Virus record (IMG/VR): IMGVR_UViG_3300030109_006070
Coordinates: 1-64,000 of that record
DNA length: 64,000 nucleotides
Origin: a virus
Direction: 5' to 3' (one strand)
Below are positions 1-64,000 of the stretch, one piece after another. A program made the position numbers and the translations under genes. Numbering within the stretch: the first letter of the stretch is position 1; every line of letters begins with the position of its first letter. The notes beneath the pieces were generated by a model. That model saw nothing but the letters and a program-made list of their open reading frames with translations. It did not search any database and was not told where the DNA came from.

Positions 1-33
1 GGACGGGCGGGTCATGATGTCTGTTGCTGTCAT
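1..33 (-). CDS. N-terminus of an early hypothetical protein (MTATDIMTRPS..., runs off the window)
   Basis: ATG at 33 lies 6 nt after a TACTAT -10 box; same layout and ATGACAG start as the neighbouring early genes. Confidence 0.55.
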   Translation of the reverse strand, partial: MTATDIMTRPS

Positions 34-67
34 GTGGGTATAGTATCACAGGCGCGGCTAATCGCAA
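34..67 (-). promoter_or_regulatory. sigma70-type early promoter, leaderless
   Basis: TTGCGA-N16-TACTAT (TG extended -10)-N6-ATG with upstream A-tracts. Confidence 0.6.
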
Positions 68-105
68 GCGTTTTTTTGCGTTATTACGCATTTTTTTTTC
101 GTGCT

Positions 106-181
106 GTAACTGATTGACTATCAATGACTTATGAGGCGGCGGGGGCCGCGTCGTCGTAACTCGTTGAGCGTCAACGACTTA
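106..181. repeat. two copies of an imperfect palindrome GTAACTnnTTGAnnnTCAAnGACTTA, 50-bp period
   Basis: 106-131 gtaactgattgactatcaatgactta and 156-181 gtaactcgttgagcgtcaacgactta, separated by a GC-rich spacer. Confidence 0.8.
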
Positions 182-203
182 CAACGCAATTTTCTTGTCA
201 AGC

Positions 204-238
204 AAAAACCTCGCCACCGACTCCACTCGGTGACGAGG
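204..238 (-). terminator. intrinsic terminator of the leftward early genes
   Basis: hairpin cctcgccaccga-ctccac-tcggtgacgagg followed by T5 on the minus strand. Confidence 0.7.
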
Positions 239-264
239 CTCCATGACAGCGACAGGTTACCCTG

Positions 265-519
265 TCAAGATTTTTTGTGTGCTAGTTTTACAATCGTATC
301 CCCTAACATTAACACAACAGCCCACAGTGCTGGCATTCCTAACATTACCAAAAGAAAGTCGGGACCGTCCCACCCTCGCATAACACTATTAAAAAGTGCG
401 GGACCGCTACCGATTAAGACGGCGGTGACTATGACAAAAAGATTTATACTAATGCATACCATCGCAGAGAATAGAAAGCGGTCAATGAAGTGGTTAAGGG
501 TAGAGAAGAATTTTTTCAT
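265..519 (-). CDS. small membrane protein (two hydrophobic segments), early region
   Basis: 84-aa ORF with two TM-like stretches, co-oriented with the early cluster. Confidence 0.65.
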   Translation of the reverse strand: MKKFFSTLNHFIDRFLFSAMVCISINLFVIVTAVLIGSGPALFNSVMRGWDGPDFLLVMLGMPALWAVVLMLGDTIVKLAHKKS

Positions 520-560
520 GATTTTTTTTGTGTGTGTGTTAGATTTTTTTGTGTGTGTTA
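520..560 (-). repeat. tandem duplicated CA/A-rich intergenic leader
   Basis: gattttttttgtgtgtgtgtta (520-541) then gatttttttgtgtgtgtta (542-560), ending at the ATG at 519. Confidence 0.7.
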
Positions 561-749
561 GTGAGTCGTTTCGATTTCCTTGACTGCCTCATCAAGTTGG
601 TTCTCGATTCTTTTAAAGGTCTGCTTGTTAAAGGCGGATGTCTCTTGCCATGCCGCACCTGCGGCGGCGATGCCTGAAGCTCCTTTCATCACCATTTGGA
701 GTTTGAAGATTTGATCTTTTAGTTGGTCGATTTTTTCTTGTTCTGTCAT
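558..749 (-). CDS. early hypothetical protein (coiled coil)
   Basis: 63-aa ORF with its own leaderless promoter. Confidence 0.7.
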   Translation of the reverse strand: MTEQEKIDQLKDQIFKLQMVMKGASGIAAAGAAWQETSAFNKQTFKRIENQLDEAVKEIETTH

Positions 750-784
750 GATTAGAATATACTTTATAAGTGGAGTTAACGCAA
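750..784 (-). promoter_or_regulatory. sigma70-type early promoter, leaderless
   Basis: TTGCGT-N17-TATATT-N6-ATG. Confidence 0.75.
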
Positions 785-788
785 GTAT

Positions 789-974
789 TTATTTACTTTT
801 TTTTGCGGCGGCTAGTCTTGCGGCTTTAGCCTTGGCGACTGGGCGCTTCGCCCATTCAGCGCGAAGCTCTTCGAGCGTTCTCATATCGCACTGGTTATGG
901 TTACCCGCGTTTGCGCGGATCATGGCGCGGCGCTTTTCGCTACGCTGTTCTTGTTGTTTGTAGTAACTTATCAT
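789..974 (-). CDS. early basic hypothetical protein
   Basis: 61-aa Arg/Lys/Ala-rich ORF with its own promoter. Confidence 0.7.
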   Translation of the reverse strand: MISYYKQQEQRSEKRRAMIRANAGNHNQCDMRTLEELRAEWAKRPVAKAKAARLAAAKKSK

Positions 975-1009
975 GTTTATACTATAGCACGGTTTGAGTT
1001 AAAAGTCAA
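975..1009 (-). promoter_or_regulatory. sigma70-type early promoter, leaderless
   Basis: TTGACT-N17-TATAGT (TGc extended -10)-ATAAAC-ATG with an A-tract UP element. Confidence 0.85.
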
Positions 1010-1037
1010 GAGTAAAAGTATCTTTTTTTTTATTTTT

Positions 1038-1256
1038 TTAGATGCTCAACTTGTTGAGCATTGGCGACCAGTCGCGGCTTACGATATCTTCCAATCTGAT
1101 ATCATCGATTGCGTCCAGAGCAATTTCTTGCTCGCCGCCGTCTTGATCCATAGCCCACACAAAACCATTTTCTAGGTCTGTGTCAGTTACGATGAACCAT
1201 TGCCCTTGTGACACGATTTCCGCGCCGTTTCCGATTTGTTTTTGAATTTCTGTCAT
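1038..1256 (-). CDS. early acidic hypothetical protein (start revised to MTEIQ at 1256)
   Basis: promoter lies directly upstream of ATG 1256; the longer 1358 start would run through the promoter. Confidence 0.7.
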   Translation of the reverse strand: MTEIQKQIGNGAEIVSQGQWFIVTDTDLENGFVWAMDQDGGEQEIALDAIDDIRLEDIVSRDWSPMLNKLSI

Positions 1257-1291
1257 GTTTATACTATAGCACAGGTTAAAGTTAAAAGCAA
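1257..1291 (-). promoter_or_regulatory. sigma70-type early promoter, leaderless
   Basis: TTGCTT-N17-TATAGT-ATAAAC-ATG; near copy of the 975-1009 promoter. Confidence 0.85.
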
Positions 1292-1309
1292 GTTTTTTTT
1301 TGTTTTTTT

Positions 1310-1552
1310 TTATCTGCAATCTTCGACCCACCAAACCCTTGCCTCGGTGTCTACCCACTTCTCAACTCCATTAGTTGAGTTGTAGAAACGTCCTTGTTTG
1401 CCAAGTTTGCCGTTGTTGTTCTTGTCGGCAGCTTCTTGGCGTTGCTTCTTGTTAAGCGCCCACCATGTATCTGATGGGTAGCATGGAGCGATCTCCACGC
1501 AGTCAACTATTTCACCTTTGTCGTTCTCGAATTGTATTATGTTCTCTGTCAT
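1310..1552 (-). CDS. early hypothetical protein (start revised to MTENI at 1552)
   Basis: ORF with its promoter immediately upstream. Confidence 0.7.
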   Translation of the reverse strand: MTENIIQFENDKGEIVDCVEIAPCYPSDTWWALNKKQRQEAADKNNNGKLGKQGRFYNSTNGVEKWVDTEARVWWVEDCR

Positions 1553-1590
1553 GATGTAGTAACTATAGCACACAACCAAACAAAAGTAAA
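1553..1590 (-). promoter_or_regulatory. sigma70-type early promoter
   Basis: TTTACT-N17-TATAGT (TGc extended -10)-N9-ATG. Confidence 0.75.
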
Positions 1591-1812
1591 GTTTTTTTTA
1601 CATTATTTTGCATTAATAAAAATTAATTTAAAAGGGCTTGACACCCTCCCCCATTTCTGAAAAAATTAGTTTGCGTTTGCGTGGCAAACTGGCGGGGGGA
1701 GTCCATTATCAATCTATCAACGAGAAACCCCCACCCAATTGTCTGGGCGCGGTAAACGGGGGCATGAGTTCATTTATTGTTTAAAAAAAATAATCAGACC
1801 CTATAATTCAAA

Positions 1813-1974
1813 GTGACTCTTGACGATGTAACAAAGTATGTGCCATTGGTAGCTGGGGTTATGTATGGTGTCGTGGCCTTTGCTTATTTCATGAAAAAGG
1901 ATTATGGTTGGGGTGTGATCTGGATTTCCTATGCCACGGCAAATTTTGGCCTTATGGTAGTTGGTAATCAGTAA
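1813..1974 (+). CDS. 53-aa two-TM membrane protein, not in the ORF track
   Basis: GTG start 5 nt after TATAAT (1802-1807); MTLDDVTKYVPLVAGVMYGVVAFAYFMKKDYGWGVIWISYATANFGLMVVGNQ. Confidence 0.6.
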   Translation: MTLDDVTKYVPLVAGVMYGVVAFAYFMKKDYGWGVIWISYATANFGLMVVGNQ

Positions 1975-1978
1975 AACG

Positions 1979-1984
1979 GTGTAA
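1979..1984 (+). promoter_or_regulatory. GTGTAA putative late promoter (first of about 12 copies)
   Basis: 9 nt before ATG 1994; recurs before many structural genes. Confidence 0.65.
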
Positions 1985-1993
1985 ATTAAACAA

Positions 1994-2848
1994 ATGAGTT
2001 TATCTTATAGCAATTTTCCTGTTTACATTGGTGAGGTTGGTGTTGGCGTATCTGCTCCTTCGGAAGTGAACGGCTATATACCCGCCACTCAAGCAAGTGT
2101 AAATTACAATACAAATCATAGCCCCAAACGTAAACTAGGAAAAACAATAGCCTCTGATGATCAGTTTGGCTTTAGCTCTGCGTTAACTGCTGATATATCT
2201 ATTGATTGCGTATTTCACACTGGGATGCTCTCTGGTTTGGATTTTTTAACAGATGCTAATCAAGATAATTTTGTTGTCATCCAAGTGGGCAGTGGTCTTT
2301 ACGATAAATGTTATGCTACAGATGTATCTATAAACATAAGTCCATTTGCGCCTGTTACTTTAAATGCTAATTTTGTTTCTTTAGCTCCTGCAATTGATCA
2401 ACCTATCAGCGGAGATCCACATCCATACAAGGGATCAGTTGTTCCTTTAGATAGTGATGCGGTGGCTTATGGGCACACATGCTTTATAGATGATAATGCA
2501 AGCATCTTAAATAATGTGCAATCCCAAATAAGCTTTAAAAGAAGCTATGCCCGAAGCCCAGTTTACAATATAGGGTCAATAAACGCCTCATCTATGCTAC
2601 TTGATGGAGTAGAGGAAGAACTAACTGTAGCTTCTACAGGTTTAAACAGCTTAATAAATTTTAGCGGAGAAGCTTTATCTAATTCTTTGACTGTAAATGT
2701 TTGCGGAATAGGAGGCACCGCTGTTATGCCGCAGATTTTAGATATAATTCAATTTAATGCTGGCTCTAGAGTGTTAACGGAATCTTACTCAAACCAAGGA
2801 GGAGAAACTTTAACGACCAGCGCTACGATTAAACAAATAAAATTATGA
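1994..2848 (+). CDS. tail tube-like structural protein (paralog of the 16001, 27836 and 29600 genes)
   Basis: beta-rich; SFKRSYARSPVYNIG and DVSINISPFAPVTLNANF resemble tube-paralog motifs; GTGTAA upstream. Confidence 0.55.
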   Translation: MSLSYSNFPVYIGEVGVGVSAPSEVNGYIPATQASVNYNTNHSPKRKLGKTIASDDQFGFSSALTADISIDCVFHTGMLSGLDFLTDANQDNFVVIQVGSGLYDKCYATDVSINISPFAPVTLNANFVSLAPAIDQPISGDPHPYKGSVVPLDSDAVAYGHTCFIDDNASILNNVQSQISFKRSYARSPVYNIGSINASSMLLDGVEEELTVASTGLNSLINFSGEALSNSLTVNVCGIGGTAVMPQILDIIQFNAGSRVLTESYSNQGGETLTTSATIKQIKL

Positions 2849-2871
2849 TTTAAGTGTAATAACTATTACAT

Positions 2872-3588
2872 ATGGCACTTAAAAAATTGTCTAATTTTCG
2901 TCTAGAGCCTCATACATTCCACTCCATTAAGTTCAAGGAGAGGAAATTTAAATTTACCCCAAATCAGCGCAAATTTCTAGCGACTATGCTAGACCCCGAA
3001 GTGAAGATCATGTTTGTGTCTGGCCCCGCAGGTTCTAGTAAAACATACATGTCTTTATATGGGTGTTTGCGTTTAATGGCTGAAGATAAAGAAAAAGACC
3101 TTCTTTACATAAGAAGTATTGTCGAGAGCGCAGATAAGGGACTAGGGAGCCTTCCTGGAGATATGTCTGAAAAGTTTAATCCTTTTACGTTGCCTTTATA
3201 CGACAAATTGGAAGAAATAATACATGAGGGAGATACAGCCTTCTTGAAACAGAAAGAGAGGGTCACAGCTATCCCTATAAACTTTTTAAGAGGAGCCAAC
3301 TGGAACAATAAGTTAATTGTAGCTGATGAAGCTCAAAACTTCACGTTCAAAGAGTTGACTACTTTGATAACTCGTATTGGAGAAGATACTAAGTTGTGTA
3401 TCTGTGGAGACTTTATGCAAAGTGATATTAACGGCAAGACTGGGTTCAAAGATATGTTTGATATCTTCTCTGATGACAAATCAAGGGAGAACGGCATACA
3501 CTCTTTCTCATTTTCCACAAACGACATCGTAAGGAGTAAAATATTAAAGTTTATCATTTCTAAGTTAGAAAAAGGTAAGAAAGTGTAA
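2872..3588 (+). CDS. phoH: PhoH family ATPase
   Basis: GPAGSSKT, LGSLPGD, FLRG, DEAQN, TRIG, GDFMQSD, IVRS motifs. Confidence 0.95.
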   Translation: MALKKLSNFRLEPHTFHSIKFKERKFKFTPNQRKFLATMLDPEVKIMFVSGPAGSSKTYMSLYGCLRLMAEDKEKDLLYIRSIVESADKGLGSLPGDMSEKFNPFTLPLYDKLEEIIHEGDTAFLKQKERVTAIPINFLRGANWNNKLIVADEAQNFTFKELTTLITRIGEDTKLCICGDFMQSDINGKTGFKDMFDIFSDDKSRENGIHSFSFSTNDIVRSKILKFIISKLEKGKKV

Positions 3589-3600
3589 TATTATAAGTAT

Positions 3601-3674
3601 AAGCAAGAATAAGTGTCACGCGCTAGCGGCGAACTGCTTCAAAACACAAAAAGGACACAAGCCTTGTTTTTTTT
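3601..3674 (+). ncRNA. candidate small structured RNA
   Basis: GTGTAA at 3583-3588 with no ORF following; nested stems aagcaag/cttgttt and gtgtc/gacac ending in T8. Confidence 0.35.
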
Positions 3675-3709
3675 AGAAAAAATTAATTTTAATTATATAA
3701 ATATATAGT

Positions 3710-4060
3710 ATGGCTCATCTATTTTGTCACAGTTGCGGTGCAAAACTTTCTTACGCTAATGCAAAACCTAATTTTTGCGAAAAGTGCGGCGAACAACTTA
3801 ATTCTTTAGCTTCTACGACTTCCACTAACACTTCAGCAGGTATGCCTGTTCTGGAGAAATCTGTAGTCATCTCCCAAGATGAGACAGATGCACAAACTGT
3901 CCCAAATATTTCTAAGTTGCAAGTAGAAGTTCAAGCGTCTGACAAAAGCCCTTTGACCTTTGGTTCATTGATAGGGGAGTCAACTGAATCTGATTTTAAT
4001 CAGACAAGGAAGGCCAGATCTATTAATGAATTTATTGATGAAAAAAAGAAAGAAGGGTGA
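3710..4060 (+). CDS. zinc-ribbon protein
   Basis: CHSCG...FCEKCG double CxxC. Confidence 0.8.
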   Translation: MAHLFCHSCGAKLSYANAKPNFCEKCGEQLNSLASTTSTNTSAGMPVLEKSVVISQDETDAQTVPNISKLQVEVQASDKSPLTFGSLIGESTESDFNQTRKARSINEFIDEKKKEG

Positions 4061-4712
4061 ATACATATATGAAGACTTTTCTGAAGTAATTGATGCCGCG
4101 ATAAAAAAACAGCAATATAAGTGGCGACTCAATGCTGTTCGATGGTTTGATTTTAATGATGTCGAGCAAATCATCAAATTGCACATTTCTAAGAAATGGC
4201 ACATGTGGGATCAAGAAAGACCGCTTGAGCCTTGGATTGGTAGGATAATATCCAATCAGATAAGAAACCTTATAAGGAACCATTATGGGAACTATGTGAA
4301 CCCTTGTCCCGATTATCAAACACAAGGTCATGATTCATTTAAGTGTCCTGTCTGTTCAAAGTGGGAAAAATCTAAAAAAGCCGCTTTAGAGTTAAAAATC
4401 CCATTATCTACAGAGGATTTTGTAAAAGAGGTCACTACCAGAGAATATTTAGATTTTGATTTTTCAACATCTTTACAGAAGCTAAATGGACAAATGAAAA
4501 TCCGTTTAAGCGAAGTTCACTATGTTGCATACCGAATGTTATATTTTGATAAAAATACTGAAGAAGATGTGGCTAAATTTATGGGCTACAAGATTTCAGC
4601 TCAAAAAAGGAAACTTGGCTATAGACAAGTGAAAAATTTAAAAAAGAAGTTCCTACAGGTGGCTATGGAAATACTAAGGGAGCAAGATATTATAGGAGAT
4701 GGAACTGACTGA
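4026..4712 (+). CDS. phage sigma70-family factor (candidate late sigma); start may be 4038
   Basis: region-2-like DVEQ..HISKKWHMWDQERPLEPWIGRIISNQIRN and region-4-like EEDVAKFMG; CP..CPVC insert. Confidence 0.75.
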   Translation: MNLLMKKRKKGEYIYEDFSEVIDAAIKKQQYKWRLNAVRWFDFNDVEQIIKLHISKKWHMWDQERPLEPWIGRIISNQIRNLIRNHYGNYVNPCPDYQTQGHDSFKCPVCSKWEKSKKAALELKIPLSTEDFVKEVTTREYLDFDFSTSLQKLNGQMKIRLSEVHYVAYRMLYFDKNTEEDVAKFMGYKISAQKRKLGYRQVKNLKKKFLQVAMEILREQDIIGDGTD

Positions 4713-5748
4713 AGAGCAAAAAAACTTTTTACGGGACAACGCATCTGAAATTCCCGACTTAATTGATTTGACCAAGCAATGCTTCGGCGACGACTCTTTG
4801 GATGGACGCTCTAAAGAGGGAAGAGCTGTAAGGAAATTTTTAGTAGAAAACTCTATTGAATTCAAAACTACTGGTAGAATCCCAGCGGAAGTCATTGAGT
4901 TTACTTCCGAGCAAAAAGATTTTATAATTCAACAAGCAGAAGAAGGTTTATCTTCTCTGGAGATAGCTAAAATCGTTTTCCCTTCCAGAATCATAAGACC
5001 TTTGAGTGCAGAGCAACGAGCTGTCCTCGCTGAAATTAGAGAGGTAAATCCTGACATTTTGCCGTCTCAAGATTCAGGCGCTCTCAATTCATACATCGCA
5101 CCGAAGTCTGCATCGCGGATCATCAAAAAAATCAATGATTCGACTGGTTTGGGCTTAGATGAATCCAAACTTAACAGACAAAAACAAATTTGCGTAGAAA
5201 AACTAAAAGTTAACCTTTCTAACTCAAGATTTCTAAAAATTATTAACAATTTGTTGAATCAAGAAGATCGAGTTTTATTCGAGCATGAATTTGTTCGGTT
5301 AACTTGGGATAAGCCAGATTTAACTGCTGATGAAATTAATTTGTATTTAAATGTGTGCAAGGAGGTTATTAATCTTGAGGTTATCAGTGCTCACCTTAAC
5401 AAACTTAATAGTATGTTTGATGAGGCTGATGAGCAGCAGGAGATGTCTATCAGACTTGCAGAAATTATCAAAACCAAGAGTTCAGAGTATCATCAATGCG
5501 AAACACGTATTGAAAACCTAACTAAAAAGCTTCAAGGAGATAGAAGCGAAAGGATGAAGAAGCTAAACAAAGAAAACGCTTCATTTCTTTCTATAGTGCA
5601 GTTATTCCAAGAAGAAGAGGAGAGAGAGACGATGATTAGAATTGCAGAGATGCAAAAGCAAGCTGTAAAGCAGGAAGCTGAAAGATTAGAGGGTATGTCA
5701 GAATGGAAAGCAAGAGTATTAGGAATTGGCCAGCAAGATGTCATTTAA
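4699..5748 (+). CDS. hypothetical helical/coiled-coil protein, possible terminase small subunit
   Basis: two repeated N-terminal HTH-like units ([L/F]T.EQK.F) and a coiled-coil C-terminus; lies upstream of the terminase. Confidence 0.4.
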   Translation: MELTEEQKNFLRDNASEIPDLIDLTKQCFGDDSLDGRSKEGRAVRKFLVENSIEFKTTGRIPAEVIEFTSEQKDFIIQQAEEGLSSLEIAKIVFPSRIIRPLSAEQRAVLAEIREVNPDILPSQDSGALNSYIAPKSASRIIKKINDSTGLGLDESKLNRQKQICVEKLKVNLSNSRFLKIINNLLNQEDRVLFEHEFVRLTWDKPDLTADEINLYLNVCKEVINLEVISAHLNKLNSMFDEADEQQEMSIRLAEIIKTKSSEYHQCETRIENLTKKLQGDRSERMKKLNKENASFLSIVQLFQEEEERETMIRIAEMQKQAVKQEAERLEGMSEWKARVLGIGQQDVI

Positions 5749-6748
5749 ATGCAAAATATGCGGGGAGTCATTTGATTCATCGAGGAGCTTACACGCGCAC
5801 ATCAAAAAGCACGATAAGCTCTTGGGAGACTACTATGTAGAAAATTATTTAAGAAAAGATAAATTAACTGGCGAGTTAATACCTTTTAAAAATCAAAAGC
5901 AGTATTTTTCAACAGACTTTATCAACAAGAGGAATATGAAGAAGTGGTGCAACGAAGCACCGACTGAAGAAGTAAAAGACTTCATAGTAAAAACCTTAAA
6001 GCAAAAGCTCGAAGCCAAGGGCATTTCTGAAGGGCCACCTTCCACATACCTACAAACCACAAGCTTACCCGACATAGATCTATGTAAGCAGGTCTTTGGC
6101 AGCTATAGAGACACCTGTAAAGAATTAGACATGAAACCTATGCTGGCTGATTCGTTGCCCAAAGACTTCGACAAAGATTATTCAGATACACCCATCCTAA
6201 TAGACACCAGAGAACAAAAGCCCCTGCATTTCAACAATTCTGAATTGCTTAAACTTGATGTGGGGGATTATGCCGTGGCGGGTAATTTATATGACTATAC
6301 ATTCGTGGATAGGAAATCTTACCAGGATTTTTGCTCAACTGTAACAAATGGATACAACCGTTTTATTAAAGAGTTAGAAAGATGCAGATCTATGGGATGT
6401 TACCTGTATGTAGTCACAGAAACAGCTTTTGATAAGATGTGGGCCATAAATAGGCGGGTATATAAAAAATTTAAATTAGACTATGTTTATCATAGAATGA
6501 GGGAGATACAAGCTGACTATACAGATTGCTGTCAATTTGTATTCAGTGGATCGAGAGAGAAAAGCGAAGAGCTGATTCCTAAAATTCTTGTTTTAGGCAC
6601 GAAGCTCTGGGGAGTAGACCTTCAATATTTTTGGGACAAACAATTAAAAAAAGATGGCTTGGGAAACAGGACAACAGAAACTACACCGAAAGTACAAGGA
6701 TATAAACAAACACATTCTCGAAAAAGAGGGGTTTATAGAAGAAAATGA
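5738..6748 (+). CDS. C2H2 zinc finger + ERCC4/XPF-family nuclease
   Basis: CKICG..H...H finger; IDTREQKP, GDY, DRKS..D, VTE ERCC4 motifs. Confidence 0.8.
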   Translation: MSFKCKICGESFDSSRSLHAHIKKHDKLLGDYYVENYLRKDKLTGELIPFKNQKQYFSTDFINKRNMKKWCNEAPTEEVKDFIVKTLKQKLEAKGISEGPPSTYLQTTSLPDIDLCKQVFGSYRDTCKELDMKPMLADSLPKDFDKDYSDTPILIDTREQKPLHFNNSELLKLDVGDYAVAGNLYDYTFVDRKSYQDFCSTVTNGYNRFIKELERCRSMGCYLYVVTETAFDKMWAINRRVYKKFKLDYVYHRMREIQADYTDCCQFVFSGSREKSEELIPKILVLGTKLWGVDLQYFWDKQLKKDGLGNRTTETTPKVQGYKQTHSRKRGVYRRK

Positions 6749-8519
6749 AGCGAAGATTTTGCTTTATAAATTTCTAAGAGAAAATCCGTCTTTTGCTTGT
6801 GAGTTGTTTACTGGGGTAAAATTATTCCCCTTCCAACATATGGCTATTAAAGCTATGATGGAGTCTGATTACTTTTTGGGGATATGGAGTCGAGGAATGT
6901 CTAAAAGCTTCTCTACGGGCGTTTTCGCGCTATTAGACGCTATTTTAAATCAGGGTGTCCAGATAGGTATTTTGTCTAAGTCTTTCAGGCAATCTAAAAT
7001 GATTTTCAAAAAAATTGAGGATATAGCCAAAAGCCCTAAAGCGACTTTCTTCGCTCAATGCATTACTAGAACATCTAAGATGAATGATGAGTGGGTAATG
7101 GAGATAGGTAGAAGTAGTATAAGGGCGCTTCCTTTGGGTGATGGAGAAAAATTAAGAGGATTTAGATTTCAAAGAATGATCATTGATGAGCTATTGTTGA
7201 TGCCTGAAAAAATTTACAATGAGGTAATCATTCCTTTCTTGTCGGTTGTGGAAAACCCGACAGAGCGTCAAGAAGTTTACGATTTAGAAACCCAAATGAT
7301 TGAGCAGGGTAAAATGAAAGAAGAGGAGAGAAAAAAATGGCCCAATAACAAAATTATTGGTTTGTCTTCAGCTTCTTACAAATTCGAATACTTGTATAAA
7401 ATTTATCAACAATATGAAGGTTTAATTTTGAATGAAAAGAAACAAGATGGGGCGCATAGAACAATTATGCATTTTAGCTATGACTGCGCTCCTGACCAAC
7501 TGTATGATCAAAGCTTGATTAATCAGTCTAGGTCTACAATGAGTGATTCCCAATTTGATAGGGAATTTGGAGCTATATTTACTGATGACAGCTCTGGATA
7601 CTTTAAAGTCAGTAAAATGGCTGCTTGCACCATTCCCGATGGCGAAGGCCAATGTGTAGAGGTAATAGGTAATCCTAAAGACGACTACATATTAGCGTTT
7701 GACCCATCTTGGTCGGAAAGTGAAAGTTCAGACGATTTCGCTATGCTTTTAATTAAATTAAATCGCGACACCAAAAAAGGAACTATTGTCCATAGTTATG
7801 CTCTTTCAGGAGCCAGTTTAAAAACTCATATCAAATACATAGCTTACGTATTAACTCACTTTAACATAGTCGCTGTGGTAGGTGACTACAATGGAGGCGT
7901 ACAATTTGTAAACTCTTGTAATGAAAGTGAAATTTTTAAAACAAAGAATTTAAAACTTGGTGTTATAGAAGCCGACCTAGATAAATCTAAAGATTACGAT
8001 AAAAACTTAAGAAGACTTAAAAATCAATACAACAAGTCTGAAAAGAAATTTGTGTTTCTTAGAAAACCTACTTCAGCATGGATTAGAGTAGCTAATGAAT
8101 CTTTACAGTCAGCCTTTGATCACAAGAGAATATTTTTCGCTGGAGCAGCTATGAACGACGATTATAACAACCAGAGAAAATCTAGAGTGCCTATCGAGCA
8201 ATTAAAGTTTATTAGAAATGACGCTAATGAAAAAGGGGGCAAAGGAGCCAGAATGATAGATTTTGTAGAGCACCAGAAAGATATGATGGATTTAATTAAG
8301 GTCCAATGTGCTCTTATACAAATTACAACTTCTGTTCAAGGCACCCAAAGCTTTGACTTACCTCCAAACTTAAGAAAGCAAAGCGGGGCTGATAAAGCTC
8401 GAAAAGACTCTTATTCAGCTTTAGTTTTGGGGAATTGGATGATGAACATTTTTTATGATATGGAGTCGGATGATATATCAAATACCCAAACGACTTTCAC
8501 TCCAATGTTTATTTCTTAA
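6654..8519 (+). CDS. terL: terminase large subunit
   Basis: LFPFQ, SRGMSKS Walker A, LRG, IIDE Walker B, REFGAIF, AFDPS nuclease Asp, KDSYSAL. Confidence 0.9.
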   Translation: MAWETGQQKLHRKYKDINKHILEKEGFIEENEAKILLYKFLRENPSFACELFTGVKLFPFQHMAIKAMMESDYFLGIWSRGMSKSFSTGVFALLDAILNQGVQIGILSKSFRQSKMIFKKIEDIAKSPKATFFAQCITRTSKMNDEWVMEIGRSSIRALPLGDGEKLRGFRFQRMIIDELLLMPEKIYNEVIIPFLSVVENPTERQEVYDLETQMIEQGKMKEEERKKWPNNKIIGLSSASYKFEYLYKIYQQYEGLILNEKKQDGAHRTIMHFSYDCAPDQLYDQSLINQSRSTMSDSQFDREFGAIFTDDSSGYFKVSKMAACTIPDGEGQCVEVIGNPKDDYILAFDPSWSESESSDDFAMLLIKLNRDTKKGTIVHSYALSGASLKTHIKYIAYVLTHFNIVAVVGDYNGGVQFVNSCNESEIFKTKNLKLGVIEADLDKSKDYDKNLRRLKNQYNKSEKKFVFLRKPTSAWIRVANESLQSAFDHKRIFFAGAAMNDDYNNQRKSRVPIEQLKFIRNDANEKGGKGARMIDFVEHQKDMMDLIKVQCALIQITTSVQGTQSFDLPPNLRKQSGADKARKDSYSALVLGNWMMNIFYDMESDDISNTQTTFTPMFIS

Positions 8520-8544
8520 CTTTTAAAAGTTGAAAGTTAACTTT
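8518..8544. repeat. two adjacent perfect palindromes
   Basis: AACTTTTAAAAGTT (8518-8531) and AAAGTTAACTTT (8533-8544), directly before GTGTAA at 8548. Confidence 0.8.
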
Positions 8545-8567
8545 GTCGTGTAAGATAAATTATATTT

Positions 8568-10523
8568 ATGGCTAAAAGAAAATATACGAAGCGTTCTGAA
8601 TATTGGAACAAGTTTACTCATCCTTCACAAGTAGAGGGGCAAGAACCCTCTCCAGAACTTTTAGGAGAACCTTTTTATACTTCTGATGCATCTTATACTG
8701 CGACATCAGAAGCTAGAAGGCAGGATGCATCGACGGGTAAGTTTTCAGGCTCTCGGACCAATAGGGCGGCTTTTGTGACCCAAAAAGAAAGATACTCTAG
8801 TATTCGTAGGGGGCTACTGCCTTATGAGTATGCTGCTGACGGAGTGACTTGTAGAGACGCTATAGAGCTTTGTCAGAAAGCTTATTGTAATGTCGCTGTC
8901 TTTAGAAATGCCATAGATATTATGTCAGAGTTTACAAACACTGATATTTATTTAGAAGGAGGTAGCAGAAAAAGTAGAGAGTTCTTTTATGAATGGTTTA
9001 AAAGAATTAATATTATCGGTCTAAAAGATCAATATTTTAGAGAATACTATAGAAGCGGTAATATTTTCCTATACAGAATAGACGGCAAATTTAAAGCCGA
9101 CGATTACGCTAGGCTTATTAATCAAGTAGGATCAATCGGGGCTAACTCCAACAAAATACCCTTGAAGTATATTCTTCTGAACCCATATGATGTTATAGCT
9201 AGGAGATCCACTACTTTTACTTCTGGGGGAGTATACCAAAAAGTTTTATCTGAATATGAGATAGCCAGACTGGGTAGCCCTCAAACTGACGAAGATCTAG
9301 CTATATTTGAAGCCTTAGATGGAGATATCAAAGATTCTATCCAAAAAGGTTCTTACAGTAATAAAGGGATAAAAATAAATTTAGACCCCAAGAGATTATC
9401 TTACTCTTTCTATAAAAAACAAGATTATGAGCCATTTGCAGTTCCTTTCGGATTTCCAGTCTTAGAAGATATCAACGCTAAGATGGAATTAAAGAAAATG
9501 GACCAAGCGATTACAAGAACTGTAGAAAATGTAATCTTACTTATCACTATGGGTGCTGATCCAGAAAAAGGAGGAGTTAACCCAAACAACATGGCTGCTA
9601 TGCAAAACTTGTTTAAAAACGAGAGCGTAGGCAGAGTTTTAGTTTCTGATTATACAACTAAAGCAGAATTTATTATACCAGAGCTTAATTTGGTTTTGGG
9701 GCCTGAAAAGTATCAGATACTTAACGATGATATTAAGCAAGGTTTACAGAATATTGTAGTTGGCGAAGAGAAATTCAACTCTACCCAAGTCAAAGCTCAA
9801 ATCTTTATTGATAGACTACAAGAATCTAGATACGGGTTTTTAAATGATTTTTTAAATAAAGAAATCAAAAGGATTGCTAAAGATTTAGGTTTCCGCTCTT
9901 GGCCAGAAGCTAAAATGAAAGACATCGACATGAGAGATGAGGTTCAGCTTATGAGGGCATCCACTCGACTTATGGAGCTTGGCATCATTACCCCAGAGCA
10001 AGGAATGGAAATGTTCCACAATGGAAAGTTCCCAGAGCCAGACAAATTAGATTCTGCTCAACAAGACTTTTTAGAGGATCGAGAAAAAGGTTATTACAAT
10101 CCAATTGTAGGAGGTGTCCCAGTTTATTCTCCCGATGGCGCAGCCAAAGGACCAAAAAAAGAAGCTGGCAGACCAGAAGGGACTACAGATATTCCTTTAG
10201 CTAATGCTGCATATTCTAGGTCTAGCATACAAAAAACCATCTATAGTATTGATAGCTTTATTCATGATGCTAAAGATAAAATGGTATCTCATTTAGGCGT
10301 TTCAGAACTTAGCGAAGCTCAAGAAGAGATGGTATCAAATTTGTGCGAATCTATTGTTTGTTCTTATAATAAAGAATATTGGGACGAAACATTAGAATCG
10401 TGTGTAAAAGATTTTAACGAAATTGAAAATTTGCAAACTTTAAAAGAAGTTTTGGATATTTCAGCTCAACATACTTTAGAAACATACCCAGCCGCCATTT
10501 TATATCACAGCCATGAAAAATAG
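8568..10523 (+). CDS. portal protein
   Basis: follows terL; 651 aa; portal-like VFRNAIDIMSEF, EYYRSGNIF and FAVPFGFPVL segments. Confidence 0.8.
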   Translation: MAKRKYTKRSEYWNKFTHPSQVEGQEPSPELLGEPFYTSDASYTATSEARRQDASTGKFSGSRTNRAAFVTQKERYSSIRRGLLPYEYAADGVTCRDAIELCQKAYCNVAVFRNAIDIMSEFTNTDIYLEGGSRKSREFFYEWFKRINIIGLKDQYFREYYRSGNIFLYRIDGKFKADDYARLINQVGSIGANSNKIPLKYILLNPYDVIARRSTTFTSGGVYQKVLSEYEIARLGSPQTDEDLAIFEALDGDIKDSIQKGSYSNKGIKINLDPKRLSYSFYKKQDYEPFAVPFGFPVLEDINAKMELKKMDQAITRTVENVILLITMGADPEKGGVNPNNMAAMQNLFKNESVGRVLVSDYTTKAEFIIPELNLVLGPEKYQILNDDIKQGLQNIVVGEEKFNSTQVKAQIFIDRLQESRYGFLNDFLNKEIKRIAKDLGFRSWPEAKMKDIDMRDEVQLMRASTRLMELGIITPEQGMEMFHNGKFPEPDKLDSAQQDFLEDREKGYYNPIVGGVPVYSPDGAAKGPKKEAGRPEGTTDIPLANAAYSRSSIQKTIYSIDSFIHDAKDKMVSHLGVSELSEAQEEMVSNLCESIVCSYNKEYWDETLESCVKDFNEIENLQTLKEVLDISAQHTLETYPAAILYHSHEK

Positions 10524-10992
10524 TAATTTAAATCATAATGAAATTGAAGTTTCCATTTCTGCCGAACAAATCGAGGCAGCTATGACCCCGAAACAAAAAG
10601 AGGCTCTAGACAAGAATAAAGACGGCAAAGTGTCTAAAGAAGACTTCGAAATGCTCCGCAAATCCAAGAGTATGGATAAGAAGCAATATGATAAAATTGA
10701 CAAGAAAGAACTCAAGCAAGACACTAAAAAAGAAAAAGTTGAGCATGAGAAGGACGCTATAAAAGACGACAAAAGCAAGATTAAAAAGCTAGATAAAGGC
10801 GCTCCTTCCGAAAAGAAGTCTATCGAAAAGAAAGATCTTAAGAAAGATATGAAGTTCGACAAAGACTCTAAGAAAAAAATGGAAGCCGACTATGGGGATG
10901 ATAGTAAAAAAATCAAACCTAAAAAAAGCTACGCTCAAATGCTCACTGATATCGCCGCTGAAAGATACGGTAAAAAAAAAGAAGCGAGCTAA
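10513..10992 (+). CDS. Lys/Asp-rich head-region protein with an EF-hand-like loop
   Basis: DKNKDGKVSKED loop; lies between portal and protease; ends just after an A9 run. Confidence 0.75.
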   Translation: MKNSNLNHNEIEVSISAEQIEAAMTPKQKEALDKNKDGKVSKEDFEMLRKSKSMDKKQYDKIDKKELKQDTKKEKVEHEKDAIKDDKSKIKKLDKGAPSEKKSIEKKDLKKDMKFDKDSKKKMEADYGDDSKKIKPKKSYAQMLTDIAAERYGKKKEAS

Positions 10993-11189
10993 AAGATAGC
11001 GACTTCCTTGATCCGAAGAGACGGTCTTTTCCTGTTTTATCTGCTCGGGATGTAAAAAATGCAGTAAGTAGCTGGGGTAGATATGAAGGCTCAATGAGTT
11101 TCGAAGAGTTTAAAAGTAAACTAACTCAAAGGGCTAAAAAAATTGGAGCAGAAAGCGCTCTACCTAAAAGCTGGATGGATAAAAAATAA
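10974..11189 (+). CDS. -1 frame extension of the 10513 gene (DUF6582-like domain), lacking its own start
   Basis: RSELKDSDFLDPKRRSFPVLSARDVKNAVSSWGRY...AKKIGAESALPKSWMDKK; its TAA overlaps the next ATG (TAATG). Confidence 0.75.
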   Translation, partial: KKRSELKDSDFLDPKRRSFPVLSARDVKNAVSSWGRYEGSMSFEEFKSKLTQRAKKIGAESALPKSWMDKK

Positions 11190-12679
11190 TGGATTACAAA
11201 TACACTGCTACATTTGAAGCTCCTTTAATTCCTTGCGAAATAAATGAGGCTTCTTTAATTTCTAAGGCTTCTTTACAAAATTTAGAGCCTTTAGTCCCTA
11301 GTGATATAGATTACGACGAAAATGTAGATTTAATGGGTGTGGCTTTTAATGCTGCTGTAATTAACCAATTTAATAAAAATGGTGATGGGATGGATACATC
11401 TACAGCCTTAAAATATACTAATAAGTTTATTCATAAGCCTACAAATATAGAGCATGATAAACAAAAGGTTGTGGGGCATGTTGTTTCTGCTGGATACAGC
11501 AAGTTTGGTTCTAGCGAGTTAATGGGAGAAGAAGAGGTCAAAACTCTTAGAGAACCTTTTAACATTTCTTTGGGAGCTGTCTTATATAAAACAATTAATC
11601 CTAATTTTACTAATTTAGTAAAAAATTCTTTAGATTCAGAAAGTGATCAATATCAGAAGGTTTCCGCTAGTTGGGAAGTGGGATTCAATAGTTATGTTTT
11701 AGCTGTTGGAAGCGATAAGCTAAGTGAAGCTAGAATTATCTCTGACCCCGAAGAAATAGCTAAATTACAGGGTAATTTAAGGAGCTATGGAGGTAATGGG
11801 AAAACCGATAAGGGAGAAAAAATCAACAGGCTTATCATGGGAGATATATACCCATTAGGCATTGCTTACACCCTTAACCCAGCAGCCGATGTAAAAGGTT
11901 TATACTCTAAGCCCCCTGAAAAAACTCAAATTTTTATAAACGATAAGAGGGATAAAATTTCACAAAATAATAATTTAAATGTAAACAACCAAAAGAACAT
12001 CATTGATATGGAACTTGAAAATACTCTAAACGAACTGAAGGATCTTCTAAAGGAGAAGAAATTCTCTAAGGAGGCTGTTGCTTCCTTAACTGATACCTTT
12101 GCCGATGCGATCCGTCAGCGGGACGAACAATACCGTAACGATCTCGAAGCAGAGAAATTGCAGAAAGAAGATAAAATTAAAGAATACGAAGACCTCAAAG
12201 CTTCTGTGAAGGCGCTTGAGGAAAAGCTGGGTGCTGCTAGTGAGCGCATTTCTGGTTATGAAAACGAGGAGAAAGCTCAAAAGGCAATTGCTTCGTTTAA
12301 CTCTCGTATGGATTCAATTGATGAGAAATTCGAACTTGATGATCAAGATCGTGAGTTTCTCGCTTCTGAACTTAAAACTTTAGATGATGACGCTTCTTAC
12401 GAAGCTTTTGCTTCTAAGTTGGATGTTTTGTGGAAACATAAGAACAAAGAAGTTCAAGAAGAATTTAATTCTCAAATTCAAGCTCGTATTGATGAAGAAG
12501 TAGCTAAAAAGCTTTCTAACGCTTCTGTTGAAGAAGTAAAAATTGAAGAAGCTCTTGACGCTGCTGAAACAGTAGATGCAGAAGTCTCTAATGCAAATGA
12601 GGCTATCGCATCTGAAGAACCCTCTTTGCGTGATAAGTTCAAATCAGCTTTTTCACGCGATAACATTGAAATTTCTTAA
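11189..12679 (+). CDS. prohead protease fused to a coiled-coil scaffold
   Basis: NKNGDG, KPTNIEHD, SASWEV, TLNPA protease motifs; acidic coiled-coil C-terminal half. Confidence 0.8.
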   Translation: MDYKYTATFEAPLIPCEINEASLISKASLQNLEPLVPSDIDYDENVDLMGVAFNAAVINQFNKNGDGMDTSTALKYTNKFIHKPTNIEHDKQKVVGHVVSAGYSKFGSSELMGEEEVKTLREPFNISLGAVLYKTINPNFTNLVKNSLDSESDQYQKVSASWEVGFNSYVLAVGSDKLSEARIISDPEEIAKLQGNLRSYGGNGKTDKGEKINRLIMGDIYPLGIAYTLNPAADVKGLYSKPPEKTQIFINDKRDKISQNNNLNVNNQKNIIDMELENTLNELKDLLKEKKFSKEAVASLTDTFADAIRQRDEQYRNDLEAEKLQKEDKIKEYEDLKASVKALEEKLGAASERISGYENEEKAQKAIASFNSRMDSIDEKFELDDQDREFLASELKTLDDDASYEAFASKLDVLWKHKNKEVQEEFNSQIQARIDEEVAKKLSNASVEEVKIEEALDAAETVDAEVSNANEAIASEEPSLRDKFKSAFSRDNIEIS

Positions 12680-12696
12680 TTTAACAAACTAAAATT

Positions 12697-13365
12697 ATGG
12701 CATTACGAATTCTACCATTCAGACAATACTCTGATCACGATGTCGTTAACATGTACTCCGTTATTGCGAGTGATGTTCTCGATAGCACCACTGGAACAGG
12801 CGCTGGCGATGCTGGCGTATTTGTGAAGGTGTCAGACGGTAACTTCGACAACGATCCTGTAACTTACCAAACGAACAGCTACTTGGGTAACACCAGCTAT
12901 CCGTTCCTTGGAACTACAGAGATGTATCCCGAAGTTAATCTCAAAATTACAGGCGCTAAAGGCGAAGATCATGCTCTCGGGCTGACTCTTTATCAAACCG
13001 CTAAAAACGACGAGAACGGCGAAAAGCTTCTTTACAACCCACAGAAACAAGAGGAACTCCAAGCAATGCTCCCAGGGCAAGCTGTTCCTGTAGCAACTAA
13101 AGGTATCTTTACTTTATCTTCTGCTGCTTTTGACGGGCCAATTAGTAGCTATGCCCCAGGAAACAGGATTAAACTTTCTGCGGTTACCGCTGGTAAAGTA
13201 ACAGGTTTCGCTACCATAGCTCAAAGCTCTATGACTACTGGAGATTTATTCGCAGAGGATAAAGTCTTTGGTCACGTTCTTGGAACAGGGGTTCGCTCAA
13301 GCGTTGGGCCTACTACTGACCAGTTCGCGGGTAACTACATCGTTGTATCGTTTGATTGTAACTAA
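12697..13365 (+). CDS. probable capsid decoration protein
   Basis: Gly/Thr-rich beta protein between scaffold and MCP; VPVATKGIF motif. Confidence 0.6.
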   Translation: MALRILPFRQYSDHDVVNMYSVIASDVLDSTTGTGAGDAGVFVKVSDGNFDNDPVTYQTNSYLGNTSYPFLGTTEMYPEVNLKITGAKGEDHALGLTLYQTAKNDENGEKLLYNPQKQEELQAMLPGQAVPVATKGIFTLSSAAFDGPISSYAPGNRIKLSAVTAGKVTGFATIAQSSMTTGDLFAEDKVFGHVLGTGVRSSVGPTTDQFAGNYIVVSFDCN

Positions 13366-13388
13366 TAACTAGAGAAAGGCTTTATAAC

Positions 13389-14534
13389 ATGAAAATTACT
13401 TTAAAAAGAACTCCAGAACAAGTCGAGCTTGTAAAAGCTATGGCTTCTCGTAACCGCACTGTGGCATACGAGGCTCAAGTAGCACTTGCTGAATTTATCG
13501 GACCAGTTTTGGCCGAGGTTCTCAACAATGCTCCTACTGTAAGCAACCTTTTCAATTCGCTTCAATTTGATGCGGATGATAACCCAAGCATCCCGCTTGA
13601 TCTTTACTACGACATTTCTGACGAAGATTACGTCAGAGTGTGGAGTCAGAGTCATGCAGGTGGTCTTCCAAGTAACCAAGTGCTTCCTACAGCTTCCGAG
13701 CTTAAGTTAGCTACTTACACTCTTGATGCCGCCGTTGATTTTGATCGCCGTTACGCAGCAAAGAGCCGCATGGATGTGGTTGGGAAAACTTTTACTCGCG
13801 TTGCACAAGAGATCCTTCTTAAGCAAGAGCGCACTTCCGCTACTCTTCTTATGACTTCACTTGCTGGCGCTTCGATTAACAGCTCCCCACTATTTGAAGA
13901 CAAGCAGATCTTCAGGACTGTCACCGCAGACACTGTTCTTATTGATGACTTCAATAAGCTCATGACTCTTGCGAAGCGCATCAACACTTCTTGGATTGGT
14001 GGAACTCCCACTACTCGTACTCGCGGTATCACTGATATCGTCTGTTCTCCAGAGGTTGTTGGAAGCATTCGTGCGATGGCTTACAACCCTGTAAACACCA
14101 CTGCTGTCCCTGACACAACTGAATCTACAGTTCTTGCAGCTCCTGAACAGCTCCGTAACGAGCTTTATCAGAACGCAGGTCTTGATAGCTTCATGGGTGT
14201 TAACATCTTGGAATTTAACGAGATGGGTAAAGGACAGAAGTTCAACACTATCTTCGACACTGCTGCTGGAACTGCTAGCTACAAGACATTTGATCTTGCT
14301 AGAGCTAACCAGTTTAATGGCACATCTGACGAAATTATCGTTGGTGTTGATCGTACTCGCGATTCACTCATGCGCGTTGTTGCTACTGATCCAGATAGCA
14401 GCAGTGAGCTTAACCTAATCGCAGATGACCAGTATAGCGTTCGTCAGAACAAGATTGGTTACTACGGTCAGCTTGAGGAAGGACGAGTTGTCCTTGACAA
14501 CCGTGTCCTCATGGGACTTATCAAGGGTCAGTAA
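13389..14534 (+). CDS. major capsid protein
   Basis: 381 aa; position in the head module, codon usage suggesting high expression, C-terminal IGYYGQLEEGRVVLD, strong terminator after it. Confidence 0.85.
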   Translation: MKITLKRTPEQVELVKAMASRNRTVAYEAQVALAEFIGPVLAEVLNNAPTVSNLFNSLQFDADDNPSIPLDLYYDISDEDYVRVWSQSHAGGLPSNQVLPTASELKLATYTLDAAVDFDRRYAAKSRMDVVGKTFTRVAQEILLKQERTSATLLMTSLAGASINSSPLFEDKQIFRTVTADTVLIDDFNKLMTLAKRINTSWIGGTPTTRTRGITDIVCSPEVVGSIRAMAYNPVNTTAVPDTTESTVLAAPEQLRNELYQNAGLDSFMGVNILEFNEMGKGQKFNTIFDTAAGTASYKTFDLARANQFNGTSDEIIVGVDRTRDSLMRVVATDPDSSSELNLIADDQYSVRQNKIGYYGQLEEGRVVLDNRVLMGLIKGQ

Positions 14535-14554
14535 AAACCCTATCAATTATAAAG

Positions 14555-14586
14555 AAAGCCGTCCCTTCGGGGGCGGCTTTTTTTTT
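14555..14586 (+). terminator. intrinsic terminator after the MCP gene
   Basis: aaagccgtccc-ttcg-ggggcggcttt with a cUUCGg loop and T9. Confidence 0.95.
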
Positions 14587-14618
14587 GTAATTTATTAATT
14601 AAGTGTATATAATACTGT

Positions 14619-15068
14619 ATGGCTAAAAAGAAAACACCTAAAAACAAAGAGGCCCCATTTAAAGAAGTTACTACAGGTCAGGAAAAACCTGCTAAAAAAG
14701 GCCTTCTCGAAGAGCTAGAGGAACTTAGAGCTAATGGAGAAACAAGCACCGCTCGCTACAAGGAAGTGATGCAGGAGATTGAGGTTATCTTCGGGACGGG
14801 CGAAACTAATTCTTTTGGCACAAATGATATCGAAGTCCTTAAGGATAAATTGGGGAGAATGAGCAAGGCAGACCTGCAAGCTTTTTCTAGAAAAGTAGGA
14901 GTCAACCCTTACTACGGCAAAGACGTAATCACTGCTAATATTATTAAAGAATTTAATAGATATCAAAGCAGAGGTAATATCGCTACAGCTCCTCTACCAG
15001 TTCCCGCTATTCAACTAGATCCAAATAACCCCCAACATAAGGAACTTCTTGATTGGTTAGAGGGTTAA
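14619..15068 (+). CDS. hypothetical head-region protein
   Basis: 149 aa; GTGTAT 10 nt upstream; short helical motif LGRMSKADLQAFSRKVGV. Confidence 0.7.
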   Translation: MAKKKTPKNKEAPFKEVTTGQEKPAKKGLLEELEELRANGETSTARYKEVMQEIEVIFGTGETNSFGTNDIEVLKDKLGRMSKADLQAFSRKVGVNPYYGKDVITANIIKEFNRYQSRGNIATAPLPVPAIQLDPNNPQHKELLDWLEG

Positions 15069-15095
15069 ATACTAAAAGATAGTGTAATACACTAT

Positions 15096-15581
15096 ATGCC
15101 GAACGTATTAGAAGATCTCGCTTCAGGAATTGTAGTCACCGAGTTTGATGGGGACACAGGAATTGCCACTGTATCTAATGTCAGTGGTTGGTTATTTGAA
15201 AACTTAGGGCAAGTAAACACTTACTTGTATACTAACTTCAGTGGAGCAGACGCTACAGGAACTTATGGTTTCATGGATATTGAGGCGCAAAATGTATTAA
15301 AGGAATTATACCTTTCTAATTACTACAATAAGCAAGCGAGAAACGCCCTTAGAGGCATCACAACCTCTACTGCTAGTGGAGACAACGTATTGTCCTTACG
15401 AGACGGAGAAAGCGCTGTTACGTTCGTTAATCGCAATGAAGTCTCTAAAGTTTATAGAGGGTTAGCTAGCGACTGCATGGACAAAGTAACGCAGTTATCC
15501 GCGCAGTATAATATATACCAAGCTCAACCTAGGCAATTAGGAGGTATTGACGCAAGCGGAATAGGTATTGTTTATACCTAG
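15096..15581 (+). CDS. probable head-tail adaptor
   Basis: position; helical N-part followed by SLRDGESAVTF hairpin; GTGTAA upstream. Confidence 0.55.
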   Translation: MPNVLEDLASGIVVTEFDGDTGIATVSNVSGWLFENLGQVNTYLYTNFSGADATGTYGFMDIEAQNVLKELYLSNYYNKQARNALRGITTSTASGDNVLSLRDGESAVTFVNRNEVSKVYRGLASDCMDKVTQLSAQYNIYQAQPRQLGGIDASGIGIVYT

Positions 15582-15814
15582 AGTCCGTGAGAAGCTTTAA
15601 GAGCTTTCTTGTCCTCTTTGTATTTAGCACGAAGAGAGTCTGCTTTTTTTGAGTCAGCAGCCACAGCAGATAGATAATCTGCCTTTAAGTCAGCTAGAGC
15701 TTCTCTGTAAGGCTTCTTAGGAGCCTTTGCCACTTCCTTCTTAGGGGTTTCCTTTTTAGGAGCAGCTTTTTGAGCTTTAGGCTTGGGTGTAGTTTTCTTT
15801 TTAGAATCGCTCAT
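15578..15814 (-). CDS. small Lys/Ala/Pro-rich basic protein
   Basis: 78 aa; histone-like composition. Confidence 0.7.
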   Translation of the reverse strand: MSDSKKKTTPKPKAQKAAPKKETPKKEVAKAPKKPYREALADLKADYLSAVAADSKKADSLRAKYKEDKKALKASHGL

Positions 15815-15818
15815 TTAA

Positions 15819-15995
15819 TTATGCGTCTGGATGTGTGTCGAACCAATCTTTACCGTCACCCAAGATTCTATTCTTTCTTCTCATGGGCACATTAGGATCA
15901 TTTAATTTAAAACCTTTTTTAGCAGGAGCTTTTTCCTCCCCTTTTGGGGAGGGTAAACTTTCTTTTTTTAGATCTTTTTTATCTGAATTTTTCAT
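15819..15995 (-). CDS. 58-aa basic protein, not in the ORF track
   Basis: MKNSDKKDLKKESLPSPKGEEKAPAKKGFKLNDPNVPMRRKNRILGDGKDWFDTHPDA fills the gap between co-oriented genes. Confidence 0.7.
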   Translation of the reverse strand: MKNSDKKDLKKESLPSPKGEEKAPAKKGFKLNDPNVPMRRKNRILGDGKDWFDTHPDA

Positions 15996-16000
15996 AAGTC

Positions 16001-17149
16001 TTACGTAAAGATTGCAGCGTCTCCGCAGCCACTCATGAATACTCCGTTAGAAGTATCATTTGGGCCACCAATTTGGGTAGAGAAGGTAAGGTCTACAGTT
16101 TTATTTGAGCCGATACTAGAAGAGAAGGACTGGCTATCAACTTTAAGACCTAGCAAGTTATACCGAACAACCTCATTAGAGTTTGAATCTTTAATTGTAA
16201 TACTCGCTTCACTTTCACCAAGGTCTAGGATACTTGCTAAGTTTTTAGATTGTGTATCAGATACAACAGCGCTGACATTTAAAGTGCAGCTAACTGGGAA
16301 ATCAACTTCTCTTGCAAATGGGAACCTGCTACCTAGTCTATCGATTGGAGATCTAGAAAGAGGAACTGAAATAGATGCGCTTTGAACGTGCGCTCCGTCA
16401 GCCCCGTCGATCTTAACCAGAGAGTCGGTTTCTAAATTAGCAAGGCTTAAAGTAATGTCTCCTGGGCGCAATGCTGTAAGCGCACCCCCCGCGAAACCTT
16501 CAATTCCACCATTTTCAGTTGGGTTAGGCAGTTGGATGTTTCTAGCTATGATTGTTCCAGCTTCTTGGTCTACTGCTGGAGTACCTGTAGTAGTCGCGCC
16601 AGCAACAGAATTCATATTAGAACCTTCTACAGTGACACTAACAGTAGGAAGTGATCCTACAGCCATATCTACCGTATAATCACTGATGTAGCAGTTACCG
16701 ACACCAATAACTGAATCTGAAGCATTTGGAGCTTCACCCGCACCAGCTTTATTCAAGTCTTCTCCATTAGGAGAAGTAAGAATAAAAAAGTTAACGCCAG
16801 AACCCGCTGTCAAATGGCCTGAAGCAAAGTTGCCTGATGAGAAGATCGAGTTGGTAATCTTTCTATTATTATTAGATCCTGAATTCTGCACAAAGAAACC
16901 CAGCGCTCTTTCGTTAAACCCATCTGTAAGGTAATAGCTAAAGTCAAGGTTTACAGTAGGAGGGTCTAGAACTAACGAGTCAATCCTCGCAAGATCACCA
17001 TACTGGTTTACGTCTTGTCGGTTAATAGTAAAGCTATAATTAGCACTTTGTACTCGACCTAATTGTTCGTGATCGGCTTTTAAATTTAGCGAAGCGTCCT
17101 CACTTACAAATAGTCCTTCTGATTGATAAATTACTCTGTTTCTGGCCAT
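16001..17149 (-). CDS. major tail tube protein (tandem two-domain)
   Basis: repeated VQSANYSFTINRQDVNQYG / VQSASISVPLSRSPIDRLG; Ser/Gly/Thr-rich; follows the neck genes. Confidence 0.7.
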   Translation of the reverse strand: MARNRVIYQSEGLFVSEDASLNLKADHEQLGRVQSANYSFTINRQDVNQYGDLARIDSLVLDPPTVNLDFSYYLTDGFNERALGFFVQNSGSNNNRKITNSIFSSGNFASGHLTAGSGVNFFILTSPNGEDLNKAGAGEAPNASDSVIGVGNCYISDYTVDMAVGSLPTVSVTVEGSNMNSVAGATTTGTPAVDQEAGTIIARNIQLPNPTENGGIEGFAGGALTALRPGDITLSLANLETDSLVKIDGADGAHVQSASISVPLSRSPIDRLGSRFPFAREVDFPVSCTLNVSAVVSDTQSKNLASILDLGESEASITIKDSNSNEVVRYNLLGLKVDSQSFSSSIGSNKTVDLTFSTQIGGPNDTSNGVFMSGCGDAAIFT

Positions 17150-17198
17150 GATTTAAGATTCTTTCTTTTGTTTACAGTTTTATTGTTAAAATATGAAA

Positions 17199-18050
17199 TT
17201 ATTGGAAGCGATATCTATACTGATCTATGTCGAAATCGATGAATCCTACATAAAGTTCGTTAGCTAGGACGTTTCTTGTTCTATCGCTTAACTTAGATGT
17301 CCTTACCTTTTCTACACAGAATTTAGTTACATCTCCATAAGTATCTGCTAATCCTGTGTAATTAAAACTTCCGTCTTTTAAGTCTCCTAGTTCGTCTATT
17401 GGGTATCCAGACATCGGTATAGCTGCTATGACTTCATCGACAGAATCCATAAAAATAGATATAACTCCATCTAACTGGTAAGTGTCTTCTGCTAATATTA
17501 CAGCCTTTGCTTGTGTTTTTGTTCTCTGCATTCCACCTAAAGCGAAAGGATCGTTTTCAGCTTGGGATACAGACAAAAAGATGGCTGGAACTACATCGTC
17601 ATATGGCTGTATGTATGTTAGCGGTCCAGAGGGAATTCTTGAGTTAACAACATATTTGTTTTCTATGATTAAGTCATCCTCTGTGTCATTAGTCAAATAA
17701 ACACTAAAATCTTTTACTGCGAACTCACCAGTGACTGTCATGCTTGTGTTTGTCCCAGAAAATAAAGCTCTTCCGTTTTCAAAATCAAAAACTACCCCAT
17801 TATCTCGCCCAGAAGTGCTAGCGCCCACAACTGAAACACCTGTCGGTATTGTAGCTCCCGCGATTGAAGAATCTGTCACCCACTGTTTATATGGGCTACC
17901 GTAAGCTAAATATCTAGAATCCAAGCGAGGATCTTCGTAGTAATATAGCTGTCCAGTTTTATTGCTGTAAGCTTCTCCTTTTGTTAAAAGGAAATTGTCA
18001 AACCACAAAAAGAAAGATGTGGTTAATTTGTGCTGGAATTGTTCTATCAT
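17199..18050 (-). CDS. probable tail terminator/completion protein
   Basis: precedes the tube gene; PAIFLSV..DPFALGG motif. Confidence 0.5.
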   Translation of the reverse strand: MIEQFQHKLTTSFFLWFDNFLLTKGEAYSNKTGQLYYYEDPRLDSRYLAYGSPYKQWVTDSSIAGATIPTGVSVVGASTSGRDNGVVFDFENGRALFSGTNTSMTVTGEFAVKDFSVYLTNDTEDDLIIENKYVVNSRIPSGPLTYIQPYDDVVPAIFLSVSQAENDPFALGGMQRTKTQAKAVILAEDTYQLDGVISIFMDSVDEVIAAIPMSGYPIDELGDLKDGSFNYTGLADTYGDVTKFCVEKVRTSKLSDRTRNVLANELYVGFIDFDIDQYRYRFQ

Positions 18051-18631
18051 TTCAAATCTTCGAATCTTTTTCTGTATTTTCTAATAAGTGCGGAAATATA
18101 AGGTCTATTTTGGAATCTCCCACCTCTCACTTTATTTACACGACTTTGGACCGCTGCGCCCGATCTTCCTCCATCTTTCCTTAATAAATAGCCTAATCCT
18201 GACAATCCTCTTTCAATTCCCTCTGCCCAGCTTCTGCCTGTAGCCCACGGCAATGGTGTAATCGCAAAGATATCTTGTGCTGTGGGTAATGAAACTTCGA
18301 ACTCTACGCCTATGCCTCTCTTTCTAATTTCTTGTTTATATGTAAGTTGTATATTTTCTAAAGACTGTAAAATAGGGGATATTGGTTGTTCACCCGAATC
18401 AAACCCTATAAATGCGAAAAGATTACTAACTCCCCCCAATGTCCCGCTTATGTTGCTACCACTGGCTCCTTGCAATATTTCTATTGTAACAGGATCGGAT
18501 AAAAATTCTTTAATTAATTCGTTTTTAATGTTTTTAAATTTGTTTTTTATATCTTTTTCGAAACCTCTCCTTAGTTCTTTGGGGGCTTGTCTTTGCAAGG
18601 CTTGTTGCACATCTAGCGGTAATTTTGCCAT
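18047..18631 (-). CDS. probable neck/tail completion protein (start revised to MAKLP)
   Basis: basic; W..GIERG and RPYISA motifs similar to HK97 gp10-type proteins. Confidence 0.5.
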   Translation of the reverse strand: MAKLPLDVQQALQRQAPKELRRGFEKDIKNKFKNIKNELIKEFLSDPVTIEILQGASGSNISGTLGGVSNLFAFIGFDSGEQPISPILQSLENIQLTYKQEIRKRGIGVEFEVSLPTAQDIFAITPLPWATGRSWAEGIERGLSGLGYLLRKDGGRSGAAVQSRVNKVRGGRFQNRPYISALIRKYRKRFEDLK

Positions 18632-18632
18632 T

Positions 18633-19100
18633 TTAATCCACAGGGCTAAGAACAAATGTGTAGAATTGATTTGATGTTAATCCTCTTGGTTGCCCATCGC
18701 TTTCAATAATAAATTTTGTTCCATCAAACTCCACTCTCCTAGCCTCGCTTATATAGTCATACCCAGCTTGCTCTACCACAATTCTTACAGTTCCGTCAGG
18801 AACAACTACTTTGTTTTGTGTGCCAGCTTGATCTGCTGGTCCGTCATCCGTTAAATATGAAGTGTCCATATTATCATAATAGATCCTTGCGCTAAAAGTT
18901 TCAGATTCTGTGGTATATTCTACAGAGCTATTTGACCCCGTATTAGTTCTTCTATAAAGAGAATTCCAAGAATTATTTGATGCGATTAGCGTTTTCTTTG
19001 CGTTTTTATAAACAGTGATAGTCCTAGCAAAAGTAGTATGCAAGGTCGCAGCTAAATTTTGAACTTTTGTTATTTGGTCTTGTGATAAAAATCCTGCCAT
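18633..19100 (-). CDS. probable head-closure protein
   Basis: beta-rich, RVEFDGTKFII; GTGTAA 8 nt upstream. Confidence 0.55.
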   Translation of the reverse strand: MAGFLSQDQITKVQNLAATLHTTFARTITVYKNAKKTLIASNNSWNSLYRRTNTGSNSSVEYTTESETFSARIYYDNMDTSYLTDDGPADQAGTQNKVVVPDGTVRIVVEQAGYDYISEARRVEFDGTKFIIESDGQPRGLTSNQFYTFVLSPVD

Positions 19101-19144
19101 GTTGATTTTTACACTTTTATTTATATAATAAGATAGGATTAAGG

Positions 19145-19432
19145 ATGAACGCTAAAAAAAATTTAGAAGAATTGTCTAATGATGAGATTTCTAGGCTATT
19201 CAAAATGATGTTGTATATGGTTGAAGATATGAAAAAAGATCATGATTTTCATTATGAAAAGCTCTATAGCCACATCCCTGAAGAATATCATCCCATCATT
19301 CAAACCGCCGACCACTTTACCCCTGATAAAGTAAATTGGATTAGAAAAAGAATTTTGGATTGCGGCAATGAGTCAATTAGAAATTTATGTTCTAGGATTG
19401 ATAATTATAAAGTAAGTTTTATATTTAAATAA
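19145..19432 (+). CDS. hypothetical protein
   Basis: 95-aa ORF heading the rightward tail operon. Confidence 0.7.
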   Translation: MNAKKNLEELSNDEISRLFKMMLYMVEDMKKDHDFHYEKLYSHIPEEYHPIIQTADHFTPDKVNWIRKRILDCGNESIRNLCSRIDNYKVSFIFK

Positions 19433-19443
19433 GGAAAAAGGTT

Positions 19444-20199
19444 ATGGCTTTAAAATCACTATATTCATTTACTCTCGATCAAGAAAAAGAAATCGAGAAA
19501 ACTCACACTCGTAAAAACAAGAAAACGGGTGAAGAGACGACTGTAACTAAGAAAGTTAAGGAAAAAGTTCCTGTAGAGGTTTTTATAAAAAGACCCTCTA
19601 GGAGACAGTTGGAGGACGCAGAATTAGAATATTCTGTAGAAATGAGTCGCTGTGTTAAAAGAGGAATTCTTACCAAAGCTATGCTTTATAAAAAATATAG
19701 CGATACAGGCGGTGTTTGGACAGAAGATGAAGCTAAAGATTATGGCAAGCTCTACAAAGAGACTTTCGAAATTCAGAACGAATACGTTCGCTTAGAGACT
19801 GTAGAAAACAAGTCTGAAGAACAAAAAGAAAAGCTAGAAAAACTCAAAGAAGATCTAGCTATGATTAGAAGAAAAGTTGTGGACGCGGAAACTTCGATGG
19901 AGACTCTTTTTAACCACACCGCCGACAATAAAGCTCAAAACAGATTATTACTTTGGTATACTTTAATGCTTACTCATGTTCAAGATGAGTCCCAAGAGGA
20001 GCCAGTTCCTTATTTTGAGGGTTTAGACTTTGAAGAAAAAATGGAAGACTATTATACTAAAGAAGATGAGTCTTCTAGTTTCTATGTAGATTTAATCAAA
20101 AAAGTGACAACAGTCTTAGCTTTTTGGTTCTTTAATCAAGCTTCTTCCCCCGAAGAATTCAATAAACTCATTGAAGATGTCGAAAAAGGTGAAGTTTGA
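19444..20199 (+). CDS. probable tail assembly chaperone 1
   Basis: charged coiled coil, two genes before the tape measure. Confidence 0.5.
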   Translation: MALKSLYSFTLDQEKEIEKTHTRKNKKTGEETTVTKKVKEKVPVEVFIKRPSRRQLEDAELEYSVEMSRCVKRGILTKAMLYKKYSDTGGVWTEDEAKDYGKLYKETFEIQNEYVRLETVENKSEEQKEKLEKLKEDLAMIRRKVVDAETSMETLFNHTADNKAQNRLLLWYTLMLTHVQDESQEEPVPYFEGLDFEEKMEDYYTKEDESSSFYVDLIKKVTTVLAFWFFNQASSPEEFNKLIEDVEKGEV

Positions 20200-21173
20200 A
20201 GGAAGAGTTCTACATCTCTCTAATTGGTGAGGCTTTCGACGGCTATACAGAAGAGCGTCTAGGGGATAGAACCGTTTACATAAAACATGTAAACATAAGA
20301 GATCAGAGGTATTTACATAAATACTATGAAAAGTATAAAAAGAAAGCTTTAGACAAAGGGGTGGAGACCGAAGAGCAGCGAATAAAATACGTTTTAAAAG
20401 AAGGTCTCTGGGAAGAAAAAGACGATATGCAAATCCAATCTTTGGATTTTGAAATAGATAATCTTAAAAAAACTGTCAACCAATTAATATTGGGTTCTCA
20501 AAGGCAAAAATATAGAGAAGAGATAGACAAAAAGACCGAAGAAGTAATTTCTTTAAAAGGTAAAAGAAAAGAAGTTATAGGCAAAACCGCTGAAGATTAT
20601 GCCACGGCTCGCAGTGGAGATGAAGTGTTAAGATTTTTATTGTTTAAAAACAAAGAATTAACTGAACATTTTTTCACAGAGTCAGAGTTTGATGATTTGG
20701 AAGCTTGGGAGATAGGAGCGTTAACAAAAATGCACTCCGACATACAGTCTAGACTTAGCGATAAAATTATACAAGAAGCGGTGTTAAGGCCCTTTTTTAG
20801 TATGTATTTATCTCTTTGTGAGGATGCCTACGGCTTTTATAGAAAACCTATCACAGAATTGACCATATATCAGTTGAGGGTTGTTTTGTATGGCAGAATG
20901 TTTTTTAACATTTTCCAATTTACCGAAGATATTCCAGACAATATTAGGGATGATCCTGAAAAGCTTTTAGCTTATTCTGAATCTAAGAAAAATAATAGTA
21001 ACAATCCTGTCAGAGATGATGCTGCGGGGTCTGCTGTTTTTGGAGCTACCGATCAAGACGTTAAAGAGTTGGGAGGCACATCGGGTACAGTTTCTTTAAC
21101 AGAAGAGGCTAAAAAGCATGGTGGCACACTAAACATGGAACAAATGATGCGATTAGCTGGGCATGATGTGTAA
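20196..21173 (+). CDS. probable tail assembly chaperone 2 (TTG start overlapping the upstream TGA)
   Basis: directly before the tape measure; coiled-coil segment similar to the upstream gene. Confidence 0.5.
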   Translation: MKEEFYISLIGEAFDGYTEERLGDRTVYIKHVNIRDQRYLHKYYEKYKKKALDKGVETEEQRIKYVLKEGLWEEKDDMQIQSLDFEIDNLKKTVNQLILGSQRQKYREEIDKKTEEVISLKGKRKEVIGKTAEDYATARSGDEVLRFLLFKNKELTEHFFTESEFDDLEAWEIGALTKMHSDIQSRLSDKIIQEAVLRPFFSMYLSLCEDAYGFYRKPITELTIYQLRVVLYGRMFFNIFQFTEDIPDNIRDDPEKLLAYSESKKNNSNNPVRDDAAGSAVFGATDQDVKELGGTSGTVSLTEEAKKHGGTLNMEQMMRLAGHDV

Positions 21174-21206
21174 ATCTTTGTGTAATTACAATAAAGGTTT
21201 ACGGTT

Positions 21207-24200
21207 ATGCCAATTCAAGTACCAGTCACACAAACAGGATTAGAAGCCAGCATTGACGCTGCCGCTAAACGTGCGGGTAAAAATCTTAAGATAAATTTAG
21301 GCTCAAGCGCCAAAAGTATTGAGGGTTTGTCCCAGCCTCTTGGCCGAATCACTGGTAAAGCAGATCAGTTTACTAAATCAATGGAGGCGGCTAACGCCCG
21401 TGTGTTAGCGTTCGGAGCTTCTGTTGGTGTCTTGTCAGCAGTCACAAGAGGATTTCAAGATTTAGTCAGAACTACTATCGATGTAGAGAAACGGTTGACG
21501 AGTATCAACTCAATACTTGGTGCTAGCGCTAAACAATTAGATTCATTCAAAAAAACAATTTTTGATGTAGCTAAAAACACAGAGCAATCTTTTGCCGTGG
21601 TTGCAGACGCTGCATTAGAATTAAGTCGTCAAGGTCTAGAAACCGAACAAGTTGTTAAAAGATTAAATGACTCTTTGATTTTATCTCGTTTGTCTGGATT
21701 GGGAGCCGCTGAAGCTGTTGCTGGTTTAACCGCTGCTATTAACTCTTTCAACAAAGAGGGTGTCACTAGTGCTCAAGTTCTCAACAAATTGTCTGCGGCA
21801 GCGGTTTCGGCTGCGGTTTCAGAAAGAGATCTTATCGAAGGTATCAAGCGTTCTGGTTCGGTTGCTATCCAAGCTGGTGTTTCATTTGATGAATTAGTCG
21901 GTGTTATCACAGCGGTGCAAACAAAGACTGCCCGAGGCGGTGCTGTTATTGGTAACTCCTTCAAGACGATTTTCACTCGTATACAAAGTTTGGACAAACT
22001 GCAAACCATGCAGAATCTTGGCGTTGAAATCACAGATTTGTCAGGGAATGTATTAAGTGGTACAAAGTTAATAGAAAATTTAGCAAAAGCTCTTTCTGAT
22101 GTGCCTGACGCAAGACGGCTACAGATAGCAGAAAACCTAGTTGGTAAATTCCAAGTCGCCCCATTCTTGGCTATTTTAGATGATTATAATTCTAAAACTT
22201 CTAGAGCAATAGAGGTTACTGCGATTTCTCAAAAAGCAACAACAGAAGCTTACGAACGAAACAAAGCTTTAAATGAAACATTAGCCGCAGCGATAAACTC
22301 TACAGTCGTGAGCGTTCAAGAGCTGGCTGAAACATTAGGAAAAATAGGTGTTACTGATAATTTAAAAGGTATTATTTCTTTTTTCAATAATTTAGTTTCT
22401 GGTTTACAAGATATTTTAGATGGAGATGGAATAGGCAGTAAGTTCGCTAAAGGAATTGTCGCTGGTATAGGTAATGTTATTAGCGGTCCTGGGTTAGCTA
22501 TATTTGGAGCAATTATTGCCAAGCTTACTTTTGATTTAGCTAAGTTCGGAGTCGGATCTTTGAATACGTTCTTCGGTCTAAACAGAGCGGCGAAAGAACA
22601 AGCGACCTTACAGGGGCAAATAGCTTCTACTCTTCTCGGCAATTCTGATATCCAAAAAAGAATTTTAGCTATAGAGAATTCACAACTCTCAACAGAACAA
22701 AAAAAAGCAGCTCAAACAAAGTTCTTCACAACCGCTTTAAACGAACAATTGGCGGTAATGACTCGTATGCAGCAGATTTCTGCTAGGGTAACTCCTGGAG
22801 TTTTTGCTGGGACAAGAGGAGGTAGAGGAGGAAGAGCCGCTGGAGGATTTATTCCTAACTATAATTCTGTTCTTGGTTATGGCTCTGAACAGGCAGATAT
22901 AAATCGTGGAGTGGGGGGAGCGCCAAGTTCAGCAAAACCCGTTGCTATACCTAACTTTAATTTTGGTGGTGGCCGAAAAGGGACAATGGTGGCTAATAGT
23001 AGTGAGTTCATGGTTCCTAATTTTGCGGGAACTGGAGGCTCTGCTATATTTAATCAAGATATGATTGCTTCTATGGGTCTTCCATCTGGAGCGAAAAAGG
23101 TTGGCGCGGCTGGAGGATATATTCCTAATTTTGCTAAAAGCAAAATGCCCAACAGAGTAGACGCTTCTTCTTACTTTTATTTAGTTCCAAATATGAACGT
23201 AAGAGGTAAACCTCTAGGCGAGAGAACTGTGGATGGACAAAAAATTGGAGGAGGCATAGCGTATGGTTTAAAAAGAGACCAAGTAGCTAAAGTTTCAGAC
23301 GGAGAAGAAAACCTTTTATCGAAGAATATAAGTTCTTCTATTTTTAAAAATACAACAGCTTTTATACAAAAATTAAAACCTTTAGGTAGAGATGTAAGCC
23401 AAAGTCAAATAGAAGAAGGATTTGATACGACAAGAGGAGCGAAAGGAGCTTTAAGAGGAGCGATAGGAGCGGCCTTTGAAGTCGGCATCACTAAAGCTCT
23501 TGATTACAAAGCGGCTATAAGAGAAAAAGGAGGAGACTTTGATGTAAGAGGTGGTGTTAATTTAGACAGAGTGCGTCAACTATTTGGATTTCCATTTAAT
23601 CAAAATACGGGAGATTTAAAAGTAGGTATAAGTCCAGACAATGTTATAAGTTTTTATAAAAAAGTAATAAAAGAAAGAAGAGCTGGCGTTTTTGGCGTAA
23701 AAGAAAAAAAAGCCAACCAAAGGTTATTAGCCACTCAAGAGGTAAGGAGACAGAGACCAGATCTTTTTAAAGCAGGAACTAATACCCCCTTGTTCCAAAC
23801 AAGAAATCAAGCAGAAGCCTTAATAAAAGAAAGACTTCCCTCAATAGGAAGAAGGTTTAATTTCGCTGGTGGATATATACCAAACTTCGCCGCGCCTTTA
23901 CAAGAGGCGATAGCAAGAGAGTCTGCCGCAGGTCTTCCAGTTAGTCAGATAAGAATTAATCAAGATGCATCTCTAAGAAATAGCGCCAACCCAATGGGTC
24001 TAGCTGTCACTAATACAAGAGACGAGCCTACAGGAGCTATACCTAATTTCGCTAAAACTGCTACCCCCGCGCAAGCGAATGATGCTATGGGTGGATTTGT
24101 AGGAAAGTTGCTAGCTGTCCAAGTCGGATTTGCTGCTCTAAGCGGAGTATTGGGTCAAGTCACAAATCAAAACAAAGCTCTGGCTATAGGTTTAAATACA

Positions 24201-27200
24201 TTAAATGTAGCGGTCAGCGCCGCTTTTGCTGCTCAAGCTTTTGGGGGTTTCGGAAAGAGTATTGGAGGCATTACTTCATTTGCAAGAGGAGGACTAGGGA
24301 GAGGGATAGCGGGACAAGGTTTCAAAGATATGCTCGCTGCACAACAATTAGGAGGGATGAGCGTGAAAGCCAACAGGGGTAATACTTTACGCGCTGGAGG
24401 TAAATTCGTTGGAGGTTCAGCTTTAGCTATCGCTGGTCCTTTGGTGGCGGGGACGGCGGCGGCGGTGGGTCTGGCTACAGCTTTTAATGCTCTACAGGGA
24501 ACGACTAAAATTCTTAATAAGTCTCAAGAGAGAGTAGCATCTTCAGCTTCAAAAGCGGCAGCGGTACTAGGAGGATTACAAGCCGATGAAGATGCGAAGG
24601 ATAGATTTGTAGATAGTAGGTCTGGAGCAGGGGAAGCTATAGCTACAAAATTTTTAGATAAGACTTTAGTCAGTGGGCTTTTTGAAGAAGGCAAACAGTT
24701 CAAAAATCTTTCTACTGCAATTGACACAGCGTTACAAAGAGGCGCTACCGAGTCAGAAATAGATAAGCTTTTGACTGGACTCAAAGAAGAAACAGGAACA
24801 GACTTTTTCAATCTTAAATTAGGAAAAGGAGGGGGTATAGGATTTGGAAATATTACAACTATCGATAGTAATGAGTTATCTGAATTAAGTAAAGTAATTT
24901 CTCGTTTAGGAGAGGCTGATCTCGGTAAGCGATTCAAAGATATAACCGAAGGTTTAACTGAAGAACAAAGACAAGGTTTGATATCTGGAGATGCAGCCAC
25001 GATTGCACAAGTAACCAAGCAAACAGGGGAGGGTGGTAAAACACAATTAAGCCAAGATGCTATAAAGTTGCTAGGGGCAGATTTAAAAGCTGTAGAAGCG
25101 GAAAGAGATAAGACTATTGAAAAAGAAAAGCAGAAAAGAATAGATCAAATAAGATCTGACGTAGCTAAATCACAGCTTTCTTCAGAAATAAATTTAGCTA
25201 AAATAAGAGCAGAGGCTATCTCTAGGGATGAAATAACCCTAAAAAGAAATGAATTTTTAAATAATCTTAGTGAAGTTCAAAAACAACAAATACAACAAAG
25301 AATTTCTCTGAAACAAATAGAGAGCGATATAGACGGAAAAATTGCAGATACACTAGTCAAGCAAATTGAAAATATCGAAAACCTAACTTTGGATTCAGAA
25401 AAGCAAACAGAGCTTAGAGATAAGTTGGCTAAATTGTCTTTAGAAGAGTTAGCTTCTCAAGAAAAAGTTAAAGAAGTTTTAGGTGATATATTTGATTTAT
25501 CTAAAAGAACACCTAAAGAACAAGAGGCTCTTCGTAAAGGTATAGATGGCGGTGTAGCTGCATTAAGAGCCGAAAGAAAATTAAGAAAAGAGAATTTAAA
25601 ACTTTCTACTGATGTAGGAATAGCTGATGCTAAGAGAGCGCAAGATCTTGCTTCCGCGATATCTGCGGCGAGAAGAGAGAATCTAGATAGTTCTAGAACT
25701 AGAGAGTTTGATAGGGTTGGAAGATTAGGTCAAATACAATTAGAAAGAGGAACATTAAATCCAAACTTATCTCCTACCGCTAGAGCAAGAGCGGAAACAG
25801 GATTTGTAGCTAGAGAGGGAGAAATTGCTGTACAAGCGGCAGAAGATAAAGCTGTAGATGAGACAAAAGAAGCAATAATAGAGCTTTCTAATGAGATGAA
25901 AAACAAAAATCTTAAAAAAGAATTCGAAGGTCTCTTAGAAGTGTTAAAATTGTTTGGTCCTGATGTATTAGGACCAGTTAGAGTTAGATTGGCAACAATA
26001 GCAGAAGAAGCTTTTATATCTGGAGAGAAGTCAGACAGAATACCTCTACCAGATTCGGTTTTTATGACTCAACCTCAAAAAGATAAATTAAAAGATGAAG
26101 CCAACGAAGTCAAACAAAGAGAAAGGAGCGTAAAAGGCGCGAAGGATCAAAGAGATATTAATAATGAGTTAGCTGAATCTCAAGAAAGAGTAGCAGATGG
26201 ATTTAAGTCTTACAGTATTCTATTAAGAGATTTTACAATAAGCTTGAGGCAGCAAGCCGAACAATTAAAAGTAGATTTAATTACAGCGCGAGATGGTGCT
26301 GCTATTTTATCTAATATAAACGAACAGTTATTTACTAATCAAGCTAGAGGGGGTGGCGCTCGCGGGACCGCTAATGCTGCTACAGAGGCAGCTCTTACAG
26401 GATTGAGAGATCAAGCGTTTTTAGCTGGATCTAGCAGAGAAGCTAGAGGGTTTACTAGACAAATAGATATAGTTAGAGAGCAGCTCACGCTAAAAGCAAA
26501 ATTTGTTGAATTACAAAAAGATGAAGTAGCGAATGAAAAAGAGTTAGGAATACTTAAACAACAAATTCTAGAATTAGAAAAACAAAGATTAGAGGTCAAC
26601 GATAGTCTCACTGCGAAACTGGAAGATGCTTTCTTGTTTTCAGAAAAAGACATACAAAACAAATTAACCGACAACTTGGTTTCTGGTGCTAGAGAATTTG
26701 CCACCACAATCGGTGACGGTATGGCTGACGCTATAGCAAAAGGTGAAAACTTAGGAGATATTCTTCGTCAAGCAGCCGCAGACTTTTTCCTAGGGCAAGC
26801 TAAAAGTCAGTTTGGGGCAGGTCTTGATCGAATAACATCAACATTATTCCGTAATAGTGGTGGCCCTGTAGTCGGAGGCTCGGGGGCTAGAGATGATGTG
26901 CCAGCTCTTTTGACAGGGGGAGAATATGTCATGAGAAAAAGCGCTGTCCAAAAATTTGGACCTAGATTTATGGAGGCTATAAATTCTGGTCAGATTCCAG
27001 CTTTTAATAGGGGAGGTTTATTTACCCCAGGGACATTCGGGCAGGGAGCAATGCGTGGCAAACGGTCATTATTAGATTTCGCTACTCAATCATTTACTAC
27101 GGGAGCGATGGACACAATTTCAGGGGGAGCAGGATTTGCATCTATTGCTCTAGAACCTCAAAGCGCGGCTCTCACAATGTTTGGAAGGAGAAATAGTCCT

Positions 27201-27836
27201 CAATTCCAAAGAGAGCAAGCTTCCAAAAATAAAGCCTTTGACCTTTACAAGAGACAAATAGATAAAGAGAAACAAGCAAGAGAGAGTGGTTCGGGTCTTA
27301 GTTCAATATTAAAAAATTCTTTATTAGCTTTTGGCGTTGGATCTTTATTTAATATGGGAACAGCAGGATTAGGTGGCAAAGGGAGCGCACCTAGAGGCAT
27401 ACCTGTTAATCCAGACGGGACAGACATGAACTTCTTACAAAGGTTGATGTTGCCATTTAAAAGAGCTACTGGAGGAGCCATTCCTTATGCGGCAGGAATT
27501 GATACTGTGCCCACTATGTTATCAGGGGGAGAGTTTATTATGAATGCAGCCGCCACACAGAGAGTAGGAAGGGGAACCCTTTCTTCTATAAATTCTGGAG
27601 GTGGAGGAGGAGGTAATGGAGAGGTTATAGGAAGACTGGATGAGTTAATTTCTGTTTCAGAAAATAGCGGAGAAACAACTATAAACATTACTGTAAATTC
27701 TGATGGCTCATCAAGTGAAGGTGGAAACGGGAGCGAAGAAGAAACAAATCTAGCCACTAGGATAAGAGATGTAGTTAAGCAGGTTATTGATGATGAGAAG
27801 AGGCTAGGGGGATCTTTAAGACAAGCTAGAGCATAA
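21207..27836 (+). CDS. tail tape measure protein
   Basis: 2209 aa; Ala/Gly-rich helical N-terminal TMP domain (GNSFKTIFTRI); C-terminal DDVPALLTGGEYV / DTVPTMLSGGEFI motifs. Confidence 0.92.
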   Translation: MPIQVPVTQTGLEASIDAAAKRAGKNLKINLGSSAKSIEGLSQPLGRITGKADQFTKSMEAANARVLAFGASVGVLSAVTRGFQDLVRTTIDVEKRLTSINSILGASAKQLDSFKKTIFDVAKNTEQSFAVVADAALELSRQGLETEQVVKRLNDSLILSRLSGLGAAEAVAGLTAAINSFNKEGVTSAQVLNKLSAAAVSAAVSERDLIEGIKRSGSVAIQAGVSFDELVGVITAVQTKTARGGAVIGNSFKTIFTRIQSLDKLQTMQNLGVEITDLSGNVLSGTKLIENLAKALSDVPDARRLQIAENLVGKFQVAPFLAILDDYNSKTSRAIEVTAISQKATTEAYERNKALNETLAAAINSTVVSVQELAETLGKIGVTDNLKGIISFFNNLVSGLQDILDGDGIGSKFAKGIVAGIGNVISGPGLAIFGAIIAKLTFDLAKFGVGSLNTFFGLNRAAKEQATLQGQIASTLLGNSDIQKRILAIENSQLSTEQKKAAQTKFFTTALNEQLAVMTRMQQISARVTPGVFAGTRGGRGGRAAGGFIPNYNSVLGYGSEQADINRGVGGAPSSAKPVAIPNFNFGGGRKGTMVANSSEFMVPNFAGTGGSAIFNQDMIASMGLPSGAKKVGAAGGYIPNFAKSKMPNRVDASSYFYLVPNMNVRGKPLGERTVDGQKIGGGIAYGLKRDQVAKVSDGEENLLSKNISSSIFKNTTAFIQKLKPLGRDVSQSQIEEGFDTTRGAKGALRGAIGAAFEVGITKALDYKAAIREKGGDFDVRGGVNLDRVRQLFGFPFNQNTGDLKVGISPDNVISFYKKVIKERRAGVFGVKEKKANQRLLATQEVRRQRPDLFKAGTNTPLFQTRNQAEALIKERLPSIGRRFNFAGGYIPNFAAPLQEAIARESAAGLPVSQIRINQDASLRNSANPMGLAVTNTRDEPTGAIPNFAKTATPAQANDAMGGFVGKLLAVQVGFAALSGVLGQVTNQNKALAIGLNTLNVAVSAAFAAQAFGGFGKSIGGITSFARGGLGRGIAGQGFKDMLAAQQLGGMSVKANRGNTLRAGGKFVGGSALAIAGPLVAGTAAAVGLATAFNALQGTTKILNKSQERVASSASKAAAVLGGLQADEDAKDRFVDSRSGAGEAIATKFLDKTLVSGLFEEGKQFKNLSTAIDTALQRGATESEIDKLLTGLKEETGTDFFNLKLGKGGGIGFGNITTIDSNELSELSKVISRLGEADLGKRFKDITEGLTEEQRQGLISGDAATIAQVTKQTGEGGKTQLSQDAIKLLGADLKAVEAERDKTIEKEKQKRIDQIRSDVAKSQLSSEINLAKIRAEAISRDEITLKRNEFLNNLSEVQKQQIQQRISLKQIESDIDGKIADTLVKQIENIENLTLDSEKQTELRDKLAKLSLEELASQEKVKEVLGDIFDLSKRTPKEQEALRKGIDGGVAALRAERKLRKENLKLSTDVGIADAKRAQDLASAISAARRENLDSSRTREFDRVGRLGQIQLERGTLNPNLSPTARARAETGFVAREGEIAVQAAEDKAVDETKEAIIELSNEMKNKNLKKEFEGLLEVLKLFGPDVLGPVRVRLATIAEEAFISGEKSDRIPLPDSVFMTQPQKDKLKDEANEVKQRERSVKGAKDQRDINNELAESQERVADGFKSYSILLRDFTISLRQQAEQLKVDLITARDGAAILSNINEQLFTNQARGGGARGTANAATEAALTGLRDQAFLAGSSREARGFTRQIDIVREQLTLKAKFVELQKDEVANEKELGILKQQILELEKQRLEVNDSLTAKLEDAFLFSEKDIQNKLTDNLVSGAREFATTIGDGMADAIAKGENLGDILRQAAADFFLGQAKSQFGAGLDRITSTLFRNSGGPVVGGSGARDDVPALLTGGEYVMRKSAVQKFGPRFMEAINSGQIPAFNRGGLFTPGTFGQGAMRGKRSLLDFATQSFTTGAMDTISGGAGFASIALEPQSAALTMFGRRNSPQFQREQASKNKAFDLYKRQIDKEKQARESGSGLSSILKNSLLAFGVGSLFNMGTAGLGGKGSAPRGIPVNPDGTDMNFLQRLMLPFKRATGGAIPYAAGIDTVPTMLSGGEFIMNAAATQRVGRGTLSSINSGGGGGGNGEVIGRLDELISVSENSGETTINITVNSDGSSSEGGNGSEEETNLATRIRDVVKQVIDDEKRLGGSLRQARA

Positions 27837-28645
27837 TGTATGACACAACACTAAATTACGAAGCTCACTTTTTTATTTCGGGGCGAGATGGCAGTCCATC
27901 AGCAAGAGAACTTTCTGGCATAGAAAGTCTTGATATAGGCTATTCTAATAGCTCTTCTGTTTTAGCCCCTTTAGGATCAAACCGAGGGCTTACAACGGTT
28001 GCAGGAGCAACCAGTCAAACCGTTTCTTTTTCTAGATCTCTAATATATGACGATCCAATTTTAGATTTTACAGGTGAATCTGAAGTAATGAAGGGTAGTT
28101 TTAATTATGATAACAACGCTTCTTATGGTTTTCACAGTGGCTATTTAAATTCTTATTCAGTTAACTGCGCGGTTGGGTCTGTCCCGAAAGTTAATACTAA
28201 CTTCACCGTTTACGATGAAATGAAAAGTGGAATAAACGCCACAGGAGCCACTCCAACTAATATATTTATACCAAGCCAAGGTTCTATAACAGCTACTTGT
28301 GACAATAGCTCCACTAATAGAGTTGTCGGCTTTGATTATTCACTCACTCTAAATAAAAAGCCATATTATAGTATAGGTGTTGAAACTCCTGTTGAGGTCA
28401 AGCATATTAACCCTATACAATATTCAGCTAGCGTTCAGATAGAAGTCGATGATATTTTTCTGCAAAGTGGTTTTGATTTTTTATCAACTAGGGAAGATAA
28501 ATCTGTTTCTTTTTCTGTAAAAGGCCGAGACGGAACAACTCTTCAAAATTTAACCATACCGAAAGCTTCACTAGTTTCAGAACAATTGACTTCTAGTTCA
28601 GATGGAGCTGTTCGTTTAACCCTTAACTATTTAGGTCACTCATGA
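27836..28645 (+). CDS. tail tube-like protein (tail tip/initiator)
   Basis: YSVNCAVGSVPKVNTNF and FDYSLTLNKKPYYSIG match tube-paralog motifs. Confidence 0.6.
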   Translation: MYDTTLNYEAHFFISGRDGSPSARELSGIESLDIGYSNSSSVLAPLGSNRGLTTVAGATSQTVSFSRSLIYDDPILDFTGESEVMKGSFNYDNNASYGFHSGYLNSYSVNCAVGSVPKVNTNFTVYDEMKSGINATGATPTNIFIPSQGSITATCDNSSTNRVVGFDYSLTLNKKPYYSIGVETPVEVKHINPIQYSASVQIEVDDIFLQSGFDFLSTREDKSVSFSVKGRDGTTLQNLTIPKASLVSEQLTSSSDGAVRLTLNYLGHS

Positions 28646-29598
28646 GCGAAAGTTTATTTTACAACAGGGATCAAAATATTTCTGGCATAGCCATACCAGC
28701 AAGTTTTTCAGCTTTAATCCTAACTCCTGTTTATGGTTCTACGGTTGAATTTACAGCCAGAAACCAAAGTTATAATACTGATGATTTTTATTATAATTTA
28801 ATTCCCATGTCGGTGAATAGTTTAACTGCTAAATTTGGTTTAAAGTATGACGTAAACGAATCTAACGCGCAAAAATTAGCTGTATTCTTCGAAGCACAAT
28901 CAGGGAATAATAGTTTTAAGTTCGCACCAGATAGCTCTAATATATATCAAGAAATGTCGGGAATTTGTGATAGCTATGGAATAAGCTTTGTCAACAACCA
29001 GCATTATCAAGTGGCAGCAAGTATAAGCGTAGACCACGCTCCTACACTTTTGAACTGGTCTGGTATGGGGTCTTTTCCTAATTTATCTTTCCAAGGGTGG
29101 AAGCCATCAACAAGCTATAAAAAGTTTGATGTTATTTTTAGTGGTATTAATCAGAACAAGTTAGATAACTTTTACTATTGCAGTGGAGATCATAGCTCTA
29201 CAACTATAAATAGCCCCACAGGGAGTTCTTCTATGTGGAGCCAAAAATTCTTTTTCGAGCCAGATATAGGCAACCAAACAAGCGTTAATATTAAAGCTGA
29301 TAAATTAGAATATAAAAACTCTTTTATACAAAGGCTAAAAACAAATGACAATATTTCTACTTTTGATATTAGTTACACTTTTAGCAATATTTCTGATGCC
29401 CAAACCAAAAGCATGATCCACTTCTTAGAAAGTAAAGGGGGGTATAGAAGATTTGAACATCAAATACCATCTGTTTATAATAGACCTAAAGTTTATTATT
29501 CTGATAGCTGGTCTCACACTTGGAACTATATCAATTCTAATACTTTGACAGTAAACTTTAAACCTGATCCATTAGGAATAATCCCAACAGGAACATAA
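28642..29598 (+). CDS. minor (distal) tail protein, duplicated domain with a small insert
   Basis: two repeats FFEAQSGNNSFKF / FLESKGGYRRFEH, similar to lambda gpM; WKPSTSYKKFDVI insert. Confidence 0.6.
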   Translation: MSESLFYNRDQNISGIAIPASFSALILTPVYGSTVEFTARNQSYNTDDFYYNLIPMSVNSLTAKFGLKYDVNESNAQKLAVFFEAQSGNNSFKFAPDSSNIYQEMSGICDSYGISFVNNQHYQVAASISVDHAPTLLNWSGMGSFPNLSFQGWKPSTSYKKFDVIFSGINQNKLDNFYYCSGDHSSTTINSPTGSSSMWSQKFFFEPDIGNQTSVNIKADKLEYKNSFIQRLKTNDNISTFDISYTFSNISDAQTKSMIHFLESKGGYRRFEHQIPSVYNRPKVYYSDSWSHTWNYINSNTLTVNFKPDPLGIIPTGT

Positions 29599-29599
29599 T

Positions 29600-30697
29600 A
29601 TGGCTAGAAACATAATAAAAAGTTATAATTCTATAGTCGCAACCCAAGATGCCACTGTAGCTTTTTCGACATCTGACCAAACTCTTAAGCTACACAAAAT
29701 AGCTCAAGGCCTACAGTATTCTATAGGTTACTCTAGGCGAGCATCCAAACAAATTGGCTCTGAAAACTTGTCGTCTAACACTTTTTATCAACAGCCAGAT
29801 GTAGATTTAAATATTACATATATTCCTGAACCTAATTTTTCTAACGAATTACAAGGCAGATTTATTGACGCAAAACCTGACACAAATTTTAAAAATTTCT
29901 TTGCTGCTTCTGATGTAAACGATTCTACAAATTTTTATGTATTAGTAACAAAAAATGGAGAAGACACCTTCTTGAATAAACTGCAATTCCTTACATCTTT
30001 AAATTTAAACGGAGACGATGCTATAGGTTTTGGAAATTGTTTTCCATCTTCTTATGGATTAAATTATTCAGTAGGGACTCTTCCTACCGTATCCACTTCT
30101 TACATTTGCTCTAATGCAATATTCGACCCTCTAACTGGCACATCAATGGAGATGCCAGCTATAAATTTGACAGGAGGAAATAATGATAATGTGGGCAGGT
30201 CACGTTTTACCTTTGGTTTAGATTTATCAAACGCTGGGTTAGAAAAAGCTCCACCAATTGTTAATCCAGACAACACTAATAGTGATGTTACATTACAAAA
30301 TTTACAAGTAGGAGGGCAAGCAATATCAGGAAAACATTTAGTTCAATCTGTTGATATGAACGTAAGCCTCGAAAGGGTTTCGTCTTATGGATTGGGTAAC
30401 GACTACGCTTATAATAGAAAACGTCAATTTCCCGCAAATGGGACTTTTAGTGTTTCCTCTTTAGTTTCAGGTATGGAGAGTGGTGCTATGACAGGAGTTT
30501 TAAACTCTGACCAAAACTATCAATTTGATTTAAAGTTAGAAGCTAGCGGAAAACAAATGATTTATCGCGTCGAAGATGCGAGGCTAGACTCTTACAATTA
30601 TTCTATGAATGTCAACGGCACCATGAGCTACGATGCAAATTTCAGCTTTAAAGTGACACAAAAAAAGGGTTTAAAAGTTAGTGGGAGTGCCTACTAG
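29600..30697 (+). CDS. tail tube paralog
   Basis: MARNII start and YSVGTLPTVS, VQSVDMNVSLER motifs align by eye with the 16001 gene. Confidence 0.7.
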   Translation: MARNIIKSYNSIVATQDATVAFSTSDQTLKLHKIAQGLQYSIGYSRRASKQIGSENLSSNTFYQQPDVDLNITYIPEPNFSNELQGRFIDAKPDTNFKNFFAASDVNDSTNFYVLVTKNGEDTFLNKLQFLTSLNLNGDDAIGFGNCFPSSYGLNYSVGTLPTVSTSYICSNAIFDPLTGTSMEMPAINLTGGNNDNVGRSRFTFGLDLSNAGLEKAPPIVNPDNTNSDVTLQNLQVGGQAISGKHLVQSVDMNVSLERVSSYGLGNDYAYNRKRQFPANGTFSVSSLVSGMESGAMTGVLNSDQNYQFDLKLEASGKQMIYRVEDARLDSYNYSMNVNGTMSYDANFSFKVTQKKGLKVSGSAY

Positions 30698-31080
30698 TCG
30701 TAGTCAATCTTGATATTTTTGCTTTCGTAACCTTTTTCTTTAATCCTGTTGGGGTGTTCCGCGCCTTTACGTTCTTTTTTGTAATTGTCGTAAAACTTTT
30801 CCTTTACTGGATCTAATCCTCCAGATTTTTCTGCTCTCTTTGCACTCAATTCAGCAGATAGATCCATCATGTCGCCAATAGTGCCTTTTTTATTATATGT
30901 GGCATCCATGTATTGTTGGCTATTAAAAGGATCGATAGTATTGTCTATAGATGCGTTGGGAGCAAGGAAAACCCTGCTCCACTTAACGTCATCTTCTGAA
31001 TAAACATGTTCATCATTCATCCCTTGAAATACCTCTCGGTATTCTTCTCTTTCAGGATGTTTGTAAACATAAATGGGCAT
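30694..31080 (-). CDS. FmdB-like small protein
   Basis: MPIYVY..E..EVFQGM...RVF pattern with the Cys ligands lost. Confidence 0.55.
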   Translation of the reverse strand: MPIYVYKHPEREEYREVFQGMNDEHVYSEDDVKWSRVFLAPNASIDNTIDPFNSQQYMDATYNKKGTIGDMMDLSAELSAKRAEKSGGLDPVKEKFYDNYKKERKGAEHPNRIKEKGYESKNIKIDYD

Positions 31081-31412
31081 TATTTAATATCTATTTTTTT
31101 TGTAGCGGAAACTTCTTTTTTGGGGAGAGTGATATTTAAAAGCCCGTTCTTTAAAGAAGCTGTGATGTGATCTTCAGAAACTAAATCATATAAAAATAAT
31201 TTAAATGACTTATTCCTCTGTTCATTTTCAGCTTGAATTGTTAAAGTATTATCGACAACTTGAATATCCACATCTTTTTTAGTAAATCCAGCTAATTCAA
31301 ATTCAGCTTGATAAACATCTCCAGAATCCTTAACTGGATGCCTGTTAAAAGAGATTGATTTATTTTGTTGGTTAGTAATATCTGTTAGTAGGTTGTTAAT
31401 TAATGAGTTCAT
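31080..31412 (-). CDS. small heat shock protein (Hsp20); start probably 31412
   Basis: ELAGFTKKDVDIQV..NTLTI and ASLKNGLLNITLPK alpha-crystallin motifs. Confidence 0.9.
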   Translation of the reverse strand: MNSLINNLLTDITNQQNKSISFNRHPVKDSGDVYQAEFELAGFTKKDVDIQVVDNTLTIQAENEQRNKSFKLFLYDLVSEDHITASLKNGLLNITLPKKEVSATKKIDIK

Positions 31413-31449
31413 ACTTATATATATTAACATTAATCATGCCATTTCAATT

Positions 31450-32526
31450 TTACTTAAAAACAAGGGATAAAATAGCTTCGGTAGTTTTCTTGTAAGTCAT
31501 AGTGTCCCCCATTTTGACACCCTCTGTGTTAATCTGTCCCGCTTTAGATTCGGCTTTTTCCATAGCGGCGATCACTTGATCTTCGGTCCATGTGTAAAAA
31601 ACACCATTATTAAAATCATTTTGTTTGGTAAAAAATACACCATCCTCGCAAGGCATCGTCCCAGAAGATTCAATTAAGATGGAATTTTCTTCTGTAGCCC
31701 AGTCTCTATGAGAGGTCTCGTTTAAAACTACGCTCCACTTTCCTAAACAAGTAGAATTGAAAGCTGGCAGATTCCAACCTTCGCCTCCTGAAAGACCTGT
31801 TAAATCAATATCTATAGCATTTAAAAATTCGTTAACTTCTGAATTTTTAGCGAGGCGAGGGATTATGTTTAGATTGCTGTAATTGGCTCCTTGGGTTATT
31901 TCGCTCCACACCGCTTGCATTTGTTGTGGGTTAATGAATGGATTACTTACGCAACAAGAAAGTTGATATTTAGGGTTGTTACCGTATTTCTTTAACCAAG
32001 ATTGAATAATCTTTTTTGTATGCTTTCTATTCTCGTATTTACCCATCAGACCGAAGTGAACAACATCTTTAAGATATTCTTTTTCGGTTCTTTTGAAATC
32101 TTCATCAAACCCGAGAGGAACGAAATGTGTATTGTTCAGGCCCTTGTTTTTAAAATTGTTTTGTGCATATTTGGAAGAAAAAATAACACTGTCTTGTAAA
32201 GAAGCGATTTTTTCCTCTAGCTTGGTAGGTTCGCTGCACTCGTAAAATGTAATTAAGTGCTGATCCTTAGTTTTTTTATTTTCTGCCCCATTCAAATGCC
32301 ACAACTTCAAAGTAGGGGTGCCTTTCGAGATTTTGTCCCACCTTTTATTTACACCATCTTCAATATATTTTTTGATATCGTCAGTTAAATCAAAAGCAGA
32401 AAGATCTGGGTCACCTGTGGGGAAGATGCCCAGATCTACGTTTAGCTTTTGAAGCTCTCTGATAATGTTGAAAGAAACATTACCAAAGCTTAAGCTGTTT
32501 AAGGGAGCTTCTAAGATTAATTTCAT
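31450..32526 (-). CDS. GT4-family glycosyltransferase
   Basis: VPLGFD, GKYENRK, SGGEGWNLP. Confidence 0.85.
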   Translation of the reverse strand: MKLILEAPLNSLSFGNVSFNIIRELQKLNVDLGIFPTGDPDLSAFDLTDDIKKYIEDGVNKRWDKISKGTPTLKLWHLNGAENKKTKDQHLITFYECSEPTKLEEKIASLQDSVIFSSKYAQNNFKNKGLNNTHFVPLGFDEDFKRTEKEYLKDVVHFGLMGKYENRKHTKKIIQSWLKKYGNNPKYQLSCCVSNPFINPQQMQAVWSEITQGANYSNLNIIPRLAKNSEVNEFLNAIDIDLTGLSGGEGWNLPAFNSTCLGKWSVVLNETSHRDWATEENSILIESSGTMPCEDGVFFTKQNDFNNGVFYTWTEDQVIAAMEKAESKAGQINTEGVKMGDTMTYKKTTEAILSLVFK

Positions 32527-32889
32527 CTAAAAGGGAACATCATCACCTTGTACATCACTTGAGCTAGAACCCCCGTCTCCTTCAGCCTTCTTAGAACTCA
32601 AGAATTGAAGATCTTTGCCCCTAATAAAATACTTACTAAACTTTTTGCCTTCTTTTTCCCAAGACGACATACAAAGCTCTCCATTAACAATAAACTCCCT
32701 TCCTTTTGAAAGGTATTTTTCAGCAATTTCTGCTGTCTTGTCCCAATATTCGATGTCAACAAAGCATTTTGTTTTTGCGTTGGATGTCGAAACGCCAGCT
32801 CTTAAACTGACAACTTTTTTACCATTATTGGTAGTTCTTACTTCTGGGTCTTTAACCAGATATGCGGCGGCTGTAATAGAATTATACAT
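32527..32889 (-). CDS. ssb: single-stranded DNA-binding protein
   Basis: KDPEVRTT, WDKTAEIAEKYLSKG, acidic DDVPF tail. Confidence 0.95.
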   Translation of the reverse strand: MYNSITAAAYLVKDPEVRTTNNGKKVVSLRAGVSTSNAKTKCFVDIEYWDKTAEIAEKYLSKGREFIVNGELCMSSWEKEGKKFSKYFIRGKDLQFLSSKKAEGDGGSSSSDVQGDDVPF

Positions 32890-33493
32890 AATTTGCTTCT
32901 TTTTTTACTTTGTTGATAAACTTGTTGTGGATGTTTATACATCCTTGGATACTTAAATCAAGATTTTTTGCAATAAACCTCCAAGGAGTAAGCTTATTAT
33001 TATCTGATCCATATCGCATGTCAATTATTTTTTTAACTCTTTCATCTTTTTCTGTTTTTAGGCACTCTTTAAACACAACTAAAGCCTCTTCTTTGTTTAT
33101 GTCTTTAATAAAAGATTCACAACTTGGTTCGATGTAAGTGTTGTCATCGTCTATAAAACACTCTTTATTTTTCTTCTTTTTGTTAAGAGCATTTAAACAT
33201 TTCCATTTTGTCTGATTGGCTAAATGAGTAGAAAATTTTGTGTTTCTAGAGGGGTCGTAGTTTAAAGCTGAATCATAAATGGTCATTTCTTTGTCTTCCA
33301 CAATTTGTGTTTTATCCAAAACGCATTGAGGGCTAGACATAAAATGATTTACCATTGTGTGAAATATCCCAGAGTGCCGATCAACTAAAGCTATTAAACT
33401 TTGCTGGTCAGCATTGTCCTCTTGTATTTTAGAAATGAGTGTCAGATCGCTTTCCACTGAACCCATTCTATTATCTGGTTTTCCTTTTTCCAC
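32882..33493 (-). CDS. phage sigma70-family factor (second copy); start may be MGSVES
   Basis: YDSALNYDPSRNTKFSTHL region 2; IIDMRYG...IAKNLDLS..GC..IH region 4. Confidence 0.85.
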   Translation of the reverse strand: MEKGKPDNRMGSVESDLTLISKIQEDNADQQSLIALVDRHSGIFHTMVNHFMSSPQCVLDKTQIVEDKEMTIYDSALNYDPSRNTKFSTHLANQTKWKCLNALNKKKKNKECFIDDDNTYIEPSCESFIKDINKEEALVVFKECLKTEKDERVKKIIDMRYGSDNNKLTPWRFIAKNLDLSIQGCINIHNKFINKVKKEANYV

Positions 33494-33617
33494 AGAATTT
33501 TAAAAAAACTCCTGATTATATTTATAATATATTTATAAAACGTATACGATTAAGTATTACGTTATACTTTAACTATACCGTAATAGGTATAAATTACGTT
33601 TATCCCGTTTCACGGTT

Positions 33618-33645
33618 ATTATACGCCGTGAGATTAATTTGTCAA
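33618..33645 (-). promoter_or_regulatory. consensus sigma70 promoter for the sigma/ssb operon; -10 box inside an inverted repeat
   Basis: TTGACA-N16-TATAAT; tcacgg...ccgtga arms flank the -10. Confidence 0.75.
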
Positions 33646-33717
33646 CAAAAAAAAATTTTCCTAAAAATCTCATTTGACATTGCTTCGTCCTCCTGCTAAG
33701 TGTAAAATCCTTTAACC

Positions 33718-34689
33718 ATGATTTTTGAAGAGCAAGTATCGAGAAAGCCCGACCATTACCCTTGGGCGCAAGAGTTTATTGAGGCAATGCATAACGGTTT
33801 TTGGACCGATAAAGAATTTAGCTTCAGTAGTGACATTCAGGATTTTAACGTCAATTTGACAGGCAAAGAGAAGGAGATCATAGTGAGAACTCTCTCTGCT
33901 ATTGGACAAATAGAAGTGGCTGTTAAAAAGTTTTGGAGTAAACTCGGAGATAATCTTCCCCACCCTAGCCTTACTGACTTGGGATATGTCATGGCTAACG
34001 TAGAAGTTATTCATAACAACGCTTACGAAAGACTTTTAAAGGTGTTGGGGTTGGAAGATGTTTTTGAGGAGAATCTTAAATTAGATTTCATAGAGGGTAG
34101 AGTGAATTATCTTCGCAAATATAATCATAAATTTTACAAAGACTCAAAGAAACAATATGTTTATTCCATCATTCTTTTCACGCTTTTCGTGGAGAATGTT
34201 TCTCTCTTTTCGCAGTTTTATATTGTTAACTGGTTTAATCGTTATAGGAACGTGCTTAAAGATACAGGCCAGCAAGTCAAATATACTCGCAATGAAGAAA
34301 ACATTCATGCGTTGGCTGGCATCAAGATTATAAACACAATCAGAAGCGAGCACCCCGAGCTTTTTGATGAAGAGCTGGAAGAGAGAATAGCAAGCGAAGC
34401 TAAAGCGGCTTTTGTAGCAGAGAGTCAAATTGTTGATTGGATGGTAAATGGTTTTAATGAAAAAGGATTGAATGCTGACATTCTAAAAGAGTTCATAAAA
34501 AATAGAATTAATGACTCTTTAGAAAAAATTGGCTTTCATTCAGCGTTTGATGTTGACACATCTTTGTTGGAAGATACAATGTGGTTCGAAGAAGAATTAA
34601 TGGGCAATAATGCCACTGATTTCTTTCACTCGCGACCAGTTGAGTATTCTAAAAACTCTCAAACATTTGACGCTGACGATCTTTTTTAA
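33718..34689 (+). CDS. nrdB: ribonucleotide reductase beta subunit, class Id-like
   Basis: QIEVAVK, EVIHNNAY, VENVSLFSQF, EENIH, DFF..RPVEY. Confidence 0.95.
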   Translation: MIFEEQVSRKPDHYPWAQEFIEAMHNGFWTDKEFSFSSDIQDFNVNLTGKEKEIIVRTLSAIGQIEVAVKKFWSKLGDNLPHPSLTDLGYVMANVEVIHNNAYERLLKVLGLEDVFEENLKLDFIEGRVNYLRKYNHKFYKDSKKQYVYSIILFTLFVENVSLFSQFYIVNWFNRYRNVLKDTGQQVKYTRNEENIHALAGIKIINTIRSEHPELFDEELEERIASEAKAAFVAESQIVDWMVNGFNEKGLNADILKEFIKNRINDSLEKIGFHSAFDVDTSLLEDTMWFEEELMGNNATDFFHSRPVEYSKNSQTFDADDLF

Positions 34690-36335
34690 TGAAAAAATAT
34701 AAATGGCTAAACAAGGACGCTCGCGATTTCTTAAAGAGGGGTTATTTGCAAACGGGCGAAACCGCTGAAAAAAGAGGTCATGATATTGCGGTCGCTGCCG
34801 AAAAATCTCTCACCATAAAAGGTTTTGCAGAGAAATTTGAGGATTATTTAGCTCAAGGTTTTTATTCTTTATCTAGTCCTATTTGGGCTAATTTTGGTAG
34901 AGAAAGAGGTTTACCTATCTCATGTAATGGAGTCTTCATTGAAGACCGCATGGACTCTATTTTAGACAAGCAAGCTGAAGTAGGAATGCAAACCAAGCAT
35001 GGTGCAGGAACTTCAGGTTATTTCGGAGAACTTAGATCAAGGGGAGCAGAAATTTCTGCTGGAGGAACCTCTAGTGGTCCAGCTCATTTTATGGAGCTTT
35101 TCGATAAAGTCTCATCTGTTGTTTCTCAAAGCAATGTAAGACGAGGATCTTTCGCAGCTTACCTTCCTATAGATCATCCTGATATTTCTGAATTTCTTAG
35201 AATTAGATCTGAAGGAAATCCTATACAAGAAATGTCATTCGGCGTTTGTATCACTGACGAATGGATGAGGTCAATGATCGAAGGGGATAGAAAAAAACGA
35301 TCTGTTTGGGCATCAGTAATTAAGAAAAGGTTTGAAACAGGATACCCATATATCTTTTTCACAGACACAGCCAACGCCAACGCCCCGAAGCCTTATAAAG
35401 ATAAACGCATGAAAATAACTGCGTCAAATCTTTGTAGCGAAATATTTCTTCATGCTAACGAAGAGGAATCATTTGTTTGTTGTTTGTCTTCTCTTAATTT
35501 GTTGAAATGGGAAGAAATTAAAAAAACAGACGCTATCGAAACTCTGGTTTATTTTCTTGATGCGGTAATGGAAGAATACATCGAGAAGACGGAAGACATT
35601 CCTTTTATGAAGGCTTCTCATAATTTTGCCAAAAAGCAAAGAGCAATTGGAGTGGGTGTGTTGGGTTGGCATTCTTTTTTACAAGAGCAAATGATTTCTT
35701 TCGAGAGTATGGACGCTAAATTTCTGAATACAGAAATCCATAAAACAATTAGAAAAAAATGTGATCAAGCCACCGAATCTCTTGCTGTTTTATTTGGTTC
35801 TCCAGAACATTTAGATGGTTATGACAGGAGGAATATGACTACAATGGCCATAGCTCCTACCACTTCTAGCTCTTTCATTCTCGGACAAGTATCTCCCTCT
35901 ATAGAGCCATTGAATAGTAATTATTTTACTAAAGATCTAGCCAAGGGTAAGTTTACTTACAAAAACCCCTATTTAGAAAAGCTTTTAGAAGAGAAAAAAA
36001 AGAATACTCAAACTACTTGGAAGTCTATTTTGCTTAAAGGAGGTTCTGTCCAGCATTTAGACTTTTTATCTCAAGAAGAAAAAGATGTCTTTAAAACATT
36101 TGGAGAGATACCGCAAAAAGAAATAGTTATTCAAGCGGCTCAACGTCAGAAGTTTATTGATCAAGGGCAAAGTTTAAATGTCATGATTTCTCCGAAATGC
36201 CCTCCAAAGCAAGTTAGTGAGCTTCTTATATTTGGGTGGGAGCAGGGGGTAAAAAGTTTTTATTACCAAAGAAGTGCCAATCCTAGTCAAGAGTTAGCTA
36301 GATCTATACTAAATTGCTCTTCTTGCGAGGGTTAA
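34689..36335 (+). CDS. nrdA: ribonucleotide reductase alpha subunit (short, no ATP cone)
   Basis: PISC, SNLCSEI, CCLSS, APTTSS, DQGQS, KSFYY, C-terminal CSSCEG. Confidence 0.95.
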   Translation: MKKYKWLNKDARDFLKRGYLQTGETAEKRGHDIAVAAEKSLTIKGFAEKFEDYLAQGFYSLSSPIWANFGRERGLPISCNGVFIEDRMDSILDKQAEVGMQTKHGAGTSGYFGELRSRGAEISAGGTSSGPAHFMELFDKVSSVVSQSNVRRGSFAAYLPIDHPDISEFLRIRSEGNPIQEMSFGVCITDEWMRSMIEGDRKKRSVWASVIKKRFETGYPYIFFTDTANANAPKPYKDKRMKITASNLCSEIFLHANEEESFVCCLSSLNLLKWEEIKKTDAIETLVYFLDAVMEEYIEKTEDIPFMKASHNFAKKQRAIGVGVLGWHSFLQEQMISFESMDAKFLNTEIHKTIRKKCDQATESLAVLFGSPEHLDGYDRRNMTTMAIAPTTSSSFILGQVSPSIEPLNSNYFTKDLAKGKFTYKNPYLEKLLEEKKKNTQTTWKSILLKGGSVQHLDFLSQEEKDVFKTFGEIPQKEIVIQAAQRQKFIDQGQSLNVMISPKCPPKQVSELLIFGWEQGVKSFYYQRSANPSQELARSILNCSSCEG

Positions 36336-36374
36336 ATATTCATTTTTAATAATTAAAAGTGTAATAATTTCTTG

Positions 36375-37355
36375 ATGGAATACGACTTTTCAGACCAAGC
36401 CAAAGAGTTTTTAGAGAGCCAAAGCGCTAAACGCAAGGGTCCGAAAAGCTCTGCTCAAACTCCAGCTAAACCCTCGGAGCGCAAAAAAGGATCGAAAAAA
36501 AACCCAAAAGGCTCGGCTGGAGGGGATAAAAAATCCCCTTCTATAACTTTTTCTGAAAAAATTGTTACTTCTCTTAAAAATAAAGTTAAAGAGCATAACG
36601 CTAAATACTCTAAAAAAGTCACCCTCGGTCAGCTTAAAAAGGTATATAGGAGGGGTGCAGGAGCATTTTCAAGTAGTCATAGACCTGGTAAAAGCAGAGG
36701 CCAGTGGGCAATGGCTCGCGTAAATACGTTTTTAAAAATGGTTCGGGGCGGGAAAGTAAAGGAATCGTATAGAGCTGCTGACGGAGATATCGCTAGAGGC
36801 AGTGAAGATTATTATAATGAAAAAATTGGAGAGGCTTATGTTGATTATAATGAGGTGGAGTTTGGTCTTGCTAAAATAGATCTTTTAAAAGCTAACATTT
36901 CAGAAGATGAAATGGATCAAGACATTGAAGACATCAGTTACTCCGAAGAAGAAAAAAAGACTCTCAATAAACCCTTTAGATTACCTTCTGGTTCAAAAAA
37001 GAAATTTGGCGTTTATGTTAAAAGCCCCAAGGGTAACACAGTGATGGTCAAGTTCGGAGACCCTAACATGGAAATTAAAAGAGATGATCCAGCTAGGCGT
37101 AGAAATTTTCGAGCTAGACATAAGTGTGATACAAACCCAGGCCCAAAGCACAAAGCCAGATATTGGTCTTGTAGATTTTGGAGCAAAAAGCCTGTTAATA
37201 AAATGACTTCTAGCGAGGCTATAGCTTGGGATGATGAGGAAGTTTTAACAGAATGGGGTTGGGATGATGCTAATTTTGCAGATCATCACGATTTGTTAAA
37301 TTCTTTTCCATTTTTGTCTGAAATTACAGAAGTTGTTGAAGAAGAAGGATTATAA
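36375..37355 (+). CDS. two-domain basic late protein (likely virion-internal)
   Basis: LKKVYRRGAGAF..SHRPG..QWAMARVN domain and VKFGDPNM..RRNFRARHKC..ARYWSC domain; GTGTAA upstream. Confidence 0.65.
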   Translation: MEYDFSDQAKEFLESQSAKRKGPKSSAQTPAKPSERKKGSKKNPKGSAGGDKKSPSITFSEKIVTSLKNKVKEHNAKYSKKVTLGQLKKVYRRGAGAFSSSHRPGKSRGQWAMARVNTFLKMVRGGKVKESYRAADGDIARGSEDYYNEKIGEAYVDYNEVEFGLAKIDLLKANISEDEMDQDIEDISYSEEEKKTLNKPFRLPSGSKKKFGVYVKSPKGNTVMVKFGDPNMEIKRDDPARRRNFRARHKCDTNPGPKHKARYWSCRFWSKKPVNKMTSSEAIAWDDEEVLTEWGWDDANFADHHDLLNSFPFLSEITEVVEEEGL

Positions 37356-37374
37356 GGTATAATCATGCATTTGC

Positions 37375-38223
37375 ATGAAAGTATTGTTTATATCTGACTT
37401 CACATTAGAACAGAGACAAGGGGGCGCTCAAGTCAGCAACAAAATTCTTATCGACAAAGGTAAAGAATTAGGTCTCGATATAAAAGAACACGATCATAAT
37501 TCTTCGATTACTGATTTTTTTTCACACTATGATCTAGTAATCAACTCTAATCTGGAAGCTATTAGTAAAATATCTCCAGAGAAAATGCCTTTAATATTAA
37601 AACTGCCTAACTCGTTTAGATTAGAGCATGATTCTTGCAGTTATTTACAAGATGACGTAAGGTTAGAATTATTTTCCGCAGCAAATAGAACTTTCTTTTT
37701 AAGCGATTACCATTATAGTTTTTTTAAAGATTTATACGGAGATTATTTTCATAATGTAGAAATAGTTTACGATGCAGTAGACACTTCAAAGTTCAAAAAA
37801 TCTTCTGAAGAAAAAAAACATGATGTTGTTTACTGTGGTTATTTACACCCCTTAAAAGGCTTAAATAATTTACTTAGGTTTGCTAGCCAAAACCCTGACA
37901 GGAATATAGACATATTTGGATGGGGAGAGATTTCTCCTGATAGGGTATTTAAAGATTATCCAAATATAAAATTTAATGGACCAAGGGATTATGCTGATAT
38001 TCCAGCTATTTTACAATCAGCTAAAGCTATTTTCCACCACCCAATCGTTAGGGAACCATTTTGTAGGATGGTAGGGGAAGCTATTTTATGTGGAGTGGAA
38101 GATATTATAGGTGACAAATCAAAAATAGGAGCTTATCTTGAGTTTGAGAAAGTGGGATATGATGCTTTTAAAAATAGCTGTGAAAACGCTCCGTCTTTAT
38201 TTTGGGAAAAGATATTAAAATGA
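37375..38223 (+). CDS. GT4-like glycosyltransferase
   Basis: GGAQ, G.LHPLKG, EPFCRMVGEA. Confidence 0.8.
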   Translation: MKVLFISDFTLEQRQGGAQVSNKILIDKGKELGLDIKEHDHNSSITDFFSHYDLVINSNLEAISKISPEKMPLILKLPNSFRLEHDSCSYLQDDVRLELFSAANRTFFLSDYHYSFFKDLYGDYFHNVEIVYDAVDTSKFKKSSEEKKHDVVYCGYLHPLKGLNNLLRFASQNPDRNIDIFGWGEISPDRVFKDYPNIKFNGPRDYADIPAILQSAKAIFHHPIVREPFCRMVGEAILCGVEDIIGDKSKIGAYLEFEKVGYDAFKNSCENAPSLFWEKILK

Positions 38224-39065
38224 ACTTTATTTGTGGTACTTATTTTAAACACCAATGTCGTCTACAGTTAAGTAGTTACAACGACCCCAGAACTTCTGAA
38301 TTCTTTCCTAAAGAAGATCAAGATTTAGATAATAATTTTGTTTTTTGCAAACCAGAACATCTTTCTTTGTTAGACACATATGTTAAAATAGGCTCTATTA
38401 AATTAGCTGAAAAATTTAATTTAGTTACGCATAACTCTGACACCAATTTCGGACAACAAGAAATTGATTATGTTTTAAATTTATTTCCCAATATAGATAC
38501 TTGGTATACTCAAAATCTTGTAGCTGCACACCCAAAGGTTAAACCAATACCTATTGGGATAGCCAATCCTAAATGGTCGCACGGGAACCAAGATAGGTTT
38601 GCTAAAATACAATTAAAAAAAGTAAGTAAATTCCAAGAGGTATATGTAAACTTTAACATCTCTACAAATCCAAGAGCTAGACAAGAGTGCTTGGCGAAGA
38701 TTGGGTTTCCTTACAATTTACAATTAGAAAAAAACTACCCAGACGCTTCTTCTATAAAAGCTCACGATAATTTTGTTGAATCAACCCAAGATAGGTATTT
38801 AAGCGACATGGCAGCTTCTTATTTTACCATGTCTCCAGTAGGTAACGGTGTAGATTGTCATAAAACATGGGAGGCCCTCTACATGAAAAGCATACCTATT
38901 GTCACCCGCTGGCACGGTGCAGAAGAATTTAAAAAATTGGGAATTCCCATTGTTATTATTGATGACTGGTCTGAATTTAAAGATGTAGACCTTTCAGCAG
39001 ATAACTATAAAAAAATATGGGGAGATTTCGACCCTAAGTGTCTTAATTTTAATTTATTTAAATAA
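38220..39065 (+). CDS. exostosin (GT47)-like glycosyltransferase
   Basis: SPVGNGVDCHKTWEALYMKSIPIV motif. Confidence 0.75.
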   Translation: MNFICGTYFKHQCRLQLSSYNDPRTSEFFPKEDQDLDNNFVFCKPEHLSLLDTYVKIGSIKLAEKFNLVTHNSDTNFGQQEIDYVLNLFPNIDTWYTQNLVAAHPKVKPIPIGIANPKWSHGNQDRFAKIQLKKVSKFQEVYVNFNISTNPRARQECLAKIGFPYNLQLEKNYPDASSIKAHDNFVESTQDRYLSDMAASYFTMSPVGNGVDCHKTWEALYMKSIPIVTRWHGAEEFKKLGIPIVIIDDWSEFKDVDLSADNYKKIWGDFDPKCLNFNLFK

Positions 39066-39799
39066 TGAAAAAAGTAACTTATATTTTAAACACTTGGCAA
39101 CGCCCCCATACTTTGAACGACCAAGTAAAAGCCATATCCAAACAAACAGTAAAATGTAATGAACTTATGATTTGGCAAAATATGCCAGAAAAAAAAGAAA
39201 ACTCTTTTATAATTCAAGGCGAAGAAAATAACTTAAAAGTTTCTCATAACAATTATAATTATGGAGTTTGGGCTAGATTTGCCTTCGCTCTTAATGCTAA
39301 ATCAGACTACATCTGCTTGTTAGATGATGACACAATCCCAGGACACAAATGGTCAGAGAATTGTATTGAGTCTATAGAAAAAGAAGACGGTTTATATGGA
39401 ACAGTAGGAGTAATTTTTAATGATAAAAAATATAAAGATTTTGAAAGGCATGGCTGGCCAAATCCAAACGAAGAAAAAAAACAAGTCGACATTGTGGGAC
39501 ACGCTTGGTTCTTCCACAGAGACTTATTAAGCGCTTTTTGGAGAGAAGTCAGCCCCCCCGTTAACAATATTTGCGGAGAAGATGTTCATTTTTCTTATTC
39601 AATCCAAAAATACTTAGGTCTTAATACATATGTACCACCTCACCCAAAAGACCGTTTATCTCTATGGGGTAGCCAACCTAAATCTGCTATGCAATATGGC
39701 GTGGATAATAACGCTATTTCCGTAAACTCTGACGGGATTGAATTTGGAGAATCTTTGACCCATTATTGCGACAAAGGATTTAAATTACTAAACGTATAA
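39065..39799 (+). CDS. GT-A/GT2-like glycosyltransferase
   Basis: LLDDDTIPG DxD motif, GEDVHFS. Confidence 0.8.
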   Translation: MKKVTYILNTWQRPHTLNDQVKAISKQTVKCNELMIWQNMPEKKENSFIIQGEENNLKVSHNNYNYGVWARFAFALNAKSDYICLLDDDTIPGHKWSENCIESIEKEDGLYGTVGVIFNDKKYKDFERHGWPNPNEEKKQVDIVGHAWFFHRDLLSAFWREVSPPVNNICGEDVHFSYSIQKYLGLNTYVPPHPKDRLSLWGSQPKSAMQYGVDNNAISVNSDGIEFGESLTHYCDKGFKLLNV

Positions 39800-40785
39800 T
39801 GAAAATTTTATTGTGTTTTGGGACTAGACCTGAATGGTTAAAAATAAAGCCACTCACTAAAGTTTTAGATAATTACCAACTTCTTTTTACTGGTCAGCAC
39901 ACAGATCTTTTAAAAGATGTAAAAGCCGACTATATTATCGAACAAAGCGATATCGGCAATAGGCTAGACCAAATCGTAGTGAGTTGTCTTGGTCAATTTC
40001 CTGCTGGGGATTTTGATTCTGTTTTAGTCCAAGGTGATACCGCTTCTGCTTTTGCTTGCGCTTTAGCCGCTTTTCATAGAGGTAAAAAAGTTTATTATCT
40101 AGAGGCTGGCCTTAGAACTTATAATCTTGATCACCCTTATCCAGAAGAAGGGTATAGACAAATGATATCGAGAATATCAGATGTTAATTTGTGTCCGACT
40201 ACCCTATCCAAAGACAATCTGCTGCATGAACTAGTAAAAGGAGAATCTCATGTGGTCGGAAACACAGTGTTGGATAATTTATTACCCTACAAAGAAAAGT
40301 GCGAATATCACAATAAGGTTCTTGTCACTTTGCACAGAAGAGAAAATCATAAACTTATTGATAGCTGGTTTAAACAGGTTAATTTGCTTGCTAAAAACAA
40401 CACGGATTTAGAATTTTTGTTACCACTACACCCTAACCCTAATGTTAAAAAACATAAACATTTATTAACTGACGTTAATGTTTTAGAACCCTTATCTCAC
40501 CCTATGCTTTTAGATATTTTAGCTAAATGTAAATTAGTTATTAGCGATAGCGGTGGGATACAAGAAGAGGGCAGCTTTTTAAACAAAAAGATTATAGTTT
40601 GTAGAGAAACAACAGAAAGGCCTGAAGGCAAAAAATCTGGGCATATCTTTATTTGTAAAAAACCCGAGAGGCTACATGGAATTTTCAATATCCTAAAATA
40701 TAATTACGAAATCGAAGAAGAGTGCCCATACGGAGACGGTTACTCTTCTTTAAAAATACTTAAATTACTCAATGAAGGACTTTAG
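39799..40785 (+). CDS. wecB: UDP-N-acetylglucosamine 2-epimerase (non-hydrolysing)
   Basis: GTRPE, TGQH, VQGDT, EAGLRT, PEE, TLHRREN, SDSGGIQEE, TERPEG, PYGDG. Confidence 0.95.
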   Translation: MKILLCFGTRPEWLKIKPLTKVLDNYQLLFTGQHTDLLKDVKADYIIEQSDIGNRLDQIVVSCLGQFPAGDFDSVLVQGDTASAFACALAAFHRGKKVYYLEAGLRTYNLDHPYPEEGYRQMISRISDVNLCPTTLSKDNLLHELVKGESHVVGNTVLDNLLPYKEKCEYHNKVLVTLHRRENHKLIDSWFKQVNLLAKNNTDLEFLLPLHPNPNVKKHKHLLTDVNVLEPLSHPMLLDILAKCKLVISDSGGIQEEGSFLNKKIIVCRETTERPEGKKSGHIFICKKPERLHGIFNILKYNYEIEEECPYGDGYSSLKILKLLNEGL

Positions 40786-42013
40786 AGAAGACATATCTAA
40801 TATTTATAAAAGGCTTAAAGAAAAAAAACCTTTTGCTTTTTCTAAATATGCAGACGGTGAGTACAAAATTCTAGTTAATGAACCAATAACTAATTGTGAC
40901 AATTGGACCTTTTGCCCCGAAACGCATAAGGCAGAGCAATCTCTTCTTTTAGAGTCTTTTAAATATAAACATCCTGATTATGTGGTCGGAATAAGCTGTC
41001 CATGCTGTCAACCAGTTGAGCATGTTGATTGGATGAAAAAAACTGCTCGGGCTAAAAATTTAACTTGGGCGAATTTATTTGTTAATAGCAACTACGATTT
41101 TTTTACTAGAGAAATTATTCCTCTTTTTTCTTCTTGGGATAAAGAAGTTTTTCTTTTTGCTAACGAAGAAGGCCTCGGCAAAGATTTGCCTTTTAATGTA
41201 AGTAAATATTTTCCCCTCAACATGAAAGCTTGGCAAGAGCCATTTCTTTCTCATTGGATAGAGATAGGAGAGAAAAGAGCGAAAAACACAGAAGGAGCAC
41301 TTTTTTTATTTTCAGGAGGCCCTCTTGGAAACATTTTAAGCTATAAACTGCATCAAGCAAACCCGTTAAACACTTACATAGACATAGGCTCTACGATAAG
41401 CCCTTGGATAGTTGGGAGCAATAGAGATTATCATCATGGAGGCGCATCTAGAAATCAAAAATGCACATGGAGCCAAAAAGCAGATTTAGATTTTTCTGTT
41501 TTTAAGGGTGGGTGGTCCTACATGGCTGAAGAGATGAATAACGCGGTTTCTTTACTCCCTAAACAAAAGTCTTTAGATGTTATGGAGTTTGGGTGCGGCG
41601 ATAGTTCTATTAAGTTATTTAACTTGCTGAATAATAAATGGGATGTTCGATACGAAGCTTTTGAATCTAATTCAAATTACATTATTGATAACTCAAAAAT
41701 TAACTGCACTCATTATAACGAAGCAGAAATTGAGAGTTTAGATATTGGAAATAAAAAATACGACTTTATACTAATTGATGGCCCGAATGGAGTTTTACGC
41801 AAACATTGGTATTCTAAAATTACCAACAATGTCAAAAGAGGCACTATTATTCTAATAGATGATTGGTGTCATTTCGAAGAATTTGAGGAGGCGCTTGTTA
41901 ATGATTTTGGATCTAAAATTAAATATGAAGTTATAGAAACGAGAAAAGAATTTGACATAAATTCAGCGCCGCATTTAGGATACAAAAGTTGGAAAATAGT
42001 AAAAGTTTTATGA
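40772..42013 (+). CDS. GT-D-fold-like glycosyltransferase fused to a SAM methyltransferase
   Basis: FSKYADGE and IDIGS in the N-part; MEFGCGDSS, LIDGP, ILIDD in the C-part. Confidence 0.65.
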   Translation: MKDFREDISNIYKRLKEKKPFAFSKYADGEYKILVNEPITNCDNWTFCPETHKAEQSLLLESFKYKHPDYVVGISCPCCQPVEHVDWMKKTARAKNLTWANLFVNSNYDFFTREIIPLFSSWDKEVFLFANEEGLGKDLPFNVSKYFPLNMKAWQEPFLSHWIEIGEKRAKNTEGALFLFSGGPLGNILSYKLHQANPLNTYIDIGSTISPWIVGSNRDYHHGGASRNQKCTWSQKADLDFSVFKGGWSYMAEEMNNAVSLLPKQKSLDVMEFGCGDSSIKLFNLLNNKWDVRYEAFESNSNYIIDNSKINCTHYNEAEIESLDIGNKKYDFILIDGPNGVLRKHWYSKITNNVKRGTIILIDDWCHFEEFEEALVNDFGSKIKYEVIETRKEFDINSAPHLGYKSWKIVKVL

Positions 42014-42696
42014 TTACGAATACGGTTTACTCCCACAGTTCTTATTTTGATGTCTTAGAAATTTTCTTGGATCGGTGGAATTTATTTTATGGTGAAGATA
42101 TAACTGTCTTCGCAGATAAAAAGTATAAAGACTACGACACTATTATCTATGATGATAAGTTAAGCTATACAGAAAGATTGATACAGTGTCTAGAAAACAC
42201 AGACTGCGATATATTGCTCTATCAACACGAAGATATGTTTTTGTATAAGGAGCCTAATTCTAAAAAACTAAAAGATTATGAAAAAATATTAACTGATAGC
42301 AACAATTCTTTTATTAGACTAACTAAAGCTGGAGCTTGTAATTTTTCGAAAAGCCATTTATGCGAAACCTTATTAAATATTTCTAAAGATTCAAAAAATT
42401 TTTTTGCTGTTCAATCGGCACTTTGGAAAAAAGTTGATTTAATTAAATTTTTAAAAGAAGCGGGGTCTTTAAGCATATGGGATCTTGAGTGGACATCTCC
42501 TCAAATAAATACAAAAGCATCTTTGTTTGGTTTGTCTCATTTCGATAATGAGCCTCCAAGGGGAGGGCACTTTGACTCAAACGTATGGCCTTATATTGCC
42601 ACAGCTATAAATAAAGGAAAATGGAATTTTGGAGAATATGAAAAAGAGTTTTCTGAAATAGATAAAGTTTTAATCAACAAAAGGCCAAGATATTAA
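42010..42696 (+). CDS. putative GT-A glycosyltransferase
   Basis: YTERL..CL, LYQHEDMFL, SIWDLE, AINKGKW; located in the glycan cluster. Confidence 0.55.
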   Translation: MITNTVYSHSSYFDVLEIFLDRWNLFYGEDITVFADKKYKDYDTIIYDDKLSYTERLIQCLENTDCDILLYQHEDMFLYKEPNSKKLKDYEKILTDSNNSFIRLTKAGACNFSKSHLCETLLNISKDSKNFFAVQSALWKKVDLIKFLKEAGSLSIWDLEWTSPQINTKASLFGLSHFDNEPPRGGHFDSNVWPYIATAINKGKWNFGEYEKEFSEIDKVLINKRPRY

Positions 42697-42697
42697 G

Positions 42698-43294
42698 ATG
42701 GAAGAGTGGTGTATTGTTGTTCAGGGTCCATCTGATTCTGTGTCAGAAATAAAAAGGTCAACCGAAGGTTATAAAACCATATTTTCTACATGGGTGGGTG
42801 ACGAGCCTAAGTATTCTAAAGACGACGATGTAATTTTTAATGAAAAACCCAAGGAGGTAGGAATCGGGAATTTGTATTATCAGCAGACATCGACAATGAA
42901 CGGTTTGCTAAAAGCGCAAAAGTTAGGTTTTAAAAATGTTTTTAAAACAAGAAGTGATTTTATACCTACGAACATAAATGAACTTATTAAGGGCTTTACC
43001 CATAAATTAAATTTATTCTTTTGGCACAATTATACTGGCGGTTATATTTGTGATTATTTTATGGCTGGAGAAACAGACTTAATGATAAAGTTGTGGAAAA
43101 AAAAGAGTGATGAAGGTTATAACTTCGCAGAACGCATGATAACCGAAAATTTCTTTGAAATGGGATTAAAAGAAGAAGACTTCGAATTTTATTTAAACAA
43201 ACTCAATGAAAAAAATGACATTTTCTGGACAAAATACGATAAATTTCTATCATCCTATAAGTCAGACGAGCTAGCTCTTGATTTTATAAAATGA
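42698..43294 (+). CDS. WavE-like lipopolysaccharide synthesis protein
   Basis: IVVQGP, IFSTW, N..YQ..ST.NGL, KTRSD. Confidence 0.7.
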   Translation: MEEWCIVVQGPSDSVSEIKRSTEGYKTIFSTWVGDEPKYSKDDDVIFNEKPKEVGIGNLYYQQTSTMNGLLKAQKLGFKNVFKTRSDFIPTNINELIKGFTHKLNLFFWHNYTGGYICDYFMAGETDLMIKLWKKKSDEGYNFAERMITENFFEMGLKEEDFEFYLNKLNEKNDIFWTKYDKFLSSYKSDELALDFIK

Positions 43295-44019
43295 ACAATA
43301 ATTACAACAAAGACGCATTTTCTTCAAATTCGGAAAGAAGATATAGCAACTGGGAAGGAACAGTGTTAAGCTATACTTTTGATTTTGTTAAAAAAATTGA
43401 GAACAAAATAGATCTAGAAAAAGTCAACCATGTTTTAGATATTGGCTCCAGAGACGCTTGTCAAAGCTTAGAGCTATCTGACTGGTTCCCGAATTCTACG
43501 GTTCATTGTTTTGAACCAGTTCCAGAAACTGCTGCTTGGTGTAAAAACAATATTAAAGATAGAAAAAATATTCTTTTTTATGAAAAAGCAATTGGTTCTA
43601 TTGACGGCAGCGTTAAGTTCCACAAAGTGGTCAATGGAAATATAGGAGCCAGCTCTCTATATCGCACTAATAACGAGCATCACCATGCGCGAACTTGGGC
43701 ACAAGAAGAAATTGAAGTTGAGTGTATTAGGGGAGATTCCTTTATAAAAGAAAACGCAATAAACCAAATTGATTTAATATGGATGGATGTACAAGGAGCG
43801 GAAATAGAAGTCTTAAACAGTTTTGGGAGCGACTTAGAAAACATTAAAGCTATTCATTCTGAAGTCGGATTGGGGAAAATATATGAAAAGTCGACTGTAA
43901 AAAATGAATTAATAAACTTTATGGAAGACAAAGGGTTTGTAGTCGAATGTTGCCTGTCGAATGCTTTAGGGATTGAAGAAGATATTGTCTTTGTAAATAA
44001 AAAATTTATTTTAAAATGA
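43291..44019 (+). CDS. FkbM-family methyltransferase
   Basis: LDIGS, FEPVP, IDLIWMDVQGAE. Confidence 0.9.
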   Translation: MNNNYNKDAFSSNSERRYSNWEGTVLSYTFDFVKKIENKIDLEKVNHVLDIGSRDACQSLELSDWFPNSTVHCFEPVPETAAWCKNNIKDRKNILFYEKAIGSIDGSVKFHKVVNGNIGASSLYRTNNEHHHARTWAQEEIEVECIRGDSFIKENAINQIDLIWMDVQGAEIEVLNSFGSDLENIKAIHSEVGLGKIYEKSTVKNELINFMEDKGFVVECCLSNALGIEEDIVFVNKKFILK

Positions 44020-44774
44020 AAATTGCTTTTTGTATATCAGGGTTATTTAAACCCAGCACCACACATTCCGCAGCGTATGAAAATAAATTTGCATATTTAA
44101 CTGAAAAGATAAAAGAATACAAGGCTGATACCTTTATATATTCTTTCTCTAAAGAAATCGAATCTGAAGTTGTTAACATCTTTGAACCAAAAGATTTTAA
44201 GTTCGAAGTACAGAAAGAATTTGAAGATAAAGTAGCCAATATAAATAGCATATTAGACAAAGGCACCGCGAAAAGAGTCTTTAGTATGTTTTATTCCAGA
44301 AAAAAGGTTTGCGAATTAAGAAAAAAGTTTGAAAAAGAAAATAAAACAAACTACGATGTGGTTGTTTTGTGCAGACCAGATTTAGGTTATGTATCTACCG
44401 AAAATTTTAAAATTCCAAATTTACATGAAATAGACGCTGATTATCTATATTCGATGTATTGGAATCAATTCAACGCAGGAATGCCAGATTGGTTTTTCAT
44501 TTCTAACCCTCAAAATATTGATTTTTTGTCGAGAATTTATGACAAGCTCCCATTATATTTAAAACATAACAGTGACTATAAAAAATCTATCACTAGTGGA
44601 TTTCCATACAGCAATTCAGAAAACAGATTTTCTCAAGAAATATTCAATAAATCTCCTCGGCATTCTGAAAAAATAGACGAAATATACATGTTAAACCAGC
44701 ATGTTTTGTTGAAATATTATTTATTAGAGAATGATAAATTTTCTTTAGACTTTTTAAAATTCTCTGACCATTGA
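44016..44774 (+). CDS. putative glycosyltransferase
   Basis: KIAFCISG, SMFYS, YDVVVLCRPDL, DWFF pattern typical of glycan-cluster proteins. Confidence 0.6.
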   Translation: MKIAFCISGLFKPSTTHSAAYENKFAYLTEKIKEYKADTFIYSFSKEIESEVVNIFEPKDFKFEVQKEFEDKVANINSILDKGTAKRVFSMFYSRKKVCELRKKFEKENKTNYDVVVLCRPDLGYVSTENFKIPNLHEIDADYLYSMYWNQFNAGMPDWFFISNPQNIDFLSRIYDKLPLYLKHNSDYKKSITSGFPYSNSENRFSQEIFNKSPRHSEKIDEIYMLNQHVLLKYYLLENDKFSLDFLKFSDH

Positions 44775-44775
44775 C

Positions 44776-45489
44776 ATGGATGACAAAATAACATTAAAAA
44801 ACATTGAGCTATCTAAAGTGTCTCAAGATTTATACGATGCCTTCAATAGCTTTATCTTGAGTGATGATACAAGACTATTCAATAAGCTTGTTTCAAGAGC
44901 CTTGTTATATAATGAAGTTAAGGATATCCCAGGAGATATAGTGGAATGCGGTGTTTTTAAAGGGACGGGCATGTATACATTTTTAAAACTAAAAAATATA
45001 TTCAACCCTAATTCATCAAAAAAAGTTTTAGGATTTGATTTCTTTAATACTAAAGAATTAATGGACTCTATTTCTGACGAAACAGACAAAAATACAATGG
45101 ATGTTTTATTCTCTGAAAGAGCCTTCGAACACAAAGTTTCATTTAAAGAAAATCTCGCTAATCAAATACGCAATCATAAATTTACAGACTCTGACTTTAT
45201 GTTAGTAGAAGGAGATATTTCTTCAACTACAAAAGAATTTTCAGAAAAAAATCCTGGGTTTAAGATATCTCTCTTATACATGGATGTTGATTTAGAGACC
45301 CCCACTTATAATGCCTTGAATAACCTTTGGGACAATATGACAAAAGGAGGATTAATTGTTTTTGATGAATACGGCTATCATAAATGGAGTGAGTCAAAAG
45401 GTGTTGATAAGTTTATTAAAGAAAAAAATTTAGACATAAAGTCTTTAAATTGTTTGTGTCCGACAGCTTATATAAAAAAACATGATTGA
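44776..45489 (+). CDS. TylF/MycF-family sugar O-methyltransferase
   Basis: GDIVECGVFKG, GFDFF, YMDVDL, GGLIVFDEY. Confidence 0.9.
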   Translation: MDDKITLKNIELSKVSQDLYDAFNSFILSDDTRLFNKLVSRALLYNEVKDIPGDIVECGVFKGTGMYTFLKLKNIFNPNSSKKVLGFDFFNTKELMDSISDETDKNTMDVLFSERAFEHKVSFKENLANQIRNHKFTDSDFMLVEGDISSTTKEFSEKNPGFKISLLYMDVDLETPTYNALNNLWDNMTKGGLIVFDEYGYHKWSESKGVDKFIKEKNLDIKSLNCLCPTAYIKKHD

Positions 45490-46840
45490 TTTTGTTATAT
45501 TTGATTTAGATGGAGTGTTGGTAGAGACCAAACACATTCATTTTGATGCTTTAAATAAAGCTCTGGCCGAAATTGATCCAAAATTTTGCATAAGCAAATC
45601 AGACCATTTGAATATCTTCGACGGTTTAAAAACCCGAGATAAGTTAAACATTTTAAGCGACTCTTTTGGCTTGCCACCACACACTCACGATAATATATGG
45701 CAAACCAAACAAAAAATTACTTCTGAAAAATTTTCCACTATCAAACCTGATTTAAAATTAATTGAGGCTTTTAATTGGTTGCGCTCTCGTAATATAAAGA
45801 TGGCGTGTTGCTCGAACGCCATCCGAAAATCTGTTTACGGAATGCTTTGTCGCGCTGGCTTAATTGAATTCTTTGATTATATCTTATCCAATGAAGATGT
45901 AGAAAATTCAAAACCTCACCCTCAAATGTATTGGGAGGCTATGTCGGCTTTTAAGGCCAACCCAGAAAATACATTAATTATTGAAGATTCTCCTAATGGC
46001 CTGTTAGCCGCTCAACGTAGTGGCGCTAATGTCTGGAGAGTAAAAAGCCCACAAGAAATAACAATAAAAACTTTAACATCGCAGTTAAGCGGTAACAAAA
46101 AACTTATGACTACTCGTTGGCAAGATTCAAATTTAAACGTCTTAATCCCTATGGCGGGTGCGGGTAGCAGGTTCCAAGCCGCAGGATATACCTTCCCGAA
46201 GCCATTAATAGAAGTCAGAGGTCAGCCGATGATTCAAACAGTTGTGGAAAACCTTAATTGTGAAAGCCCTCATACTTTTATTGTCCAAAAATCTCATCGT
46301 AACAAATATAATTTAGACACTCTTCTAAATTTAATTTCTCCCGATTGCCATATTATAGAAGCAGACGGGATAACCGAAGGAGCGGCTTGCACTACACTGT
46401 TAAGTAAAGATGTCATCAATAACGATCAACCTCTTTTGATCGCTAATTCAGATCAATACGTAGATTGGGATGCTAGCGAATTTTTGTATAAAATGCAGGA
46501 ACAAGATGCTGACGCTGGAATCCTTACCTTTAAATCAACCCACCCCAAATGGTCTTTTGCTAAAGTTGACGATAACGGTAGCGTCACTGAAGTAGCGGAG
46601 AAAAATCCTATCTCTGATATAGCTACAGTTGGCATCTATTACTGGAAAAAAGGTTCTGATTATGTAAAATATACAGAGCAAATGATAGAAAAAAACATAA
46701 GACATAACAATGAGTTCTATGTATGCCCTGTTTTTAATGAGGCTATTAAAGACGGTAAAGTAGTTAAAACCTTTAATATAGAAAAGATGTGGGGTTTAGG
46801 AACCCCCGAAGATTTAGATTTTTTCTTAAAAAGCAATTAA
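45482..46840 (+). CDS. HAD phosphatase fused to a sugar-phosphate nucleotidyltransferase
   Basis: FDLDGVL, SKPHP, IEDS; IPMAGAGSRF..PKPLI, GAACT, NSDQ, NEFYV.P, LGTPEDL. Confidence 0.9.
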   Translation: MIDFVIFDLDGVLVETKHIHFDALNKALAEIDPKFCISKSDHLNIFDGLKTRDKLNILSDSFGLPPHTHDNIWQTKQKITSEKFSTIKPDLKLIEAFNWLRSRNIKMACCSNAIRKSVYGMLCRAGLIEFFDYILSNEDVENSKPHPQMYWEAMSAFKANPENTLIIEDSPNGLLAAQRSGANVWRVKSPQEITIKTLTSQLSGNKKLMTTRWQDSNLNVLIPMAGAGSRFQAAGYTFPKPLIEVRGQPMIQTVVENLNCESPHTFIVQKSHRNKYNLDTLLNLISPDCHIIEADGITEGAACTTLLSKDVINNDQPLLIANSDQYVDWDASEFLYKMQEQDADAGILTFKSTHPKWSFAKVDDNGSVTEVAEKNPISDIATVGIYYWKKGSDYVKYTEQMIEKNIRHNNEFYVCPVFNEAIKDGKVVKTFNIEKMWGLGTPEDLDFFLKSN

Positions 46841-46844
46841 ATTT

Positions 46845-47561
46845 ATGACATTCTTAATTCCTTGCGCTGGTTTAGGCGCTAGATTCCATTCTAAAATCCC
46901 CAAGCCTCTTATTGAGGTTCTAGATGGTCGCCCGATGCTTGAGCTTGTATTAGAAAACTTAAGACAGCGAGAGGATGATCGGTTTATCTGCTGTATTCTC
47001 AAAGAACATGATTTAAAATTTAATCTTTCTCAAGAAATTAAAAAGTTTGCTCCTTATGTAGACATTTGCGTTGTAGAAAAACTAAAAGATGGCCCAGCTT
47101 CTACTTGTTATGAGGCGAAAGATCTAGTAGATCAGGACGATGAATTAATCATTATAAACTGCGATCAAATTATCGAAGATTTTAATATCGAGGCGTTTTT
47201 AAGATTTGCTCATTCACACGATTATGACGGCGTTTTAGGAACATTCTTTTCTCGCTCTCCTAAAAACAGTTATGTTAAATTAAACGATGACGGCCTTGTC
47301 GTCGAAGCTCAAGAGAAAAAAGTATTGAGCGAATACGCGACAAATGGGCTACATTATTGGAAGAAAACTTCCTATTTCTTTGATTCTTATCGTGTTATGG
47401 TCGAAAAAAACGCTCGCACTTTAAATGAATTTTATGTAGCTCCTTCATATAATTATTTAATTAATGATGGAAAAAGAATTGGAGCTTATCACTTTAACGA
47501 GCATTATCCAATTGGAATACCAAGTGATTTAAATTATTATAAAAACTTTAAAACAAAATGA
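46845..47561 (+). CDS. second sugar-phosphate nucleotidyltransferase
   Basis: IPCAGLGARF..PKPLI, GPAST, NCDQ, NEFYVAP, IGIPSDL. Confidence 0.88.
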   Translation: MTFLIPCAGLGARFHSKIPKPLIEVLDGRPMLELVLENLRQREDDRFICCILKEHDLKFNLSQEIKKFAPYVDICVVEKLKDGPASTCYEAKDLVDQDDELIIINCDQIIEDFNIEAFLRFAHSHDYDGVLGTFFSRSPKNSYVKLNDDGLVVEAQEKKVLSEYATNGLHYWKKTSYFFDSYRVMVEKNARTLNEFYVAPSYNYLINDGKRIGAYHFNEHYPIGIPSDLNYYKNFKTK

Positions 47562-48760
47562 AAAGCTTATTTAGAGACAAAGTGGACGAAAACAAATATT
47601 ACATCGCCACCTATCACCTTAAGTCCTCTCCTTCTTCGACTTTACGCGAAGCTGCATTTAATTTGGCAGTAGGCCAATCGATTGGAAACCCTGCGAAACG
47701 AGCAGAAATGGAAACGGAAGAAATGTTTGAAAATCATGCTTGTATTGTTTTAGCTGATGAATCCGAACTAGAAAAGAAAGTGGAAGGTGATGTTTCTATT
47801 GCATTCCCTGAAGCAAATATTGATTTTGCCACAGACGGTATTTCTCAATTACTTGTGCAAACAATGGGGGGGCAGATGGATATTGACGTAATCGAAAAAT
47901 GTAGGATGCTTGATATTAAATTTACACCTACTATGCTATCGTGCCTTAAGGGTCCAATTATTGGACTTAAAGAAATTAAAGAGCACTGCAAAATTCCTGA
48001 TGATCAGGTAATTTTAGGAGGAATTACTAAGCCTAAAATTGGTCTTACTCCTGAATTACATTTAGAGCTAGTGAAAAGACTTGTCGATGGAGGTTGTAAC
48101 TTTATTAAAGAAGATGAAATCTTATCGGGAGCTGCTCACTGCCCACTAGAAAAAAGAGTTGAGCTAGTATCTAACTATTTAGCGAATTGCGGATCTCCTG
48201 TATTTTATTGTGTTTCCATCCATTCAGACCCCGCTTATTTGCTTAAGCGTGTCCAACAAGTATATGACTTAGGAGGTAACGGAATTCATGTAAATTTTCA
48301 TTGCGGCCTCGGAGCTTATAAATCGATAAGGGAGACTGAATTACCTCTTTTGATGCATTACCAAAAAAGCGGAGATAGAGTATTAAACCATCATTCTCAT
48401 CGCTACAGCATTGAACCCTCTTTGATGTTTAAGCTTGTTTCGTTATCTGGCTGCGGAACCCTTCACGCAGGTATGATTGGAGGCTATCTTGAAAGCGGAG
48501 ATGAAGAAGTTAAAAATATAATGTCAATTCTTAACTCTCAAAATTCAGTTCCAGCTTTGAGCTGTGGTATGCACCCAGGTTTAGTTAAACATATCCAAAA
48601 AACTGTAGGCCATGCTAACTGGATGGCCAATGTTGGAGGAGCAATAACTTCGCACCCTATGGGGACTGCCGCAGGAGCAAGAGCAATGAAACAAGCAATA
48701 ACAGAAGATTACGGCAAAGAGTTTGGTGTCGCAGCCACGAAATGGGGAATTGAAATGTGA
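47558..48760 (+). CDS. RuBisCO-like protein (form IV)
   Basis: TKPKIGL, FIKEDE, LHAG, SCGMHP, GGAITSHPMG; positions equivalent to E60, H294 and K334 appear substituted. Confidence 0.92.
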   Translation: MKSLFRDKVDENKYYIATYHLKSSPSSTLREAAFNLAVGQSIGNPAKRAEMETEEMFENHACIVLADESELEKKVEGDVSIAFPEANIDFATDGISQLLVQTMGGQMDIDVIEKCRMLDIKFTPTMLSCLKGPIIGLKEIKEHCKIPDDQVILGGITKPKIGLTPELHLELVKRLVDGGCNFIKEDEILSGAAHCPLEKRVELVSNYLANCGSPVFYCVSIHSDPAYLLKRVQQVYDLGGNGIHVNFHCGLGAYKSIRETELPLLMHYQKSGDRVLNHHSHRYSIEPSLMFKLVSLSGCGTLHAGMIGGYLESGDEEVKNIMSILNSQNSVPALSCGMHPGLVKHIQKTVGHANWMANVGGAITSHPMGTAAGARAMKQAITEDYGKEFGVAATKWGIEM

Positions 48761-48773
48761 GGTTAATATAATT

Positions 48774-49097
48774 ATGAAACTTTTAGATATAGAAGAAATG
48801 AAAGGGGGCTGGTTTGTCGGAGACTTTGATCCCAGCGCTTATAAAACAAAAGATTTTGAGGTAGGATATAAATTCCACAAAAAGGGCGAGCCTTGGGATA
48901 AGCACTATCATGAAAAATGCACTGAAATTAATTTTTTGATGAAAGGGGTGATGAAGATGCGCGGTCAAATCTTAAAGAGTGGCCAAATATTCATCATGGA
49001 ACCTTTTGAGGTAGCTGATCCCGAGTTCATCGAAGATTGTCATGTAGTTGTTGTCAAAACTAATAGTGAAAAAGGAGACAAAATTTGTGTCGAATGA
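48774..49097 (+). CDS. cupin-fold protein (possible sugar isomerase/epimerase)
   Basis: GWFVGDF, HYH...EIN, VVVKT....DK. Confidence 0.75.
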   Translation: MKLLDIEEMKGGWFVGDFDPSAYKTKDFEVGYKFHKKGEPWDKHYHEKCTEINFLMKGVMKMRGQILKSGQIFIMEPFEVADPEFIEDCHVVVVKTNSEKGDKICVE

Positions 49098-49510
49098 TTG
49101 TAATATCACACAGAGGAAACTTATCTGGCAAAGACCCAGACAACGAAAATAGGCCCGAACAAATTTATAAAGTTTTAAATTTGGGTTACCACTGTGAAGT
49201 AGATATTTGGAAAAAAGACGGAGCTTTCTACTTGGGCCATGATGAACCCATGTATGAAATAGACTCAAATTTATTGAGCAATAAAAATTTGTGGATTCAC
49301 GCTAAAAATCTAGAAGCTTTGCACTCTTTGCCGACAAGCTTAAGATATTTTTGGCATCAAACAGACGACTACACTTTAACATCTGATAATTTTATTTGGA
49401 CTTTCCCCGACAAAGAAATTTGCGAAAGGTCAATCATTGTTGATAATAACAAAAACTGGAAAGATAAAAACTATAAATGTTTAGGTGTTTGCACTGATTG
49501 GGTTTTATGA
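49094..49510 (+). CDS. GDPD/PI-PLC-like phosphodiesterase
   Basis: ISHRGN, EN, EVDIW, LGHD, WIHAKN, GVCTD. Confidence 0.8.
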   Translation: MIVISHRGNLSGKDPDNENRPEQIYKVLNLGYHCEVDIWKKDGAFYLGHDEPMYEIDSNLLSNKNLWIHAKNLEALHSLPTSLRYFWHQTDDYTLTSDNFIWTFPDKEICERSIIVDNNKNWKDKNYKCLGVCTDWVL

Positions 49511-50352
49511 AAAAAATTGTTGTTACGGGAGGAGCGGGATTTGTTGGCTCTCATTTATGTAAAAAATTGGTGGATTTAGGTCATCATGTTACATCAATTG
49601 ATAATTATTCGACAGGATCTTTTAACAATCATGTAACAGGAGCTTTTTATTTTAACCGAGATATTTCTAATATGAAGGAAATTTCGGGACTCTTTGAGAA
49701 TGTAGATGTTGTTTTTCATTTGGCTGCTCTTGCTCGTATACAGCCCTCTTTTCATTTTCCCTCTGAATACTTTCAGTCAAACGTGCAGGGGACTTTTAAT
49801 TTATGTGAAATTTGCAAAAAAAATAATATTTCCATAATTTTTTCAGGTTCTTCCTCCCACCATAGCGGTAAGTTTAAAAATCCTTATACGTTCATGAAAG
49901 ACGTTTCCGAGGAAATGCTGATTTTGTATCATAAAATATATGGCCTAAATCAATCTATCGCTAGATTTTATAATGTTTATGGCCCGAATCACATAGAAGT
50001 CGGTGAATATTCTACAGTTATAGCTAGATGGGATAAAGCTCATAGAGAAAAAAAATCAATTACTATTTATGGGGACGGGAGCAAGGAAAGAGATTTTACT
50101 CATGTCGAAGATATTGTAGAAGGATTAATTAAAATATGGCAAACTCAAAGCTATGGGCACACTTTTGAATTAGGCAGAGGTAGAAAATTTTCTTTAAAGG
50201 AAGTTGCGGAGATGTATAGACCTTCTTTTGGAATTGTATATGAACCAGACAAAAAAGGAGAAGCGCAAAGCGTTCTGTGCGATAGCTCTTTAGCGAAGCA
50301 AATCTTGAACTGGGAACCTAGATTTAATTTAGAAGATTGGATTTTAAAATGA
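49507..50352 (+). CDS. NAD-dependent nucleotide-sugar epimerase/dehydratase
   Basis: TGGAGFVGSHL, FHLAA, PYTFMK, RFYNVYGP, RDFTHV. Confidence 0.92.
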   Translation: MKKIVVTGGAGFVGSHLCKKLVDLGHHVTSIDNYSTGSFNNHVTGAFYFNRDISNMKEISGLFENVDVVFHLAALARIQPSFHFPSEYFQSNVQGTFNLCEICKKNNISIIFSGSSSHHSGKFKNPYTFMKDVSEEMLILYHKIYGLNQSIARFYNVYGPNHIEVGEYSTVIARWDKAHREKKSITIYGDGSKERDFTHVEDIVEGLIKIWQTQSYGHTFELGRGRKFSLKEVAEMYRPSFGIVYEPDKKGEAQSVLCDSSLAKQILNWEPRFNLEDWILK

Positions 50353-51398
50353 AAAAAATTATTATTACAGGAGTAACGGGTCAAGATGGTAGCCTTATGG
50401 CAGACTATCTTTTAAAAAACACAAAACACACAATTATTGGTGGAGCTAGGAGGCTTAGTGTTAAAAATCACAAAAATATCAAACATCTGGAAGACAATGA
50501 AAGATTTTTTCTTATAGACCTCGATGTAACAGACCCTCAAAATACAGACAGGGTTTTGGCTGAACATAAGCCTGATTATTTTATTAATTTTGCGGCCAAC
50601 TCTTTTGTAGGTAGCAGTTGGGAAATGCCGACTCAACACATGCAAACAAATGCGATGGCTGTATTGCATCAGCTAGAGGCCATTCGTAGACACGCTCCGA
50701 AGTGCCGATATTACAACGCTGGTAGCTCTGAAGAGTTTGGTGATGTTGTAGAGTCTCCACAGACAGAATCTCATCCACTGCGCCCTAGAAGCCCATATGG
50801 AGCCTCTAAATGCGCCGCTAGACATTTAGTTAAAGTCTATAGAGATTCTTACAATATTTACGCTGTACAAGGCTTTTTATTTAATCATGAAGGAGTCAGA
50901 AGGGGGGAAGAGTTCGTTACTCGTAAAATTACTAAAAATGTAGCTAGAATTCTCGTAGAGTATGAAACAGGACAAGTTACAAAACCACTAGAATTGGGTA
51001 ATCTTGACTCCAAAAGAGATTGGAGCGATGCAGAAGATTTCGTAAGAGGTATATGGCTGATGCTCAATCAAAACAGAGAAAACGCAAAAGATTATGTTTT
51101 ATCTTCTAATGAAACGCATACAATTAGAGAATTTGTAGAAGAAGCTTTCAACTTTGCTGGTTTTCATAGGAGCATCTGTCGATGGGACGGTGAAGGTTTA
51201 GAAGAAAAATACTTTCATGGTCGTGACCTTCTTGTAGAAATTAATAAAGACTTTTACAGACCAGCGGAAGTTGATTTATTGTGGGGAGACTCTAAAAAAG
51301 CTCGCGAAGAGCTTGGTTGGGAACCTAAAACCTCTTTTGTCCAATTGATCAAAAAAATGATTGACGTAGATGTGGCGGCGGTTTACCCTTACCCGTGA
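50349..51398 (+). CDS. gmd: GDP-mannose 4,6-dehydratase
   Basis: TGVTGQDG, SSEEFG, PRSPYGASK, FNHE..RRGEEFVTRKI, LGNLD.KRDW, YRPAEV. Confidence 0.95.
   Translation: MKKIIITGVTGQDGSLMADYLLKNTKHTIIGGARRLSVKNHKNIKHLEDNERFFLIDLDVTDPQNTDRVLAEHKPDYFINFAANSFVGSSWEMPTQHMQTNAMAVLHQLEAIRRHAPKCRYYNAGSSEEFGDVVESPQTESHPLRPRSPYGASKCAARHLVKVYRDSYNIYAVQGFLFNHEGVRRGEEFVTRKITKNVARILVEYETGQVTKPLELGNLDSKRDWSDAEDFVRGIWLMLNQNRENAKDYVLSSNETHTIREFVEEAFNFAGFHRSICRWDGEGLEEKYFHGRDLLVEINKDFYRPAEVDLLWGDSKKAREELGWEPKTSFVQLIKKMIDVDVAAVYPYP
51361..51389 (+). promoter_or_regulatory. sigma70-type promoter inside the gmd 3' end, leaderless for the 51395 gene
   Basis: TTGACG-N17-TACCCT-N5-GTG. Confidence 0.5.
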
Positions 51399-51742
51399 GC
51401 AAGTCCAAAGGCCCTAATAAAAGAGAAATATTATTTCGCTTACTAGAGGTTCCCGACAAAGGCAGAAGGCCTTTTTTCGCTAGAGAGATGAAGATGCTCA
51501 ACGATTTGTGTGAGCGCTATTCTCAAGAATTTATGGCGATTGTATCTTTTAGCAAGAAGTTTGACTCTTTAGCTTACCTTGTCAGCGACAAGCTTAAAAA
51601 GAGGCTCGACGAAAAATATAGAGCTTTCAATTTTAAAGTTGACTTGTCTAAATATAAGACCTATAATATAGGCAAGAAGGTGGGGGCTGATGGAAATGTT
51701 ACCCGCAAAAATAAAACTATAAAAGATTTTTTAAATGAGTGA
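51395..51742 (+). CDS. basic hypothetical protein heading the replication operon
   Basis: 115-aa ORF with GTGA overlap. Confidence 0.7.
   Translation: MSKSKGPNKREILFRLLEVPDKGRRPFFAREMKMLNDLCERYSQEFMAIVSFSKKFDSLAYLVSDKLKKRLDEKYRAFNFKVDLSKYKTYNIGKKVGADGNVTRKNKTIKDFLNE
51639..51667 (+). promoter_or_regulatory. sigma70 promoter upstream of recA
   Basis: TTGACT-N17-TATAAT. Confidence 0.7.
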
Positions 51743-52844
51743 AGGACCACAACCAAACGATATTCTAGGTAATTTTTTGAAATCAAATAAAACGGATCAT
51801 TACAATTTTGAGAAAGAGGTTGATTACAAAGTTTCTAGCGGCTCTTTGCAGTTCGACTTAAACATGAACGGAGGTTTTGGGCCTGGGTTACATCGTTTCA
51901 CTGGCCTTACAGAAGGGGGCAAAACTTCTGAAGCTTTAGAGGTTATGAAAAATTTTCTAAACACCGTGGAAAAACCGAGGGGCTTATATATCAAAGCTGA
52001 AGGAAGGCTCTCTCCAGAGGTAAGAAAGAGATCAGGTGTAAAGTTTGTGTGGTCAGCAGACGAATGGGTAGACGGCACTTGTTTTGTTTTAGAGACAAAT
52101 ATTTATGAAACAGCAATGACCTGCATCAAACAACTAATAGATGATGTAAAAAACCCACAAAAATATTGTTTTATATTAGACTCTGTTGATGGTTTAACAG
52201 CCAAAAATGACACCGCTAAAGGTTTTGATGAGTTTGCTAAAATAGCTTCTGGAGCTTCTATCGCGGCTAGATGGTGTGCTCAAACCAGTATCGCTTTGGG
52301 CAAAAGAGGCCATATGGCGATATTTATCAGTCAAGTTAGATCGCAAATGAAAGATAAGTATTCTAAAGAGCCTGATAATGTAGGGCTGGCTACAGGAGGA
52401 TATGCTTTACAGCATTACGCTAATACTTGTATTCAATTTCAACCTAGAATTAAAGCAGATTTGATTCTGCAAAACCCTAGTTTGAAAGCTATCGATGAGA
52501 AAAAAAACCCTATCATTGGACACTTCGCGAAAGTGTTGATAGCTAAATCTCCTAATGAAAAATCAAATGTAAGATTATCTTATCCTGTAAGATATAACAG
52601 ATCGGGAGGCAATTCCATCTGGATTGAAAAAGAAATTGTGGACTTGTTATACGCTTGGGAGTTTGTGGAAAAGAAAGGGTCTTGGATTAAACCTACTGAA
52701 GATTTTCTAGACCTGTTAAAAGAAAACAAATTAGACTTTCCAGAACAAATACAGGGTGATAATAATCTTTTTAAAGTTCTTGATGAAAACCGTGATCTTT
52801 GTGATTTTTTGATGAAGTATTTCAAAGAGCAAATTGCAGCATGA
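51735..52844 (+). CDS. recA: RecA/UvsX-like recombinase
   Basis: SSGSLQFDL..NGG, GLTEGGKT, ILDSV, FISQVR, TGGYALQHYA, KKGSW. Confidence 0.88.
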   Translation: MSEGPQPNDILGNFLKSNKTDHYNFEKEVDYKVSSGSLQFDLNMNGGFGPGLHRFTGLTEGGKTSEALEVMKNFLNTVEKPRGLYIKAEGRLSPEVRKRSGVKFVWSADEWVDGTCFVLETNIYETAMTCIKQLIDDVKNPQKYCFILDSVDGLTAKNDTAKGFDEFAKIASGASIAARWCAQTSIALGKRGHMAIFISQVRSQMKDKYSKEPDNVGLATGGYALQHYANTCIQFQPRIKADLILQNPSLKAIDEKKNPIIGHFAKVLIAKSPNEKSNVRLSYPVRYNRSGGNSIWIEKEIVDLLYAWEFVEKKGSWIKPTEDFLDLLKENKLDFPEQIQGDNNLFKVLDENRDLCDFLMKYFKEQIAA

Positions 52845-53248
52845 AGTTTATTGATCGATATGGAAAAGAAAGAAATCTCAAAAACGCAAAGAAATATTTA
52901 ATTGATTGGGACAAGCCCAGTAGGAGCAAGTTCCAAACAAACGTAAAAAAATTCCTGCGATTATATTGGGAGAATGATATTGTGTTTGAAGAGTTTAGAG
53001 TTGTCGGCAGCAGATTGACTTTGGATTTCTACAATGCTAATAAAAAAATAGCCGTGGAAGTTCAAGGCGCTCAACATACTAAATTCGTTAAACACTTTCA
53101 TAAAAATCATTTTAAATATGCCGATCAACTCAAAAGAGACGAGCAAAAATTAAATTTCTGCCAAGCAAACAAAATACAACTAGCTGAAGTTTATCCACAA
53201 GACGAAATACAAGCATCTTTATTTAGCGAACAAGATATTTATTTATGA
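52841..53248 (+). CDS. Vsr/DUF559-like endonuclease
   Basis: LDFYN..KIAVEVQGAQH, RDEQK. Confidence 0.8.
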   Translation: MKFIDRYGKERNLKNAKKYLIDWDKPSRSKFQTNVKKFLRLYWENDIVFEEFRVVGSRLTLDFYNANKKIAVEVQGAQHTKFVKHFHKNHFKYADQLKRDEQKLNFCQANKIQLAEVYPQDEIQASLFSEQDIYL

Positions 53249-53487
53249 ATTTACCAGAAGGAAGTGAAGAGGGGGAATTTTGTATCCCTACAGAAATGGT
53301 TGATAAGCTTTATGAATTATCTGGAGGAGCTGATAAATATAAAGGTGTGATTATGGCTGTGTCTTCTGAAAATGGTAAGCCACTTATCTATTGTAAATTT
53401 GACTGCGGTATGACAGAGTTTGCCTTAACAAAAGCTTTAGAAAATCATTTCACCCAACCATCTACCGAGTTACCAGATCCAGAATAA
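53245..53487 (+). CDS. small acidic hypothetical protein
   Basis: 80-aa ORF coupled to both neighbours. Confidence 0.7.
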   Translation: MNLPEGSEEGEFCIPTEMVDKLYELSGGADKYKGVIMAVSSENGKPLIYCKFDCGMTEFALTKALENHFTQPSTELPDPE

Positions 53488-55004
53488 TGATATATAATTT
53501 TGAATTAGAAAAACAGTTATTAGCTGGACTACTTAAAGAGCCAGAAAGTCTTGCGGAAATTTCTAATTTTATTAGCAATTCTGATTTTTACTCTAAGCAA
53601 AGCTCTCTGCACTCTGCTATTTTTAGAATAATCCAACAAGCCATTGATGCTGGCGACGAAATTGACGAAATCATTATCGCTCAACGAGTGAACGATGTCG
53701 GGCTATCTTTTGAGGACAATCTTAATCCTTCAGATTACATTAAGTCTTTATCTTTAAGAAAAGTTCCCAAAGGTAATATATTAAAAACAGCTAAAGAGCT
53801 TAAGAAATACAGCATAAGGAGAGAAATTTTAGAATCTTCTCAAGAGATAGCGAAGAAGATGAAAAGTATTTCTCCTGAATCTTCATATAGGGATATCATC
53901 GAAGTCGCTGATAATGTTTATAATTCTCGTATTAACCTTTATGAAATAGGAAACGATACTCCAGAGAATATTTATGAAGAAATGGAGGCTCTCGTCGAAG
54001 AGCGCGGCGATAATCCTGTAACAGAATTCGGGATGATGGGGCCGCATCCAAAAGTTAATGATATTTATGGATCTCTTCTTAGGGCTGGAAACATCACGGT
54101 TATTGTAGCTCGTTCGGGAGTGGGCAAAACACAGTTTTGCATGGATTACTCGACTAAGGTCAGCTTGCAGTATGATGTGCCTGTTTTACATTTTGATAAT
54201 GGCGAGATGAGTAAAGAAGAACTTATAATGAGACAGTGCGCGGCTCTATCAGGCGTTCCTATGCACTTGTTGGAAAGCGGTAAATGGAGACAAGCTGGAG
54301 AAAATGTGGTCGATAAAGTAAGATCTGTATGGCCAAAGATAAAAAATCTAAAGTTTTATTATTATAATGTAGGAGGCATGGATGTTGATTCTATGGTAAA
54401 TACTTTGAAAAGATTTTACTATGCGAAAGTAGGCAGGGGGAATCAAATGGTTTTTTCTTTTGATTATATTAAGACTACATCGGAAAACATCTCCAACAAA
54501 TCAGAGTGGCAAGTAGTCGGAGAAATGGTGGATAAATTTAAAAAGTGTGTTCAAAAAGAAATCCTTCATGACGGCAATCCAGTGATACCTATGATCACAT
54601 CTGTTCAATCTAACAGATATGGTATCACAACAAACAGAAACTCTGAAAACATAGTGGACGATGAATCTATTGTTTCATTGTCAGATAGAATCACTCAATT
54701 CTGCTCTCATATGTTTATTTTGCGGAGTAAAACTGCTGATGAAATGGAGACAGAAGGCGGGAGGTTTGGCACTCATAAGCTTATTAATGTGAAAGCTCGT
54801 CACTTAGGTAGCGACATCGCGGGTGCAGTTGAGCCAGTAAGAATAGGAGATTCTTTAAGAAAAAATGCTATTAATTTAGATTTTAATAATTTTAATATTA
54901 CAGAACGCGGAGATCTTAGAGATATTGCTCGCGTTCTAGATGGTCACGAAGAGTTAGATAATGATGGAGTCCAAGAAACAATCCCAGACTTTGATCAATT
55001 CTGA
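53487..55004 (+). CDS. dnaB: replicative helicase
   Basis: N-terminal E..LLA.LL, ARSGVGKT, GEMSKEEL, FDYI, VQSNR, KAR. Confidence 0.92.
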   Translation: MIYNFELEKQLLAGLLKEPESLAEISNFISNSDFYSKQSSLHSAIFRIIQQAIDAGDEIDEIIIAQRVNDVGLSFEDNLNPSDYIKSLSLRKVPKGNILKTAKELKKYSIRREILESSQEIAKKMKSISPESSYRDIIEVADNVYNSRINLYEIGNDTPENIYEEMEALVEERGDNPVTEFGMMGPHPKVNDIYGSLLRAGNITVIVARSGVGKTQFCMDYSTKVSLQYDVPVLHFDNGEMSKEELIMRQCAALSGVPMHLLESGKWRQAGENVVDKVRSVWPKIKNLKFYYYNVGGMDVDSMVNTLKRFYYAKVGRGNQMVFSFDYIKTTSENISNKSEWQVVGEMVDKFKKCVQKEILHDGNPVIPMITSVQSNRYGITTNRNSENIVDDESIVSLSDRITQFCSHMFILRSKTADEMETEGGRFGTHKLINVKARHLGSDIAGAVEPVRIGDSLRKNAINLDFNNFNITERGDLRDIARVLDGHEELDNDGVQETIPDFDQF

Positions 55005-56031
55005 AGACTTCCAAGGAATCTTGGAGTCGATAGGTTATAGCCTTATAGATTGCGGGGATCATTGGAGAACTCAAGCTTTGTATAGAGACGGAGATAACAA
55101 CACTGCGGTTAAGATATACAAAAACACTGGGGTTTGGATGGATTTTGTGGAAAACAAAGGCTCTAAACCTTTTGAAGCTTTAATACGCCTGACCCTTAAA
55201 GATCAAAAACAAATAGAAGAAATTTTAGCCAATTCTTCCACAAACACAGTAACTACTTATTGCCCTAACGAAAAAATTCAAATGGAGAAAATTTACCCAA
55301 ACTCTTCTTTAGAGAAATTATTCCCTAACTATAACTTTTATAAGAAAAGAAACATTTCGGAAAAAACCCAAAAAACTTTTGAAGTAGGTTTAGCGGGAGT
55401 GGGAAAGATGTATAGAAGAATGGTTTTCCCTGTGTATAATGAACATGACCAAATTATCGGCTTTTCAGGAAGGAAAGTTGATGACAATAATGATTATCCT
55501 AAATGGAAACATATAGGTAAGCGTAACAATTGGGTTTATCCAGCTTTTAATAAAAATACTGGCGTAGATGAAGAAATTAATTTAAAAAAAGAAGTAATTT
55601 TAGTAGAAAGTATAGGTGATGCATTGGCTCTTTACGAACAAAATATCAAGAATGTTCTTGTCATTTTTGGCTTATCTGTCAATAATAACATTATTAATTA
55701 TCTTAGTGGTAGGTCTATCACTCATATATATATTTCAACAAATAATGATGAGAATAGTGGGTACAATAGAGGGTTTATTGCAGCGTTAAAGAGTTTCTTG
55801 AAACTCTCTAATTACTTTGATCTTAATGCTTTAAGTGTAAAATTTCCCCCAAAGGCGTATAATGATTTTGGTGATGCTCATTTAGATGATTGTGACATTA
55901 AGAAATATTGGTGTGAAAAATCAATAGATCAAGATGCACAGCTAAAATTTATTTGCGATTTTGTTAAAAACAACTCTTCAAGTTTCACTAAAAAAGAAAT
56001 AAAGACCGCTTTATTACTTAGTGATGACTGA
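54961..56031 (+). CDS. dnaG: DnaG-type primase (degenerate zinc-binding domain)
   Basis: RMVFPV, IGFSGR, PKW, LVESIGDAL TOPRIM, NND. Confidence 0.85.
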   Translation: MMESKKQSQTLINSEDFQGILESIGYSLIDCGDHWRTQALYRDGDNNTAVKIYKNTGVWMDFVENKGSKPFEALIRLTLKDQKQIEEILANSSTNTVTTYCPNEKIQMEKIYPNSSLEKLFPNYNFYKKRNISEKTQKTFEVGLAGVGKMYRRMVFPVYNEHDQIIGFSGRKVDDNNDYPKWKHIGKRNNWVYPAFNKNTGVDEEINLKKEVILVESIGDALALYEQNIKNVLVIFGLSVNNNIINYLSGRSITHIYISTNNDENSGYNRGFIAALKSFLKLSNYFDLNALSVKFPPKAYNDFGDAHLDDCDIKKYWCEKSIDQDAQLKFICDFVKNNSSSFTKKEIKTALLLSDD

Positions 56032-57049
56032 TCCTCAAACACCTTTATCTGCGAGTAGAATTAAGACAGCGCAATCGTGCTCTTGGTTGTATTGGTGCAA
56101 ATATAAGCTCGGTCTCCCCGAAAAAGGAAATGATGGCGCTCGCAGAGGATCAATATGTCACCTCATCTTTGAAGTTCTCGGAGTTAAAAAGAGAAAAAAA
56201 TATTTTAATAAAATTATAAAGACTCAAGATGTCTTTTGTATTCCGTCTATTAAAAGGTTAATTTTAAAACATGCGGTAAGAGAAGGTATTGATGACCATG
56301 ACAACGTAGAGCTAATGAAAGATATGATCTTCAACGGCTTGTCTTATGATTTTTTTGGAGGAGACTCATCCAAGCCTACAAAAGAATACTCTGAAAAAGA
56401 TTTTGAGATAGTCAAAAACGATGGAGATGTAAGATACAAAATAAGAGGTTTCATAGATAAGCTTTTCTTGTATAAAAGCGAAAAATTTGCTCTTATAAGA
56501 GATTTTAAAACAAGCAAAGACGTTTTTAAAGGTAAAGATCAAACGGATAATCTGCAAGATTTGATGTATAGTTTGGCAGTGCAAAAACTTTTCCCAGATT
56601 ACTCTAATAGAATAAGTGAGTTTTTATTTTTAAAGTTCGATTTAGACCTTGATGCTTCTAAATCTGGGATTGTTAGAATGAAACCTTTAGACCCTGACGA
56701 GTTAAAAGGTTTTGAACTACAACTTTCAGAAATACAAAAGTATTTAGATAATTTTTCAGAGAGAGACGCTAAATATAATTTTGCCGCTTACCAAAGCTTC
56801 CCTAAAGATGGATCTTTTAGCGGTAAGCTCCTTTGTGGTTTCGCTACTCAAAAAGGAGAATTAAAAAAAGACGGCTCCCCTAAGTGGCACTGTCCTATGA
56901 AGTTTGATTTCTTTTACTACGAAGTTTATGACGCAGAAGGAAAGACTTTGAAAAGTTATTTTGAAGAGGATTTTTCAGAAAGCTTTGTCCCCGATGGAGG
57001 ATCATATGAGATGAGATATTATCAAGGCTGTCCCGCACATTCTTCTTGA
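56021..57049 (+). CDS. PD-(D/E)XK RecB/Cas4-like exonuclease
   Basis: SASRI...C, GSICH, RGFIDK, DFKTSK, QDLMY; Cys residues at both ends. Confidence 0.85.
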   Translation: MMTDPQTPLSASRIKTAQSCSWLYWCKYKLGLPEKGNDGARRGSICHLIFEVLGVKKRKKYFNKIIKTQDVFCIPSIKRLILKHAVREGIDDHDNVELMKDMIFNGLSYDFFGGDSSKPTKEYSEKDFEIVKNDGDVRYKIRGFIDKLFLYKSEKFALIRDFKTSKDVFKGKDQTDNLQDLMYSLAVQKLFPDYSNRISEFLFLKFDLDLDASKSGIVRMKPLDPDELKGFELQLSEIQKYLDNFSERDAKYNFAAYQSFPKDGSFSGKLLCGFATQKGELKKDGSPKWHCPMKFDFFYYEVYDAEGKTLKSYFEEDFSESFVPDGGSYEMRYYQGCPAHSS

Positions 57050-57073
57050 CCTTTTTGGTAAGTGCTCTACAGT
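57046..57073 (+). promoter_or_regulatory. sigma70 promoter, leaderless for the PHP gene
   Basis: TTGACC-N16-TACAGT-N7-ATG. Confidence 0.6.
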
Positions 57074-57080
57074 ATTATTA

Positions 57081-57839
57081 ATGATACCTGTATTCAAATC
57101 CACCTACTCAATAGGGAAGAGTATATTGACTCTTGATGATAGTGAGAAAGAAGGTGGTCCAGATAGTATTTTTGCGATTTGCGAAGAGAACGACATTAAG
57201 TCACTGGTTCTTGTTGAAGATTCAATGACTGGCTTTGTCACAGCTCATAACAAATGCAAAGAGAAGGGGATGGATTTAGTTTTTGGTTTAAGATTGATTT
57301 GTTGCAACGATATCTCTCAAGATGATAATTCAGATCACAAAATTGTTATTTTCGCAAACGATGATGATGGCTGTAGGCTGCTATACAAAATCTACTCTCA
57401 CGCTCACACAGGTAATGGCAAAGTAGATTTTAAGTTTTTGAATTCGGTGTGGGATGACAGCGTAAAATTAATCATACCGTTTTACGATTCTTTTATCTTC
57501 AACAATAATTTTCACTTGAGAAAATGTGTTCCTGACTTCAACAATATAAATCCTACATTTTGGGTCGAAGATAACGGATTACCTTTTGATCAGCTTTTAA
57601 AAGAGAAAGTCCTGAAGTTCGCTCAAGGCAATCTTTTTACAGAAAATAGACCGATAAGAAAAGTTAAAAGCATTTTTTATAAGAATAGGGAGGATGTCGA
57701 GGCTTTACAAACATATAAAATCCTTTGCAATAGAAACTTTGGAAGAGTTGCAACTTTAAGCTGTCCTAATTTAAACCATTTCGGCAGTAATGAATTTTGC
57801 TTTGAATCATATTTAGAAAATGAACGAACCACTGCTTAG
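57081..57839 (+). CDS. stand-alone PHP domain of DNA polymerase III alpha (metal ligands degenerate)
   Basis: KSTYSIGKS, LVEDSM.GF, FGLRL, IFANDDDGC..L.KI.S resemble the DnaE N-terminus. Confidence 0.8.
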   Translation: MIPVFKSTYSIGKSILTLDDSEKEGGPDSIFAICEENDIKSLVLVEDSMTGFVTAHNKCKEKGMDLVFGLRLICCNDISQDDNSDHKIVIFANDDDGCRLLYKIYSHAHTGNGKVDFKFLNSVWDDSVKLIIPFYDSFIFNNNFHLRKCVPDFNNINPTFWVEDNGLPFDQLLKEKVLKFAQGNLFTENRPIRKVKSIFYKNREDVEALQTYKILCNRNFGRVATLSCPNLNHFGSNEFCFESYLENERTTA

Positions 57840-58452
57840 ATTTAACAAAAAACAAAGATATATAGTCTTTGACACAGAAACTGAAGGATTGAATTTAATT
57901 ACCTCTAGGCCTTGGCAGGTCGCTTGGCTAGTGGTTGAGGGCGATAAAATTGTGGCTCGGAATGATATGTTCATTCATTGGCCTAATCTTAATGTTTCAG
58001 AGGGAGCCGCTAAAGTGACAGGGTTTTCCACAAAAGAATACAATAAGAAATGCAAGGCTCCAAATCAAGTATGGGAAGAATTTTCTAAAGATCTTTATGA
58101 TGAAAATAACTTGATCGTCGGACAAAATTTATTAGGTTTTGATGTTTACATGGTAAATATTTGGAGAAAGTTGATGGGTAAAAAGCCTGACTATTCATTT
58201 GTTTCTAGGATTATAGATACAAAATCTTTAGCTACCGCCATTGCAAAAAAAATTCCTGTAGACAAGGATGATTTTATTGGGTGGCAATACAGACTTTTAA
58301 ACCACAAAGAAAGAGGTCTTAAAACCTCACAAGCGACACTTTTGAAGAACTATAATATCGATCACGATCCCAAAAGATTGCATGATGCGCTGTATGACAT
58401 TGAAATGAACTTCAAAGTTTTTCGTAAACAACTTTTTGATTTAGAGATATGA
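57820..58452 (+). CDS. DEDDh 3'-5' exonuclease (DnaQ-like)
   Basis: FDTETEG, GQN..GFD, IDT, HDALYD. Confidence 0.92.
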   Translation: MNEPLLRFNKKQRYIVFDTETEGLNLITSRPWQVAWLVVEGDKIVARNDMFIHWPNLNVSEGAAKVTGFSTKEYNKKCKAPNQVWEEFSKDLYDENNLIVGQNLLGFDVYMVNIWRKLMGKKPDYSFVSRIIDTKSLATAIAKKIPVDKDDFIGWQYRLLNHKERGLKTSQATLLKNYNIDHDPKRLHDALYDIEMNFKVFRKQLFDLEI

Positions 58453-61004
58453 GCAACTCCAGTTACACAGGTTATAAAACTCCTTTTCCAGTCGGCGTAA
58501 AGCTGCCAGAAATTAAAATAGAAAAAAAATATTACGAAGAAGTCTCTTGTGGAGACCTGGAGGATAACTATCAGTTTCTTAGGAAGCTATGCTTTAAAAG
58601 ATTAAAGGAGAAGGGGATAGATAAGTTAGATAACTCTCAAGTTTACTACGATAGATTAAAAGAGGAGCTTTCTATCTTTCAAGAGTTGGGTTTCGTAGAT
58701 TACATCCTGCTAAACTGGGATATAATGAATTTTTGCCAAGAAAACGATATCCCTACTGGAGCTGGAAGAGGAAGCGCAGCAGGTTCTTTAGTTTTATATG
58801 TTATAAGCGTCACTAATATTGATCCTATTGAATATGATTTGTTTTTTGAGAGGTTCGTTTCTAAAAGTAGGGCTAAAAAAATAGAACACAATGGTGAAAC
58901 TTTTCTAGATGGCAGCTTGCTTGCTGATGTCGATAACGATATCTCTTACGATAGAAGAGCTGAAGTCATCCAATATATTGAAAAGAAGTATAAAGGTAAG
59001 ACTTCTAAAATTTTAACTCTTAATACTCTAAGCGGCAAACTCTGCATGAAAGAATGCGGCAAAATTGTAGAGGAGCTATCAGAAATGGATGTTAATCAAA
59101 TTAGTGACACCATCCCTAAAAACTTTGGCATCGTTTCTAAGCTTAGAGCCGCTTATGAAGAAAGCGAGACATTCAAAGCTTATGCTGACAAGTATCCTAA
59201 AGTATATAAAATAGCGAAAAAATTAGAAGGTTTAAACAAAAACACTGGAGTTCACCCTTCTGGAATATCTATTTCTTTTTATGATCTGGAAGATATCATG
59301 CCATTACAACTGACAAATGATGAAGCTTTAGTTTCTGGTTATGACATGAATGATGTGGCTAGTTTAAGTGTTAAATTCGACATTTTGGGACTTAGAACTC
59401 TTTCGGTTGTCCATGATGTTTGCAAGCAAATAGGTATTCAAGCTTCAAACATAAATCCTCATGATGAGTTAATTTATACAGCCCTTTCTAATTTAAGATC
59501 TCCCCAAGGATTATTCCAAATCGAAGCTGAAACTAATTATAAAGTTTGTAAACTTATATCCCCTCAAAACTTAGAGCAATTATCGGCAGTAGTTGCTATA
59601 GCAAGACCTGGAGCTTTAGATTTCAAAGACAGATATGCAGAGTATGTTAAGACAGGAGATTTCCAGTCTGTTCATGAATATTTTGATGATATCTTGAGCT
59701 ACACAGGAGGTATTCCCCTTTACCAAGAGCAGTTAATGAAAATGGCTGTTAAAGTCGGATTTAGTCTCGATGAAGCGGAGCAGTTACGGCGTATAGTCGG
59801 AAAGAAAAAAGTTGATCAAATGCCAGCTTGGAAAATTAAGATCGAGGAAAAGATTCAAAAAAACAAATTAGATCCAAATATTGGAGATGTTTTATGGAGA
59901 GTCGCCGAAGATTCTGCGAACTATTCTTTTAACAAATCTCACTCCATTAGTTATGCATATTTAGCGGCTATAACCGTTTATTTAAAATTTAGTTATCCTC
60001 AAGAATTCTTTTTAAGTCTTTTAAAATATGCCAAGTATGAACCTAATTCTCATGAAGAGATAGCTAAGATATCTCAAGAGCTTTCGCATTTTGATATAAA
60101 ATTATTGCCTCCTGATTTAAATAAATCAGATATCGATTTTAAAATCGAAGGCAAAAACATTCGATATGGTCTGAACTCAATTAAGGGTGTTTCTACTAAA
60201 GTTTTGCAGTCACTGTTGGATTTCAGGGAAGATTCTTTTTCTAATAAATACGAGGTATTTTTATCTGCCAAGCAAGCTAGTTTAAACATCGGGATGCTTT
60301 CTGCATTAATCCAAGCTGGCTTGTTAGATTCTTTTGTAAAAAGCAATCGTCCTCGCTTAGTTTTAGAAGCCCAGACATTTAATATCCTTACAGACAGAGA
60401 AAAAAGAAATCTTATATCTATGGGGGAGAGATATGATTATGATATCATAACCGCTATCCATGAAGTGAAAAAAGAGGGCATGGTGGGAGATGATAACAGG
60501 AAGATCTTCGCTGATAAACGATTTGAAACATTCCGTAAAAAATTCCAACCATATAAAGATATTTACGAGATGAATAAAGAGCATATTAAATATGCTAATT
60601 GGTTTTTTGAAGAAAAGCTTTTAGGATATAGTTACTCCTACAACATAAGACAGGTTTTTAGCTATGAAGGGGATTTTCATTCCGCAGATACAGTAAAAGA
60701 TCTAAATGAGCGATCTAATATAAAATTTGTGGGAGTTTTAACCGATATTATGCGTAGAACTAGCAGAAATGGCAATAAATATGCCCGTCTTACAATGCAG
60801 GATGAAGGAGGCGTTTTAGAGGGGCTTTTCTTAGACAGCGCTAGAGACGCTCGGTTGACAGATTACTTAAATTCTGGAAAGAAATTGCCCAAAAAGTCCG
60901 ATGTCGTGATAATATATGGGTCAAAAGGAGATGATATTGTGTTTGTAGACAAAATATTTCCTCTTAAAGATAAAATCTACATGAAACTATCTGAACTTAA
61001 ATAG
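58449..61004 (+). CDS. dnaE: DNA polymerase III alpha catalytic part (no PHP domain)
   Basis: GRGSAAGS, FERF, ADVDND, HPSG, KFDILGL, YQEQ, SFNKSH, OB fold. Confidence 0.95.
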   Translation: MSNSSYTGYKTPFPVGVKLPEIKIEKKYYEEVSCGDLEDNYQFLRKLCFKRLKEKGIDKLDNSQVYYDRLKEELSIFQELGFVDYILLNWDIMNFCQENDIPTGAGRGSAAGSLVLYVISVTNIDPIEYDLFFERFVSKSRAKKIEHNGETFLDGSLLADVDNDISYDRRAEVIQYIEKKYKGKTSKILTLNTLSGKLCMKECGKIVEELSEMDVNQISDTIPKNFGIVSKLRAAYEESETFKAYADKYPKVYKIAKKLEGLNKNTGVHPSGISISFYDLEDIMPLQLTNDEALVSGYDMNDVASLSVKFDILGLRTLSVVHDVCKQIGIQASNINPHDELIYTALSNLRSPQGLFQIEAETNYKVCKLISPQNLEQLSAVVAIARPGALDFKDRYAEYVKTGDFQSVHEYFDDILSYTGGIPLYQEQLMKMAVKVGFSLDEAEQLRRIVGKKKVDQMPAWKIKIEEKIQKNKLDPNIGDVLWRVAEDSANYSFNKSHSISYAYLAAITVYLKFSYPQEFFLSLLKYAKYEPNSHEEIAKISQELSHFDIKLLPPDLNKSDIDFKIEGKNIRYGLNSIKGVSTKVLQSLLDFREDSFSNKYEVFLSAKQASLNIGMLSALIQAGLLDSFVKSNRPRLVLEAQTFNILTDREKRNLISMGERYDYDIITAIHEVKKEGMVGDDNRKIFADKRFETFRKKFQPYKDIYEMNKEHIKYANWFFEEKLLGYSYSYNIRQVFSYEGDFHSADTVKDLNERSNIKFVGVLTDIMRRTSRNGNKYARLTMQDEGGVLEGLFLDSARDARLTDYLNSGKKLPKKSDVVIIYGSKGDDIVFVDKIFPLKDKIYMKLSELK

Positions 61005-61015
61005 TGTAAAGAATT

Positions 61016-63466
61016 ATGATGGGTCTAACTGATTTCAATTTAACCCCCAAAGCAAAGAAGGGACTAAAAGATTCTCAAAAATTTGCAGAAGCTAATGGTC
61101 ATACCTTAGTAACCACTGCACATCTAGTGTATGGTTGTCTAATTAACATTTCTGATAGCTGCGCTGTCAGATTAAAAACTTATGGTATTTCTTTCGAGGG
61201 AGATAAGTTTATTAAATTATTTAAAAAATACGCTTCTGAAAACAAAGATTACTTCCAAGCTTCGAAAGGCCAAGGCGGTTGGCATGAAGATGTAAATGAA
61301 ATCATATTTTTTGCTAAAGATTTTTCTGACAATTTTGATAGCTACTTTATAGGTATAGAACACATTCTATATACTATTTTGGATATGGAGGGTCACTTTA
61401 TCGAATACATGAAGGCTAATGGGATCGACACCATACATGCTAAAGATATTATTGAGACTTATATTTTAGAGACCAGTATCCCTCCTACAGATCAATTAAA
61501 AAATATTATTTTAGATCCTGCTAGATTAGATATAGAAGGTAAATTTAAAATAAAAACAAAAAAAGAAGCTGGCGAAGGACCGCTGCCTAATTTGACAAAA
61601 TATTGCGTCAATTTGAACGAAAGATTTGTTTCTCAAAAATCTTCTAAAGTTTCAGGCAGAGATAAGGAAATTCATGAACTAGTAGAAATTTTATCCAAAA
61701 AGAACAAAAGTAATGCGATTTTAGTAGGGGATGCGGGTGTCGGCAAAACAGCAATAGTAGAAGGCCTTGTCCAAAAAATAATCAGTCAGGAATGCCCCCC
61801 TCATATGTCTCTGATGCAAATTTGCGCTGTAGATATAAGCGCTATGATAGCTGGCACAAAATATAGAGGAGAGTTCGAGGAAAGGTTTAAATCTCTTATA
61901 GCTGAAGTGGAGAAAGAACCAAACATTATTCTGTTTTTTGATGAAATCCACACTATAATTGGTGCTGGAAATTCTGAAGGCGCAGTTGACGCTTCTAACA
62001 TGCTCAAACCAGCTTTAGCGAGAGGTGACATAAAATGTATAGGAGCCACAACAGCTCAAGAGTATAAAAAATTCTTTGAGAAAGACACTGCTATGAAGCG
62101 GAGATTCGATAAAATTTTTGTAGAGGAGCCTTCTAAAAGCGCCACTAAAGAAATTGTGATGAATGCTTTGTCTTATTACGAAGATTTCCACCATGTGAAA
62201 TACACAGAAGGAGATATAGATACTATTATTGATTTATGCGAAAAATTCTTAAGCAATAAAAGATTCCCAGATAAAGCTTTTGATATAATTGATCAATTAG
62301 GGGCTAGAACAAAAATTAAATATAATGAGGTTCCTTCTAATGTGGAAGATGTAAGAACTGCTTTTTGTGAGTTTTTAATGGGGACTTCTGAAGATGAAAA
62401 AATAGATGAAGATAAATTTACAATTCTTCTAAAAGATTATCTTGAGGTGATGGCCCGTTATGGAGAAAAAAAAGGAAGAAAGCAAAAGATAAGGCAAAAA
62501 GATATTCTTTCTGTTTTTAAAGATAAAACTGGCTTGTCTCCCAAAACAATAGCAAAAAACACTTCTTCTTTTTCAGGCTTCGCTAAACAAATGAATAGTG
62601 AAGTCTTTGGTCAAGAAGATAATATCGAAGTGATTCATAACACTCTAGCTTGCGTAAAAGCAGGTTTAAATGACCCTTCGAAGCCTTTAAGTAATTTTCT
62701 TTTTATCGGAGACACAAGCGTGGGTAAAACTTTTACAGCTAAAAAGATAGCTAAATATTTTCTAGGTAATGAAAAGTCTTTCTTGCAGCTTAATATGAGT
62801 GAATATCAAGACAAGACGGGCATCTCTAAATTAATGGGGGCTAATGCGGGTTATGTAGGCTATGAAGAGGGAGGTCTTCTTACAGAGTTTGTTAGGAATA
62901 ATCCTAACTGTGTGATTCTATTTGATGAAGTAGAGAAGTGTGAACCTAAAGTCTTAGATATTCTTTTGCATATTTTAGATGAAGGCTACGCTACAGACAA
63001 TTTAAATAGAGAAATCGATTTTACTAAATCAATAATTGTGATGACTTCTAATTTAGGCCATAGAGAAAAGTCTAAAAAAAGCATGGGTTTTATTCCAACC
63101 AAGCAAGACGAAAAAAGCGTTTATCACGAATCAATTAAGAAATATTTTAGACCTGAACTATTAGCTCGCGTTGATGAAGTTTTAGTGTTTAACGAGCTGG
63201 GCGAGAGGGAGTTGAGAAAAATTATTAAAAAAGAGCTAGAACAGATACAAATTAGGCTTAAAGAAAGATCTATAGATATCTCGTTCAAAAAAAACGTAGA
63301 GAAATATATTTTTAATGAAATTAAAAACAAAAAAAATCACGCCAGACAAATAAAGAATTTGGTAAAATCTCTCATTCAAATACCTATTTCAAATTATATT
63401 GTCAAAAACAGAAATATAGAGAAAATTTCTCTAAATGTGGTTGACAAAGCATTAGACTTCGCCTAA
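61016..63466 (+). CDS. ClpA/ClpC-family AAA+ unfoldase
   Basis: Clp N domain, GDAGVGKT, GTKYRGEFE, FDEIH, GDTSVGKT, GYVGY, FDEVEK, SMGF loop. Confidence 0.93.
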   Translation: MMGLTDFNLTPKAKKGLKDSQKFAEANGHTLVTTAHLVYGCLINISDSCAVRLKTYGISFEGDKFIKLFKKYASENKDYFQASKGQGGWHEDVNEIIFFAKDFSDNFDSYFIGIEHILYTILDMEGHFIEYMKANGIDTIHAKDIIETYILETSIPPTDQLKNIILDPARLDIEGKFKIKTKKEAGEGPLPNLTKYCVNLNERFVSQKSSKVSGRDKEIHELVEILSKKNKSNAILVGDAGVGKTAIVEGLVQKIISQECPPHMSLMQICAVDISAMIAGTKYRGEFEERFKSLIAEVEKEPNIILFFDEIHTIIGAGNSEGAVDASNMLKPALARGDIKCIGATTAQEYKKFFEKDTAMKRRFDKIFVEEPSKSATKEIVMNALSYYEDFHHVKYTEGDIDTIIDLCEKFLSNKRFPDKAFDIIDQLGARTKIKYNEVPSNVEDVRTAFCEFLMGTSEDEKIDEDKFTILLKDYLEVMARYGEKKGRKQKIRQKDILSVFKDKTGLSPKTIAKNTSSFSGFAKQMNSEVFGQEDNIEVIHNTLACVKAGLNDPSKPLSNFLFIGDTSVGKTFTAKKIAKYFLGNEKSFLQLNMSEYQDKTGISKLMGANAGYVGYEEGGLLTEFVRNNPNCVILFDEVEKCEPKVLDILLHILDEGYATDNLNREIDFTKSIIVMTSNLGHREKSKKSMGFIPTKQDEKSVYHESIKKYFRPELLARVDEVLVFNELGERELRKIIKKELEQIQIRLKERSIDISFKKNVEKYIFNEIKNKKNHARQIKNLVKSLIQIPISNYIVKNRNIEKISLNVVDKALDFA

Positions 63467-63469
63467 TAT
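63441..63469 (+). promoter_or_regulatory. sigma70 promoter in the clp 3' end
   Basis: TTGACA-N17-TAATAT. Confidence 0.75.
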
Positions 63470-63514
63470 ACTCCTATGGTCGCCTTAAATATTGAGGTGG
63501 TTTTGCTCATGTCG

Positions 63515-63549
63515 AGAAACCCTCCCTTGAAAAAGGGGGGGTTTCTTTT
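63515..63549 (+). terminator. intrinsic terminator hairpin
   Basis: agaaaccctccctt-gaaa-aaggggggg-tttct followed by ttt. Confidence 0.8.
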
Positions 63550-63559
63550 ACTATAGACA

Positions 63560-64000
63560 ATGAAACTTTCTTCGCTTTTTAAAGGAAAAGTCTACGCTTT
63601 CCCTCAAACACAAAATCAAGATCAAGATTTAGCTTTTGCTAAAAAAGTTGTTGGAAAAGTTAATCCTTCCCTAGAAATTGATAGCATTTCTGTGGGCAAA
63701 ATTGAAGATAACTATGATGTTTTTTTGATAAAAGATAAAAACAAAAACAACTACAAACTTAAAATATCTCTAGACGATTCAGATGGGGTTTTAAAAAAAG
63801 AAGCTAACATTATAAAAAACTGCCAATCAAAAACCGTTCCCACCTTTAAGAGTTATGGCCAAATTAAAATTGGAGAAGACATTTCTTATTTGTTTACTTC
63901 TGTCCCTGAATACGAAAGCGTCAGAAACTACGGAAGATCGTGTTTAATGGAAAATTTAAATTTGTTTTTTAGAAACTATGTAGATTTTCAAAAGACAAAA
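63560..64000 (+). CDS. partial ORF, possibly the N-lobe of an APH/choline-kinase-like phosphotransferase
   Basis: open to the window end; YDVFLI..YKLKISLD..LKKEA..VP pattern. Confidence 0.4.
   Translation, partial: MKLSSLFKGKVYAFPQTQNQDQDLAFAKKVVGKVNPSLEIDSISVGKIEDNYDVFLIKDKNKNNYKLKISLDDSDGVLKKEANIIKNCQSKTVPTFKSYGQIKIGEDISYLFTSVPEYESVRNYGRSCLMENLNLFFRNYVDFQKTK

What the first reader, a model, noticed from the sequence alone, without database searches (positions are those of the whole stretch)
45482..49510. Phage RuBisCO-like protein in a biosynthetic sugar-nucleotide cassette (HAD-NTPase fusion, NTP-transferase, RLP, cupin, phosphodiesterase)
The 47558-48760 product keeps the RuBisCO barrel residues K175/K177 (TKPK), the carbamate/Mg motif (KEDE), H327 and the phosphate loops (SCG, GG). 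By eye it has Q for E60, Q for H294 and Y for loop-6 K334, so it is a form IV enzyme and not a carboxylase. Characterised RLPs act in methionine/MTA salvage or catabolism of sugar acids and branched sugars, and no salvage genes are present here. Instead it overlaps a nucleotidyltransferase gene inside a glycan-building operon. Inference: an undescribed anabolic route in which the RLP isomerises, epimerises or rearranges a ketose phosphate, HAD trims a phosphate, two transferases activate the product and the cupin or phosphodiesterase edits it, giving a rare ketose or branched sugar donor. This is the strongest novel-system candidate in the window.
Basis: partly seen in the sequence, partly recalled or inferred. 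Interest (0 to 1): 0.88.

Follow-up and report, generated by a model that had tools for sequence, protein, structure and literature searches.

The report
Phage RuBisCO-like enzyme in sugar-activation cassette
An uncultured phage carries an intact relative of RuBisCO that cannot fix CO2 and that, here and in phages, SAR11, Legionella and tiny archaea, sits beside a nucleotide-attaching enzyme in surface-sugar gene clusters, which suggests an untested glycan-building job for this enzyme family.

Summary
Window 47558-48760 encodes an intact 400-aa RuBisCO large-subunit homologue (Pfam 2.7e-30). It keeps the enolisation and Mg centre (K175, K177, K201, D203, E204) and one phosphate site. It lacks E60, N123, H294, R295, H298 and K334, so it is not a carboxylase. 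It reaches no NCBIfam equivalog for form II/III RuBisCO, MtnW or OiaX.

It belongs to the published but uncharacterised 'Form IV-like' phage/Beckwithbacteria clade (Jaffe et al. 2019, PMC6389311, passages read). This scan has met the same cassette on other DNA many times.

In 84 dereplicated loci, a nucleotidyltransferase lies within 1.5 kb in 78, a GDPD-type protein within 6 kb in 62, and a small cupin in 43. An RLP-nucleotidyltransferase fusion exists.

The HAD-nucleotidyltransferase fusion and the mini-phosphodiesterase also occur, without RLP or cupin, in cultured cyanophages S-CAM9 and S-PRM1. In Legionellaceae the RLP-nucleotidyltransferase pair sits beside LicD. That suggests transfer of a phospho-linked unit.

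Substrate and product remain unknown. Novelty: a new variant of a known kind.

The parts
47558..48760 (+). RuBisCO-like protein (400 aa), 'Form IV-like' clade. Enolisation and Mg centre kept, carboxylation residues lost.
   Evidence: Pfam PF00016 2.7e-30 and PF02788 1.4e-5. No NCBIfam equivalog reached. Residue mapping. 1862 homologues.
46845..47561 (+). S-type nucleotidyltransferase (238 aa), ATGA-overlapped with the RLP. Belongs to the family of PDB 4EVW.
   Evidence: PF00483 2.1e-13. Family profile vs 4evw 8.6e-32 over the full length; characterised enzymes match only the N-terminal part. The S-type clade is almost always next to or fused with the cupin.
48774..49097 (+). Small metal cupin (107 aa from ATG 48774) with an HxH...E motif, phosphomannose-isomerase-like fold.
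   Evidence: Alignment A1 invariants H44, H46, E51. Model pLDDT 95. Best folds 7zvm/7zvy. Profile hit to 7zvm at 1.3e-4. Fused to the nucleotidyltransferase in giant-virus-type contigs.
49094..49510 (+). Miniature GDPD-like phosphodiesterase (138 aa from ATG 49094) that keeps the HR, EN, ExD and GHD motifs.
   Evidence: Alignment A2 invariants H9, R10, E21, N22, E38, D40, H52, H72, K74. Model pLDDT 97. Top folds are all GDPDs. Profile vs 7e0v 2.8e-4. Replaced by full-length GDPD (PF03009 2.4e-21) in 10 cellular loci.
45482..46840 (+). HAD-IA (beta-phosphoglucomutase-like) plus H-type nucleotidyltransferase fusion (452 aa). Probably a separable sub-module.
   Evidence: HAD_2 2e-32 and NTP_transferase 4.9e-14. 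53% identical over the full length to S-CAM9 gp067 in a locus without RLP. H-type clade.
49498..51398 (+). SDR epimerase/dehydratase (49498-50352) and GDP-mannose 4,6-dehydratase (50337-51398). Frequent but not obligatory neighbours.
   Evidence: PF01370 5.6e-44; PF16363 2.6e-105; TIGR01472 gmd 323.8 bits, below its 415 cut-off. The GMD/SDR cluster is present in 30 of 84 loci.
37375..45489 (+). Upstream glycan island: GT1, RXYLT1_C-like, GT2, UDP-GlcNAc 2-epimerase, three unknowns, FkbM methyltransferase, DUF7796-like protein (44016-44774), TylF methyltransferase.
   Evidence: DUF7796-like cluster present in 28 of 84 loci.

Best explanation
Shown: the phage carries a working-looking, non-carboxylating RuBisCO-like protein of the 'Form IV-like' clade. 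It is translationally coupled to a dedicated nucleotidyltransferase inside a glycan-building island.

Inferred mechanism:
1. The RLP uses its retained carbamyl-lysine/Mg enolisation machinery on a 1-phospho-2-keto sugar. It isomerises or epimerises that sugar into an uncommon sugar phosphate.
2. The neighbouring nucleotidyltransferase converts the product to an NDP-linked donor.
3. Transferases of the island put the unit on a surface glycan. This may be as a phosphodiester-linked unit, as in lic (LicC/LicD) or CDP-ribitol systems.

Accessory parts:
- The small cupin is a partner of the S-type nucleotidyltransferase. It most likely acts as an aldose-ketose isomerase or epimerase.
- The mini-GDPD and the HAD-nucleotidyltransferase fusion form a second, separable sub-module. 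It also works without the RLP.
For: Enzyme state:
- The protein is intact.
- An active-site signature is invariant in 85 of 85 family members that are only 30-89% identical overall: K158, K160, K184, D186, E187, Q269, H303, Y310, S335-C336-G337 and G360.

Linkage to the nucleotidyltransferase:
- It lies within 1.5 kb of the RLP in 78 of 84 dereplicated loci and within 6 kb in 80 of 84. These span 42 viral and 42 cellular loci.
- The cellular loci include Pelagibacter, CPR bacteria, DPANN archaea, Legionella, Nonomuraea and Azospirillum.
- P0124 is an in-family RLP-nucleotidyltransferase fusion.
- The two genes overlap by ATGA in the window.

Cupin:
- It is next to or fused with the S-type nucleotidyltransferase.
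- Its best folds are phosphomannose isomerases.

GDPD:
- A GDPD-type protein is present in 62 of 84 loci.
- It is full-length and paired with a second nucleotidyltransferase in DPANN loci.

LicD:
- A LicD-family gene (6.3e-44) sits upstream of the RLP-nucleotidyltransferase pair in 4 of 4 Legionellaceae loci. It is immediately adjacent and divergent in three of them; in L119 it lies about 2 kb away with two genes between.

Context:
- Neighbours are glycosyltransferases, methyltransferases, GMD, DegT, WavE and Bac_transf.
- No salvage families appear among the 25 commonest of 150 neighbour proteins.
Against: - No substrate, product or nucleotide is known.
- Characterised nucleotidyltransferases match the partner only in the N-terminal nucleotide-binding part. 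Sugar-1-phosphate and alcohol-phosphate specificity therefore cannot be told apart.
- No conserved kinase, mutase or aldolase that would feed the RLP was found.
- LicD is seen only in Legionellaceae. Those four loci are close relatives and count as about one event.
- One locus with 8-kb flanks (L077) has the RLP and no nucleotidyltransferase.
- The cupin and GDPD are absent from many loci, so they cannot both be essential steps.
- Gene linkage alone does not give the order of reactions. The RLP could act on the NDP-linked compound instead.
Confidence: 0.6

Rival explanations
1. Salvage-type RLP. The enzyme isomerises 5-methylthioribulose-1-P or 5-deoxyribulose-1-P, as in the Rhodospirillum rubrum MTA-isoprenoid shunt, where an RLP has a cupin neighbour (recalled, not from a call). 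The glycan genes are then merely adjacent.
For: An RLP next to a small cupin recalls that shunt (recalled). Jaffe et al. speculate on a DeepYkr origin for the phage clade. Weak N-terminal IspD-like hits of the nucleotidyltransferases (0.0016 and 0.004).
Against: - The window cassette holds no IF-2B (MtnA), class II aldolase or kinase family, and none is among the 25 commonest neighbour families.
- MtnW models score far below cut-off (122.5 vs 409; 92.6 vs 513.6).
- The clade is separate from the MtnW-labelled group in the tree.
- The cupin is missing from 41 of 84 loci, while the nucleotidyltransferase is nearly universal.
- No DeepYkr reference sequence was available, so the direct comparison was not made.
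Confidence: 0.1
2. Composite island. Nucleotidyltransferase, cupin, HAD/PMM, GMD and SDR are an ordinary GDP-mannose to GDP-6-deoxyhexose route (cupin as PMI, nucleotidyltransferase as ManC). The RLP is an unrelated passenger or has a regulatory or structural role.
For: The cupin's best folds are phosphomannose isomerases. The GMD/SDR cluster is in 30 of 84 loci and PMM in 7 viral loci. Type II PMI-GMP fusions of nucleotidyltransferase and cupin are known (recalled). HAD-nucleotidyltransferase and mini-GDPD exist without the RLP in cyanophages.
Against: - The RLP-nucleotidyltransferase pair persists where GMD, PMM and cupin are absent, for example in Legionellaceae and many DPANN loci.
- An RLP-nucleotidyltransferase fusion exists.
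- The nucleotidyltransferase reaches no ManC model and matches mannose-1-P guanylyltransferases only at 1e-8 over the N-terminal part.
- The RLP active site is invariant across the family, which argues for a conserved catalytic role.
Confidence: 0.15
3. Nucleotide or pentose-bisphosphate metabolism. The RLP acts on ribulose-1,5-bisphosphate or a related bisphosphate from nucleotide breakdown during infection, for example by epimerising it. A CbbY-like HAD then dephosphorylates the product. There is no dedicated glycan role.
For: The HAD domain matches CbbY at 1.4e-9, among many HAD-IA hits. CPR and DPANN carriers commonly use RuBP in the AMP pathway. Other RuBisCO clades are fused to IF-2B isomerases (P0163 and P0175).
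Against: - The distal phosphate ligands R295 and H298 are replaced by K and D.
- The HAD is rare beside the RLP.
- No AMP phosphorylase or IF-2B family is among the common neighbours.
- Linkage is to a nucleotidyltransferase and to glycan genes.
Confidence: 0.08

Closest known systems
'Form IV-like' RuBisCO-like proteins of phages and Beckwithbacteria (Jaffe, Castelle, Dupont, Banfield 2019, Mol Biol Evol; PMC6389311, passages read)
   Same: Highly divergent RLPs on phage contigs from IMG/VR plus Beckwithbacteria. Key residues differ from canonical form IV, and function was left open. This family includes 72 IMG/VR loci and a Beckwithbacteria MAG locus, L087.
   Different: The passages I read do not mention the nucleotidyltransferase, cupin or GDPD neighbourhood, or carriers such as SAR11, Legionella and DPANN. 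Their sequences and supplementary genome maps could not be compared directly because supplements are closed.
DK-MTP-1-P enolase MtnW/YkrW and other characterised RLPs (OiaX decarboxylase, R. rubrum MTRu-1-P isomerase)
   Same: Same fold, with the carbamyl-lysine/Mg enolisation centre and the P1 phosphate site retained.
   Different: Scores are far below every NCBIfam cut-off. It forms a separate clade. Its own invariant signature is GQS..NP, Q269-K270, Y310 and SCG. Its context is anabolic glycan genes rather than salvage or catabolism.
lic-type phospho-unit decoration (LicC cytidylyltransferase plus LicD transferase) and CDP-ribitol systems (ISPD/FKTN/FKRP/RXYLT1); pathway logic recalled
   Same: An NTP_transferase-fold enzyme sits beside a LicD-family transferase in Legionellaceae. 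An RXYLT1_C-like protein is in the window island. A phosphodiesterase-type partner would fit phosphodiester-linked units.
   Different: There is no kinase or reductase; the RLP takes the place of the supplier of the phospho-substrate. LicD was not found among the 20 window cassette proteins or in the other loci by jackhmmer. LicC matches the nucleotidyltransferase profile only at 5.7e-5 over 62 N-terminal residues.
PDB 4EVW, nucleoside-diphosphate-sugar pyrophosphorylase of Vibrio cholerae RC9 (structural genomics; function unknown as far as I recall)
   Same: Full-length family member of the partner nucleotidyltransferase (8.6e-32; 2.3e-21 for the H-type domain).
   Different: No substrate is known for it, and its genomic context was not examined.

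Membership tests
RuBisCO large-subunit superfamily | N-terminal and TIM-barrel catalytic domains (PF02788 and PF00016) above the gathering scores | tested here: met
   106.1 bits vs 30.1 and 25.7 bits vs 20.7. 98 PDB RuBisCO/RLP chains match at E<=1e-3.
Bona fide carboxylase (forms I-III) | K334, E60, N123, H294, R295 and H298 present (residue roles recalled from the RuBisCO literature) | tested here: not met
   Y310, G39, G105, Q269, K270 and D273 at these positions (alignments). Unchanged or nearly so in 85 members. rubisco_III scores 153.6 vs its 497 cut-off.
Enolising RLP (form IV in the broad sense) | K175, K177, carbamylatable K201, Mg ligands D203/E204, and P1-site glycines | tested here: met
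   K158, K160, K184, D186, E187 and G337 are invariant; G360 is invariant and G361 is kept in 83 of 85.
MtnW / YkrW DK-MTP-1-P enolase | NCBIfam equivalog score over the cut-off | tested here: not met
   PRK09549 122.5 vs 409; TIGR03332 92.6 vs 513.6. A true member, P0238 (445.7), sits in another clade.
OiaX 3-oxo-isoapionate-4-P decarboxylase | NCBIfam NF042437 over 700 bits | tested here: not met
   113.2 bits. Plasmid-borne OiaX proteins are 27% identical.
DeepYkr MTRu-1-P 1,3-isomerase (R. rubrum type) | Clusters with R. rubrum RLP; salvage genes adjacent | not testable with these tools
   No reference sequence or model was available. Salvage families are absent from the cassette and from the 25 commonest neighbour families.
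'Form IV-like' clade of Jaffe et al. 2019 | Divergent RLPs on phage contigs grouping with Beckwithbacteria | tested here: inconclusive
   The family holds 72 IMG/VR loci and a Beckwithbacteria locus, which matches the description. Their sequences were not compared directly.
GDPD (PF03009) for 49094-49510 | Pfam match; full (beta/alpha)8 barrel; HR, ExD and H catalytic set | tested here: inconclusive
   No Pfam hit. N-terminal profile match to 7e0v at 2.8e-4. Top folds are GDPDs at TMq 0.57. The catalytic motifs are invariant. The protein has 138-141 aa against about 240.
Cupin-type phosphosugar isomerase for 48774-49097 | Cupin barrel with a metal site; likeness to characterised PMI | tested here: inconclusive
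   Cupin fold with HxH...E. 7zvm/7zvy are the best matches but modest (E 8e-5, 25% identity). Quercetinase and other cupins score similarly by sequence.
Beta-phosphoglucomutase (HAD-IA) for 45482-46100 | NCBIfam TIGR01990 / TIGR02009 over the cut-off | tested here: not met
   70.5 vs 189.4 and 90.9 vs 153.35. Only general HAD-IA membership holds (HAD_2 2e-32).

The most novel reading that the evidence does not exclude
This branch of the RuBisCO superfamily is the committed step of an undescribed, widely mobile pathway shared by phages, giant-virus-like contigs, SAR11, Legionella, CPR and DPANN. The RLP, rather than a kinase or reductase, makes the phospho-substrate. A private nucleotidyltransferase family (the 4EVW family) activates it as NDP-X. 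X-phosphate is then attached to surface glycans through a phosphodiester by LicD-type or other transferases, and GDPD-type enzymes service that linkage. Phages would use the pathway to repaint the host surface or their own virions.
Probability: 0.35. Interest if true: 0.8.

Novelty: new variant of a known kind. Interest (0 to 1): 0.6.

Why it matters
As far as I recall the literature, every characterised RuBisCO-like protein works in sulfur or methionine salvage or in sugar-acid catabolism. An anabolic, glycan-building role would be a new function for one of the most studied folds.

The family is large: 1862 homologues at E<=1e-5. It also sits in hypervariable surface-glycan islands of abundant organisms such as SAR11 and their phages, where surface chemistry decides who infects whom.

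Cultured carriers exist: three Legionella species, Nonomuraea rosea and Azospirillum oleiclasticum. That makes the question directly testable.

The practical caveat is that many metagenome studies score such genes as viral 'rbcL' carbon-fixation genes. This one cannot fix CO2.

Tried and rejected
Carboxylase reading: rejected on residues and on NCBIfam scores.

Membership in MtnW or OiaX: rejected.

GenBank phages: tblastn with the RLP found no match at 1e-5. No isolate could therefore be used for the RLP itself. The tool warns that records near the window's genome may be left out.

Plasmids: only distant RLPs (at most 28% identity, e.g. OiaX) were found, so no link to a known glycan came from there.

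Physical complex of RLP and S-type nucleotidyltransferase: complex prediction gave 'no answer' (score 0.00, mark 0.32). This is neither for nor against binding.

DUF7796-like neighbour (44016-44774; present in 28 of 84 loci):
- No PDB relative by profile (best E 0.16).
- Only DUF7796 in Pfam, in 11 of 28 members.
- The Atlas gives only viral hypothetical clusters.
- Its role is left open.

Search for a conserved kinase, mutase or aldolase:
- Twenty cluster representatives and a census of 150 neighbour proteins showed none among the common families.
- The census lists only the 25 commonest of 106 families, so singletons are not excluded.

LicD outside Legionellaceae: jackhmmer over all locus ORFs plus 20 window cassette proteins found only the 4 Legionellaceae genes.

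Literature:
- Searches for RLP with virus and nucleotidyltransferase returned 0 papers.
- IV-GOS returned 1 irrelevant review.
- RLP with giant virus returned 1 paper, seen only in the listing.
- RLP with nucleotide sugar or capsule returned none holding the RLP term.
- RLP with cytidylyltransferase returned 2 unrelated papers.
- RLP with SAR11 and RLP with O-antigen gave nothing relevant.
- None of these showed a described function. The library lacks most subscription journals.
- Tabita 2007 (PMC2168653) is not held, so my idea that the clade equals 'IV-GOS' is untested.

Rows dropped before counts:
- Of 122 loci (72 viral, 50 cellular), 6 had no RLP ORF called because of truncated matches. 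They were left out before dereplication to 84 groups at 90% RLP identity.

Full report
WHAT IS THERE

The window is part of a 72-kb uncultured virus record. It carries a terminase, ribonucleotide reductase, a UvsX-like recombinase, a DnaB-like helicase, a DnaE-like polymerase and a Lon-like protease.

From about 37.4 to 51.4 kb all genes run on the + strand and form a glycan island. In order they are:
- GT1, an RXYLT1_C-like protein, GT2 and UDP-GlcNAc 2-epimerase;
- three unknowns;
- an FkbM methyltransferase, a DUF7796-like protein and a TylF methyltransferase;
- the five genes of the finding;
- an SDR epimerase and a GDP-mannose 4,6-dehydratase.

The five genes are tightly coupled:
- The nucleotidyltransferase and RLP genes overlap by ATGA.
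- The cupin starts 13 nt after the RLP stop, at ATG 48774.
- The phosphodiesterase-like gene starts at ATG 49094, in an ATGA overlap with the cupin stop.

THE RLP

The 400-aa product is a real RuBisCO large-subunit homologue (PF00016 2.7e-30, PF02788 1.4e-5; 98 solved RuBisCO/RLP chains match).

Alignments to solved enzymes and to 84 dereplicated relatives show which residues are kept:
- K175, K177, K201, D203, E204, H327, S379, G381 and G403 are kept in all 85 sequences; G404 in 83 of 85.

The carboxylation set is replaced by a signature that is itself invariant or nearly so:
- E60 is G39, followed by Q40.
- T65 and W66 are N44 and P45.
- N123 is G105, followed by Q106.
- H294 is Q269.
- R295 is K270 (83 of 85).
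- H298 is D273 (80 of 85).
- K334 is Y310.
- G380 is C336.

The protein reaches no NCBIfam equivalog:

| Model | Score (bits) | Cut-off (bits) |
|---|---|---|
| rubisco_III | 153.6 | 497 |
| MtnW (PRK09549) | 122.5 | 409 |
| OiaX | 113.2 | 700 |

In a FastTree of 103 full-length representatives it sits in a 22-row clade with SH-like support 100. That clade is separate from three groups that I labelled by NCBIfam scans of 20 members: MtnW-type (P0238, 445.7 bits), OiaX-like (P0202, 524 bits) and near-form-III (P0158, 444.9 bits). The tree is a quick one without bootstraps, and its deep branches are weak.

WHAT IS ALREADY KNOWN

Jaffe et al. 2019 (PMC6389311; I read the passages returned) reported about 80 non-redundant RLP-related sequences on putative phage contigs plus two from Beckwithbacteria. 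They named the group 'Form IV-like' and left the function open.

The present family fits that description. It includes 72 IMG/VR loci and a Beckwithbacteria MAG locus (L087). I could not compare sequences directly or see their supplementary maps.

My seven literature searches found no paper that gives this clade a function or links it to a nucleotidyltransferase.

Earlier notes of this scan describe the same cassette on other genomes. They gave me the Jaffe reference, which I then checked.

NEIGHBOURHOODS

I called ORFs in 72 viral and 50 cellular loci and compared them with the window's proteins. Then I dereplicated loci at 90% RLP identity. Of the 122 loci, 116 had an RLP ORF, and these gave 84 groups, 42 viral and 42 cellular. 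Neighbours within 6 kb were clustered.

A nucleotidyltransferase lies within 1.5 kb in 78 of 84 loci and within 6 kb in 80 of 84. The four misses are:
- two very short contigs;
- one locus where my ORF picker hid a likely gene (L113);
- one real exception with 8-kb flanks (L077).

Other neighbours:

| Neighbour | Loci of 84 |
|---|---|
| Mini-GDPD | 52 |
| Full-length GDPD (PF03009 2.4e-21), all cellular, DPANN archaea in the loci I inspected | 10 more (62 in all) |
| Cupin, fusions included | 43 |
| GMD/SDR cluster | 30 |
| DUF7796-like | 28 |
| DegT | 15 |
| FkbM | 10 |
| PMM (all viral) | 7 |

P0124 (667 aa) is an RLP-nucleotidyltransferase fusion that is 46% identical to the window RLP. 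In giant-virus-type contigs the cupin is fused to the nucleotidyltransferase.

THE CASSETTE IS COMPOSITE

A tree of 98 nucleotidyltransferase domains labelled by their neighbours separates four types:
- An S-type clade of 37 rows includes window 46845-47561. It is almost always next to or fused with the cupin.
- An H-type clade of 13 rows includes the C-terminal domain of the window's HAD fusion. It lies next to the RLP or mini-GDPD in loci without a cupin.
- In DPANN and one group of Pelagibacter loci there are two further types. One is always next to the RLP and the other next to the GDPD.

The window is unusual in holding both S and H types.

The full HAD-nucleotidyltransferase fusion is rare beside the RLP. 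I saw it in the window, L005, L007/L008 and L079.

That fusion is 53% identical over its whole length to a gene of the cultured cyanophages S-CAM9 and S-PRM1. There it sits with a second HAD and a mini-GDPD homologue (39% identity), but without an RLP or cupin (no RLP anywhere in the GenBank phage set). I looked in detail at 2 of the 20 phage records that matched.

So HAD-nucleotidyltransferase plus mini-GDPD is a sub-module that can work without the RLP.

THE ACCESSORY PROTEINS

The cupin model is confident (pLDDT 95). Its best solved relatives are the small phosphomannose isomerases of Thermococcus (7zvm and 7zvy: E 8e-5, TM 0.67, 25% identity). The family keeps an HxH...E metal motif.

The 141-aa protein folds confidently (pLDDT 97) into an eight-stranded barrel with few outer helices. 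Its top solved matches are all GDPDs, though weak (E 1.4e-3, TMq 0.57). The GDPD catalytic motifs HR, EN, ExD and GHD are invariant.

The nucleotidyltransferase family has one solved member, 4EVW (8.6e-32). I know of no assigned substrate for it. All characterised enzymes (ManC, RmlA, HddC, inositol-1-P and phosphocholine cytidylyltransferases) match only the N-terminal nucleotide-binding part. The class of substrate is therefore open.

A NEW CLUE

In all four Legionellaceae loci (three named Legionella species and a Tatlockia MAG), a LicD-family gene (PF04991, 6.3e-44) lies upstream of the RLP-nucleotidyltransferase pair. In three loci it is immediately adjacent and divergent. In L119 it is about 2 kb away with two genes between.

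LicD-family enzymes transfer a phospho-alcohol from a CDP-linked donor (phosphocholine, ribitol phosphate; recalled knowledge). Read with the recurrent GDPD-type partner, this suggests that the activated product is passed on as a phosphodiester-linked unit, and that the RLP takes the place of the kinase or reductase that feeds such systems.

The four loci are close kin and count as roughly one observation. LicD was not found in the other loci or among the 20 window cassette proteins.

MECHANISM

Shown:
- an intact enolisation centre;
- loss of the carboxylation residues;
- near-obligate linkage, and occasional fusion, to a private nucleotidyltransferase in glycan islands.

Inferred:
1. The RLP enolises a 1-phospho-2-keto sugar and isomerises or epimerises it.
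2. The cupin, where present, interconverts aldose and ketose forms or epimers for the S-type enzyme.
3. The nucleotidyltransferase forms NDP-X.
4. Island transferases install X or X-phosphate on a surface glycan.

The substrate, the nucleotide, the order of the RLP and nucleotidyltransferase steps, and the target glycan are unknown. No conserved feeder enzyme was found.

VERDICT

The unit is narrower than proposed (RLP plus nucleotidyltransferase, with optional cupin), and part of it is a separate sub-module. The clade is already in print, and the scan has reported the cassette repeatedly. The functional question remains open and is testable in cultured carriers.

Noticed in passing
L125:4341-7501 (Synechococcus phage S-CAM9) and L126 (S-PRM1): Cultured cyanophages carry a HAD-nucleotidyltransferase fusion, a second HAD and a mini-GDPD homologue but no RLP. 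The tblastn match to the mini-GDPD spans 7043-7486, whereas the annotated CDS starts at 7214 (S-CAM9) or 7187 (S-PRM1). The annotated genes may therefore be too short or frameshifted.
   Followed up: partly
P0170 (583 aa): A TIR_2 domain (3.3e-13) is fused to the N-terminus of a different, distant RLP (29% identity). A TIR-RuBisCO-like fusion might be a defence-related oddity.
   Followed up: no
P0163 and P0175 (726 and 742 aa): IF-2B family (ribose-1,5-bisphosphate or MTR-1-P isomerase type) fused to a RuBisCO with good N- and C-terminal domain scores. This is a fused AMP-pathway pair in another clade.
   Followed up: no
window 38202-39065: Protein with an RXYLT1 C-terminal domain (33 bits vs 27 cut-off). 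In animals RXYLT1 adds xylose to ribitol phosphate (recalled). It is odd in a phage island and possibly relevant to a polyol-phosphate glycan. Only 1 of 72 viral loci had a weak relative.
   Followed up: partly
window 21207-27836: A single 2209-aa ORF on the + strand, not examined.
   Followed up: no
window 58449-61004 and 61016-63466: The replicative polymerase is DnaE-like (Pol III alpha type, at most 33% identical to phage isolates). It is followed by an 816-aa Lon-like ATP-dependent protease (phrog_4871, 1.7e-207).
   Followed up: partly
window 44016-44774 and 28 of 84 related loci: A DUF7796-like protein family, almost entirely viral, often lies directly upstream of the nucleotidyltransferase. 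It has invariant R120, D122 and D158 and no solved relative by sequence. It is a candidate transferase for the unknown donor.
   Followed up: partly
L102, L107, L111, L124 (DPANN archaea): A full-length GDPD gene is directly paired with a second nucleotidyltransferase a few kb from the RLP-nucleotidyltransferase pair. This suggests two parallel activation steps.
   Followed up: partly
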